From: Ancylonema sp.
Taxonomy: Eukaryota
Direction: 5' to 3'
DNA length: 64,000 bases
Assembly (NCBI GenBank): GCA_050230475.1
Contig: JBFLGF010000090.1
Span: 1-64,000 of the forward strand
Below are positions 1-64,000 of the stretch, piece by piece. The notes beneath the pieces are model-generated. The model was given only the letters and a program-made list of their open reading frames with translations. It made no database searches and was not told where the DNA came from. The position numbers and the translations under genes are program-made. How positions within the stretch are numbered: the first letter of the stretch is position 1; each line of letters starts with the position of its first letter.

Positions 1-88
1 TCCTCCTCCTCCTCCTCCTCCTCCTCCTCCTCCTCCTCCTCCTCCTCCTCCTCCTCCTCCTCCTCCTCCTCCTCCTCCTCCTCCTCCT
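1..88. repeat. (TCC)n microsatellite, probably intronic
   Basis: Perfect tcc repeat from the window edge, upstream of the first recognisable exon. Confidence 0.95.
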
Positions 89-464
89 CTTCCTCTTCGC
101 CTTCTCCTTCTCCTTCTCCTTTTCTCATTTAAAAAATGATTTTAGTACTGATAAATCAAATATAAATTGAATAACGAATTGAGTCTAAATTAAATAAGAA
201 ATTGATCATCTCTCGTTTTCCTGTTCTATGTTTCTTCTAATTTGTTTTTTTGTCCCATTGATACGCCTCTTCCACAGCTCCTCCCCCTCCCCCCCCCTTC
301 AAACCCCCTCCCCCAAAAATCTCCAACCATCCAACAAACCCCCCCCCCCTTCCCCAAACAACCCATCCATCATTACTCACCTCCCGACCTCTCAACCTTC
401 CAACCTTCCAACCTTCCAACCTCCCAACCAACCAACCCCGCCCCCCCCCCCCCCCTCCCCTCAG

Positions 465-1969
465 CACAAGTGGGACGCCATTTCCGGCATGCCCACGAAT
501 CTGTATGGCCCCCACGACAACTTCCATCCCGAGAACTCCCACGTGCTGCCCGCCCTCATCCGCCGCTTCCACGAGGCCAAGACCAGCGGGGCCAAGGAGG
601 TGGTGTGCTGGGGATCGGGGTCGCCACTCAGGGAGTTCCTGCACGTGGATGACTTGGCAGGTGGGGAGGGAGGGGGTGGGGTGGTGTGCGGGGCGGTGGG
701 AGGGGGGGGAAGTGGAGACGTTGCTCATGGTATTGTTGTGAGGTTGTGTTGGCGACCTGTTATGGGTATTTTTTGTGGTGTCTCTGTGTGGGCATGGGGG
801 GATGGGCGGGGGTGGGGATGGGGTTGAGGACATTACAGGACTCGTGTTCTATGGTTTACAATACCTCGCTTTACCATTGCTCGACACGAGTAGTTCGCAT
901 GCAAAAGACGATCTTTATAGGCAAACCCTACAGAGAGGTTTGGGCTTACGTTGAGCGATGAGTAGAGGTGTGCGATATTTTGAGAGGCACCTTAAATGAT
1001 TCTGAACCACAAGTGTGCCACGCTTCTCTAGAGGAGGCTGACGTCAGCAGAGGTGCCTAGACGCATGAGAGGGTTACACAGCAGACATCATCCCAACATG
1101 GGGGACTGGCAGCAATTGGTGAAGACAGTGTCAACGTTATCTGAACCATCTGATTGGTCGTATCAATATAGCTGCGTCAGGGGTAGGTCAAGTTCTGGGG
1201 GTTACCCTCATGTTGAGAGTAGAGAGGGGAGTGAAGGGCATGAGTGTTCACAGCAGCAAGGGAATCCTGCTGGGGGTGGGGAAAAGGGTAGTCAAGGCTG
1301 GGAAGTCAGATGTTCAGGAGGCAGCAATGGAGAACTGTCGCCCGCCCCCCCCCCCTCGCTCACATGTTGCTCACTTGTGCCTTCTTACCGTCCATCATTT
1401 TACCGCTTCACCCCACGCGATCAGCAATTTCCCAATTTCAGCAATTTTGTCAAAGCTTGGTACGAATCGAAGTCGGAGTAATGGTTTCCAAGCTCTCTTT
1501 TTTTTACCATTCGCACCTTTTCTTTTTATGTCTCCTTCTCCTTCATCTTCCTCTTCTTCGTCTCCTTAAATTTTCTTGTTTTGTTTGAAAGGTGGACGGG
1601 TCAGTGTGGGTACCCCCCCCCCAAAGTTCAACTCTCCGTCCATCCGCTTACATTTCCCACCCCTCCCCCGCTGTATGCGCAGATGCCTCTGTGTTCCTCA
1701 TGAACAACTACAGCGACCTCCCTCACGTCAACATGGGGTCCGGGAAGGAGGTGACCATCAAAGAGCTGGCGGAACTGGTCAAGGAAATTGTGGGATTCGA
1801 GGGCGAGCTCAAGTGGGACAGCACCAAACCTGACGGCACGCCCAGGAAACTCATGGATAACAGCAAGCTGGCGGGTCTGGGATGGACGCCTAAGATTGAG
1901 CTGAAGGAGGGACTGAAGGGGACGTACCAATGGTACATTGAGAACTACGGGAACGGCAACTCCAAGTGA
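465..1969 (+). CDS. GER1: GDP-L-fucose synthase (GDP-4-keto-6-deoxymannose epimerase/reductase), last two exons 465-660 and 1683-1969; 5' exons lie outside the window
   Basis: Translates [31 protein letters not shown]...[24 protein letters not shown]...[11 protein letters not shown]. The GT-AG phase-1 intron 661-1682 joins the two parts in frame. Confidence 0.95.
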
Positions 1970-4580
1970 AGGAAGTCAACGATGGAGTCAACGATCATGA
2001 TGATGTGGTGGTGATCATGAGAGGGTCGGTGGGTGGGTGGAAACACACGTGTTGCTGCCACGGGGATGTCAGTTTTGGGTTTGGGGTTTCTAAGATGTTC
2101 GAGAGAGCGGTTAAGGTATAAGATGTTTTGGTGTCCGTGGGTGTTGGTTGGTGTCCGTGGGTGTGGACGGAACAAGGGGGAAAAGCTCGAGGCTCGTATG
2201 GACTTGTTATCAAGATTGCGATATCGCTCTCAATTGGAGCATGTATTTGTGTGAGTCGCCTAGAAAGATGGGAGTGCTTTGCTCAGTATCGCCCTAGCGC
2301 ATTCTTCTTCGATATCCATCTCTCGGTAGGTAGTTGCAGTCATGTTTTTGTGTTTTCTTCTATCACGTCGCCCATTTTTATGGTCGTATTATGTACCAAT
2401 GAGTCGTAATCCAATGAGCTGAAGCGTCATGTATCCCAAGTTTTCCCTTGCCATGCCAACAACATCCACTCCAAGATCTCAATGTTATAAACCTTGTTTC
2501 TTGTCTTGGGGTTTCGTGTGTAGAATTCACGTTTATATGTATGGGTGACTGCATATATAGTTTTATTGTCTAGACTAACTTGAAGACTACGACACTGCCG
2601 GTAGTTATATGCCGGTGGTATACATACACGGGTACAAGCATGATCAATCAATATTGAAATGTAAGTCTAAGGGAAGGTGGACTTGTGGACAAAATAAATT
2701 AGGCTTGCATTTATATAGAGATAGATCAGAACGCATCCCAGGATCTCCGGACACGTCCCGGACCCGGACACCCCCGTTACAAAAAGAAGAAGAACAAATA
2801 AAGTTCAAACCAATGATCAAACGCCTACACATTATACTATACCATTATAATTATACATTACATTAGACCATTATACCACATTATACCATTGCAAATTATA
2901 AATATCAGTCCCCAAGAGTAAGATAACGTTATAAAAAAAATAAGGCAAAAACAACACCATGAAAACACTCAGTACACAAATGTTTCAAATGTTATGACAA
3001 GCACTCATAGGTAATAAAGGGCATGTACCGTAAACGCAAACAAAGTGAGAGGACAACACACATCTCAATTTCGTCTCCTAATTTTACACTTGTGTACTAC
3101 ATTCAATGCAAAATTGCAACAAAAAACGATACTTGGTACCGAGTATGATCTAGGAGAGTGTATATCATTCATAATTCGAATGTGGTTTTTTTGTGGGAAG
3201 CATAGAGTAAAATGCAAGTAAAGTGTACGTTGTACTCGGTATGAAAATTTTCGAGAAATACTCTGCCTTCGCGTTTTTCTTAAAGTTAACCATGGTGTTT
3301 ACCTGTAACAATATGGTGAAGCGATGGCTACCTTGAGTCTTAGTCAGTTTGGGGTGATCTCCAATTGGGTTTTTCAGGTTAATAATTCATCGGAGGGCAG
3401 ATTAGGGCCTCAACCCTGAGTTCAGGCTACAGCGAAACGATGCTAAATGCGCGCGCCCGCGCGCTGCCGGTCAGAGACGAATCGTTGACTCCTGAGGTCG
3501 ACTTCAAGCGCCCGTTCGCTTTCTCCGGCTGGCAGTTACCGCCCGACTGCCACGTCGGCAACTCAACAGGGGACAGGCTGCAGCACCCGGCTGCTGATAC
3601 GTGCACACGTGTGTGGCACAGGCTATGACGTCCCCGCAGCGGATGCGAAGCCTCTGCTGTTGCCACCTGCATTCCTTGTGTGGCAAGATGGGGGAAATTG
3701 GCAGGTTTACTAAGACAATGAGGGGGATGTCACACCGAAGACATTGGCAAAGCAGAGGCAAAAAAAAAACCGGAATGCAAGAGTCAGCATTTGGTAGACA
3801 AGAACGATTGGTGCGCAGGTAAGAGAGGTGAGTCCGATGACGATATGGAATTTGCAGTCGCTGAACAATTTTGACGCTGCCTTCCTGCCCGCGTTTGGAA
3901 TGCACACCCATCTATGACCAGTCTGACTCCATGTCATTTCCGGATGTTTCTGTTGGTGTTCAGTGACCTCTTTCCTTCAATCATCAATTCGTAGCGAACC
4001 CTGCACGCCTAGGTGTCGCAAAAATGGTCAGTTCAAATCCGCTCCTTTCTTCATACAGGCTGATCGCCGTCATATATATGCACAGACCCAGCGTTGTATT
4101 CAGCACATTTCACCCGTTACCACCACGGCGAACCTTGATGGCTGCATATGTGGATCTGAGTCGAGTCAAATTTCCAAGTTTCGATAATGTCCCGTATCCG
4201 TTTCCTCCTGTCTCATGAGCCACAGTGCTAGCATCACTCCCAGTATCGGTGAAGCTTCCTGAAGATTTTCAGTTCGCCAACGACGACGAAATAGGGAATC
4301 CAAGTCGACCATCTCACTCTTAGAAGCACTCAAAGCTTCGGCTGCATGCCACGTCATCATGATTCCACGTCATCATAATTCCACTTCGTAATAATTCCAC
4401 ACTCAGAAGACCCTTCCACCACCTTCCCACTACAGCATTCCCACTCGCATCCCCCCCCCCCCCCCGCCCCCCTCTCCCTTCCAGGCCCATCTCAGCCCAC
4501 CAGCATCCCGAAATGCCACCCCCCCCCCCTCGCGCAGCGCCACTCCCCCCCCCGCCCTCCCCTTCCAGTTCGTCCCCACC

Positions 4581-6497
4581 ATGCTACCCGAGCTGCGCGC
4601 TGCTGTGATGGGCGGAAAGAGTCTGGAGGTGGTCCGGGTGTTGGATACGGACCCGGATATGGAAGCAAGAGATGAGGTGAGTCGGGTACTCGAGGAGGGG
4701 GGAGAAGGAGAAGGGGAGGAGAAGGGGGGGGGGGTGGGGGGGGGAGGGGGTTTCTGTTCGGGTGAATACAGCAGAGACGTGTGCATGTCATGAGTGCGGT
4801 TCTTTTGGGTTGACATTGGACTTCGGTTGACTTTTCCTGCATACAACAGTCATCTTAAATGAGTACACCGGTTTGGGCAAAAAAAAAACAAAAAAAAAAC
4901 TCCGAGTTTTGCGTCCTTGAGCTCAGTCCCCTGTCCCCCCTCTGTGTTCATCTCCTGTCCTCCCAGGAGGGCTTTACAGCATTACAGCTGGCAGCCCGAT
5001 CTGGCAACGACAAGGTGGCAGATCTGCTCCTCACCAAGGGGGCGAGGACTGAGACCAAAGACACGTGGGTGAGTCAGCGGGCATTGACTTTGACTTTTTC
5101 CACCCATTTGTGATGATAGGATGATAGGACCAAATTGATATGGTAAAATGGTATAGATGTTTTGATAATGTATTCACTCATCCAGACTTTCTCTGTCAAT
5201 ACTAGATGCAAACTAATCTCGTAGTCATCATTACACAACATAGACTCCCCCCCCCCCCAACCCCCACCCTCTTCTTCTCCTTCTTGTAATCTAAACACAA
5301 TAATGGAGGGGACGAAAGTAGGAGGGCACAAAAAGGAGAATAAATCCTCCCCCTCCACCATCCCTCAGAGCCCTCCCTTCCCATTCCCGTCTTCTCCCCC
5401 CCTCTCTTCCCCCTCCCCAGGCTCACTGGACCGCTCTCCACCACGCCGTATGGGGGGGGCGCAACTGGCGTGGTGAAGGCGCTTTTGGACAGAGGCGCAA
5501 ACATTGAGGCAGAAGACCAGGTAGGGAGAAGGGGGGGGTGGGGGCAGATCGTTTCCTACTTCACTGAGAGTGGGGGGTGGGAGGTGGCACCTGGAGTGGT
5601 ATCTGAGGGGAGGTGGTATCTGTTTTCCAGGAAGGTCAAACTGCCCTCCACCTGGCGGTACTGAGGGGGAGGATCGTAGAGACGTTGATGCTGCTCGAAT
5701 TCGGGGCGAATTCTGATGCCAGGGATCAGGTGAGTGAGGAGTAGAAACAAACGAGGGTTAAGTAGAAAATGGGATCATGGGACTCTACCGGTTAAATGAT
5801 CTCATTTTGGGAGATCACCCTCCTATTGTTGTTTTCCCCTCGCGCTTTGTTTTGTTACCATTCTTTACTTACTTTCTTCGTCTTCGTCTTTTTGTTCCTC
5901 ACAACTTGTTCACTCTTTTTTTTTTGGTTTCCCCTTCGTGTTTTTTTCTTTTTTTTCTTTTTTTTCTTTTTTTACCCCTCCAGAAATTGTTCACTCCTCT
6001 TCACAGCGCTGCCGCGTTCGGGACGCCAGAAATCGTCACCGTCCTCCTCCAACGAGGAGCGGACACGTCAGCAAAAACCAAGGTGAAGGGAGACGCAGAC
6101 CACCCTTCAACACGGCCACCCTTCACCTTTTTTTTTTTTTTTTTTTTTTTTGTGGTTGTTCTTTTTTATAAATTCGTGGTCATGCCTTATTCCATATTCC
6201 GTGTCCCTGAGCCCCCCCCTGACGTTCCTGTTTGCCCCGTGTCAGGACGGCAGCACCCCCCTCAAGCTCGCTCTCAAGGCCAAGCGTACGGAAGTGGAGC
6301 GCATCATCCGTCACTACTCGCACCACGCAGCGGGACCCTCCAAAGCAGTGAGAAGGCGACACCTGGCACTCCCTGTTCGTTGGGAAGTCCGTCGTTACTA
6401 CCATTTCATCCTAGGAAGTGGTTGGGAAGGGCAGGAGGGAGACGCTTACAAGTATACTGATGTCTGTATACATGTACGGATTTGGATGTCAGTGTAA
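4581..6497 (+). CDS. Ankyrin-repeat protein, about one repeat per exon (4581-4676, 4967-5068, 5421-5520, 5984-6082, 6246-6347 or to 6497)
   Basis: Ankyrin motifs GFTALQLAA..G...VADLLLTKGA, WTALHHAV..G...VVKALLDRGANIEAED, FTPLHSAAAFG..EIVTVLLQRGAD and DGSTPLKLA. Exons of about 99 nt with phase-0 GT-AG introns. Start and 3' end are uncertain. Confidence 0.8.
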
Positions 6498-6500
6498 CAA

Positions 6501-6674
6501 CAGTAAAACCTGTCTAAATGAATACTGTTGGGACCGGGAACAAATATTCCTTTATACAAGTTATTCTTTTAGACAGAGCCGGTTCCTAACAAAATCCCGT
6601 TTTGGGACCGGGATTTTCTATTCTTTCAGAGAGGTTATTCCTTTCCACAGTATTCCTTGAGACGGGTTATAGTG
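6501..6674. mobile_element. MITE, Tc1/mariner (pogo-like) type, copy 1
   Basis: Imperfect TIRs cagtaaaacctgtctaaatgaata / tattccttgagacgggttatagtg followed by TA. Homologous to 11288-11434. Confidence 0.65.
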
Positions 6675-6681
6675 TAGTACA

Positions 6682-9078
6682 ATGATGTGCGAAGCGGATG
6701 ATCTTCACAAAGTGACGCATCATGATAGAGGGAACAAGAGATGGACAGGTGGCAAGTGCACACAGGTCCCCATCTGGATTGCCATCGAATACTCAGCATT
6801 CAGCCGTCGTTTTCGCTTCAGGACCATTTTGGCGTGTCCTTCACGTAAACGTAACCGAAATCGTATTCCGTACATGATGACCGGACCCATAATTGTGAAC
6901 GTAACCGCACCCGAAAGTCAAATAACCGTAACGGGAACCGTAACCGTAACTGTGACCGGGGAGGGGGGAATGCAGGCCGCCGCCCAGATGCTCGAGACCG
7001 CATCCAAGGCCGCTGTGCTTCGCCACGTGGAGGCGTCGATGGGAAGGGCCATGGACGAAATCGCGGCCCGAGAATTCCGCGACAAGATCGAGAAGCTTGA
7101 GTGCGCGGTGGCGGAGTCCCAGTGGCAGGTGGCAGAGGCGCAGGCGAAGGCTGGGGAGGAGAAGAAGAAGAGGGTGGAGGTGGAGGGGAGAATCAGTATC
7201 GAGCAACGGAGGAGGGCGGAGGTGGAGGGGCGGTTGGGGGACGAGGTGAGGAGGAGACAGCTGGCGGAGAACGGGAGGAGGGCTGCGGAGAGTCAGATTC
7301 GGGATGCTATGGCTATGGCGAGTGAGGGGGAGGAGATGAGGAGGGAGATGGAGGGGGAGTGGTTGAAGGAGAAGGGGGCGAGGGAGGGGTTGGAGGGAAG
7401 GGTGGGGGGGGCGGAGAGGGAGGTGGAGGAGGAGAGGAGAAAGAGGGGGGAGGCGGAGAAGAGGGCGGGGGAGGAGGGGGAGAGGAGGAAGAAGGTGGAG
7501 GAGATGTTGAAGGAGGAGCAGAGGTTGAGGGGGAGCGAGGAGCCGAAAGCGAGAGCGGAGGAGAAGCTAAGGAAGGAGATCCAGGGGAGACTAGTGGATG
7601 AAGAGAGGAGGAGACAGGCTCTGGAGGGGAAGGTGAAGGAAGCGGAGACTGCAAAGGTGAAGGCGGAGGCTTTTGCGAGGGAAGAGGTGCGGATAAGGAA
7701 GGAGGAGGAGAAGAGGAGGGGGGAGTTGGAGGGGAGGATAGTGGAAGAGATTAGGAGGCGAGCGAAGGCGGAAATTAAGGCCATGTCTGAAGAGGGGAGG
7801 AGGACGGAGGTGGAGGATAGGTTGAAGGAGGAGGTAAAGAGGAGGGAGGAGGCGGAAGGGAAGGTTGGGGAGATGGAGGGGAGGGTGAGGAAGGCGGAGG
7901 AGTGGGGGAGGTCTGAAAGGGCGAGGAGGAAAGAGTTGGAGAAGACTGCGGTTGGGGCGGAGAGGGCGAGGGTGGGGGCGGAGGAGGAGGTGAAAGTATG
8001 GAGGGAGAAGGTGGAGAGGGAGGAGGCGGGGATGGGGCTGGGGGTTGGGAAAGGGGAGGGGGGAGAGTGCGGGGAAAGTGGGGATGCGGAAGTGGAAGAA
8101 TTGAAAATGGAGGTCGAGAAAGTGAGGAAAGAGTTGGCGGAGGCGTTGGGGGGTGGAGAAGGGAGGTGGGTGGGGGAGAGGGAGGCGGGGGAGAGGGTGG
8201 GGTGGGTTGGGGAGGAGGCCTTGCGGGAACTAGAGGCGAAGTTGAGGGGGGAGGAGGAGGAGAAGAAGGAGATCATTCTGAAGTTGGAGATGGTGGAGGG
8301 GAGGCTGCAAGAGGTGGAGGGGGGGAAGGGGGAGAGGGAAAAGGGGTTGGAGGAGGAGGTGTGTTTGATGGAGATGAGGTTGGGGGAGGAGAAGGAGAAG
8401 GTGAGGAGGTTGGATGAGGAGGTGGCGGAGATGAAGGCCAAGGGGGATGGGAAACGAGAGGTAGATGGGGAGGAGGGGACGGTTGGGGTTCGCTATAACG
8501 AGTCTGAGGTTGGTGCGGAGGTGTTGGGGGGTGAAGAGGGCGAAGGGGGGGTTGGGGTGGAGAGTGGTGACGTGGCAAATCGAGAGAGGTTGGAGTCCGA
8601 GGTGGGGAGGTTGAGGGAGCAAGTCGAGAACCTAAAGGGAGTAAATGCGTTGCTTGCCAATCAGGGGGGGGGGGAGGGGAAGGAAGTAGAACGGTCAAGT
8701 GTGGGGGGGGAGGAGGGGGAGGGTGAGAATGATGTGGAAGTGCGGAGTTTGAAGATGCGGATTGGGGAGTTTGAGAAGGCGCTTGTGGAGTGTAAGTTGG
8801 CCCTCGAAAAGGAGCAAGCGACTCGAAAGGAGATGGAGCACAAAGTGAGAGACGCTTTGAGGCGGAAAGAGGAGGCAGAGCTGAAGGCACTGGCGATGAC
8901 AGAGGCGATGACGACGCGGTTGGGAGGGCAGGGTGGGGTGGGGAAGGCGGGTGGGGCGAGGGAGGGGGATGCGGAGGTAGGGATTGGAGGGAAAGAGAAG
9001 TTGAAGGTTGTGAGCATGATGGATAAGTGGAGGGCTAGGACGAAGGTGCAAGATCTGGGGGGTCTTGGTGGAGTGTGA
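6682..9078 (+). CDS. Long Glu/Arg/Lys-rich coiled-coil ORF, possibly the terminal exon of the ankyrin gene; the true start is probably near 6874-6976
   Basis: 798-codon open frame with heptad-like EE.RRR.E.E repeats and extreme purine skew. No family recognised. Confidence 0.6.
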   Translation: MMCEADDLHKVTHHDRGNKRWTGGKCTQVPIWIAIEYSAFSRRFRFRTILACPSRKRNRNRIPYMMTGPIIVNVTAPESQITVTGTVTVTVTGEGGMQAAAQMLETASKAAVLRHVEASMGRAMDEIAAREFRDKIEKLECAVAESQWQVAEAQAKAGEEKKKRVEVEGRISIEQRRRAEVEGRLGDEVRRRQLAENGRRAAESQIRDAMAMASEGEEMRREMEGEWLKEKGAREGLEGRVGGAEREVEEERRKRGEAEKRAGEEGERRKKVEEMLKEEQRLRGSEEPKARAEEKLRKEIQGRLVDEERRRQALEGKVKEAETAKVKAEAFAREEVRIRKEEEKRRGELEGRIVEEIRRRAKAEIKAMSEEGRRTEVEDRLKEEVKRREEAEGKVGEMEGRVRKAEEWGRSERARRKELEKTAVGAERARVGAEEEVKVWREKVEREEAGMGLGVGKGEGGECGESGDAEVEELKMEVEKVRKELAEALGGGEGRWVGEREAGERVGWVGEEALRELEAKLRGEEEEKKEIILKLEMVEGRLQEVEGGKGEREKGLEEEVCLMEMRLGEEKEKVRRLDEEVAEMKAKGDGKREVDGEEGTVGVRYNESEVGAEVLGGEEGEGGVGVESGDVANRERLESEVGRLREQVENLKGVNALLANQGGGEGKEVERSSVGGEEGEGENDVEVRSLKMRIGEFEKALVECKLALEKEQATRKEMEHKVRDALRRKEEAELKALAMTEAMTTRLGGQGGVGKAGGAREGDAEVGIGGKEKLKVVSMMDKWRARTKVQDLGGLGGV

Positions 9079-10418
9079 TTGGGAGAGTTGAGAAGGGGTT
9101 TAGGATTTGAGTCCATGGGAAGGAGCATCGTCGGTAGGATTAGTGTGCGAAGAGTGGTCGATAAATTTTGGAGTGGATGTGTAGGAAAGGAAACGGAGAT
9201 AGCACACACGACTTTGGAGGTAGAAGGTTGTGTTGTGTAGTACAACATCACGGGTATCGATAAGGAGATATTGCCACGTACAAATATTTTCTTTGAGACC
9301 CAATTTTTGCGAATCAGGAGAGACACACTAGTTGTTTAATTTCACAACACGGCCTTTTCATATGCATACATTGTGACATGAACGCATATAACGGAAGATG
9401 GCACATTTTCCAACCTCGACCACAAAAACTTGCAATCAACATTATGTAAGTAACGAATGTTCCAAGCTTAATTTCATGAGATTTTAGAAGGATTGTCTCT
9501 CATCTAATTAGAGAAGATGGTTTTCGTATTTTCAGACCGTATGATTCAGAATTTAATTCATCATTCAGCTCATTTCCTCCCGGTACCCGATCCGGATCGG
9601 AGCCGGATCGGAGCCGGATCAGACCCGATCCGGATCGAATCATTCTGGTAGGATTGCTCCCACCACGGAAAAGATTAAGCCTAAGAAATACACGTTATAA
9701 GGGGTTTTACGCCACAATGTGTGCAACTGTATGGTAACCCATCGATTTCCCCCTACTTCAGCGCCTTTGATCCGGATTGTCGCCAGATCGGAAATTCCAC
9801 ATCCGATCGGGCCCAACAACGAATACGACCATCCAAATGACGGAGTGGAATTGTATCAAAATACTAAGTGACAAAATGACACATGCAGATTCTGCAAATG
9901 TCTCGCAAAGTTTGCCTACACGTTGTGTAAAGAATGTCCACCTATACAAAACCAAGAGCAATCAATTTATGTCTCTCAAAATCTTATTTCTCAACCTAGT
10001 GAGCAAGCTACATCTGCGACACCAAACAAGCCCCCACGCATACACACACACCACAGTGTTTAACATCATCTGGATCAACTACACAATTTCTCTTTAACAA
10101 ATCCCTCCAAAACCTGGCACTCACTCAAGTTTCCACACTACTTTTCACACTAACTTCCGCAATCTATTTTCCACTTTCCTCTCCCCTCAGAGCCTTTTGG
10201 TATGCCTACGCACCTCTCAACAGCTCCACACCGGCATCAAGTTCTATCACGCATACGATCAACCGATAGACAAAATATGCTCAAAAAAGTCTCAAACTAC
10301 ACCATGCCGCACCATCAGGCCTTTCTTCTTCCCCTCTTTTTTTTTTGGTCCTTTTTTTGGAAATGTGAGATGCGATTTGCACAAGAATCCCACCCCCCCA
10401 CCGACAAAACCTCCCCAC

Positions 10419-13400
10419 TCAAAGCCTGGAGTTGAGCACGGCTTTGATTCGATCCGCCTCCGTTTGCACGTGCGAGCGTTTGATGTCGGCCACTTTGGTG
10501 CACCCCAGCAGCGCCATCCCCAGCTCCAACTCGTCCCTCAACATGCTCAACACTTTGCTCACACCTGCCTCGCCCGCCGAGGCCAACCCCCACACCACTG
10601 GGCGACCGATCTGGAAAAGGGGGGGGGGGAGGGGGAGGGTTATTCATCATTGTAGCCGAGGAAGGGGCGTTATTTGCAGTTTCCTTTGAGTTTCTCTGTG
10701 GGGGGGTTGGTGTCTCTTTTTTTTAAAAGTTGATGTTATTGTGGAGGTTGTGTAGTTAGTTGGTGAGGGGGAGGGGGGAATACTCGCGACGTGCAATCGA
10801 AACAAGTACACAGGATCACTGGACAGCAAATAGCAGTATAAAACAACCACATTCCTTCCACCTCAGACTCCCCCTCCCTCCCTTCCCCCTTCCCCCCCTG
10901 CCCACTCACAAAGATCCCGGTGGCTCCTAACGCCAACGCCTTGATGACATCTGTCCCTCTCCGAACCCCCCCATCCAGGAATACTGGGATCTTCTTGTCC
11001 ACAGCCAAAACCACCTGGGGGGAGAAGGGGGGGCGGGGGGGGAGAGAAGTTGAGGGTGCATACGGCAAATCACGATCTCGGAGAGACCCGTAGATATGCC
11101 TTTTCAAATAACTCCTCGGAGTTCCTACCTACTGCTGTACATAGTCTCTGCATACACCATAGCATCGTTACTACCCAGATCAGGCAGGGCAGCCTACAAG
11201 GATTCGAAACGTGTGTGGTTTGTTTAAAATGCTTTTGGGTTTCCCCTCCCTTGTAGTGTTCGGTACAGACCCCATACTAAAATACTCTACTGTAACCTGT
11301 CTAAAGGAATAGGGTCCGGGCCGGGAAAAGTTATTCCTTTAGACAGGTTACTCACTTATAAAGTCTAATGTATGGGTCCTAACAAATCCGGCTTCGGGAC
11401 CGGAATTTCGTATTCCTTTAGACAGGTTCCAGTGTACAGTCTCCGTACAGTACCTACACACTATAGACACACTCCAATTCCAAGGAGTGAGGGGCTGAGT
11501 TTGGGCCTCCACAGGTGTCTCCACTCCACTCCACCCTTTGACCCCATTGCATATCCATGTGGGGTGCACTGTTCCCCTCCCCCCTCACCTCCTCCAGTGC
11601 GGAGATGGTTGCTGACACATAGTCCAGCTGGCGTGCTCCGTGATTGGACACGATGATGCCGGCGGCGCCCACGTCAACGGCGATGCGAGCTGAAAGGGAG
11701 GAGGGAGGGGGGAGGGAGGAGGGAGTTAGTCTGGGGGGGGGGATCGCGGGGTTGGGCAGGGTGGGGGGGGGATGTGGGTAGGGGGCAGGGGGTTCGGAGG
11801 AGGGGTACAATCGAGTGCCTTTTCTCTCTTGGGTTTATATATTTCGTCCCCCTCCACCCCCCACCCCCCCCCTTATAACCCAGTGCCCCCCAGGCACATG
11901 TAGTGCTTGCACTCTGAGTCCATCCTTCCCCCCCCTTCCTCACCATCTTCTGCTGTGATGACCCCCTTGACAAAGATGGGCATGGAGGTGATGGTCTTCA
12001 GCCACGTTACATCCTGAAAAAGGAAGGGAACCACGGAAGGAAGGAATCACGAAAAAGGGGTAGACAGGAAAAATGAAGCGCGGTGAAGGGGTAGCCAATG
12101 ATTCTAGGGACCCTGCAGATACCCATGATTTCACGGGGGGACAGGTGCATATGACACCTGCCATAAACATGACTACATTCATGACACGTATATACACATA
12201 TGAGTGGCTGGATGGATCAAAGCAGCAAAATCAAACCCAAACAAACTCTCCACTGCAGTGGACCCCTCCCGACCCACGCCCCCTGTCCACTCAAACAAGA
12301 AGGGGACTTGTTTGCACAAAGAAAGCATGGTCAAGAAGGCTTTCGACAGACACAACTTCATCCCCCTCCCACCTTCCAGCTGAGTGACCTGTCAATCTGT
12401 CCCGCCACGTACGAAGCGAGACCAGAGTCGTCGGACTGCGCACCAAAGAGCCGCAGTGGACAGAGGATCAGGAGGGGAGGTAGGGAGGGGGACACAGCGG
12501 GAGGGGTGGTTCAGAAAAAAAAAGTTTCAACGCAAAGTACCAACCAGGAAAGTACTTCATTCCAAAGGACAACAGTGAACCAACGATACAGATCAGTACG
12601 AATTCAACCGCTAATGTTAACATAACAAAATAGGCAGGCAGGGCTTCAATACCCTTCACACCCTACTCTCCCAATCGCAACTCCCCCCGCCCCCGCCCCC
12701 CCCCCCCCTCACTTTCTCCATGTTCCCCAGGTCCAACCCCTCGAAGTTCTTCAGCGTCAAGTTGGGGGGCAACACGAATCTAGGCCCACAAAGGAAACCC
12801 AAAAACCCTAAACCTTCAGCACACCGCTCCCTCATCCGCCTTTCAAGACCCTTTTAACCTCAGAACCCCTAGCCGGCACTGCAGTCCAAAAGCCCCAGCC
12901 CCCCCCCACCTGTTCCGTATATCCGCCTCCCTTCTCCCCAACCGCGGTGTATCCACGGTGAGTGCGATTGCTTTGAACCCAGCCTTCTCCGCACGACGCA
13001 CAAGCTGCTCGACCACCTTACGGTTCTTGTAAACCTGGAGAGGAAACCAACCAACAAATCAACAAATCAACCGACCAACGTAGGAAAAGTTCTGAGGGTG
13101 AGGGGAAGAGGGATGCAAGAACGAGGGGAAGATTTAGGGAGGGGGTGGGGGGAGAAGTGCAGCAGTTTCAAACTCTTGCCATCCTTTGACATACGATTGT
13201 TTGACTTTTTGGGGTTTTCCTTTTTTTTTCTTCTTTGTTTTCCCCACATCTATTTCCAAACGCGTATGTTCTACGGCAATATCCGAGCCAGTGAGCTACT
13301 ACCCCCCCAACCGCCACAACAGGACACCAGCCCTCCCCTTCCAACACACGACCACCTCCTGCCACGTGTCCTTCCGCCCAGGCGTGTGTTACTGACATAT

Positions 13401-15302
13401 AGTTGGAAGAAGCGTAGTCCAGGCCCGGTAGAAGCGACCTCCTCCACGCTGCAGGTGGCCCAAGAAGACAGGGTCTGGAGGAAGACCAACCACCCAACCC
13501 CCAACCGCCCAGCCACAACAACACGATCCTCAACTCGAGTCAGGAAATCGATGTGGAAGGGCATCGGGATGAGACCACACTCTCTGGGGAGGGAGGTCGT
13601 CAAGACGTCGTGATGATGTCAGCATGACCTCCCACATCTACGTGCAGCTGTTCAGATTTCCGACGGTCCCGTTTTCCATCTGGTTCGATTCCACACCGGA
13701 ATCGGTTCGCCTAGAACGTTCTACTGGTTGACATGGAGGGACACGGGGCAGGTCTGCCTGAGTAACGAGACCGTAACCGTGACAGTAACCGTAACCGCTG
13801 TGATAAGCAATATCGCGACCGGCGGCGAACATCTGGGACGGATCGGGTTTCATGTGATTTGTTACGAATGTCCACTGTGCATTCCTCCTGGTGCTGACCT
13901 GGCAAACCACCACGACTTACCATAGCTGTGTTGGCGGCTGAAACCGCACGAGCCGTCGCCAGCTCCCCTGCACAACCGCCAACCGCCAACCGCCAACCAA
14001 TCAGGGGACAGGTTCCACTTGCCAGATTCTACCTGAACCGGCACATAACCGTTGACCGTACTCCACCCCTATTCATAGGGACATGCACCGCAGGCCCCAC
14101 ATCCTCGCCCATCGTCAGTTGACCGTAGTCTACAAGCTAACCGTTTCTTCTCGTTGTGAATCCCCACAGGCTACCTCATCCCCACCATACACGAAAGCGG
14201 CGAATCTCACCATCTGGATGCGCCATCTTCTGCATCGCCGTTGGCGCCACGAGAATCGGCATCGACAGACGGTAGCCCAACACGTGTGTCGTCAGATCCA
14301 CCTTGGAGACGTCGATCAGGATGCGGGGTCGCAATCTGAGGGAGTGGCGGGGTCGGGGGCGGGGACGGGGTAAGGAATGCTAAGGGTAAGCACCCCCGGC
14401 AGAAATGAGGGTGCATTGTAGGGTGGAGGAGCGGATAATGATGCACAATGATGACAGAATCCGCTGGTCCAGCCAACAGCTCAGATGTCTCCTAGGGGCA
14501 GATAGTGTACGCTATCTGCTAAACGCGGTAAATACATAACCTGTGTTTTGTATCCGCCCCGAGTAGAACCAGAACAAGTACCAAGACTAAAACCTTAACC
14601 AGAACAAAAAAACTGTCACTTCATTCTTCCACTGCCGCGGGCTGTTGGCGGGGATCCTATCTTGAAAATACTTCAAAGAACCGTGCCAGAATTTCTGTGT
14701 CAATATTTATCCTGGACACCAACAGCATTTTGATTGCCTTCTCCCACTTTCTTCATAGCTATTCAGAGCTGCCCCTTACCAACCGCACCAATCAACCCCT
14801 AATTATTGCTGGCGACATAACCCCTGTATTAGTGTAAATTAAGTATGTTTTGTGAGTATATCGTCTGGCCTTCGAGAACGCAGATTGATAGAGCGTGGTC
14901 ATACACCAGTGGAAATATAGGGTGCAGCTTTAATCGCACGCGATGGTAGAAATGCGACAAGGGAGCAATGCAGGGCGTAATTTGCACCGCCAATGCCTGA
15001 CGAGGATTAATTATAAAGGACCACTTCGACTACCGGAATACCAACAAGTTGTAGAAAATGATGAGCGCGTGAATAGGGAGTGAGTAGGGGCAATAACACC
15101 CGGCCTCTGCTGCTCCAATTGACTCTTACAGGAACCAAAACCCCTGCACTTACTGGATTCTCTCGAACGCGTTCCTGTTCTCAGCAAGCGTCCACTGGTC
15201 TTCGGCTCCCGAAGCATAATAGTCATAAGCCTGCTTTGTCAATTTAGTCTTCGCAATAGCCTCGAACTCGCTCACATTTACGACGTCCAAATTGGCAGAC
15301 AT
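10419..15302 (-). CDS. GOX: Peroxisomal glycolate oxidase ((S)-2-hydroxy-acid oxidase), 11 exons: 15154-15302, 14211-14335, 13921-13967, 13397-13474, 12910-13034, 12713-12779, 12373-12435, 11944-12013, 11589-11689, 10910-11014, 10419-10610
   Basis: Motifs [74 protein letters not shown] and [12 protein letters not shown]-terminal SRL* is a PTS1. All introns are GT-AG and keep frame. Confidence 0.97.
11288..11434. mobile_element. MITE, Tc1/mariner (pogo-like) type, copy 2, inside a GOX intron
   Basis: TIRs tactgtaacctgtctaaaggaata / tattcctttagacaggttccagtg followed by TA, with an internal repeat of the TIR motif. Similar to 6501-6674. Confidence 0.7.
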
Positions 15303-17903
15303 GGTGACGGTTATTTCCAAGTGCCTAGTGTGTCTGCTGTCTAGCGAGGTCACGGAGAGGGAGGCGAGGAGAGTAGATCGCGTCGCTACCCACTGTTGTG
15401 TGAATCGATTTTTTGTGCCGCCTGTATGTAGCGCCTCTCCAAGACGATGAAGGGGAGAAAGAGATACGTCGTCCTCCGACGTGCTCCCGTTCGGTGAATC
15501 AAAACGCGCCACTTGTCAAGCCCAGAAAGGACAGGCGAGTCATGATTTTGACCTTACCGGAACTGCCTTATCCATTTGTTGAATCGCACGCGCGGAAGAT
15601 GGTCCAGAATCTCTGAGAGAATCCGCCCAGGAACTGCCGGCACATTCATCGATCGCCGCTATCGTTCCATGTAACCCGTCAATAAAACGGTCCCTCATTT
15701 TGACGTCGGTACAATATAACGACATTTTTGTAGAACCCCAAGAGTATGACGACCCTCCATATAATCATGATATTTCCTATCAGAGCACAGCTTATGGGAA
15801 TGAAGATCTGTTTACTTTGGTTTGGGATACCCATAAGAGCAATCAAATCCCCTCCCAAATTTCACATGACACGTCAAATCGCAGCCGATGGGATCCCAAG
15901 TGATTTGTAAATGCAATTCGAAAATCTTCAAATTGATTTTCGTGAGGGCTTTAAACAAGAATCCTCACGTAAATCGTTCTATGATTTTTTATTACGAATT
16001 TGTAAGCCAATCACACGAGAGTATGCCATCCGAAATATGACTTTGTCCGTACGCCTTAGTTTAATTGCAATGCGTAATTGTAGCTTTTGCGACCAATAGG
16101 ACACGGCTATTCTCGTGAAGTATGTACAGCATCGATGCAACTTCTTGTTTGACGTTTTAGATACGGTACACCGTCCCGAAATGTATTCCTTACCACCCGA
16201 TACATTGCAAGCTAATGAATGATTATAGGACTTTGCTTCATCTTGATACACCGTAGCACGGAATTCAAGGTAGCGGTAGCTCCCATAAGCAGTACGAGGA
16301 GGTAAATCGTACAAATTCATTTATGTTAGGTTGGGAATTTCAAATACGGCTTACATTTGTAGTACAATGCTTCCAAACCACAGTCGACGAATACCCAGAC
16401 CCATTGACTATGCTATGGTTGCATGTCGTCACACGCACTATGACGACATTCAATGAGAGAAAAATGTATGGGATTGAGGATTTTGTTTGACATGTTTTGT
16501 ATACATTGTTTTTTCTTGCAAATGACGATATACGGGAAAATCGAAAAAATAATATTCCTCATGAACGACATTGTATTGACTTGATCAGTCTACAATCGAC
16601 GCATCTCCCACACATATCTCCGAAATAGATCATGCCTCTTGTGTCTTTTAAAGATTGTGTAATATGGTCGATCATATCAAAACAAAACAATGAATTCCAA
16701 TGATGTGTATGATTTTGCCTCTTCTCTCACTACATGACAAAGTTGGGTCGCAGACAATGTTTTCTTGGACATGTTCGGCATTTGTCTCGGACACCACTTG
16801 TCTCGGACAAATCCGGGGCCAAAAACAATAACAAGCAAGTAAAAAACAAAACAAAGAATATTGGGCGTAACACTTTTCATTGTTTTTTTTTTTTTGGCAA
16901 AGGTGTCCGGTTCTATGACGTGTCCCGGACGTGTCCGGGCCCGGACATGTCCCGGACAGGTCTAGAGATCCCCGGACATAACCTAATTATGGTAGTAATG
17001 CTAGTTACGCTAGTTATGCTAGTAATCATTTGAAACACTTATGTGGTTTCTCTTCATGACATGTGTTGGTGTGCCTTGCTTTACTTGAATAATGTACATG
17101 TACTCCTTGTTGTCCATTCTGTTTGTTGCATGTCTAAGAATTTATGTATGTACTTGCTTCATACGACTATTACACTAATCCGACTCTCTTCTTGAAGTTG
17201 TTGACCTATTTTGCTAGTTGACACACCGTACTGGCCACACATAATGACCCTCGAACAATTATGAAAAGGGTGGGTTGGGTTAAATTAAATACTTCATTTT
17301 TTGAAAAAAATGGGTAATTCTATAATGTGGGTCACCCTGTTACAATTATCTTCCAAGATTTTAGGAAATTTTCTAATGGGTGCGTGGGTTGGGTCAAGTG
17401 GTGGTTTCTTAGCTAAATTATATCATTTTCAAAAACCCGGGTCATTATGTATTGCCACTACAGGTATTCTGGTGTCATTACGCACTTGCATAGCTCATAG
17501 CACAACACACGTGCTAATTTGGATGATGATCACACGTAAAGGACACGTGTGACACAAGAGTACTTAATGGGGTACAATACGGCCTCGTCAAGTAGTACAC
17601 AATCTATTTCAAAGACCAACAATCCATGAACGTTGTGTAGTTACCAAATAAAGAAATTAGTATGCCACTTTGAATATCCTTTGGTGCATCTATGTACAAC
17701 ATCAAATCATTCTTCTTCCCACCAAGCTTATGGAACACAATGGGACACAAAGCACTCAAATGCAAACTACAGTAGAAATAAGCAGAGTTAAGTAGACATT
17801 TAGATTGTCCCAACACTTTACAACAACCCAGTCCTCTGATTTCGAGAGTGCCTTCTCTTGTCACCATACCACCCTCCCCCATGCTCCATTGATCCTTGAG
17901 TAA

Positions 17904-20900
17904 TTAATTTTCGGAGTCGGTGCGCTGCATTTGTCGGGGGACGGGGTTCCGCTCCAAAAGCGTGGGAATGTAGCAAACACTGGATGCCATTTCGATTCGT
18001 AGTCTTGGGTCGTACATGTTCTCGTCCCGAAGCGTGTCTAAGATGGCAGAGGCTTCACTTTCTCTGGAAATCAAAGAGGCACGCGATCAGACCGTTGGTG
18101 ATGGATAATAAACCAAATCAGGTCGTTTTTTTTCCTCTTTTCGAATAGAGTCCAATGGAATCGAATTCAATCGAAACGAGATTCTATGAAATGGATGTGT
18201 GAGGCTACAGGTGCTTGAGGCTACTGCATGACATCAGATAGCGTGGTTCCAAAAGAATGTGACATCATAGTCAAGTATCCAGGTTGGTACGGAATCGAGA
18301 GGGAACTCGTTTCGTTGTGCACCTTGTGTGCAGTATTTTGTGCAGAGTTTGCAGGATGGGGCACAGCTCACTGGGCGGCACCGGTTTCAGAGTCTCCGGG
18401 TGGGGGACGGCAAACATGGGCAGACTCAGAAGGGTGTAGAAGGCAGACACAGCGGAAACACCCTGAACAAAACATGAGTAAACGGGGGTTGGGGGGGGGG
18501 GGGGGGCGTAAGAAAGAAGAAGTAGAATGAAAAAAACTTTGTCGTCTGTGTCATTGTCGCCCCCGCACTCCTTGATGACTTCCGCACGTCATTTGCACGA
18601 GCGGGGTAAACACGACTTAAAACCACCCAGAACCCACCAAAGAAAACCAAAAAACGCCAGGGCATGACTGCACCGTACGGAACACAAACGTCCAGAACAC
18701 AACTATCACCTCCATATACGTCCCACCTCTCATCTGTGGGATCCCAAACGATCCTCTACCCCCTGGCCACCTGAGCATGTGCCTATGTGTCTGCATGTGT
18801 GCCTGCCTGCCTTCTCACCTGTATGACCCCCTTCCCCGGCACGCTGTCCCCCATGTCTGGCGTCAGCTTCCCAGTGGCCAGCTGTTCCCCGTACCAGCTG
18901 TTGCGCCCCTTGAGCAGGGTGACGTACGTGTCCGCTAGGAGGGGACCCGCCAGCGCCTCCGGCTCCTTTGCCAGCAGGTGCGTGATGAATATCATTTCGC
19001 TTGTGGCGTGCGCAAAGTAGACAGACTTGGAGGTGGCGCTGTCGGCTGTGAGACCTGCGACCAGGCCTGGGGGGGGGGGGAGGGGAGAGGGGGGAGGGAG
19101 ATGGGGGGAATGGGCCGGGGAGGGTTGTTGTGTGGATTTTACATGATTTATGTACGTCTGTAAGTAGGCATACATGTTTATATACAACCATACAAATATG
19201 TGTAGATATAAGTATGTACATGCATACGTATGTGTATACATGTATTTTGATATTTGTGTGCATATGTATTTTGATATTTGTATGCATACATGTATATTTA
19301 AATATACACATGTACATATGTATATGAGTTTGTATGTATATATGCATGTGTATGAATACCGCTGGTTGACATGCATAGTTGGCAATGATTGAGGGACTGA
19401 ATACCACATCCTTACACATAAAATGTCACTCATTTTAAGTTGAAAGTCAGGGAGGCATTCATAGGAATGGTTCTAGATCGAATAAACCCTGGCATCAACT
19501 AGCGAGTCTGCATCACGTTTCCGTCTTATGCCCCCGGTTTTCCAACATACGCGGACTCATCTTCAGTGGCAGGCTAACAAAAAACAATCCACTGAAACGA
19601 TTCACAAGAACCGTGATCAACACGTTGAAAAGAGAAGAGCAGGAAAGGAGGAGGAGGACGACAAGGAGAAGGATGCGGGCCGTGGTGTGTCTCTCACCTG
19701 CTCCGATTGCGTACACGTTCTTGAGCCCCCCCATGACTTCGTGCGTGACCAGGTCCTCGTTATCCCAAACAATGAAGTGAGGCTGTCTCAGAAACGGCGC
19801 CAGCGCCTTCCTCCACTTCTCACTCCCACAGATCCTCGCGTTTGCGTACTCCTTGTTGTAGATCTCGGAGGCGATGTTGGGGCCGCCCAGGTACAGGATG
19901 TTCTCCAGGGAAACGCCAGCTGGCGGGACGGGGGTGGGGAGGAGGGAGGAGGGGAACGGGTTGGGGAAAAGAAGTGGGGTTTTGGAGGGTGAGGACGGGT
20001 TTGATGGGGGGGGAGGGGTGTGAGGATGATGATGTATCGGGTGATTGGATGACTGTTGCATCTTGGACGTTTGAAAGCATGCGGACATGAGAGGTGTCAG
20101 GCTCTGGACAGATGGCGAATATTTGCTTTCTCCGAGAGAGGAGCTCCAGGAATAGTGAGGCGAAAAGTAGGCTGGCAGACCTGCAAAAGCTGCGTTTATT
20201 TTTATTTGGTAGGTTGTTTGTTTTTTTTGTAGGTTTTTATTTATTTTTGAATTGTTTTGGTTTCCAGAAACACCAACTACATAACATTTCGGACTTAATC
20301 AAATTTCATCAAAAGCAGGCAGCGAATTACAGACAGTGAGTGTGACACGTGGCAGATTTGAGTCGACTCACTCGACTCGTGGATCATGAGCGTTGGCGTG
20401 ACGACATGAGGGGAAGGTTCCAGGGAAGCTTCCACTCCCTTGGCCAGTGAGATGATGACAGCTGGCGCTCGTCTCCGTTCCTGCCAATACTTCCCTATCT
20501 CTTCAAACACTTTGCGAGTTTCTGTTAAGGGGGGCGGGGGGGGAGAGGCCAAAAAAAAAAAAAAAAAAAAAAAAAAAGGGGGGAATGAGAGATGGGGGTA
20601 GCGGACTCGGAATCTCAGATTGGGTAGCATGGAAGAAACAAGTCGCCGACTCTCTTTCCTTTTACCAATCTCGATTATTAGCAAAGATGTGGAGCTATTT
20701 CTTGGCCTTGTTGATCCACTTACAGTGCCGTGCAGTGTGGATGGATCCGTGCTTTTTTTTCTTTTCTTTTTTGCCGAGCCTCACATTTGCCTAAGGAAAG
20801 TTTGAGGCGGACAAGTAATGCAGTTGCAGATTCCATGCATGTATAAAACAATACTCAGTAAAGGAAACAGAAAAGTAACAGAAAAGAAGACGAAGAAAAA

Positions 20901-22635
20901 TAATAAAAAACTACAAATAAAAAAAATGGGTTTTTTTTTGGGTTTTTTTAATGAAAGTAAAAAACCGGACGCAGATCGTTGCTTTTTTATATATCCCGAT
21001 CCCGAATATCCCGATATAATATCCCGATTTTCCATCCAATTCATCTACCCCTCCTCGTTATAACGAACCTGTGGACGGCAGTCCGTTGATGACAATGTCT
21101 GCATCCCAAATCGCTTCCTGAAGGTTTGTGACCACGTGCAGGGGACACAGAGGCGTGTTCACCATGTTCACACAGATGCCATCCCTGGAAAACCACACCC
21201 ACAGGGTACCCGATATACACTCAGGGTACCCGTTAGACACTCAGGGTACCCGATATACCATCAGTATACCCGTACCGGATCCCCGTACTACACTCAAGAC
21301 TAGGCACTTCGCAGTTTGGGGGCAAAGACTTGCGCAAAAAGGGATTGTCTGCCAGATGGATCCTGGCAGCGACCCTATCAAAGATGTTGCGACCGCATTC
21401 CCAGAGCTGCTTACAACGGGTTGCGCTGATTGGAAGTGTTTGGAACGGACTTTTATGTACCCACATATCCGCGGTATATCCGTTCACTGAAACATAATAT
21501 AATAACTGATACATAATCTACTGGCGTCTTGAGTTTGGTTCGTTTGTCCATATAAAAGTGCCAAATATGTATTTCAAATCAACAAGGAAAAAGTTCAGCT
21601 GCTTTTCAGATTTTTGTGTGTACTCCCGCAGACGTTGATCTCCAGGAGTTTTAGAAATAGACTGGAATCAGAACCATGAAATAAAGATGTAAATACAATG
21701 GGATTCAAAAGATTGTGCAGATGACATAATCCATTTGAAAATCAGATGAGGCAGTACTGCTTGCCAGCGGAGCGCCCCCTCCCCCCGCCCCCACCCCCAC
21801 CCCCGCGCCCCCCCATGATGTAGGCATTAAAATCTCCAACTTGAAATCAATCGAATGCCAGGAATCGCCCAGGAATAACGGGACGGAGCAGCCAAACGTA
21901 CCTTAACACCTCATCGGCGTACAGCGTTCTGTCCCCCAACCTCGCCTCCACATACTTCAAATAAGCGCATTTTCTGAGCAGGCGTCGGAGCATGTCCTCG
22001 TTTGAGTTTATGACTTGGAACAACTTCTGGGCAACTTCTTTATCCAGGGCTCGATTGGGTCTCCTCCAGATATTGATCGCGACTTTATCTTTATAACGAC
22101 CGTATGTGCTCTGGATGGGAGACACGACAGGCACCACAGTAGGACATCATGTGTTGCATTAGCACAACAGAGCGCAGCACTGGAATTGTTGTAAGAAGAC
22201 CATGTGAAGTCCCTATAGCAGTATTGGTACACACAAGCGCGGCGTGATCGCAATCGCAATCGCAATCGCTACACACACGCACCATTAGCGAATCTGTTGC
22301 AGCGTCAAATTGTTCAGACACAGAAGTGGACATCGGAATTCACGCTGACATTAGCATTAGCATTAACATAACCATTACCAGTCTACTGTAATAATCATAC
22401 AGCATACCTGAATCATTGCCACAAATACGCTGCCCCACGCTCCTGCCCCAACTCCCACAATTCTCAAAGGATCTCTATCTGCTTTTCCAAACACTTTCCT
22501 GAGTTCATCTAACCTCTCCTCCTCCCTCCCTGCGATCGACCTATCAGTAAGCAGGTGGATGTGATTTTTCGGTAGAGAGCGATGGTTTTCCTGGCCATTC
22601 ACAGGTTCTGTACTGGACACCACGTTCCCGTACAT
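17904..22635 (-). CDS. GPDHC1: Cytosolic NAD-dependent glycerol-3-phosphate dehydrogenase, 8 exons: 22408-22635, 21902-22110, 21069-21184, 20372-20521, 19698-19919, 18819-19066, 18323-18462, 17904-18063
   Basis: Motifs [77 protein letters not shown] and [14 protein letters not shown]. Colinear with the plant cytosolic GPDH family. Start codon is tentative. Confidence 0.95.
19141..19380. repeat. Degenerate TATG/TACA simple repeat in a GPDH intron
   Basis: Low-complexity tatgtatacatg array. A similar tract lies at about 26240-26420. Confidence 0.75.
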
Positions 22636-25600
22636 ACTTACAGCGCTTGCTGTGCTTCTGCAGACAGTCAGCATGAACATTGCCTACAAAATCATACTCC
22701 AAAACGACGCTTATACAAAATGCAGACACACGTGAAGATCAAGAAAATTCGAAAGTTACACCGACTTCCGCTACCGATTCCTCGATTCCGTCCCTAAACG
22801 TCCTTCTTCTCGACTCGACGAATTAGTTACGAGAAAAGTACGTCCATGAAAGCAACTCGCACTCTGACCGCCCCTCGGGAAGTTGTCTTCTGGTGTGTGT
22901 GAGTGGCGGGAACGAGTCAGTGCCACGTTGGCAGAACGATTGGTCTCCTCCTGCTTCTACGTTATAACGTTGTCATTATCACGTTACAACAGAGAGAACC
23001 TTAACTCTCGACCCCGGGCTGGAAACGGGGTTTTCAAAGCCCCTTGTCGGTCTGTACTCATTACGACAATCATATCAAATGTTCGGATTGATACAAAAAG
23101 TGCTCTCGATGTAATATTTTTTCCCAAATACGTTATAATAAGGCGCATGGAGAGGGCAAGAAAAATAGCAGCATAAAATTTTCTTATGGCGTTGGAGAGG
23201 CCATTACTTTTGGTATTGGTCGACTTTCAATTGTGTATGACTCATCTAGAGGAGGAATATTTTGAGCAAAGCGAATATATGTTTCGTTAGAAGGGCACCT
23301 TATGTCGTCATCTAATAACACTTTTGTTAAAGCATCACACGTGACGCAACAAGATACATCGTTTAAAGAATCTCCCTTCACTCCATTTGCGGTTTGTTCT
23401 TAATGCCCGCAATCCACCACCACATGACCAAGTCGAGAATCCGAAAATCGCAAGCTCCACAATATTCCAAGTTTTGGAATTTACAAAGAAAGCAAGGAAA
23501 AAAAATCAGTTTTATTTTCCTTCTCCTTCTTCTGTTTTGGAGTAGCAAGATCCATGGTGTTTGCAATGTAAGGGGGGTGGGAAGGGGGGCACGCAAAGTA
23601 GTGTTTGCATGAACAACATCGTGTGTTGTCATGACATGTAGAGGAAAGTGTCTTCAATGCACATGGCCATGAATTAAGAAAGCGCGCGGCCGTGGAGCTT
23701 GTAACATGATTACTCGAAACTACATACACATTAACGGTATTTGACGTTAGTTAAATGTTGAACCTGTTGTTTTATTTTCATAAGACGAAATGCATGTAAC
23801 CGATCCCAACATAAATACAAAGAGACGTAATGATGGAGTCCCCCGCATTGTGATTGAGATACATAATCATCCAACCTGACTCGACATCACAAGAACACTC
23901 AAACATTTGACAACTTCATTATCACTTGCAACTCCTACTACACTAAGGCAAAAAAATGTTGCTTGAGGCTTCGATGCAGCTTCAAATACACCCATGCCAC
24001 ATAGATTCAATATATCTCACTTATGATGCATTTGAGAGCCATATTCTGCACATTCTAACCTCTTATCGCCATATATTTATCATACATTTCAACATGTACT
24101 TTGGCATCCGGCGTGTGGCTAGCGGCGGTCTATAAGGCTCTCGAATATCATTTCAATAGCGTAGTGTTTGGTAAAAGGACAATTGGCGGGTATAAGGGAT
24201 TTTCATCTCACCTAAGTAACACGAGGGTTTGTACATGATGCAATTCAACTTCAACACGCATTGTATGGCCAATCGAAAGGTTGCCCACGTAGAGGGTGGA
24301 CTCTAACTAAAAGCAAGGGGGTTGTTGTAACATGGAATAATAACGTTGGAGCTCGTACCTACCACCTTTCCACCTTCTCCATCCTTTCCACCCTCTTTCC
24401 TCCTTTCCACGCCCGGACAGTGCCCACATTTGTAGGTTAGGCTGAATTTCAAGCCTCTCCTACAAGGGTCACGGGCGGATAAAGGATCCGAGCAAGCGAG
24501 CACACCACTGCTGAAAATTGTGATGAATACTTACTTCGGTGGTTTGTCTCTTAAGGTTGTTCACATGTTCGATAGTGCCAAGTCATAGTTAGCATTCGAA
24601 AACGAACGCTAAACAATCAGCACCCCTAACGCATAATGAAGTTCGAAACACATGAGAACAAAGTAGATTTACGACTCTACCGTCTCTTGCGTGTATGTTT
24701 GGTTTGGCACCGCAACAATCTGTGATTTAAAGAGTCTTTACGACATGCGTGAAGAATGACTTCATGACAGTCTTTGCCTATCGTTTTGGTCAGTTGGCCA
24801 TCTTTTTTGTGTGGACCTTTCATAACCTTTCATGAAGCTCGGTAATTTAAAAGCATGGTGACAACACTCTCTTCAAGAAGGACCTTCTGCAATTGGGGAC
24901 ATATTCCCAAATAGTTCCTTGTTATGGGCAGCCACAATATTTAGTTATTGTTTACATATCATATGTTTGGTGTATATTAGCGGTGATATTCATGCGACAA
25001 GTAGTAGGAGGTGCAATAACTTCCTTCACTACCCTCAATGATACACAACAAAACCTCCATGTGAAAAACCTAATCTCGTTTAAAGAAGTGCTATTGAGGT
25101 AGAGTTTTCTTGTAAGTTAAGTAATCATTCGGTCCCGGGATCTAGTCACCTATTTGAGGGGACAATCAATAGGTGATCTGAAACTGTGATCATACTAACA
25201 CACAACTCCATATGTAAGATACTAGTCTCGATCGTGATTTTACAAAACTTACTCCATATATGTTAAAGGTTTTCTTCTTTCTTTCGGGTATCTGGTTTTG
25301 TCTCTGAAATGTTGGGTATGTTTAGGACGCACAAGGCCGTGCACTCTATTGTAAAGCGATTTTTAGGTGTGTAGAAGGTGTATAAAAGGTGGGCAAAATA
25401 TTCCAGTTCTTGTCCGGTGCATTAGCTATAATACGTTTGGTGAAAAACTTGGTTGATAATAGGTTTCATTACTTCTTCTACGCATCAACTATAAAATAAT
25501 TGTTAATAAAACCTTTGTATCGCGAAAGACTATCACGAAAAGAAGTGTTATATCTCGAAGTCATTTGTTGTTTACCACCAAAAACCTCCACCCTTAGACA

Positions 25601-25909
25601 CAAAGCACATGTTCGTGTTGTCTTATAAATGAAAACAACCAACCAGTGTTATACATACCATTCTTGGTCGATCAAACCTACCGCTCGACTTCTCAACACA
25701 TAAATCTACGAGTACTCAGTAAAATGTTGAAATTTTGTAGATGTTGTATGACATTAGCCCATTGCAGATGCCTAGTTTCATCCGCAGTGCGGCCGATAGC
25801 CCCGTCTTTGCGTGAAGGGAGCTAGGATACAAATAAAGACACATACATGCAAACGTACAAACACACATACACATACCCAATATAGCCCGTAACTAGCTCA
25901 AAATTAACC

Positions 25910-28900
25910 TTAAATCGATTCGAAGAGGTCTGAAATGGTTTTCTTTGGTGCCGACTCTTCTGCAATAACCTGCAAACAAAAATACACATAATATTAGTCA
26001 ACAGATTTGGCAAATTTGAAAAATTGAAAAATTTGTCAACAAATTTGACTTGCTATTTCATCTTCTACACAACAATGTTGCGACTGACTCCTCTACCCAC
26101 ACTCTCTCATCGCAAAATGTAATCAAATGAGTTGTTGTTTTCCATTTTAACATCTACCTCCTCTCTTTTAGAAGTACTAATCTAGAGCCTTTCCCTTACC
26201 ATTGTCACCATTGTAAGTAGGAGCATAAAATGTGAGAGCATATATTTAGGTAATGTATACGTACACCTTTTATGTATATAGAAGTAAAATGTATGTATTT
26301 GACCACGATCCACCACAATCACAGCTGTATTTTTGTGTTTACATGTGTTTGCATAAGCATATGCAAGTGTGCATATACATACAAATGTACACATGCACAT
26401 ATGCATACATCCATCCATGTAATAAAGCATTTAAGTGTTGCACCCCCTGCGTGCCCGACTCGGTGCTTTCCATTACCTCAACAATTTTGTTGGAGGCAGC
26501 TGGCACGATGAGAGCCTCCACACAAACCTCCGCCACCTGGCAGACCCCCCACCATAACTTTATACTCACACCTCTGTACAGTACAGCCACCCTCATTATA
26601 GGCACCCTCTTGTGGTTGATACAGACGACATCACCTGGCAGAGGGAACTCAAAACGTACGCATTTGTAGTTTGTGGCACGTCCTCTTTGAAGGCACCCGA
26701 ATGCGTTCAACCACAAGAGTGTGCCTCAAGAGAGTGTGACTAAAATATGCTACCTAGAAAGCTGCCCTCCATTTCCCCATTCCCCATTTCCCTTCCTCTC
26801 TTCTCACCTGGAACCTGGTGATAGCTCCTCCAAACAGAGTGTCTTCCCCCTTCATCACTATATTCTGCCTCTGCCCAAGGGGGTAAACAAGGAAAAAGAG
26901 GGGTAGAATGTAGGTCAGAATTCTGATGGGTAGACAGACTTCTGCCACTCTCCCCCCCCCCAAGCTCACCCCATTGTCCGATTTTTTCAGCCCCCCTGGC
27001 CTCACAATCGTGTACTCCAACCCCGACCGCTGCACCGCCAGCTCAGACTGCTTCTTCCTGCAACCAATCAAGGACCGCCCATGTGCAGACGCTGAGTCAG
27101 CGTCCAGTCAGCAACCACCCCCCATGCCTCTCTCCCTGTACAGCTGTCGTACGGAAGTCGATCCAGTGGAGCAATCATAGACTCCAAATCCAGAAAGCGA
27201 CTAACATTTCTACACAACAGTGCCAAAAATATCCCCCTCTACTCTCCTCTTTTCTCCTCTCCCTCCTCTCTTCTCTCCCCCCTTACCAGAACAACAAGCC
27301 GTAAAAGATGTTGAGTGGGAACAGTAGCAGGGACACCCCCAGAGACGTGACAAAAACAATTTTCTTCACTTTCCCCGAGTTCTTGGCTGCAGCAACCAGA
27401 TTCACCACCCCCTCATACTCCTGCAAACCCACCCCCGTCCCCCAACCGCCTCAGGACCCCGCCAGCTGGCACACGCAGGCTGCACGGATACGGTTCGTGA
27501 GGCGCACCTTGAAGGGGCCGAGGGGGTCGAGAATGTCTGGTCGGATGCCTACTGCACACAGGATGACGTCACTGAACCCCAACCGTCCACCCTCAACCCC
27601 CACCCCAGACCCCCGTGAGTTCGGTTACCCTCTTTCCACCAAGACCAGGAGAAAGTTCCTAAGCAGCCCCCCCCCCTTTTTCCTCACCTGTCTCCCAACC
27701 CCGCTTTCAGACTCTCATACTTGTACAGATCGCCCTCCACCACCTGCCACCTCACCCCCAACCGCCCACCCCCAGCCCCCAGCCCCCAAGCTCAGCGCCA
27801 GAGCCGGCCACACGCCACGTCATCAAGGTTAAAGGCACCCCCCCCCCCTACCTGCACTCCCAAAATCCCTCCCAAATACTTCTCCTTCCTCGAATTCCGC
27901 ACCAAAGCCCGCACAGGCACCCCCTTCTTTGCCAGATTCTCGACTAGTAACCTCCCGGTCCTCCCCCCAGCCCCCGCCACAAACACATTCAGCCCCTTGT
28001 ACGGCCCCGCATCGGGTACGGGCCGGGCTCCCCCCACCTCCTCCTCTTCCCCGGGCTCGGGGGCGGTTGGGTCCGCCACGGGGGCGGTTATGCTGCTCAG
28101 TCCGGACCTGCCCTGGGAGTCGGCACCGGTTATGGAGGCTAAGGTTTGGGTGACCAGGTCTTCTGTGGCCTCGGAAATGACTTGCTGGAGGTCGGAGACG
28201 GCCCCAACCGTCTCCTCGATGGCGGTTGGGAGGACGGAGGGAAGGTTGGAGGATCCGAGGGCGGCTGCGACCCGGTCCCCCGCTTTTTGGACGACCTGGG
28301 CCGTGCGTTGGCCCTGGGCTTCGATGCGGGAGTATGCTGAGTCAGCTCGTCGGCCTGCCAGCTCAGCCTGCTTCTGTGTCTCTCGACGTGCCACCTGGAC
28401 GGAGGACTGCAGCTCCGCTGCCTGCTGCTTCACGTTGACACCTGGCAGAGCCACATCCACTCCGGTCATTCACTGGCACCATCTTAAAAGCATCGTAAAA
28501 TCCAAAGAACGGACACGTTCACACATCTCCACGCGTCACATGATTAATATAACTTCATACATATGTAAACATTTTTTTTATTTTTTTAAAGCTTACCAGT
28601 CACGTCCTCTGTTGCATCTGCCAGATCGGAGGCCACCTCCTCCGCTGCCTCTCGGGTTGAGTCTAGAGCATCCTCGACATCCTCACGAACAGCCGCTGAT
28701 GTGCTGTCGACTTCCGCCACGACCACGTCCATGGTATCTTCCACCTGGAAATCCGAGCACGTGTGACACTCCCTATCACTTGCGGAACGGGGGGCTCAGC
28801 ATCGCAGGACGTGCGATGGGCTCGATGTGCAGATCTGAGGGTTGGAAGAACGGTCGTGGCCCCACGAGAAGGGGCAGGTGGTTTTCGGTGAAGGCGTAGT

Positions 28901-29495
28901 TAGCCTGCCTGACGTCATACCTCGTCCTGAATGACGTCGCCAACTTCTGAAATGGAGTCCACGAGACGCTCCCCGGCGTCCTGCAGCTTATCTCCAGCCT
29001 CCTCCAGATCCTCTGCGGCAGCATCCAAGTTGCTGCCGCTGGTGCTGTAGCTTACTGTCAGGGCCTTGCCTTCGCCTTCCGTGCTGACTTCAGCGGACTT
29101 TCCGCCATCGGCTGACGGATCTTCTCCACTGACAGCTGGCGATTTACTGGCTTGCGGGAGAAATCTAGCACCTGGTAAGAAGAAAAAGCTATGATCACGA
29201 CTCCCGATGCCCGAAGTCGCAAAAAAACGTGTATAAGTTCAGGCTAGAGGAACCCAGAATCGAGGTCGCTGCTGCTGTTTGCCACCATCATCCGTTATCT
29301 ACGCAACAAAAACCCACCTCCTCTAAGTGGAAACGAGGTCCCCCGCCTGGGCAGCATTCGAACAGCAGAAGGCGTTCTCCCATGTTCGATGAGATTCGAA
29401 GGCCTGGAGGCGCTGAGCTTTTGAGAGGGGATCAAGCGTGCTGTTGAGGTGGGAAGCCGCAGAGCCAGCGCTGGGAAACTCATGGCGCACGACAT
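25910..29495 (-). CDS. Plastid-targeted NAD(P)-binding Rossmann-fold protein (atypical SDR, Tic62/At2g34460-related) with a long acidic N-terminal extension; about 11 exons
   Basis: Ser/Arg-rich transit-like first exon 29318-29495. Motifs VFVAGAGGRTGRLLV...VRALVRN, VEGDL, PLGPFK|EYEGVVNLVAAAK, KKQSE...SGLEYTIVRPGGL, DTLFGGAITR, VAEVCVEAL...NKIVE|VIAEESAPKKTISDLFESI*. Confidence 0.88.
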
Positions 29496-29674
29496 GTGAT
29501 CAGGACCGCTGTCACCAAATGTTTTCTGCCGATCGCCTTATCGCGAGAGCGTACGGCGTAGAAGAGCACCTCTGAGTGGTGGAAGACAGGGTGGGCTCTG
29601 TATGCGACCGACTTCGGGAACAGGGCGGGTATTCTGCAGCAGACAAGGAGAGGCGTGGATAGGTCCACTACTCA

Positions 29675-29718
29675 CCACGTGGCACATGGGGACGTATGCA
29701 CGAAGTCAGTGGCCAATC
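29675..29718. promoter_or_regulatory. G-box (CCACGTGGC) with a nearby CCAAT, about 180 bp upstream of the plastid SDR start
   Basis: Motif match and position only. Confidence 0.35.
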
Positions 29719-30719
29719 AGGTATGTAGTGAGGTGTCCGACCGTCCGTGAGACGCGCAGTGCGTGAAGTACAACAACAGAGATTCGTTATATCGTGATTT
29801 GAACGCTGCTGGCAAAACTTGGAACTTTCTCTTCGACCCCTGTGTTTGCCCCGCTTCATGCCCCATTTTTCAAAACTACCCTCGCAATGCCGCGGGAGCT
29901 GCAACCAGAGATCAACTCGGCGTGCGAGGTGTATGTCGATTGCTTGCAGCGATCAGCTTGTCAGATTTTCTTAGACATCCAGTGTTCAAGAGGCTATGGA
30001 GGGCCGGCTTGTACCGGCCTCAACTTGATATCATGGTTCAGCTGCTTCCAGCTGAGCTAACATGTGGCGTCCTCTAAAATATTGATATTCTTCTTTTGTT
30101 ATCGTCTTTACCTTCAACAACCCTGCAGAAACTACAGTTTCTAACCAGCTATCTGGCTTATGGTTCGAAACATTGCAGCCGAGCCAAATCTTGGTGGGAA
30201 TGTAGAGCAGAGGCGACCTGCCCGTAGCCTGCATGGCACGAATACAGTCTCAGAATTGTCGCGAAGTGCCACCTGGCAGAAGGGAAGTGGGTCTCTAAGT
30301 GCCCCCGAGTGAAGAAAGAGTAAATGGGAGTGACCGTTCCACCGAGCAGGTTTGGCGCAAAAATTAACGAAAATAGTTGCTAGGAAGCTTCCGAAAGCTT
30401 TCGAAAGCCTCTGAGAGTTTTAGGAAGCTTCTGGAAGCTTTTGCTAGTAGAAGTTCAAAATTCAAAATTATGTCTGGTTGTAGATGAAAAGGAGTGACGG
30501 GTCACCAGATCTGAATTTCTAATTGTATCCGCACTTTTATAGGAGTTTGGAATTTGGAAATGGGAAAACGAGAGACTTTTTGATTTTTGGTTTTTCTGTA
30601 TTGTTTTTTTTTGTATCATCATTATCACTCGTACTTTTATTTTATCAAAGGTTTTATCAATAATGATTTCTTTTATTTTTTTACAAATATTATTGATGTT
30701 AATATTATTGGTGTTATTG

Positions 30720-30800
30720 TTAAATATTATATCATTATTATGATGATAATAATAATTATTATTATTATTATTATCATTATCATCATACTATTATTACTGT
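30720..30800. repeat. (ATT/ATC)n low-complexity tract
   Basis: Runs of attattatt and atcatc. Confidence 0.8.
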
Positions 30801-32932
30801 AGTTGATACTTATTTATATATATATTTATGTTATTCGTAGTATAATTATGATCTTGTCTTGGGTTATGGTGCCAGTATGAAATGTTCATTGTTAAGAAGC
30901 TAGATGTGTAGGATGTAATGTGCTATGTTTGAAGTAGATTGAACCTGTCAAGTAAAATCTAATTTCTTATGGAAAGGGGGGAAGGGTGTAATCCTCAGCC
31001 ACGTCCTACAGGTCCTACAGGGGTCCTATAAAGAGGGCTCTTACAGAAGTTCCAAAATTTTCAAAAAGCTCACATCAGCACGGCAGCCGGCCTCTTGCCA
31101 GGGTTCACGCCCCGAGGGCTTCCGTATCTCCTTCGCATCCCCCTCTTCACATGCACGTGGTATGCATGCATGCCGATCAGCTTATGTCTGGGGTCGAGAG
31201 CAGCCCAGGGAAGCGCATGCTTGGACTGACATGCGCAAGGATGGGATAGAGTGGATATTCATTCTTGTCCCTTGAAGGACTGGAATGGAGGCATGGGGGC
31301 GTGTGGCCAATGAGAGGCCTTCCGTGGTGGTACTGAAGTTGAATTCGCGGGGGGGGGGGTGGTAGAGAGCGCGGTCATTTTTGTTGCCTTTGCCGCAACT
31401 GCCTCAACTGCTCAGAATTCGCCACCTGTCCTGCCATCCACCTCTGGTAGCCACTGTGGCTGCCAATTGTCAGAGCTTTAAGGTTCAGAAGATCCGGTGG
31501 AAGGAGGGCGGTTGTTGCAGAGCAGGCGCAATGACATGATGTGGACAGGTGGCAGCAACTCTGTGGACGAAAGGCATGGAGGGTTGGCTGGGCATGTGGT
31601 GATGGTTGGGGCGACTCCTAACGTCCAATTACCACCTACCAACCGCCACATTAGCATCCAGCATCATAGGAGGTGGTGGAGGGGTTGGCAGAAAAGACAT
31701 AAAGCAACCCCCTTAATCTGCCATCTCAGGTCTGTGAGTTTTTTTGCCAGAATCAGGGGTGAGAACCTCCTCCTTTTGATGTGATTGAAGAGCCCAGTAT
31801 CCCTATCGAACCTTATGGGCGGGTGGGCGCAGATGGGGGCGGACAGGGATGGGTAGGATTTGTTCCTGAGAGATAGTTTAAGATTTCAGATGGTACTGAA
31901 TGGCCCATTGGTGGTAGACCAGTAGCTCACCCAGTTCAATCTGGTGTTGGGGGTTTGCCAGCTGTATTCGATTAGCTCTGGGAGTTGTGCGGGGTGGGGA
32001 CCTGTCGTTGAGGGAGGGGGAGGATGTGACTGGTGGCAGGTGGCAGGTGGCAGGTGCTCAGAAGCGCAGGTCTACAGGTGGTATTATCGGGGGGGTGTCT
32101 GTGGCTGCTAGGCATGCAGTTTTGGATATTTGAACAAAAAAACACGGGCAGGGAAAGAAAATGATACATTGTGAAAAAATTGGTAAACTTTGTTTCCTGC
32201 CAGTTAATGGAGCTCCACGCTGTTAATCAGAATTTTGTGGATACGGGTTTGAGAAGGGGAGAGTGGAGGAGGAAAGGGCAAAAGTCAGGTTGGTGTAGGA
32301 TTTTCTTGGTTGTCGAGGGGAGGGAGCTAGTTTGAGAGTTGGATTTTGGTAGAGAGAAGGTGTCAGGTCTGAAGAGTATTTGTCATTGAAAAAGGTATGA
32401 AATGATTCATTTGGAACCAGAAATTATAGTTTGGGCAAATTTTACATATGTTGTTGTTTACTCGTGATATTTTTTCTATGGGTTCTCAGTGTAGTGACGT
32501 TAACTTGACAAAATCGTGTGAGTATAGACACTTATAGAAGGAGATGAGATTATACGAGGAAGGTCATCATTAAGAGTGTCCTCGGTGTCTAGTTCGAGAG
32601 GAAGACATACATTACATATACGTTACACTTCCCCGTGTCCCTTTTTATGATTCCGATTTCATGCAATTACAACGCTCCTACACTTTTATTGGTCAACTCA
32701 AAACAACTCATATACCCTTTTTCACCAATCTAATGAGATTCAACTACTGCATACCGCGCTCTTTTAATAATTGCAAATACAACATTTAAAAACATCCACT
32801 ATCCAACTATATATCACTTGTCATGAAGGAGAACGAAGACGTATACCCCATCTCCACAAGGGCTACCATCCACTTTCGCACACAAGCTTACGTTGCTCAT
32901 CACATCTCCAAGCACCTCATACAACCCAAATT

Positions 32933-35900
32933 CTACAGTGCCAAATTTGTTGCCGCATAAGCAACCGCTTGCACCACCACACTAACGACCCGAGCAGCAT
33001 CTACCACCAACACGGAGGGAGAGGATGTGGGAGGAGCAACGGCACGAATGGGTGGTTGCGCTTCCTTGTCAACCCCTGAACGGACCGCATCCGCACGTGT
33101 GGAAGCATCCACTTTGGATTGAGGACTGCCTCTACGTGTGCTAATTCTCCCGGTACCGAGAAATCTGTTCAAGTACCCCCCATTCATAAATTGATCACTT
33201 CCGAGACCCGAAATGTCAGAGCGCGGAAGCACAGGCGGCGGCGGGCTAGGGGGGGGTGGGGGGGGCGACACAAACTCGTTCGGAGTTTGGAAGTAACCGA
33301 GAAGACCACGTAGAAGACTGGTCTGGTCTGATTCATCCGGCCTGGCCGCAGCAGGTGCGGCTGTGTCAAACCCGATTTCCGGCCCCGGAAGGGGGGGGAG
33401 TCCGCTATGAGATCGTGCTGCTCCCGGCCCCGTATTGGGTTGCGGTCCGGTTGTCGACCCCGGAAATCCCGCCGGAATATCGTTGGCCGCATTCGTTCGT
33501 GCACGTGCATTCGATGCCGCGACAGCAGATCCAGCGGCAGGGTCCAACTCGGTGCCCAAATCAGGATTGCGGCCGGGTGCAACTTTAGGTGTGTCGCTAT
33601 CGTTATCGAGTGAGGGTGTTGGTCTGGTTAGAGGGTTCGAGTTCGTGGCTGGAAGTGATGACGTGGAAACCGATGACGTGGCCGGGACCGTTGTGGTTGT
33701 GGAAACCGACTTCGGGTTGGGTTGGTAGGCGCCTTCGGCAACTGTTCCGCGGACCGCAGCTCGGCGTACACCGGATGTTCGAACTGGACATGGATGGAAA
33801 GAAATGTAAGATTGAAAATCGAAAAATACTAGTGTGTCGGGAAGCCGCATGCAAAGTTGTAATTGTACCTTCAAGCTTGAATGAATGCCTCCCATGGATC
33901 CCCCCCCACACTCTCACCATAAATATGCTCGCCGTTTTGGTCGGCCGTCGATGACGTGCGTCCTTGAAAACCCACACCGTCCCGTCCTAATATCTCATTC
34001 ACCACCGACAACACGGAGCCGAGGCCGTAGTTTAAAGCGTTATTGTCCGAACCGAGACTCGGTTCGGCGACGTATCCTGTAACACCGCCGTCGGAACCCG
34101 ATCCATATTCCGGGCGTCCTCTCGCAGTAACACGTGTCGGCATGCTTGGGATTCTCTCCGCGTCTTGCGTGCTCGACGCCGCTCCCATAATTGCTTGCGA
34201 TAGCATGTTTGGTTGAGAATTTGAGCGAGTATTCGTATCACCACCCGAGTACCGTCCATCAATTTGCGCCGTCGATGAGGCCTCCCCGGTGGAAGGCATC
34301 TGATTCATTGTCGAGCCAATTGCACTCCTCCCTCCCCCCACCATTGGATCGCCAGTCGATGAGGTGTCATGATTGGCCATCGCGTAAAACGAGTCGGCTT
34401 CTTGGTCGTCTCCAGGAATGTGCCCCCTGGCCACGTCCGTATCGCCGAGTTGACCTTCCGCTGCCATCAGTCCCACGTTGCCCGGGCCATCCGATGACTT
34501 CTCTTGCACGGATCGGAGGGAGTGGAGACCATTGGCGGACAAATGGCCGTCCATGGGCCTCGATGTGTCACGATAATTGAATTGGCCAGCCGTGAGGGAA
34601 GTCCAAATCCAACCGTACGCACGATAGGCTTGCCAATTGACATTTGGCGAACCGAGGGGGTGAGCGGGGTCATGATGCGTCTCGAGCGGAGGTGGGGGCA
34701 GCCACGATGTAGACTGTTGGGCTGAAGCAATCAAACGATAGAGATCTTCAGGTGGCCACAAGTAAATCTCAACCCTATTGAGCTCATAAAATGTTGCATA
34801 GAAAATTTTAAAAGTTGATGAGTATCTGTTGTAGATAACTAACGAAGAAGGCTCGATGGGTGCAATGCAGGTTGTGAAAGTCTCTCTAAAGATTTTAAAA
34901 CAATGGGGTATTTTATCGTCTACGAGTGCGTAATCACAGAATGAGGCATGTCGCGGCGAAATGACAAACAAGACAATCTCCGTTATTTTTGTCATTCAAG
35001 TTGTCGATATTTCGCAATCGATTTCAATTTTACTAATGCTTACACTTCGGGAATGCAAAAGACGACGGCAGGCCCATGATTTTTGCAACGTTGGTGTGAA
35101 GCCCCCCCCTCAAGACTGGGCCGCGCCCCCCTACAGGCTGTAGGCGTAAAAGAAATTCCTCGGGATGTAGTAGAAGGTGACGAAGGAACGTCGGGGACCC
35201 CATCGATATGACTCCTAGTTTTTTAGTTTTAAAAAAAAAACCGTGTCAATCAGGGTGCCTTCAATATTAAAATTTGGGGAGAGCGCAAACATGTGGAAAG
35301 CAATTGCATGGTGTGGTTTTTGGTAAGAATGAACGCATTTTTCATTTTCCATTTGCTGTTGTTTTTTTTCTCCGAATTGTACTTAGCTTGCAAGGCAACT
35401 TGAAACTATATAAATTTTTTGCTTATGAAATCATAAATATGTTTGGGCACCTGCAAAAGAGTACGACGAAGATGGAGGTAACGAAGAGTTGTCGACATGG
35501 TGTTCGACGGCGTGTATGCTTCCATGTTATTCGAATCTGCGAATTTGGTGAGGAGTGAGTAAGTATGTCGTTTGTTTTCATACGCGTATATAGACGATGG
35601 AACACATAATAACGATAGAAACACACCACACCTATTCAATGGAAAGTAAAAAGTAGCCCTTCAAAAATAACGGTGTCCTTACTACAAAAGATGTTAAACT
35701 TTAACGTCGAGTTTCCCGGATACTCTCTCGATGTAAGTCACGCAACAAAGTGGACCAGACCATAAACCGTGAACCGTGTTCGCTCACCTGCCGCCGGTCA
35801 GCCTGAGGGCAAGTTGTGGTTGGGTCTTCCCCACCGCTTTACGGTAAATCGACGCGCGGTAACGGGTCTTCCCGGATACCGGGCAAGGCCGAATAAAGGC

Positions 35901-36475
35901 GGGCAGCTGGCTGAACAGAAATGCGACCTGGGGCTCGCCTCCCGGACCCTGGATCGATAGTAGCCACCACGAAATGTAATACAATCGTGGTCCACGTTGA
36001 ATTCAGCTCCGAACTACGAAATTCTGAATAAATACATTGGAGTTGCCGGCGTAGTTATGTATCGTGAAGCTTTTTCGAGCTCACCAGTTCGACGGAAAGA
36101 CATTATGCAAATTGATGTAATAAAATCAGCGCACTACCAAAAATATAATAGGCCTGCTTAAGTGAAGAGAACCAGTGTCATGACAAAAAAACGTGTCTAC
36201 GTGTTTACGGGAGCTTTGCTTACTGTACGATCTCGGTCCATCACCGCCAGGAACCCCAGCCCTCCGTACGTGCCGTCTCGCGATTCGTTACTGGGAGCAG
36301 AGCTTTTTGAGCTGATGTTTCTATCGTGGACGGTGAGACTTGCAACGAAGACTGGTCCGTGCTGCGGAATCTCAACATTGGCAGCGACGCCCACTCCCTC
36401 TACGAGAGTGCTGAAGGATGCTGATACGACGAGAACGCAGAGGATTGTGTGGGCATAAAAATGGCCTGACGTCAT
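32933..36475 (-). CDS. Hypothetical spliced gene with a signal-peptide-like N-terminus and a long Ser/Thr/Pro/Gly-rich C-terminus
   Basis: Two long ORFs join in frame across a canonical phase-1 intron 33784-33917. A candidate first exon (MTSGHFYAHTILCVLVVSASFSTLVEG) ends at a gtaagc donor near 36223. Middle exons are unresolved. Confidence 0.45.
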
Positions 36476-39400
36476 CGTGCGTCTTTGTGATGTTAAGTCT
36501 GTCATTGCTCTGTATGAGTTTATAACTGAAGACGATGAACCGATGTGAATCAGGATTCCGCTTCAAATCGATATGTGAACAGCGCACGGAAATATATAAT
36601 AAATTCCAACTTTCAATCAACGACGCAGAGATTTGAAGGAGGTCAGGGGGTTCAGTATGATCACTTAAAATGTGATTGTGTCAATATCGTATTAGACATC
36701 TGCAGACTGCGTTCAATTTTGGCAAGGTCGGGAATGATCCGTTCAGAACGTGAGAATAAACGGAGTGGGTCAAACTGGTGTATAACAATTACGACGCTTT
36801 CGTTGAAAATAAGGCCTACACCCTCTCGTTCAACCTCCATGGATGAAATCAAGACGTTTACAGTACTTCTGAAAAGAAGGAGCGTGAATGCTGTTGTCGG
36901 CGTATCATTGCCAAATGACATCCTAGTACGCGGCCAATGAAATCCGAATACGGGTGAATCCCAAGGTATTTTTGTGTTCCAAAGTGCTCCAGATTCCACC
37001 TGGTTGGCAAACAAAACACCTCTTCGCTAAATTTCTCAACATTTCAGGTATCGAATGTTCTTCGATCCTATCACGTTTGTCGTTTGTGATTAGCCGTTCG
37101 CGTGAATTTTAATGCGCTCCCCTAGATTCGATATGTCCACGTGGAACATCGTCGGTTTGGCGGCGTCCACGAGGTCCTAATTAATTAAGTCATGGGCTGC
37201 GTAATTGTACCAGAACGTGGAGCTAACCACCGTATGGACTCTGGGCATTGCTCCGCCCACAGGATTTGTAAGCCATCGATCATTATACATGTACAGATTC
37301 TGATTTGCTGGATTGGGCATGACGATAATAAGATACCATTTAAAAAATATACGTCACATCTCTGAAGGCAAAGATATTTTCGAAGGGTTTCGGTGCCTAC
37401 CATAACGATTTGGAGAAAGTGATGACGAGAGGTACATAATCCGTACTCGTAATTTGACACTCATATTACTGACCGTAGTTGAAACCAGTAGTAACAAGAC
37501 TCGTGCTCATAAAATCAAGTGAGTAACACCAGGGAATGAGTATGGATACACACAACCTGACATGTATGCAAATACATCGTGCATTCCAAGAGGAAATAAA
37601 TGTGAATGTGGTCTTTTGTAGAATAAACAAAACACTATTTAAACTTCCGTCTCTTGTGTTCGAGACCAGATGTGCATATTTTTTAATAAAAAATTGCTTG
37701 TTGGAGTATTTACCTACAACACAATTAGTTCATATTTAGTTTCGATCCACCTCCCACACCAATATCATGTTTTGGATTTTTTTAACGCTACATGATTGAC
37801 CAAACCCCCCATCCTAGATCTCACATACATTTCTATTGTACCGATATGCTCAACACCTCACCAAAATATATCGACCTTGTTCTTTTGGTCACTAAGATGA
37901 ACAAGAACTGTTCAATTATATCAATCAGGAGTGTAGTTCCGTATTTCAAAACTATTTCTGATGGCCGCCAGGTCCGCATGGTTGCGTATATATAGACCCA
38001 TAACGTTCAATGGACTGGTGAGGGTCACCAAAATATATTCGTTGTGGGTTTATTATTTTTACATTGTCTAGTAATTTAATACCATTTTTCGAAAGCAAGG
38101 ACAAGCGAAGAGATTTTGTATAGTCTCACGACGTAGAGTAAGAACCCACTTAAAACTGTATTAAGCGAGTCACTTGGATTTATGAAGACTACACCATGGT
38201 GCATAAGCAATATGCATCCCTTGCACGTGTCGGGTAATCATTGTTATCATTGGAGACTCGAACAATCATTTCCTAGTAGCGGTGGAATATGTTGTGATAC
38301 CTGAACATGCACTTCACCCGGCATCAACTCAATGTATGACTTTTTAATTCATGCTCATCAAAATCTTAAACTTCAGAAATCCATCCGCTAGCATCGACAA
38401 ACCGTCTCATGTACCAAAAAAATAGGGGGGGTGGGAAAGGGATTTGATGCATTATACATATGAAGTTTTTGTTTTCATTATTGCTAGATAATCATTACAC
38501 TTGACGACAAGGAATCGACTGCATTACTGAACGGGGCGGGGCGTGTGTTTCCCCAAAAAAAAAACTAAGTACAACCAAAAAAAATATTCTCAAGTTTACC
38601 CCCCCCCCCATTTTGGTGGTCTTAATGGTTGTCACCGTGGCGTACTTGGGAAAATGCGGCCGGATACAAGTACCAACAACTATGTTTAGCTAAAGATCCA
38701 TTGTAATCATATGACACTTTCTAAAAACATATTGACATTATCGTTTTCATTTTCGAGAGTTAACAAGTCAACAATTCAGTTATCTTGTCTTTTTTTTCAT
38801 TTTTAGTGCCCGAGTGTGATCCAATTGTCTTGACGAATTAAAATAGCTTGTAATAGTATTGGTTCTAGTGACTTTGGAATTATAAACAACACTAGATCAG
38901 ATTTATCAGCACTATGTTAATTCGGTTCCACTATTTGTATCTCCTATTTGTGTCTCCTATTAAATAATAAGCTTCATTATGATTTGAAAAAAACATGTTT
39001 TAAATATTGGAAAGTACATCCCACAATGCACCAATGTACAATTAAAGTGCCCTGCCATTCAAGTTTGATTATGAGACTCTATCAACAAGCCCACGAAGAT
39101 GTCGTCTGATATTTGTAATCGAAGAAAATCTATACCACTAATAAAGTGAAAAGCAAGCGAAGATCCCTCGTTTTTTGTGTAACACGTGCATAAACATTAT
39201 CATTATCATGAGTGAACATGCCCAAAGGAAGTAGTATAATGCTTCAATTAATGCACCATCACCAAAATTATATAAAAGAGAATCCATTATTAAGATTAAA
39301 ACAAATTTTTAATCTTAATATCCCAAAGGTTATAACACTTGAATGTCAATTTATTGGAACGCATACTCGGAAAAACAAACCGAGCCTACTAAATACTATA

Positions 39401-40496
39401 TTCCGTTTTGGTAGGGATGGTGACACAAAGCGTTTAAGCGTCGACGTGCTCTGATGTTTGGGGGCCGTTTGGCGTGTAGATGTTGAAAAGTTTGCAAGCC
39501 GTGTAGGCGCGTTAATATGGCGCGTTTGTTTGCATAAGTATTACCCATAAAAGGTTGTGCTCGAGACACTGTGTACTTAATTGAAAATGTGCAAAAGTAA
39601 ATCTTATTTTCCTTATTTTCCTTTGCTTGCGGGTCCATTTCGTATCACACTTTCCGAGGGGGTCACAAGGAGCACGAGGAAACGAAAGTGGGATGGGAGC
39701 TAGATCCTTTCCGGTTTAGAGAAGATTTGGAATTTATACACGGCATTTTTATACTCATTTGCTCTCCATGGTGGTGCGGACGTTGCAACCAAAAATGCTC
39801 GGAACAAGCTTTTTGCATACTATGACGCGGGTGATATCACGCCGTGAGTGTTATTTTGCAGAGCTTCAACTGAGCATCTAGTTCCTGTAAGCAACGTTTA
39901 TACGCATCCCGTATCCTTGTAAAATTGATTTAAAAAATTACGAGGAGTTTAAGACAAAGGAGTTTAAGACGATGCAAATATGGTCATGATGAACTACCAA
40001 CACAATGAGCCTCTTTGTATTACGAAACCAAAGCAACGTTTTAAGAACATATGAAGGATTGTATTGTTTAGGGTCGTAAAGTGGCGGAAGATTATCGAAA
40101 CACATGAGCTCTGTAGTCCAAATTAAAATTACGTCTTCATACCGCTTATTTCGCGTCATACGACAACAGTTCAATCCTTGACGTATTCCTAATTTTTTGT
40201 GACGGTTTCATCAACAGTATGCACTTCTTGATGTTGGTTACTCATCATGGATATATCTCTAGCGTCTTTGAGTACCTTCGGTCGCCGCCTTTTCTTCTTT
40301 ATAAGTGGTTCCACATTGCCACGGAATCCAACACTAAGCTACTGACAAAAAAATATTGGATCATCGTCGATGTAATGCAAAAATGACACTCACGTCGTTA
40401 TCCCTGTCGGCCTCCCAATATTAAACTTGTTATGTGTAGTTGTGGTGGCCTAGGACGGCACCAAGATGAAGGCAAGTATATTTGATGAGGTCCATA

Positions 40497-40832
40497 CCGT
40501 ACCAGCCAGAGATAACGCGCCAGAAAATAATTATCATTTTGCCTGGCGCACACGTTTTTGGCGCGTACTAAAATAATTATTTTGAACACGCTGGCGCGTA
40601 CTTTTAACGCAAATAAATTAATAAAATCGACGATAATTTGGCGCAGTTGAAAAATCCAATACAAAAAATCAAAAACACCTGGCGCTGTTAAAAAATATTT
40701 ATTCAAAATTTGTCCGGCGCACAATTTTGGCGCGTACTAATAAATTAAAAAATCGATGGCGCAATTGTTTGAAAGCGTACTTCTATTAATTAATTTTCCG
40801 ATTTTCTGGCGCATTATCTCTGGTTGGTACGG
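40497..40832. mobile_element. MITE with CCGTA termini and TA target duplication (Tc1/mariner-pogo type)
   Basis: TIRs ccgtaccagccagagataacgcgccagaaaat / attttctggcgcattatctctggttggtacgg with 2 mismatches, TA on both flanks, and an AT-rich interior with repeated TGGCGC motifs. Confidence 0.9.
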
Positions 40833-42599
40833 TATTTCATAAAGGCTAATACTTGAGCTTCCTTTTTTTTTGTTTGTTTTTGGTCCACGCTCCTCACGGT
40901 TTTGATAGCCGTGATGTATCCGGTGGCATACTTGTCAAGCGGGACCTTCTGAATACTTTTCAGTATTCCTTAAAATTATTTTCTGTACTTTCATTCATCT
41001 ATACTGAATTAAAAATAGACATCATCGTAAATATAACGTTGGTAAAGTCACGACATAAATACCCTTTTTTATGCAATAAAGTTCCTATCGCGACAATCGT
41101 CTATATCAAATCCCGTACTTTTACCGACTTTCTCGGTCCCGGCGTTCTACGAATGCACTCTTCCAGAAGTTGCGAATAATGGATATTCATTTAAATAAAT
41201 TACCGCACACGATACACGTATTATTTTTTCCCTTGTGACGTGATATATGGATATGTCCTTTCGAAGAACGCCCTTCTCAAATCATACGGATACCAAAATC
41301 ATCGGAATTAGCATTCCCTACTCCACACGTATTTAAGCAATCCGCAAGTCGAAACAAAATACGAAAAAAATAGAGCTCCATATTTTCTCAATGTGAGCTA
41401 AAACATCGGACCAATTCAATTATCAAAACCTGCGTCGAAAAAACATTTCGTTGTGTGAAACACATGCCGGGTGATACGTTTCGAGTGCAACCGAATAGCA
41501 CGAAATATGATGGCCAGGGTTACCTAGAAAGGGCCTTCAAACATAAAAAAGGATATGCACATAATAATCATACGGGTCACGTTGATACACATCAAACTCT
41601 AACGCATACTAATCAGACGATCGTGTGTGACTTACTATGTGATTGCGATTGTTGGTCTCCCGGGAGATTGCTTTTAGTGGAGAGAGGCATTTACAAGAAT
41701 GAAGTAAAACGCACCGTCAGTATCATTACGATTTTCGCGATGTGCCTAGTCGCCTCGCCCTAGTGTGCAAAAATTACAACAATTGCGTCTTGTGGCGGTT
41801 ACGTTCCGTACGGCTACGTAGAAGTGTCTACAATCCTGTAAGCCGTTCAGGGGCGATGAAGTGGGGTGAAAAAAACTGTACGGCTTTGAACGATCTTGAT
41901 TTGTTCGATATAAGACTCGTCGGTAAACCGTGCATGGCCCATCACACCGAGTGTTCACAAGGGTACAAATCCGTTTAGGGGTATTAGCACTTGGATAATA
42001 TAAAACATATTTGGGTGAGACAATGTCAACGGATTTGAAAATATTTGATCGAGGTTTCGTTGCATGTAGATCAATCCAAAAAAGAAATATGTCTTAGATT
42101 CGATGCACACGCACATCTAGGACGGTAGTCAATACACATACGACTACACTACAATGCGGACACGTTCGTTACATTGCCGTTTATAACATCACAACACGGA
42201 AAAATATTCAGTTCGTGTAATCGTATATTCTGTTTACAAATACCCTACCTATGTACGCTTGTCGGAGCATGTCCACAACTAAACGTTTGTCGGAGTTGGG
42301 TCGAATCACTTGGGGCAAACGCCGGACGTGTGCATTTTGTTGTCCGAAAGTCAGTCGCTCTTGCTTACATGTCGTTTCGTTGAGATCTTGTGCGTGTCAT
42401 GTCTCAATAGAGTGGTATGGATGGCAATGATCCGGCTGATTGTAGCCCAACTAAAACCACAAATGAACAAATATTTTCTCGCTCGTGTGGGCGATTGGGA
42501 ACGGTGGGCTCAGTTCATCCGTGTGAGCCGACCATCCTGGTTATCTGGCGGCTGGGTCGTCATGCAAACATGCGAGGACGCATGACACATGGTCGAACA

Positions 42600-42660
42600 A
42601 GGCCCAATGAGCCCAGTGAGCCCAATTAAAAAGGCCGCAACTGTCAGCCAATAGAATCCT
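42600..42660 (+). promoter_or_regulatory. Cluster of site-II-like motifs (GGCCCA/AGCCCA) and CCAAT upstream of PP2C
   Basis: ggcccaatgagcccagtgagcccaat...gccaatag about 500 bp before the ATG. Motif evidence only. Confidence 0.3.
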
Positions 42661-43120
42661 GTTGCGTGGCAACAAAAAACTCGGAGTCGCGACACGTCAT
42701 GATGGGGAATGCGCCTCCCGCGCTATTGAAGCCGGGACCCCCGAGCGTGTGAATATTTTGTAACCAAAAGTGGTTGCAGGTCATGTAGGCGTCAGGGTTG
42801 ATCAGCATCAGAACCTACGCAGTATTGGACCCACCTCGTCCATGCATTGTACAGAGACTCTTTGTTTTACACCGTCGGTTGGAAAGGATGTTTACCATAG
42901 GAGTATCACCGATGTGAGATTCAAAGTTTCTACGACACGGAATCCCAGAACGGACTTGGTAGTCTGACTAATGAGGGTTTGATTCGCGAATCGAGGACGT
43001 CCAACTCATATTGTGGATGATAGAGGACAAGATCTTTGTACACGACTTGATATAGGACGTTGTCTCGTTCCTTCAGAGGCTTTTCTGGATTTGATATACG
43101 AAAATTGTAGTTTCCGAGTT

Positions 43121-48122
<5,002 letters not shown>

Positions 48123-48660
48123 TGGAGGGGTAGGGTGGGGTGGAGGCGGTAGCGCGTTGGGGGGGCAGTGGTAGGAGGAGCATGTTTGGTGTGTGGAGTG
48201 TGGAGGATGTGAACAAGCTTTGGAAGGGGAGTGTAGTGTAGAATGGCATGGAGGGGGTGGGGAAGCTGGATGGCAAAGAGGTGGGGACTTTTCTCATGTT
48301 TTTTGCTTCATTTTGGAGATGCGGAGTTGGTACCACATGTGGTTGATGAAGAGTCGGTTCACCATAAACCTACAAATGTCGGAAAGAACATTTGTTGGGG
48401 GGGTTGCAATGTTTGTGACCCTTAGGTTGGTTGGAAGATAAGTGCGTCCCATTTTTGTCCATTTTGTCACTGGCTTGTGCATTTGATTATGCGATGCCAA
48501 ACAGGTGGGTTGGATTTGTTAACATTTCTTACCTTGCTTAGTTGACTTTTTGCTATTTGCTAGTGAAGCGTACCAAAACTTGTGTTTTGACAAGGGAATT
48601 GGAGGATTTACAAATTGGACCATGTATGGCTGGCTCATGTGGATTGATTCTCCCCACGTT

Positions 48661-48944
48661 TGACTCTTGGTAGTCAAGCATTTTTCGTACCTACATCGAT
48701 CGTGTACGGCTACACGTGCAAGCACTACATCGTATAAGCACACCGTACACATCGTGATTGTAACAAAGTCCACCCCACCGTACAAGCTATCACATAGCAA
48801 GGCCATCTCCCTAGGCACACACCGTACTCGCATAACCGCGCCTAGACGGCATGCAGTCACCGAGCACCGCTCCCCATCACCGCGCCTAGACGGCATGCGG
48901 TGCCGCAACTCGCGCGATCACACCGCGCTTCAAATTAATGGTCA
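48661..48944 (-). repeat. Candidate 3' LTR of the gypsy element
   Basis: Termini TGAC...GTCA. On the minus strand it is directly preceded by a polypurine tract (GGGGGGGGGAG, 48945-48955). The partner LTR is not in the window. Confidence 0.65.
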
Positions 48945-49690
48945 CTCCCCCCCCCAAGACAGGGAAAAGCTCCCGCGACCCCGGCTTGGTCAATCACCGG
49001 GAATTTTTTTGAATGATCTGCACTTCCCATCATTGCCGAACACCGTTTGCACAATGGTTAGAACACCTACTCCTCCAAGATATTGGTGGGTTCGGGGTAG
49101 CTAGCCCCTCACCCCACTCTTATCTAGAGGAGTTGGTCAAATCACCCACACCGAAATAATTTCCCGCAAGTTTAGTGTGCTACCACCAAAGGATCCACCT
49201 TTGGTCTCTAGGCCTCAAACTTGATTGAGCCTCCGCGCCACATGCGCCAACCTCCTCTCACTTCTCACAATGTTTTTATTGACTTAGTGAATTGAGGTTA
49301 TGTGAGTGTCACACACTTCTCATAGAAGTTGACCAATCACACTTCCTGCATAAAGTTGATTTTGCCACTTAGGAGGTCTTCAATGCCTCCGGCAAAGGCA
49401 TCAGCCAATCCATTGCATTTGCCCCTCATGGAGGTCTTCATGCCCCTCATGGAGGTCTCATGCCCCTCATGGAGGTCTTAGATACCTCCGGCAAAGGCAG
49501 CAGCCAATCCAGTGCATATATGTGATATGGAACTCCATTATCACCATATCCCTCTCATGCAATGTATCCGATGTTACATTGCATGGTTCCGATGTGGGGT
49601 ACAATGCTCTTTCATGCAATGGTTCCACTGTTACGTTGCATGGTTCCGATGTAGAGTCTTTTGTGCTTCACTCTGAAGTAAGTAGCTCAC

Positions 49691-49831
49691 CTAGTGTCGA
49701 GGACAAGTCCAGTTTCCCTCCGGCACTCCTACCAGGGGTGGTGTTAATAAACACCAAGTGTGATACCCCTGGTTACACTTGTCGCACAGCACCATCCGTT
49801 TCGGGTAGGACTGCAACCCACAAACCCGGCA
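49691..49831 (-). pseudogene. PHD finger at the C-terminus of gypsy pol
   Basis: Manual translation CRVCGLQSYPKRMVLCDKCNQGYHTWCLLTPPLVGVPEGNWTCPRH*, one frameshift away from the integrase tail. It is not shown in the ORF track. Confidence 0.9.
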
Positions 49832-49955
49832 TGTGCTGTCTCCCCGCGATCATACAACTCTGGGTAGACCCTCTTGTCTCCCACCGGTATAGTGCAGTGA
49901 GCAATGTGCTTCACTTGCTCTTGCATTGTCGTCCCATCTCTACCCCCAAGAACTG

Positions 49956-51640
49956 CTATCCCTCAGTCCCTGAGCTCCACATCCTCAAGATGTGTGGCCT
50001 TGTGATGACCTCCAGGGAGCTAGCCGTTGGCCGCTTCAGCAGCACGAAGTCTCCAACCTTGAACTTCGCCTTTGGCCTATCCCACCCTCCTCCACGGACT
50101 AGCTTGTACCTCTCCACCTCCCTTTGCTGGGCAATCGCCAGGTTCCTGAATGCCAGTGGCAGAACTTCCTGAAAGATCTGGCCCCTCCTATCTAGGAACA
50201 CTTTCATGGCCTCCACCCCTTGAGTCTCATCAAAGACTCTCTCCTCCTCGTCCTAGATCCGAGCTTGAAAGATCGGAAAAGCATGAAGTATGGCGAGTAG
50301 CCTAGTGACTTCTGCTTGGACAGCCTGTAGCCCATAGCTACGTAAGGCTGCAGTTCATCCCACTGCTCCCCACCTCCCTCAAGCAAGCACTTCCTGAGTG
50401 CTTTCTTCATTGTTTTCACCATCCTCTCCGCCAACCCGTCTGACTGCGGGTGATCCCTGGCTGCAGTCCTGTGAGTGATCTCATGGCGGGCCACGAGTGT
50501 CTCAAACTCTCCTCGAAACTCACCACCCTGATCCGCAATCACCTCCCCTGGTGCGCCATACCTAGACAAGATCTGGGACTTGAACTGGTATGCCACCTCT
50601 TCGGCCCTCTTGGAGGTTGTTGGGATGAGCTCCACCCACTTGGTGAAATGCTCTATGCACACCAGCACATATTTGTTCCCCCTCTCCGTCTCCTCCATTG
50701 GCCCCGCAAAGTCTACCCCCCACCTGTACATAGGTCCTTTGATGGGAAGCGGCTGAAGGTTCTTCCCAGACTCTCTGAAAGCACCCTTGCCCCGAGCGCA
50801 ACTCATACACTCTTTCACCACTTTCGCCACCATCTCCACCATGCCTCTCCACCAATAGGTCTTTCCCAACAAGTCTGCTACCCTCATGACCCCAAAGTGC
50901 CCCATCTCCTCGTGCACTTTCTTCACCAGCCCCCCCCGCTCCCGCGGTCTTGGGATCACTAGCATCCTCCCTTTCTCTCCCACCTTGTACAGGTTGGTTC
51001 CCAGCCACCTGTACTTGGTCCCCCTCCGGTACACCCGATCTCTCTCCAGAGCATCCCACTCCTCACTGTGCTTGCCAGCCTGCAGGTACTCAAGCAAGTA
51101 CTTGTCAGCCCACACCTCCCCCGAGGCTGCGTCAGTGGTCTCATCCACTTTCTTATGTTCCCCCACTCCTAGTGCCAAAAGAGTCATGGCTAAAAGAGTC
51201 TCGGGTCGGAAAGTGATATCACCCCGGTCCCAGTCAGGAACCTCAAGTCCTCCTATGGAATCCATGGGAAACCTGGAAAGGCAATGTGCGTTGCCGTTCT
51301 CTGCGCCTGCCCTGTGCTCCACCTTGAAGTCGAACTCTTGCAGCAACAAAGCCCACCTCGCCAGCTTCCCCGACAGCTTCTTTGTCGACAGGATCCACTT
51401 GATTGGCTCATGGTCGGTCACCAGTGTGAACTGGTTTCCGATCACGTACTGCCTGAAATGTGAAGTCGCCCACACCGCAGCCAAACACTCCCCCTCAAAA
51501 CTAGAATAGTTATTCTCAACTGGGTTGCAACTCCTGCTGGCATAAGCCACAACATAGTCCAGCCCCCGCTCGTCCTTCTGCCCAAGGACTGCCCCCATCC
51601 CCTTCTGACTCTAGTCAGTAGCAAGGTAGAAGGGCTTGCT
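49956..51640 (-). pseudogene. pol: Gypsy RNase H and integrase
   Basis: RNase H motifs LATD*SQKGMGAVL, EGECLA and VTDH. HHCC finger HEEMGH...CMSC. DDE motifs GVDFAG, ADQGGEF and DGLAERM. Tail KFKVGDFVLL. Confidence 0.93.
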
Positions 51641-52660
51641 CCCATCTGGTCGCCTCAGCACCCCAGCCGAACACAGCGCCTCCTTCAGCTTTAGGAAGGC
51701 CTCCTTCTGTTCCCCCCCTCACTCCCAGACCTATCCTTTCCGCAACAGCTTGTTGAGCGGAAAGGCAATGGTGTTGAAGTGCGGTACAAACTTGCGATAG
51801 TAGCTGAATAACCCCGAAGCCCCCCTTAGCGATGACAAGTTTGTAGGTGCTGGTAGATCCTTGACTGCCTTCACCTTCTCCTCCTGCGGCTGCAACTCTG
51901 CTGCAGTGATCTTGTGCCCCAGGAAGTCGATGCTCTCCACAGCAAATAGACACGTCCCTGGGTGCACATTCAACCCCGCTGCTCTGAGTCGTCTGAAGAC
52001 CTCCTGCAGATGCTCCAGATGCTCCTCCAGCGTGCTTCTCCACACGATGATGTCATCGATGTAACACCTCGCAAATGTCAGCCCCCCCAGAATGTGGTCC
52101 GTCTGACGCTGAAAGTAAGGTGGCGCGTTCTTCAGTCCGAACGGCACTACGCACCACTCCCACAGCATCCGCCTGGCTCCCCAGAATGTTGTCTTGGCAC
52201 GGTCCCTCCTACAGTAGTGGCATCTGATGGTACCCCGACCTCAGATCCAGCTTGCTGAAGATCTTTGCCTCCTTCATGACATCGAAGATGTCCTCTATCA
52301 ATGGCAGCGAGTACTTGTCGACGGCGTCAGTGCATTGATCGGCCTGTAGTCCCCGCACTTTCTGAAGTCAGTGTAGTTCCCCTCATCGTCCTTCTTCTTC
52401 ACCACCACAGTAGCCGAAGCATACTTGGTCTGGACTGATTTCCTTGATGAACTTCAGCTTCTCCAGCTTCTCGCACTGCTTCTCCACAAACTCCCACTCC
52501 TTTTCCCCGAGTTTCTGCGGCGGCCTGTAAACCCTCCCCTCCGACACCCCCCCGATGCTCATTGGCTCTCCCTTGAACTGCTCCAGATCCTCCATGCTGT
52601 AAGCAAAGCGACAATTGTTCTCCCTCAGCAGCTCCAACACCAGCAGCTGGTCCCTTTCCT
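51640..52660 (-). pseudogene. pol: Gypsy reverse transcriptase (frameshifted)
   Basis: Motifs [48 protein letters not shown] and SYYRKFV. Confidence 0.93.
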
Positions 52661-53839
52661 TTACCCCCCCCCCACCCTTGATTTTCTTAAAATTCTCAAA
52701 AAAAACAGGTTTTCGGTTTAAGATCCCACCCTTAGTGCTCACTCCTACCCCTGAGTGCTGGCTACCGTTCCCCCCAAACTCCCCCTGCACATCATTTTTT
52801 TTTTTGTTTTTTTATGATTTTCTGAAGTTTTCAGTGGGGCCCCAACCTCCCCACCCCCAACCTCCCCCAACCGCTTCCTCTCCCCCAGAGCAGCCATCTG
52901 CAGCTCTGTAGGCCTCAGTTCTGCTCCAAATCCAGAGTGCAATAGTGCTATGGATATCTCTTTCCCCCATCTATGGTTTTTTAAATCCATGACATCCCCC
53001 CCTAAAACCCCTGTCTGAAAATCCAAATCTTGGATTTCAGATCTGGCCAACTCCAATTTACACTCAGAGTAGTAAAAAGGGCTGGAAATCTTTGATATTG
53101 AGTTTCTGAGTACACGAAATGGCTTGTTGAAATTTCCTACTCTATCCTCACTACCAGCTCGAAAACCTGCTTCTGGTTCCAAAACCCTAGGGTTTAACAG
53201 CACTTTTTCTGAATTCTGGACAGAATTCTGGCCTTTTTGACTGCCTGAGATACCTAGCTCTCCTTGGCTGCTAACTTGTCCAAATTCTGATCTGATTAGT
53301 GATCCTGGCTCCTTAGATACTTCACTACCAGATCTCAAAGTTACAGATTTTTCTGGATGGAGGTGCAAAAACGCCCCATCAGCATCTCCCTCAGCTATTT
53401 TTTTGTCGGGAAGGCCAGCTGGCAATGATAAATGTTGCCCTGAGCTTCTCCCTTCGAATATGGCTGCACCCAGCTTGTTTCCTGGTTCTTCTTAATGCCC
53501 TCTAGCTGATCCCAAATTTTCAGCTTAGCATCGAAGTCTAGCAGCGCGCGCACCACTTTTTGTGCCTCTGCCATCTCCCCTCCCCCTATGAGCCCAGCAT
53601 ACATTCCGTATGCTGGAGGGCTGTCCTTTTCGATTTCACTCCTCTGGTTTTCACCATTGTGTTCCTGATCTCCCCAGCTCCATTCTCGTGAGCCATTGCC
53701 AGTTGCCCCCAACCGTGCCCCAACCGCACCCTCCCCGCAGTCCCCCTTGAACTGCGGCTGGCCCCCCCCAACCCCTGATCTTTTAGGGGTTGGGTGGCAG
53801 CGCCTCCCTAGCTGATCATGCTGGCTTCCCACAGAGCCC

Positions 53840-54790
53840 CCAGCCACCTCATGGTGTTGCCCTCCATGCATTTCCCCAGCCTCTCCGCTCGCTGCTTCGC
53901 GGAAACCACCTCCGCCCGAGTGGTCCCCTCAGGGAACCCCAACAGCTGCTCTTTCTCACCCACATCTGGCTCCTCCCGCCTGTGGGTGTTGGTGTTGTAC
54001 ACCTGCCCCTCCCCTGGGCTCCCATCCTCCTGGGTTCTGAAGGCATAGCTCCCCTGAAAGCTGACGATTGTCGGCATCAGGATCCTCTCCTCTCCTCGGA
54101 AATTCCTCACGACCTGAGGTGGGAAGTCGGTGAAAGCAGGTGCCTTGGGGATGTGATACTCCCTCAAGATCTCCCTCAGTGGTGGGCTTGGCTGCAGATC
54201 CTGCGGAATGGCCTCTTGCAGCTCATCCCGGTCCATAGCGTTCGTCCAACAGTAGCGCAGCCGATGGCTGGCTGCCCCCAACCCCCCTGCGTCCAGAACC
54301 ACCCCCAACCCAATAAAAGACTCTATCAGGCATCTTTGCCAACTCCCCGGGAGAGGTATTTTCCAGAAAGTAGACTGGCGATCTCTCCTGGTGGTGCTGC
54401 AGCCACCCAAGGATGCGCATCAAGTCGTAGAAATACTGAAACCGCTTGTCTGCGTACCCCTCCTGCTTGCCTCCCCTGCTGATACTCTGGCACTCCGAGC
54501 CAGCCCCCACTATGTCGACCTCCCCGTTTTGCGCAATGAGATTCACCAGCGCCATTTCTCCGATCAGCCCCACATCCTGTGGCAGCCTCTTCTCCCAGCC
54601 AATGAATGCCCCCCTGTTGATCTGGCCTGGGTACTCAAGGATCAGCTTCTCGATCACCCCCTCGTTGATCCGGTTGGAGATGAGGTCTCTCTCGGCGCAC
54701 GACACCAGCCGCACCCTCAACCCTGCCGCCAAGGCTGTTCTAGTGGGCCCCAGACCGATGCCACTGAAAAGTTCGACAATATGCACTCCC
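53840..54790 (-). pseudogene. C5 cytosine DNA methyltransferase domain within gypsy pol (one frameshift near 54320-54340)
   Basis: Motifs in canonical order: I VELFSGIG, II SCAE, III PQDV, IV GAGSECQS, VI YFLENT, VIII SHRLRYCWTN, IX EKEQLLGFP, X RAERLGKCM. Confidence 0.88.
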
Positions 54791-55801
54791 TCTTCTGGTG
54801 CCTCCTCCCTCAGGCTCACGACCCGTGTGTTGATCGGAGCTGCTCCCCTCACTGGTGGTCCCACCCACTTCCAGGATCTCTCGACTCTGACCTTTCCCAG
54901 CAACCTCTCCCTTGCCTTCAGCAGCCTCAAAGCTGCAGCCGCTCGCCGTGCTGCATCCGCCTGCTGCACTGCTACCACGCGAAGATCTGCCTCACTAGGC
55001 TCACCAGTCAGCTCCCCCAACCGCGGTTGGGACTAACTTTGCTGTGCGCTCTTCACAGCCACCCCCCCCACCATCACCCTAGGGTCAGGTTGCACCACAC
55101 TCGTGTGCTTCCCCCATCCCTGAATATGTCCCTCCTCCCCCTTTCCCAGCATCTGCTGCGGTTGGGGGCCCCAGCCGCGGTTGGCCCTCCTCCAGCTGCG
55201 GTTGGGTGGTTGCCCCCCCCTCCCTTGGGCTATCTCCCAACTCTATGACCGCCATGCCCTGAAATTTCTCCCAGGCTTCCCCATTACCCCCCCCATACCC
55301 CTCCTCAGCCACCCCGTACTTTTTCCACCCATCTCCTCCTCCAGCAAGAGGTTGGCCTCATCGAGCGCCACCCTTCGAGCTATTTCCACATCCATATCCC
55401 ACCCCCGTGCCGCATGCTCCTTCATCTGCTCCAATAAAGTGAGCAGTGCCAGATTCTGCACCTCCCCTTCCCACTCTAACTCCACAACCCCCTCACTCTC
55501 ACCCCCCCCATATCCCCCTCCTCAATCTCCTGCCACTCATATGAAGTGTCACCGTCCGCATCCTCGAATTGACCCTCCTCAGCCTCTAAGCTGTAGAGAT
55601 CAGACTGCATATGAACCTCTCTTGACCACTCCCTGTGGATCCTACCCAACGCCATGGCCTACATAGGCAGTGTTGAGCGCAGTGCCCTGCACTCCTCCTC
55701 TGTCATCCTCCCCTGAGCCGGTACAACCCCTCTGATCTTTCCCCCCCCCTCAGCCGCTGAGCGATGGTAGTCTACTCTCCATTTGAAAACCTCTACCCAA
55801 C

Positions 55802-56248
55802 CTATACCCCCCCAATAGGCCCAATAACCTCCATCCCCAGTAACACGTCGTAACACTCAGTGTCCACTACGAAAGCTACCTCATTGTACGTGGTCTCGTA
55901 CCGTGTTCCAGCAGCCAGGGTGAATCTCATCTTCTCCCTTGTCATGCGCTGACCCGTCGCCATCTTCCTTGTTGCCGAAACGAATGACACCCCCACTGTC
56001 AACTGCCCCTCTGTGAGCCCCATACGTCTAGCCATCCGAGGGCTAATCATTGGTTTAGTAGCCCCCGAATCCAGAATCACCATGCCCAATGGGGATATGC
56101 CATTCACCACCAACTCCGTGTTTTTCACTGGAAGTGTAGCCACACTCCAGGGTCCCTTCTGCCCTCCCCCTTCTACCCATCCCGCGTGTAGTGGATCCCC
56201 CTCCACTAATGACCTCAACCCCCCGTACTGATCCATATTTTTCTGCAA
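55802..56248 (-). pseudogene. Gypsy aspartic protease
   Basis: VILDSGAT...ISPRMARRMGL and YDVLLGME. Confidence 0.88.
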
Positions 56249-57477
56249 GACCTATGCTTGTAGCTTGTGGTTTCTTTCTAGGGTTTTAAACTTCTCTGTC
56301 AGCATGTTTGCTAGCACCTCCCCTTGTGTTCCCAATCCCCTCCCCATGATCTGAATCATCTTTGCCTGGTCTATTACCGCCCCTGAGTCACCTAGCTTCT
56401 TGAGATCCCCTACCACCTCCAACCTCCCCGTCATAATTGGCATCGTCTCTGCAAGTTTCCCTCCTGGCCTCCTGGAGCCGCTGCCTCTAGTTCCACCAGC
56501 CTCTCCCTCTCCTTGGCATTATAAACCACCTCCTGTACCCCCTCCTCCGCCACCTCTATTGAAACCGGTTCTCGGCCGTATCTGCCGTACTCAACTCGCC
56601 AGTCATAAGACCCGAATTGTAGATCGGTTGCCTCTTGCAATGCTCTACCCGCTGCAGTGTCCATTCCTGGAGGGTATCCCATAGGAGGGTATCCCTCACA
56701 GTACTACCCTCCCCGACAAACACCGCTAGAGCACCCGTCGCCATTGCTGACGGAGGCGTTGTCACCCCTGTGACGCTCATCCCTGGTCGGATCTGAACTG
56801 ACGGCCCTCTATCTACCCTCTCTGAAGGGTAGATAATGTCGCGTGGCTGAGTGTTGTGTGCGAAAATAACTATCCTCGGTCTCCCTCGTCCCCTCCTCTC
56901 TGCCGCCGTCGCTTCTGCTGCACGGACCCCAGTTGCGTGCACTGCCCTCTCTGCTGCCTCTTCCTGCTCCAGACGTTGCCCTACGTTCTCGATCACACGC
57001 CTCAAATCAGGTGCCCCCGGTGATCTCGGTCGTGTCCCCCCTTTAGCTGCCCCCGCACTCTGGGGTCCCAGCTTGCCTTCCAGGCTGCTACCCTCTCCCC
57101 TCTCCCTCCCCTCTAGCCTCTCGGAAGTCAGAACTCCCTCCTCCAGCCCGCCCTCCCCTAGCGCGTGGCGCCATCATCTTGAATGGTGGCCTGACGTGCA
57201 CCACTGGCACGTCCATGACAACCCACATCTTCCCCACGTAGAATCCCAGTTCCACTCCGTTTACATCACCCTCCTCAGCCACCCCCATTGCCAGCATCTG
57301 GCGTGGGTAACCAGGGCTGAAGAACTCTTCATCTCCTCGGCCCAGCCTCTCCTCAAACTCTGGAGTTCTCCTTCCTGGTGGCCCTGGTACCGCCATGGCC
57401 AACCCCTGACGTGGCCGCTTGGCATCAGGTGCCCCCCCGGGGTTGTAGTTCTTGGGGCGAAGCTCCGGGTGCTTTGC

Positions 57478-58811
57478 CTAACACTGCTCCTCGGTGTGGT
57501 TCTGTTTGTCACAAAACCTGCAAGGTGCCCCCTCCGTCATGTGCACCCGTGGCATGGACATGGCCACCCCTCTCGCCGTCCCAAATCTGGCGGCGAAGGG
57601 TGCTTTCATACCCTTCCCGCGTCTTGCTGTTGCGGTCTTGAGTGCCTCCCTCAGCCTCCCCGCCGTCTCCTCCCTCGTCCCCGTGGGACAGTTGGCAGCG
57701 CGGTGCCCCAGTCTGTCACAAGTGAAACACTTGACAAGGCTTTTCCCCCCCATCCCTCCTCCTCCAGTCCCACCCCCTCCACTCCCAACCCCCCCTCCTC
57801 CTCCATTCCCATCCCCCCCCCCTCCTCCTCCCTCTCTCGGCTTCCCTTTCCCCTCCTCCCGTCCCCCTCCCTCCTTTTCCCCCTCTTTTTGACGCGGCAA
57901 CAGGCCAAACATCCGCAACTCCGCATCCCGCGACATCTGCGCTCTCTCCTGGGAGGTGGCAATATCTCTGACATCTGCCATACTTATCTTGGGAAGTCCT
58001 CCTCCATCCCGGCGCTGCTCCTCAGCCCGAAGCTTTGGGCCGACCACCCCCCGCAACCCTCCCAGCAAACAATCCTCATAAAAGCACGCTGCCTGACGCG
58101 CGCTGACCATATGTGGAACGAGGTTAACAGTTATCCGGAACAAGTCCTCGTAGATGGAGTTTGAGGTAGCTCCTGCTGGTGGTCTGAAGTTCTGGAACTC
58201 CCCTAACCATTCTGACCCCGCGGTTGCAAATCGCGTCCTCAATCGCTGGAAGAATCCCTTGAGATCAGAGCTTCCAGAGGTACTGCTGGAGGCCCCTGAA
58301 GCCCTGAGGTGAGTCGCATCAGGTGCCAACTCGCCTTCTGCCCATAGTATACGCGCCAGACCACTCTCACTATTTCCACCACTTGCGCTATTGCCAACGC
58401 TGGGTTATCACGGTCATGCGGGTCAATGGACCAGCGGTAATAATCTAGAACCAATCTTGCCTGCCCCTCTACGTGGCCTGACATCCGCTTGAGGACCTCA
58501 AACTGACCATATTCCCCACTAAGGAATTTTTGGAGATTACGCTTCTCTGCCTCCCACATATATTTCATATTTTGGATAAATTGGCGCTGCGCCACCCCTC
58601 CTCCTCCTGAATACTTGGGCACAACCAAAGTACTCTCCATCTCTGCCTCCTCCTCTCAACCCGCGAAATACACCAACGAATAAGCCGCAAACATAGGTAC
58701 CGGAGGTACAAAAGCCGGTGGTTGATATATGACAAGCTGAAAATTCTCCACTTCGGCCTCTCCCTCTGAGTTTGCCGAACCCTGAGAATCAACTGATCCT
58801 GCTTTTAGCAA
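57478..58811 (-). pseudogene. gag: Gypsy gag with two CCHC zinc knuckles
   Basis: VPKYSGGGG capsid-like start, CFTCDRLGHRAANC and CRFCDKQNHTEEQC. Frameshifted. Confidence 0.8.
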
Positions 58812-59249
58812 TGTTACGTGATAGGTGTGCACGATCGTGTTAATCTTTCCGTACAAGGAACTTCGTCTCTCAAAGATGATCAATGACAAGTATAGTGTTG
58901 GAAGAATTATTATTGAATGGTCGGCATCGTGTAGGTATACCACGATGCCTCATCCAAAACAAGAATCTACAAAGCGTGCCGACGGTCGTATCGACGGACC
59001 GTCGGCCTATCAAAACACAACAACAGTCAGATCCTGACACCGGCACATGCCGGACAGTCTGACAAGACATAGTCTAGATTCGGAACCATCTAGACCGCAC
59101 GTGCTACAAACCGGCACAACGAAACGTCATATTCGGGTGCCCGGACATAAGTCCGGCCCCTCAATATAAGCACACCCTAGGAACCGGTGTTACACTAACA
59201 GTCTGGACTAGCACACTTGCAAACATGGCTATCCGATATTATTCCTACA
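58812..59249 (-). repeat. Candidate 3' LTR of the copia element (left edge 58812 or 58896)
   Basis: On the minus strand a PPT-like GAGGGGGTG directly precedes TGTAGGAAT at 59249. Candidate opposite termini are TGTTACG at 58812 and TGTTGGAAG at 58896. Confidence 0.6.
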
Positions 59250-62200
59250 CACCCCCTCGGATGCCATGCCAAGTTTGGCATTGAGTCAGCACCAAGGGAC
59301 TACCCTATCTACAGCTAAGTCATGGCGAAACCATGACATACGTAATATGAATGGCAACACATATGCCAGAATTCATGAACAACTGACCACTCTAGATGCA
59401 AGCAGATCTGCAACTTTTCAGGTGTCCTTAAGTGTTTTCAGGGCAGAAAAAAGAGTGGGGTGACTTAGCTGGATAGGCGAGCGTAGAGAGCCCTCCACAG
59501 GTGCATTTTGCAAGAAGAATAACAGAACATACACCCCCTGCCAAACATAGCATGGCAGCCGAAAATCTCCTAGAACTTAATGTGCACCCCCATTTCAGTG
59601 AACCCTCCCAAAACCTATAGACTTTCCGTGTCTGTCAAGTAAGACTTGTGGAAGAGCCTTAGTGAACTATCGGCTGGTTGATTGGCCCCTGCCAGAGATA
59701 CACATACTTCAGCCTGCCAGTTTTGTGACACTCTCTCACCACCCAGTGGTACACCACAACAACATTGAAATGCTTGGCCTTCTGGCGCTGGACTGGGTTC
59801 TAGATCATTGAGAGTGCGGCTGTTGAGTCACTGTAAACTGTAATTTAATTAGGGAGTTTGAGCTCATGCAGGAGCGACTTCAGGTAACAGTATTCCTTAG
59901 ACACACTACAGGCAGCAATATATTCAGCCTCTGCTGTACTCTGTGCGCGACTGTAGACTCTGTGTTTCTGTGACTTCCAGCTCAATGCAGTTCCCCCAAC
60001 AGTAGTGACCCACCCTGTGACCGACTTCCCACAGTCATACTGCAGCTATTCCAACTAGCATCACACCAACTAGCATCACAACCTCTTCCGCGCCTCACGT
60101 AGCATATTCCGTGATCCACTCTTCCTTTTAAATATCTAAACAGTTGGTGTAAGGCTTTGATGTGAGCAGTCCCAGGATTCCCCATGTGTTTTGCCAGTAC
60201 CCCCAGTGCATGCGCAATATCCGGTCTAGTGTTTTTCATTGCATAAATGAGTGACCCAATTTTTCCCCGGAATTCAGTTATCTGTACAGGTGTAGGGGGA
60301 GTTAGAGGTTCATCTTCTTGGTGAAATGTCAGTCCAGGTGGTAAGGGTAGTTTTGTAGGGTTACAGTTTGCCATGCCAAAACGTTCCAAAACCTGCTTTA
60401 TGAACCCTCCCTGATGCAACGTGAGCACCCCTTGTTGTCTGTCCCTTTTCACTTCCACCCCCAGGATATGGGTTAGGGCCCCAAGATCCTTCATTTTGAA
60501 TTTCCGAGATAGTTCCTGTTTGAATGCTTTAATGACCATGGTGTTAGGACCAACTATCACCTGATCATCTACGTGTATCCCCACTATGATCCGTGACTGT
60601 CCTGTGCCCCTGGTGTATATGCATGTGTCCATAATGCACTGTTTGAACCCTATAGTGAGCATGAAGGTTGTGAACATCTCACCCCAGACCTTGCTACTCT
60701 GTTTCAGTCCGTACAGTGCCCCCCTCATTCTCAAAACTTTTCTCTCTGCCCCTCCCTCTATCTCCATAAATGGTGAAATTTTCATATATACTTCTTCGGC
60801 CAGTCTTCCATGCAAGAAAGCAGTCACCACGTCCATCTGTTCAATTTCCCAACCCTCTTGATTCGCAATAGATAGTAGAATGAGATATAGAGGTACTATC
60901 TACTACAGGTGCGAATATTTCATTATAATCAACTCCTTCTTGTTGTAGAAAACCCTGAGCGACCAGTCTGACTTTATATACTTTCAAGGGTTCCCGTGGG
61001 TGTGTATTTTGTTTTGAATACATATTTGCACCCCACAGCCCTTTTACGTGGTGGAAGTTCACACCCTCGAAAGTGTTGAATTCCCCCAAGCTTTTCAGCT
61101 CCTCCTGGATAGCAACTAACCACTGATACTAGTGTGGCCTCGTCATGGCCAGGTCAGCGTCAAAGGGTCGGAGGAGTCAGCAGACATGGACACCATGCAG
61201 AATCCAGGGTCAGAGGGGCCGTTGAAGCCTGTGAAGAAGCATGTTGCTTCCCAATCGTCGTCCTGAATGGCTGCTTCCAGCGCCTGGTCATCGAACTCCT
61301 CTCCATCATATCAAAAGACATCCCCAAAGTGGGCAAAGTTTGCCCTCCTCCTTCCCATTACTCTCTCAGCTATGCTCCCAGCATTCACCCCTTGCCCCCC
61401 CTCTTCATCCCCTCCTTGAACTTCCTCCTCCTCGCCTGCCACACCTACGTTGTTGACCCAGATTGGCTGTCAGACAGGCTCAATCACAGCGATGGGGACC
61501 TCAGCAGCTGGTGGTGGCGGAAACTGTAATGCTGGGATCTGGGCTCTTGGGTTGTTGTGGGCGGCTGCTGCTGCTAGCATTGCTGCTGACTGCTGCTGGT
61601 ACTGCTGCTGGCGTTGCTGCTCTCACTGCTGCTTGCCCTGTCACCCCTCCAGCCTTAGGCTCATCATCTGTGTCGGGGACCGGCTGGAGAAAGTGTTCAT
61701 CTGCTTTGGCCTCGACCTGGGGAGCTCTCCCCCCCATGAGTCTCGGGTACCCCGGTACTTCCTCAAAGACACGGACGTCTGTCCGCACCATCACACCGGC
61801 TCTGAGCGGGTCGAAGATGTTGTAACCAGCTTGATCTGCTGCCAGCCCAATGAAACCCCAAAAGCAGTCCTGGCAGCATACTTGTCCCCTTGTTTATTTT
61901 TATCATGCCCAACTTTCAAATACTGCACTAGGCAGCCAAATGTGTGACTTCTGTTCAGTTTGATTTGGCGTCCCGTCCACTTTTCAATAGGTATCCCCCT
62001 TGTCAATGAACTAGTGGGGTAGCTGTTCCTTAGCCAATTTGCATGCATTAGTGCCACATCCCAGTATGATTTAGGCAGTTTAGACCACATCAGCAAACAT
62101 CTCATCTTCTCCATCAGTGTTCGGTTCAGCCTTTCACACATACCGTTCTGCTGAGGACTATAGGGGGCAGTCAGTTCATGTTTGATGCCTTTATCCTCAC

Positions 62201-64000
62201 AATAGCCTTTCCACTCCTTGCTGGTATATTTCCCTCCTCCATCTGTCCTGATCGACTTTAAACGGCAGTCCTGACTCAACCTCTAGTTTCTGTCAGTGAT
62301 GCGCGTTTGACTGAGAGCATCGCTCTTGTGCTTGAGAATAGATACTGTTGACAGTCTAGAATTGACCTCTATCCCTGTCTGAGCATAATCAAACCCTCCG
62401 TGCATTGATCTGACACACACCAAAAGGATCAGATCTAGATGCAACCTCCCCATTTTTGGCATAGTGGTCACATCATCGCTAGCCATAGCATGCCCCCTCT
62501 GTCCCATTTTCCCCATACAGCAGATCACACAATCCTTGACCACAGTCAACTCTTCCTGACTCAGTCTCGGTATGTCCCCACGTCTGGCCATGTTTGACAT
62601 GGCTGGTATACCAGGGTGACCCAGCTTGCCATGCGAGAGCACTATGGACAGATTTGCTTGCAGACCAGATGAACCAGGCATGATGATAGATGCATGCAGC
62701 AATGACAGACCATTCCTCTGCCTGCTGACATCAGCCCATTTCTGTCCATTTTTAGTCAGTGGACGTGCAGAGCAGTGAGAGGGACGACGAAGAAGGAGTC
62801 GTCGTTCTTCACTCGAACGTGCACGAAGCCTGTCCCCTTGACCTTGTGGGGCGTGCCATCAGCCGTGTGGATGAATGAATGGTGCATCAAGACGTTGGTG
62901 TCGTACTCGACGAAGTGGTCTTTGTTTGTGAAGACGTGATCGGTCGAGCCTGAATCAAGCCACAGATGCGAGCAATCAGTTCCAACTGCCATAGCAATTC
63001 GTGCATCAAATGAGAATGCTGCATAAGCCAGGGATTCGGATGCATCAAAAGGTGTGTCTGAACGTGCAGCAAGTCGAGCCTCAGCTTGGTCACGAAGATT
63101 AGAATCAGGTGCAGCCAATGCCAGGTCAGATCTACGCTTCATGCATTCTACCAATGTGTGTCCAAGCTTATCACAGTATCTGCATTTTGGTTTCGGACTG
63201 CCACTTCCCTGGCCAGCCGATCTTCCCCCTCCCCCTTGCCGTTGGTGTCCACACTGCGACAGCTTGTGGCCGATCTGGTTGCAGCCATGGCACCTCATTT
63301 GCGGACGTGTAGGGCAGTCCGATTTTAAGGTGGCCATACTGGTTGCAGCCGTAGCACTGAAGTTCTCGTCAGGTCGCGACTTCCGGGACCGCCACTCCCA
63401 CCTGGTCGACACTTGGGCCAGCTCCGGAGCTGCCCAAGTAACCCCCTTTTCCCACGAAATTGGCCTGCTGCCCTCCCGGCAACGCCCCTCTCCTCTTCCG
63501 GTCGTTGCAGACCTCCCGTCGATCGCCAGCTGACAAAGTGCTGACGGCAACGGCCTGCGGGATCGTGAAGAGTGTTGGCGCACAAACTGCCCAAGACATC
63601 ACACTCTCCCGCGCGCTGTAGCGAGTGTTGAGGGAATTTCAGAAAGTTGATCGTCTGCTTCGCAAGCTTGACTGGCTCTCCCAGATGCCCTAGACGATAG
63701 TGCAGCTCCTGAAGCCGCTTAACGTAGTCGCTCAGGTCCTCCGCCTCTCCCATGATAATCGCCGTGAGCTCAGCCTCAGCGTTGGCGATCTCAATGGCTC
63801 CCTGAATGTCGTAGAAGGCTTTCAGGGCGTCCCACATATCCGCTGCAGTCTCGCAATTTCGTACGTGCGTTAGCTCCCCCGTCTGGAGGTGTTTGACGAT
63901 GTACGCCATTGCAGCGATATTCTTCTTCGACCAGACCTCTCGAAGGAGAGTCTGTCGACCGATGAGCTGGGTGCGTGCCGTGACCGTTCGAGCGACGTCC
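58812..64000 (-). mobile_element. Degenerate Ty1/copia LTR retrotransposon whose 5' end runs off the window
   Basis: Order: gag (TAADMWDALK, CCHC knuckles), protease (WLDSGSTDH), GAG-pre-integrase (HGKLGHPG...CVIC), integrase (IRTDGGG, YSPQQNGMCERLNRTL), RT (RLVAQGF, MDVVTAFLHG, ALYGLKQS, HVDD), then an RNase H remnant. Confidence 0.93.

Follow-up and report, generated by a model that had tools for sequence, protein, structure and literature searches.

A PHD finger at the end of pol in a decayed Ty3/gypsy retrotransposon of Ancylonema, and its possible role in integration targeting

A decayed, multi-copy Ty3/gypsy retrotransposon with a PHD finger at the end of pol almost certainly occupies part of the minus strand of the window, the stretch of 64,000 nucleotides analysed here. 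The PHD finger (49694-49831, minus strand) is genuine, and in most intact relatives of the element it directly follows the integrase in one ORF. Considered as a whole, an explanation in which a PHD carried on the integrase would bind the tip of histone H3 and so target integration is fairly probable. Relatives came from a protein search that used the RNase H-integrase ORF as query and was directed at longer sequences; it gave 202 matches, and 120 of these were listed and analysed. Because the selected lengths were 820-2340 aa, this set favours long intact ORFs. PHD, integrase, methyltransferase and other domains in the relatives were called with our own profiles.

The PHD finger and its stop codon close pol at 49691-49831 on the minus strand. 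Read from 49831 to 49694, the motif is CRVC-x9-VLCDKC-x3-YHTWCL..PPL..VPEGNWTCPRH, followed by a TAG stop at 49693-49691. This confirms letter by letter the PHD pattern with a final His that a sequence-only reading had proposed, and Pfam PF00628 recognizes it with 43.6 bits (E 2.9e-11) against a cut-off of 24. A regular expression for the finger has a single match in the six-frame translation of the window, against none in 100 block-shuffled windows. Seven ligands of the C4-H-C3 pattern are present, with a Trp two residues before the seventh, and the eighth is His, giving C4-H-C2-H. The window finger has one extra residue after the sixth ligand (49745-49748) relative to 109 of 109 PHD-bearing relatives, and three bases at this place are missing in some sister contigs. 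An AlphaFold model of the polyprotein, built on an 8-row alignment, reached a mean pLDDT of 36.6, too low to be of use.

The same reading described the finger as fused to the integrase tail, which fails for the window copy and holds for the family. The frame 49960-49691, in which the fusion was claimed, contains two internal stops, and the PHD makes up only its last 46 codons; because both stops lie upstream of the finger, it is unfused in this copy. The integrase C-terminal tail (49831-50276, minus strand), traced by tblastn of P0002, P0009 and P0204 and by sister-contig indels, is spread over two frames and interrupted by stops. Compared with the intact relative P0002, its frame changes at ~50276, at 49980-49989 and at 49831, and stops and frame changes recur throughout pol. 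Frame-shifting indels relative to the window copy occur at every one of the three breaks in contigs of all four runs examined, which cover the window's own organism and two metagenomes; each contig spans fewer than all three breaks. P0204, the nearest sister protein and 82-91% identical to the window, holds integrase tail and PHD in one frame across two of the three breaks. The N-terminal half of P0204 is unrelated, and the sequence suggests another insertion in the integrase tail of that copy. Programmed frameshifting at the breaks was considered and rejected, since sister copies and relatives differ there; on the contigs alone, the breaks may be mutations or assembly errors. Where the window copy has T and most sister contigs have C, 10 of 12 sites are CG or CHG (background 36%) in a comparison whose rows were hand-picked from 40 of 43 table rows. 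This decay fits ordinary host methylation and silencing and does not require an enzyme of the element. The window copy is dead and, as a copy, ordinary.

Next to the tail lie the integrase H2C2 zinc finger and D-D-E core (50276-51097; Pfam PF17921 and PF00665; own profile, 399 bits), whose D, D and E residues, invariant in 112 of 112 relatives, are all present in the window translation. The remaining domains follow on the same strand: RNase H plus connection, with stops (51097-51731; Pfam PF17917, 110 bits, and own profile); reverse transcriptase (RT), in pieces (51731-52658; Pfam PF00078, 62 bits, and own profile); a C5 cytosine methyltransferase domain with a frame break at ~54330 (53808-54876; Pfam PF00145 and own family profile); an aspartic protease (55805-56251; Pfam PF13650 and PF13975); and gag, also in pieces, with a CCHC zinc knuckle at ~57685-57732 (57454-58655; Pfam PF00098, collinear with the gag of P0199). 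The resulting order, gag-protease-methyltransferase-RT-RNase H-integrase-PHD, together with the D-D-E core, is that of a Ty3/gypsy element. Downstream of the PHD, a 3ʹ non-coding part with a likely terminal repeat, placed by the end of the flank contig at 48714 and a depth peak, extends over 48685-49690 (minus strand) and contains short tandem-like repeats at 49363-49517, 49552-49657 and 48831-48901.

The 3ʹ end of the element falls near 48685. A single contig with a depth of 68.6 covers the unique flank up to 48714, thousands of short contigs lie beyond it (35,635 contig pieces over 13 kb in run X1), and repeated sequence starts near 48680-48715. Summed contig depth is highest at 48736-49169; this quantity is not a copy number and supports only the statement that there are many diverged copies. 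The last exon of the neighbouring gene stops at 48120-48122 on the plus strand, tail to tail with the element, and the earlier estimate of ~540 bp between that stop codon and the 3ʹ end was roughly right, the measured distance being 560-590 bp. The gene, a putative PP2C gene by its PP2C-like motifs, has several exons at 42983-48122 (plus strand) and a long (AT)n tract inside it at ~46560-46830. At the other side, the 5ʹ end of the element is hidden or lost, because a far more abundant, different repeat begins just upstream of gag, beside a copia pol. Neither a terminal repeat pair nor a target-site duplication of the gypsy element was found in the window, where that 5ʹ end is hidden or lost. 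An inverted 7-8 bp match between 48689 and 58936 was dropped, as its upstream arm is part of the far more abundant repeat upstream of gag and its flanks mismatch. A decayed copia-type element (58800-64000, minus strand; RVT_2, rve, Pol_BBD) abuts the gypsy 5ʹ end, and a very abundant non-coding stretch at ~58800-59900 is its likely terminal repeat. CpG observed/expected ratios range from 0.31 to 0.71 and are uninformative on self-methylation, since element, flank and copia element are similarly low. In a glacier metagenome (run X5), pieces of 260-300 bp from the element family cover 48962-54670 at ~87-95% identity, and 47000-48301 is uncovered. Elsewhere on the plus strand, the window holds an epimerase-family exon (198-827), an ankyrin-repeat exon (5762-6460), and ORFs of 801 and 426 aa without a Pfam match (6673-9078 and 27619-28899).

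Conservation among the relatives carries the case for an integrase-PHD unit. A PHD is present in 110 of the 120 listed relatives, and in 109 of the 120 it follows the integrase profile directly and in the same ORF, at the place where, as had been proposed, chromoviruses carry a chromodomain. The gap between the two domains is 6-11 residues in these 109 and exactly 9 in 99 of them; seven of the ten listed relatives without a PHD terminate no more than 20 residues past the integrase match. These 109 proteins, the sister-contig indels and the read-through in P0204 place the PHD in frame with the integrase in the family, and on this point the earlier reading withstands its own refuting condition. 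P0011, from a Coleochaete scutata transcriptome, is a complete RT-to-PHD ORF. Seven zinc ligands are invariant in all 109 listed PHD-bearing relatives, and the eighth is Cys in 98, His in 10 and Leu in 1. Integrase identity to the window is 31-59% over the listed family and 56-59% for the ten closest listed proteins (P0001-P0010), all of which end in His. On an integrase tree (quick IQ-TREE, 117 rows, with four proteins of <80% integrase cover excluded), the window and the 10 His-ending proteins form one branch (SH-aLRT 97). Judged from these alignments, His as eighth ligand is a conserved mark of this 11-member clade; the notion that it reflects decay was rejected, as His occurs in all 10 clade relatives.

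Other arrangements also occur. P0115, a more distant Gypsy protein, has its PHD between RNase H and integrase rather than after the integrase, and the order in the legend for Gypsy-7a_cRei likewise suggests a PHD before the integrase (PMC9940879). P0157 (cluster of P0012; RT-RNase H-integrase-PHD) is labelled uncultured cyanobacterium, a label that probably reflects eukaryotic contamination of a bin. No relatives were found in viral contigs. Metagenome contigs yielded one, L001; its methyltransferase follows RNase H, and its 10.4 kb contain no pair of long terminal repeats.

The methyltransferase of the window reaches 22.6 bits against PF00145 in one half (cut-off 22) and 107 + 138 bits against our own family profile. 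The presence of such an enzyme in the element alongside the PHD, part of the sequence-only reading, was upheld by the survey, in which both domains share one ORF in 70 of 120 listed relatives. In 40 of the 120, the ORF begins too near RT for the presence of a methyltransferase to be judged, and in five the enzyme is absent despite at least 500 residues before the first RT, RNase H or integrase domain. The listed relatives carry it at two sites: in 6 it precedes RT, and in 68 it is placed between RNase H and integrase. A profile built from the six before-RT domains finds 68 of the 68 others (median 254 bits), and by this profile evidence the two sets are one family. Among 71 domains, the catalytic Cys is kept in 69, the motif VI Glu in 70 and the motif VIII Arg residues in 70 and 69; the residue preceding the catalytic Cys, usually Pro, is in many cases Glu (GWECQ in 26 of 71, GSECQ in the window). 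Compared with solved HaeIII, a plant methyltransferase and DNMT3A/B/C, P0197 gave weak matches throughout (15-25 bits).

The ORF to which the enzyme belongs bears on how it could act. The three closest methyltransferase domains found (P0197, P0198 and P0199) are 49% identical to that of the window. P0199 holds gag, CCHC, protease and methyltransferase in a single ORF. Both P0197 and P0198 terminate directly behind the methyltransferase, P0198 at most one codon away from the stop in the window, and the ORFs of P0001-P0008 begin 16-139 residues ahead of RT. The methyltransferase of the window's sub-family thus likely ends a separate Gag-protease ORF; it is possible that the stop after the methyltransferase in the window copy arose by chance. 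This two-ORF layout is not universal, because P0009 and P0010, which belong to the same clade as the window, hold everything in one ORF.

The likely ligand of the PHD was approached through solved structures. At E<=1e-4 there are 58 matches, all PHD-containing proteins, with DPF2/3, ATXR5, KDM5A/B, WSTF and UHRF1/2 as the best; ING, BPTF and TAF3 are absent from these 58. The former are classed as readers of the unmethylated tail and the latter as readers of K4me3, in part after the accessible text of PMC4225485 and PMC5415848. In KDM5B-PHD1, L325, D328, P347 and W351 contact Ala1/Arg2, and their loss weakens or abolishes H3 binding, according to PMC4225485. When these positions were mapped by hand from the alignment with solved matches, the 109 listed relatives proved to have a hydrophobic residue at L325 in 108, Asp at D328 in 103, Pro at P347 in 104 and Trp at W351 in 105. 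The window has V, P, W and D at the L325, P347, W351 and D328 equivalents, that is, an Ala1 pocket and an Arg2-binding Asp. The methyl-K4 cage Trp, expected two residues before the His ligand, is Gly in the window and Trp in none of the 109, so that the aromatic cage of H3K4me3 readers of the ING/BPTF/TAF3 type is missing in all of them.

Because the Ala1/Arg2 pocket is kept and the cage Trp is absent, the PHD quite probably binds the free N-terminal tip of H3 and not K4me3. Active avoidance of K4me3 is a weaker claim than binding of the H3 tip, since acidic K4 residues are missing in the window's clade. Such residues, together with an "acidic wall," read unmethylated K4 in KDM5B and BAZ2 (PMC4225485 and PMC5415848, in the text accessible). 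The D308 equivalent and the acidic wall each occur in 0 of 10 members of the window's clade and the E321 equivalent in 1 of 10; the acidic K4 contact and acidic wall occur in 15 and 31, respectively, of the 99 other listed relatives. The PHD loop is net positive in 7 of 10 of the window's clade. PHDs of the KDM5-PHD1/UHRF1/ATXR5 type, the best solved matches (E 5e-12 to 1e-7), share with the window the LCD motif, the P-x-G-x-W pocket and the lack of a cage Trp, whereas the window's clade differs in its His eighth ligand and in having no acidic K4 contacts.

In the mechanism that we propose, the PHD, joined to the integrase in intact relatives, would grip the free N-terminal H3 tip and thereby hold the integration complex on nucleosomes, probably at a distance from promoters with methylated K4. 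The methyltransferase would be made with Gag, packed into the particle and set to methylate the new cDNA; an enzyme acting on cDNA in the particle was proposed for such elements by de Mendoza et al., in the accessible text of PMC5890265. Reader and writer would then work at separate steps, one with the integrase and the other in the particle, because they likely occupy separate ORFs in the window's sub-family. DNMT3A couples an ADD domain to its catalytic domain; the reader and writer of the element are probably not coupled in that way. That the PHD really affects target choice has a slightly better than even chance, and self-methylation of cDNA by the element's enzyme a chance just short of even. 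The window copy itself speaks against this mechanism, with only ~570 bp between its end and the stop codon of a gene. In Chlamydomonas, the insertions of a PHD-bearing Gypsy are intergenic 2.6 times more often than expected, a bias that may be selection according to its authors (PMC9940879, in part). The methyltransferase of a Klebsormidium relative showed no activity in yeast, a result called inconclusive by its authors in the available text of PMC5890265.

The same features could be read differently. The PHD may act as a general clamp on nucleosomes or DNA and make integration more efficient, or it may cap the integrase structurally, in either case reading no specific mark. The window's clade, with a mostly basic loop and without acidic K4 contacts, would suit such a role, and the constant distance between integrase tail and PHD (9 residues in 99 of 109 listed) suggests a packed module. 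However, over 94% of the 109 listed sequences retain the residues of the Ala1/Arg2 pocket, and in KDM5B the loss of pocket residues weakens or abolishes H3 binding (PMC4225485, as far as accessible), which makes a clamp or cap unlikely beside a finger that binds the H3 tip. A different possibility is a reader-writer pair in cis, in which the PHD, once the element has inserted, directs or activates its methyltransferase on chromatin and has little role in target choice. This would make sense of the 70 of 120 listed relatives with both domains in one ORF and of the 68 listed proteins in which the methyltransferase, between RNase H and integrase, lies near the integrase-PHD unit. Yet PHD-bearing P0044, P0077 and P0085 are among the five long-N-terminus relatives without a methyltransferase, the window's sub-family likely has the two domains in different ORFs, and polyproteins of the LTR-retrotransposon class are normally cleaved by protease. 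We consider this improbable.

If the PHD were a fragment of the host, captured passively and without function in the element, this would account for its being out of frame in the window copy, and for a clear integrase match in just 2 of the best 150 matches from a library of 1.84 billion proteins. This reading is largely refuted by conservation, and hence very improbable: the PHD sits in frame, in a fixed place and with invariant ligands across integrases 31-59% identical to the window's, and sister copies differ from the window copy at the breaks. Targeting through an H3-binding PHD on the integrase remains the most likely function.

Among known systems, KnitGypsy-Dnmt3 (the "Gypsy-DNMT3" of streptophytes) is likewise of the Ty3/gypsy type and encodes a C5 methyltransferase (PMC5890265, in part). 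Unlike the window element, in which the enzyme likely ends the Gag-protease ORF, it has its enzyme in the Pol ORF, again as given in the accessible text of PMC5890265. "PHD" has 0 occurrences in that paper's text and three supplementary files, and the drawing in its Fig. 4c may show one. KnitGypsy-Dnmt3 has DIRS-like split terminal repeats; in the window element, whose 5ʹ end is missing, the 3ʹ kilobase shows only short tandem-like repeats. P0027 of K. nitens shows the protease-methyltransferase-RT-RNase H-integrase order of the window and groups with the window's relatives in one branch of 7 domains on a FastTree methyltransferase tree (support 95); we infer that it is a copy of KnitGypsy-Dnmt3. 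REM1 of Chlamydomonas reinhardtii reportedly has a PHD in a separate antisense ORF. In the same alga, Gypsy-7a_cRei resembles the window element as a green-algal Gypsy with a PHD in Gag-Pol, is active and has an intergenic bias, and its PHD has been proposed to reduce harmful insertions (PMC9940879, in part). In contrast to the window element, its legend lists no methyltransferase and places the PHD before the integrase (PMC9940879); the two are likened here by description, not kinship.

Chromoviruses also carry a histone reader, the chromodomain, at the integrase end, where it steers insertion to heterochromatin (cited in PMC6673714, in part). The chromodomain reads methyl-K9, whereas a PHD of the window type would read the H3 tip, and neither the window tail nor the Pfam domains given for the 120 listed relatives include a chromodomain. 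EpiLTRs, LTR elements that combine a reader with DNA methyltransferases, are the nearest concept, though with a chromodomain; in the accessible part of the preprint (bioRxiv 10.64898/2026.05.21.726589), they pair a chromodomain with DAM and a DNMT4-sister enzyme, whereas the window element combines a PHD with a single cytosine enzyme. The window shows no chromodomain and no match to our own second-methyltransferase or Tudor-like profiles, and so falls outside the EpiLTRs. PHDs have been called widespread in retrotransposons (PMC6673714, PMC8557442 and bioRxiv 2021.11.30.470311, each in part), and integrase-like transposases of Ginger1 can also end in a PHD (PMC2836005, in part). The accessible text of the REXdb paper (PMC6317226) does not mention PHD, and that of PMC5408684 and PMC12344493 holds nothing on PHD-methyltransferase pairing. 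This pairing is stated in no paper found, with subscription papers, Repbase and figures outside the search. A PHD in a Gypsy polyprotein (PMC9940879) and DNMT3 in a Gypsy polyprotein (PMC5890265) are already published separately, in the accessible parts of these papers. The idea is therefore less new than the earlier reading implied, and the regular pairing is not spelled out in searchable papers. If the PHD steers integration, green-algal retrotransposons would have a second chromatin-reading route to safe sites besides the chromodomain. The proposal is open to experiment, as natural proteins of this kind are available intact and laboratory strains of Chlamydomonas harbour an active PHD-bearing Gypsy.

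Through the survey, methyltransferase-bearing Gypsy elements are also known beyond Klebsormidium, in chlorophyte-labelled sequences, where the domain set is richer. Among the listed relatives, 75 proteins form a branch of the integrase tree (SH-aLRT 90) that includes all listed Cymbomonas, Pleodorina, Tetrabaena and Chromochloris labels (5 proteins). Most of them carry a Tudor-like domain (an Atlas lead, score 0.88) and/or a second methyltransferase-like domain after the PHD, and the cytosine enzyme, PHD and second methyltransferase-like domain occur together in 45 of 120 listed relatives. The branch order is RT-RNase H-cytosine methyltransferase-integrase-PHD-Tudor-like-second methyltransferase-like, as in P0028, P0029, P0030, P0071, P0109, P0118 and others, and in L001:2-7915. 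A chlorophyte-labelled layout of PHD, Tudor-like and second methyltransferase-like domains was not found in the accessible part of the EpiLTR preprint (bioRxiv 10.64898/2026.05.21.726589). Of 9 proteins tested for the second methyltransferase-like domain, 5 match PHROG 799 "DNA methyltransferase" there (E 3e-9 to 2e-4), and 2 of 22 weakly match the Pfam adenine family D12; with motifs that are degenerate in many cases, the domain is at best a putative active, adenine-specific enzyme.

Labelled proteins with a before-RT methyltransferase are Klebsormidium, and P0011 of Coleochaete groups with them. A chlorophyte/streptophyte split of the two layouts is a lead, since taxon labels are few. By the labels of relatives alone, the host of the window element would probably be a streptophyte alga. 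A broader history can be put forward tentatively, at somewhat less than an even chance. One Ty3/gypsy lineage, predating the chlorophyte-streptophyte split, would have kept a PHD-tipped integrase and one cytosine methyltransferase family throughout, while the enzyme moved between two sites in the polyprotein. In the chlorophyte branch, a Tudor-like reader and an adenine-type methyltransferase would have joined them, so that one retrotransposon held two readers and two writers, and the PHD would provide an H3-tip targeting route parallel to chromodomains. Some relatives in the chlorophyte-labelled branch also carry a G-patch before the integrase.

Follow-up and report, generated by a model that had tools for sequence, protein, structure and literature searches.

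A decayed Ty3/gypsy element with a DNMT3-like cytosine methyltransferase and a PHD finger in Ancylonema sp.

Organisation of the locus

The window, that is the whole 64-kb stretch of Ancylonema sp. DNA analysed here, carries a decayed copy of a repeated Ty3/gypsy family of the green-plant lineage. The element lies on the minus strand, from 58640 down to approximately 48690, and its Pfam matches (zinc knuckle, protease, RT, RNase H and integrase) follow the order gag-PR-RT-RH-IN, as in Ty3/gypsy, in agreement with a previous interpretation made from the letters alone (the sequence-only reading). A C5 cytosine methyltransferase (MTase) is found between the protease (upstream) and the RT/RNase H/integrase region (downstream). 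The element and its neighbour comprise the following parts.

58812..64000, minus strand: Ty1/copia element (RVT_2 E 1e-47, rve, Pol_BBD, Retrotran_gag_2)
58239..58640, minus strand: putative gag start with ATG at 58640; an ORF of repeat-level depth, ascribed to gag by its position
57478..58404, minus strand: gag fragment with CCHC zinc knuckle at 57688-57729 (zf-CCHC E 1.1e-4)
55802..56251, minus strand: aspartic protease, LDSGA at 56060-56074 (Asp_protease_2 E 1e-7; gag-asp_proteas E 2e-7)
54328..55032, minus strand: N-terminal half of the DNMT3-like C5 MTase, motifs I-VI (PF00145 E 8.1e-5; pLDDT 89; best Foldseek match DNMT3)
53808..54329, minus strand: C-terminal half of the MTase, with motif VIII R-x-R, target-recognition region, motifs IX and X, and stop (profile matches: DNMT3A/B/C, then DRM)
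52650..53807, minus strand: spacer of ~1.2 kb between MTase and RT (no tblastn match; repeat-level depth; putative role discussed below)
50204..52650, minus strand: RT, RNase H and integrase (H2C2 and core) (Pfam; tblastn; RVT_1 E 8e-17)
49956..50252, minus strand: C-terminal part of the integrase, in a shifted frame (blastp and tblastn to relatives)
49691..49849, minus strand: frame-shifted PHD finger, the last part of pol (PF00628 E 2.9e-11)
48690..49556, minus strand: probable polypurine tract (49544-49556) and 3' LTR, with boundaries placed by a purine run followed by TG

A Pfam search of the ORF at 58239..58640 gave no match, and a repeat-pair search in the 64-kb window found no second LTR copy. 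The putative 3' LTR shows a depth above most internal bins, and the unique flanking contig stops at 48714. The main RT-RH-IN frame contains 7 stops in 719 codons and shares 40-42% identity over ~725 amino acids with unbroken relatives (tblastn), while further frame changes set the integrase end and the PHD finger apart from the pol frame; the reading frame of the gag-protease-MTase region is also broken. Owing to the 7 stops in the RT-IN frame and a frameshifting deletion in the MTase, this copy is dead. Near the 3' end, at 49363-49657, the element contains two internal duplications of 47-57 bases that are 84-89% alike; a check for DIRS-like repeats found short local duplications alone at this end, the 5' end lying outside the window. 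An Rfam scan of the window gave no match.

The copia element extends beyond the window edge on one side; on the other it stops ~170 bases before the gypsy gag start. Its probable 3' LTR (58812-59200) has TGTTA...TAACA ends, with a jump in depth at 58775, and its summed depth is very high (~0.8-1.3 million in run X1, see below); it may be nested in the gypsy 5' region, hiding the gypsy 5' LTR beyond the window. The host genes of the window are intron-rich, with exons at 198-28469 encoding an epimerase, an ankyrin repeat protein, an FMN-dependent oxidase, a glycerol-3-phosphate dehydrogenase and an NAD(P)-binding protein. A glycolate-oxidase exon gave almost equal scores with plant and animal enzymes; a streptophyte host would fit the intron-rich genes and the named relatives (see below). 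An 801-codon open frame at 6673-9078 on the plus strand, very G-/A-rich, Glu/Arg/Gly-rich and coiled-coil-like, had no Pfam match. A 70-base repeat at 6507-6650 and 11294-11428 (77% alike, 4.8 kb apart, with shorter internal copies) perhaps marks the ends of a small DNA element, and a pure (AT)n run of ~260 bases occupies 46553-46823 within a PP2C-like gene region.

Motifs and reading frames of the methyltransferase

The C5-MTase motifs proposed in the sequence-only reading were all located on the minus strand between protease and RT, unpermuted and in the order I-IV-VI-VIII-IX-X, across two overlapping open frames (54223-55032 and 53808-54419). The positions given for them stood exactly or within a few bases, except that VELFSGIG ends at 54777 and not at 54787, and GAGSECQS was 1 base off. 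In the translation, the motifs fall as follows.

54754-54777, minus strand: VELFSGIG
54484-54507, minus strand: GAGSECQS
54355-54372, minus strand: YFLENT
54240-54269, minus strand: SHRLRYCWTN
53931-53951, minus strand: EQLLGFP
53865-53882, minus strand: RLGKCM

The window MTase retains the catalytic Cys, the Glu and the Arg-x-Arg. Pfam bears out the assignment for the N-terminal half (PF00145, E 8.1e-5, 22.6 bits against a cut-off of 22), and the C-terminal half alone gave no Pfam match. Five relatives (P0004, P0009, P0008, P0010 and P0019) read in a single frame across the frame-change site with additional residues, so the frame change is attributed to a short deletion and not to an intron; the view of this copy as frameshifted and intronless is thereby upheld. 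In its codon-position GC, the MTase resembles pol (GC3 0.74-0.75 versus 0.69), a pattern that, like the invariant catalytic residues of the family, lends purifying selection on the enzyme indirect support.

Relationship to DNMT3

On the basis of sequence profiles and predicted structures, the gypsy-borne enzyme best matches a DNMT3-like C5 cytosine MTase. A profile of the C-terminal half with 14 relatives, searched against the PDB, placed DNMT3A/B/C first (best E 0.004) and DRM next, and a 57-relative profile, built without the window sequence, ranked DNMT3A (E 9e-22) and DNMT3B (7e-19) above DRM (4e-14), M.HhaI (1e-7) and DNMT2 (1e-4). The N-terminal half alone scored best with the bacterial M.HhaI, and its predicted model (pLDDT 89) gave DNMT3 as the top match in a structure search (E 4e-5). 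P0023, an unbroken relative with 43% identity to the window over 310 columns, was modelled with a pLDDT of 95.7; Foldseek listed DNMT3C/B/A first (E 2e-15, TM 0.68) and VIA-align scored DNMT3 at Z 24.3 and 22.8, above the best bacterial enzyme (19.9) and DNMT1 (16.1), with an rmsd of 2.7 over 256 aligned residues for the best match. The C5-MTase fold anticipated from the motifs was thus recovered in both models, each with DNMT3 first. Taken together, these rankings by profile and fold place the enzyme nearer to DNMT3 than to enzymes of the DNMT1/CMT, DNMT2, DNMT5 or bacterial types, and its motifs are unpermuted, unlike those of DRM.

Conservation was counted over 73 relatives with a near-whole domain: 70 of 71 have the catalytic Cys, 72 of 72 the Glu of motif VI, and all 73 the two Arg of motif VIII. 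The family catalytic loop is W-E-C-Q or W-P-C-Q, unlike that of the aligned PDB enzymes. The replacement of PCQ by ECQ had been singled out in the sequence-only reading; ECQ is indeed present, but it is typical of the family, since E precedes the Cys in 43/71 relatives (P in 22/71), and the sole unusual residue is the Ser before it, an outlier against W in 58/71.

Copies, relatives and layouts of the family

Depth was taken from two runs, X1 and X2, of one sample. The unique flanking contig, with 1 difference from the window in 1215 bases, has a depth of 68.6 (X1) and 4.5 (X2), and for the MTase the summed values are 30,070-50,949 (X1) and 1,795-2,406 (X2); the resulting ratio of roughly 400-700 suggests hundreds of related copies, summed depth not being itself a copy number. 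The MTase bins lie between those of the protease (~14,000) and the deeper ones of RT (56,000-91,000), so that related copies lacking the MTase may exist; among 15 listed of 190 read joints, none skips the MTase. Relatives at 84-94% identity were found, and a glacier-metagenome run contained short pieces of the family, the unique flank being absent from it.

A HMMER search returned 707 clusters (50% identity) at E ≤0.001 and 391 at 1e-10, and the family survey drew on the best 150 of the 707. Gag, protease, RT, RNase H or integrase domains were detected in 27, and a PHD finger in 15, of 32 scanned relatives that were hand-picked and mostly long. Depth, clusters and gypsy domains all agree with the MTase being a trait of the family and not a one-off. 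A word-based search for longer relatives found none, and exact-pattern scans of metagenome contigs, viral contigs and prokaryote genomes, which are weak evidence of absence, found no relative.

The predicted domain order defines two layouts: A, as in the window, with the MTase before RT, and B, with the MTase between RNase H and integrase and the PHD finger usually downstream of the MTase. Layout B relatives P0046, P0056 and P0099 carry a G-patch domain directly after the MTase, and P0122 a Tudor-like domain after the PHD finger. The named proteins among 30 matches looked up (from the best 150 of the 707) comprise four from Closterium and one from Cymbomonas tetramitiformis, and none of the 30 bears a Klebsormidium label. 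The Closterium matches have layout A or are fragments grouping with A. The Cymbomonas protein P0112 (KAK3250090.1) has its MTase just before the integrase, groups with layout B and gave no RT match at E 1e-4; its DNMT3 affinity rests on the profile match and the tree, because a single-sequence PDB search returned only integrases.

In the MTase tree, layouts A (11 rows) and B (39 rows) fall on opposite sides of one branch (branch value 96, and 97 in a second tree), and the same split is seen in the RT/RNase H tree (7 and 23 rows, 99); the integrase tree has no resolved A/B split. These trees are quick or FastTree searches, midpoint-drawn and unrooted, and give no direction for the layout move; the window row is long in the MTase tree with the branch of 97. 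In a one-clade test that counted 24 unlabelled fragments as outsiders, layout A failed as a group (p-AU 1e-6); with these set aside, it forms one side of that branch. The pattern fits one DNMT3 capture followed by one move within the family.

Arrangement of the open reading frames

The last MTase helix is directly followed by the stop at 53808. Among the 31 nearest relatives (at least 42% identity), which are short proteins from short contigs without context, 18 end within 6 residues of the window stop, most at one position; one of these, P0097, fits by length alone, and other relatives run on for 13-76 residues. The same end position occurs in 11 of 126 distant relatives. Since the stop is common to 18/31 relatives and lies ~1.2 kb before RT, the MTase probably terminates an upstream first ORF instead of lying inside Pol, which speaks against the earlier proposal that it is released from inside a polyprotein. 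Gag, protease and MTase were found in one unbroken frame in the distant relatives P0105 and P0140 only.

The spacer between MTase and RT is ~400 codons long, with a GC of 49% and a CpG o/e of 0.32, and a tblastn comparison with the proteins of relatives gave no match; it may represent an intron or a leader preceding a second ORF. Within it, a short open stretch with an ATG (53395-53572, minus strand) could start a second ORF, and a Pfam and relative search of this stretch found no match. A promoter scan of the spacer with a bacterial model, here applied to eukaryotic DNA, stayed at chance level. Long unexplained spacers flank the MTase on both sides.

Alternatively, the protease may excise the MTase from within one Gag-Pol polyprotein, and decay may have produced the spacer as well as the stop at 53808. 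This is a possible but rather doubtful arrangement: in three distant proteins of layout A (P0051, P0140 and P0179) a single frame covers both MTase and RT, 107-149 amino acids apart, the Klebsormidium DNMT is described as sharing one ORF with RT (PMC5890265), and the window copy has many chance stops, but the clustering of ends in the nearest relatives at the window stop and a spacer of this length matching no relative speak against it.

The PHD finger

The PHD finger after the integrase and the shared stop are additions to the sequence-only reading. The top PDB matches of the window finger are those of DPF2, ATXR5, KDM5B/KDM5A and UHRF1, and fingers of this type mostly read unmethylated H3K4. 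The Trp two places before the zinc-binding His, which in PHD fingers forms the H3K4me3 cage, is missing in 22 of 23 aligned family fingers by tally and in all by alignment. The family finger is thus likely, judging from its residues and PDB matches, to be a reader of unmethylated H3K4. Among layout A proteins that include the integrase end, it is present in P0079 and P0184 and not in P0179 and P0181. PHD fingers have been described in algal gypsy elements (PMC9940879, PMC6673714).

Comparison with known elements

By its core features, and as compared with the description of the Klebsormidium element, the window element is of the published Gypsy-DNMT3 kind. The gypsy element of Klebsormidium nitens was described with an intronless DNMT3-related domain in its Pol ORF, a Ka/Ks <0.2 and DIRS-like repeats; its enzyme produced no methylation in yeast, a result that the authors call inconclusive (de Mendoza et al. 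2018, PMC5890265). Later papers cite this finding as streptophyte Gypsy-DNMT3. The kinship with these DNMT-bearing retrotransposons suspected in the sequence-only reading is supported, as both are green-lineage Gypsy LTR elements with an intronless, unpermuted DNMT3-related domain and conserved catalytic residues. They differ in that the Klebsormidium DNMT lies in the Pol ORF with RT, whereas the window MTase probably ends an upstream ORF ~1.2 kb before RT; the Klebsormidium repeats are DIRS-like, whereas no split repeats were seen at the 3' end of the window element; and the available text on KnitGypsy-Dnmt3 makes no mention of the PHD finger that the window element has. Four unannotated Closterium proteins (CAI5973665.1, CAI7916612.1, CAI7911866.1 and GJP34393.1) resemble the window in having the MTase after gag/protease and before RT, with a W-E-C-Q loop in those read, and fall on the window's side of the MTase tree; they share 27-32% identity with it over the MTase, and two of them continue from the MTase into RT without a change of frame.

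Other elements share single features. SymbioDIRS-Dnmt3 from Symbiodinium also carries a DNMT3-type enzyme in a retrotransposon, and this enzyme methylates CG in yeast, but it is a DIRS element with a tyrosine recombinase in a dinoflagellate host and is described as a separate acquisition (PMC5890265). EpiLTRs of Cymbomonas and Euglena are likewise of the Ty3/gypsy type and combine a cytosine MTase with a chromatin reader, yet their DNMT is described as sister to DNMT4, with DAM and a chromodomain, and lies at the pol 3' end in Cymbomonas (bioRxiv 10.64898/2026.05.21.726589); a Pfam search of the ORFs of the window element found no DAM and no chromodomain, and its MTase matches DNMT3 best. The layout of P0112 is unlike that of the EpiLTR as described for Cymbomonas. 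Gypsy-7a_cRei of Chlamydomonas also has a PHD finger in its Gag-Pol polyprotein, with a proposed insertion bias, whereas a cytosine MTase is not among the domains listed for it (PMC9940879). Ogre elements, with separate Gag-protease and RT-RH-IN ORFs and a spacer spliced from part of the transcripts, provide a model for the window layout, although their spacer is described as ~274 bp on average, without an MTase, against ~1.2 kb here, where splicing is one possibility (PMC6317226). Methylase-encoding transposons were stated in 2019 to be absent from land plants such as tracheophytes (PMC6338049). The literature search, from which subscription journals and supplements may differ, found no gypsy DNMT3 with a PHD finger and none named outside Klebsormidium; the breadth of the family, its two layouts, the PHD finger and the probable ORF1-terminal MTase were not found in the literature searched. 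The family appears far larger and differently arranged than the one-alga elements described so far.

Proposed function of the methyltransferase

It is considered somewhat more probable than its opposite that, in active copies, the DNMT3-like MTase methylates the element's own cDNA, probably at CG, while the integrase PHD finger steers insertion via H3 tails. In this subfamily, the first ORF would encode Gag-protease-MTase, and RT-RH-IN-PHD would have an ORF of its own or depend on a spliced message, on the model of Ogre elements. An MTase ending the Gag-protease ORF would be about as abundant as Gag and would enter the particle in which reverse transcription takes place; packaged there with the RNA, it would methylate new cDNA before or at integration, and the PHD finger on the integrase would bias the insertion site by reading histone H3 tails. 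CG specificity is suggested by analogy with SymbioDIRS-Dnmt3 and DNMT3A as described in yeast (PMC5890265). By the same kind of analogy, a new copy may benefit from being already marked on arrival, so that it looks like host DNA or its own activity is restrained. CpG depletion was considered as a sign of self-methylation and rejected: the CpG o/e is 0.32-0.67 in the element and 0.80 in the first 44 kb, and the neighbouring copia without MTase (0.57) is equally depleted, so that the depletion of the element is not evidence of self-methylation.

An active enzyme could instead have as its main target the chromatin near the insertion, or other copies, and seed silencing that limits the spread of the family or conceals it in heterochromatin. 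The conserved catalytic residues and the chromatin-reading PHD finger that accompanies the family are compatible with this, and self-limitation was raised as a possibility by de Mendoza et al. (PMC5890265), but the PHD finger sits at the integrase end and not on the MTase, and this target is regarded as unlikely. Still less credence is given to the domain being a DNA/RNA-binding module or an RNA enzyme that performs no DNA methylation: such a role would accord with the reported lack of activity of the Klebsormidium enzyme in yeast (PMC5890265) and with the unusual catalytic loop, yet the catalytic residues are near-invariant in 73 relatives at ~30% identity, and the best matches are DNA enzymes, with DNMT2 far lower. 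A one-off insertion of a host or bacterial MTase into the window copy, to which the unexplained flanking spacers and the M.HhaI score of the N-terminal half might have pointed, is effectively refuted by an MTase depth of the same order as that of protease, gag and RT, the relatives at 84-94% identity, the same domain order in Closterium proteins, the pol-like codon pattern, and the 707 matching clusters, many of which are gypsy polyproteins.

Biological significance

DNA methylation normally silences transposons. Why some transposons carry an MTase of their own was left unanswered by de Mendoza et al. (2018); the single gypsy enzyme in that study is described as inactive in yeast (PMC5890265). 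The present analysis points to a family that is large, conserved in its catalytic residues and rich in unbroken members, with two layouts and a PHD finger, and so provides far more material for tests of activity and target. In a wider and more speculative reading, which we hold only tentatively and think probably overstated, the family would be a large and old green-lineage Gypsy-DNMT3 clade extending from chlorophytes to streptophytes in hundreds of lineages, in which DNMT3 was taken once, moved once and paired with a PHD reader; here, the enzyme would be fused behind Gag-protease at capsid-like levels, with hundreds of copies methylating their own cDNA and shaping the host methylome. If the family does span chlorophytes and streptophytes, the capture would be much older than the published single-lineage event and, if this is true, Gypsy-DNMT3 would be no Klebsormidium oddity.
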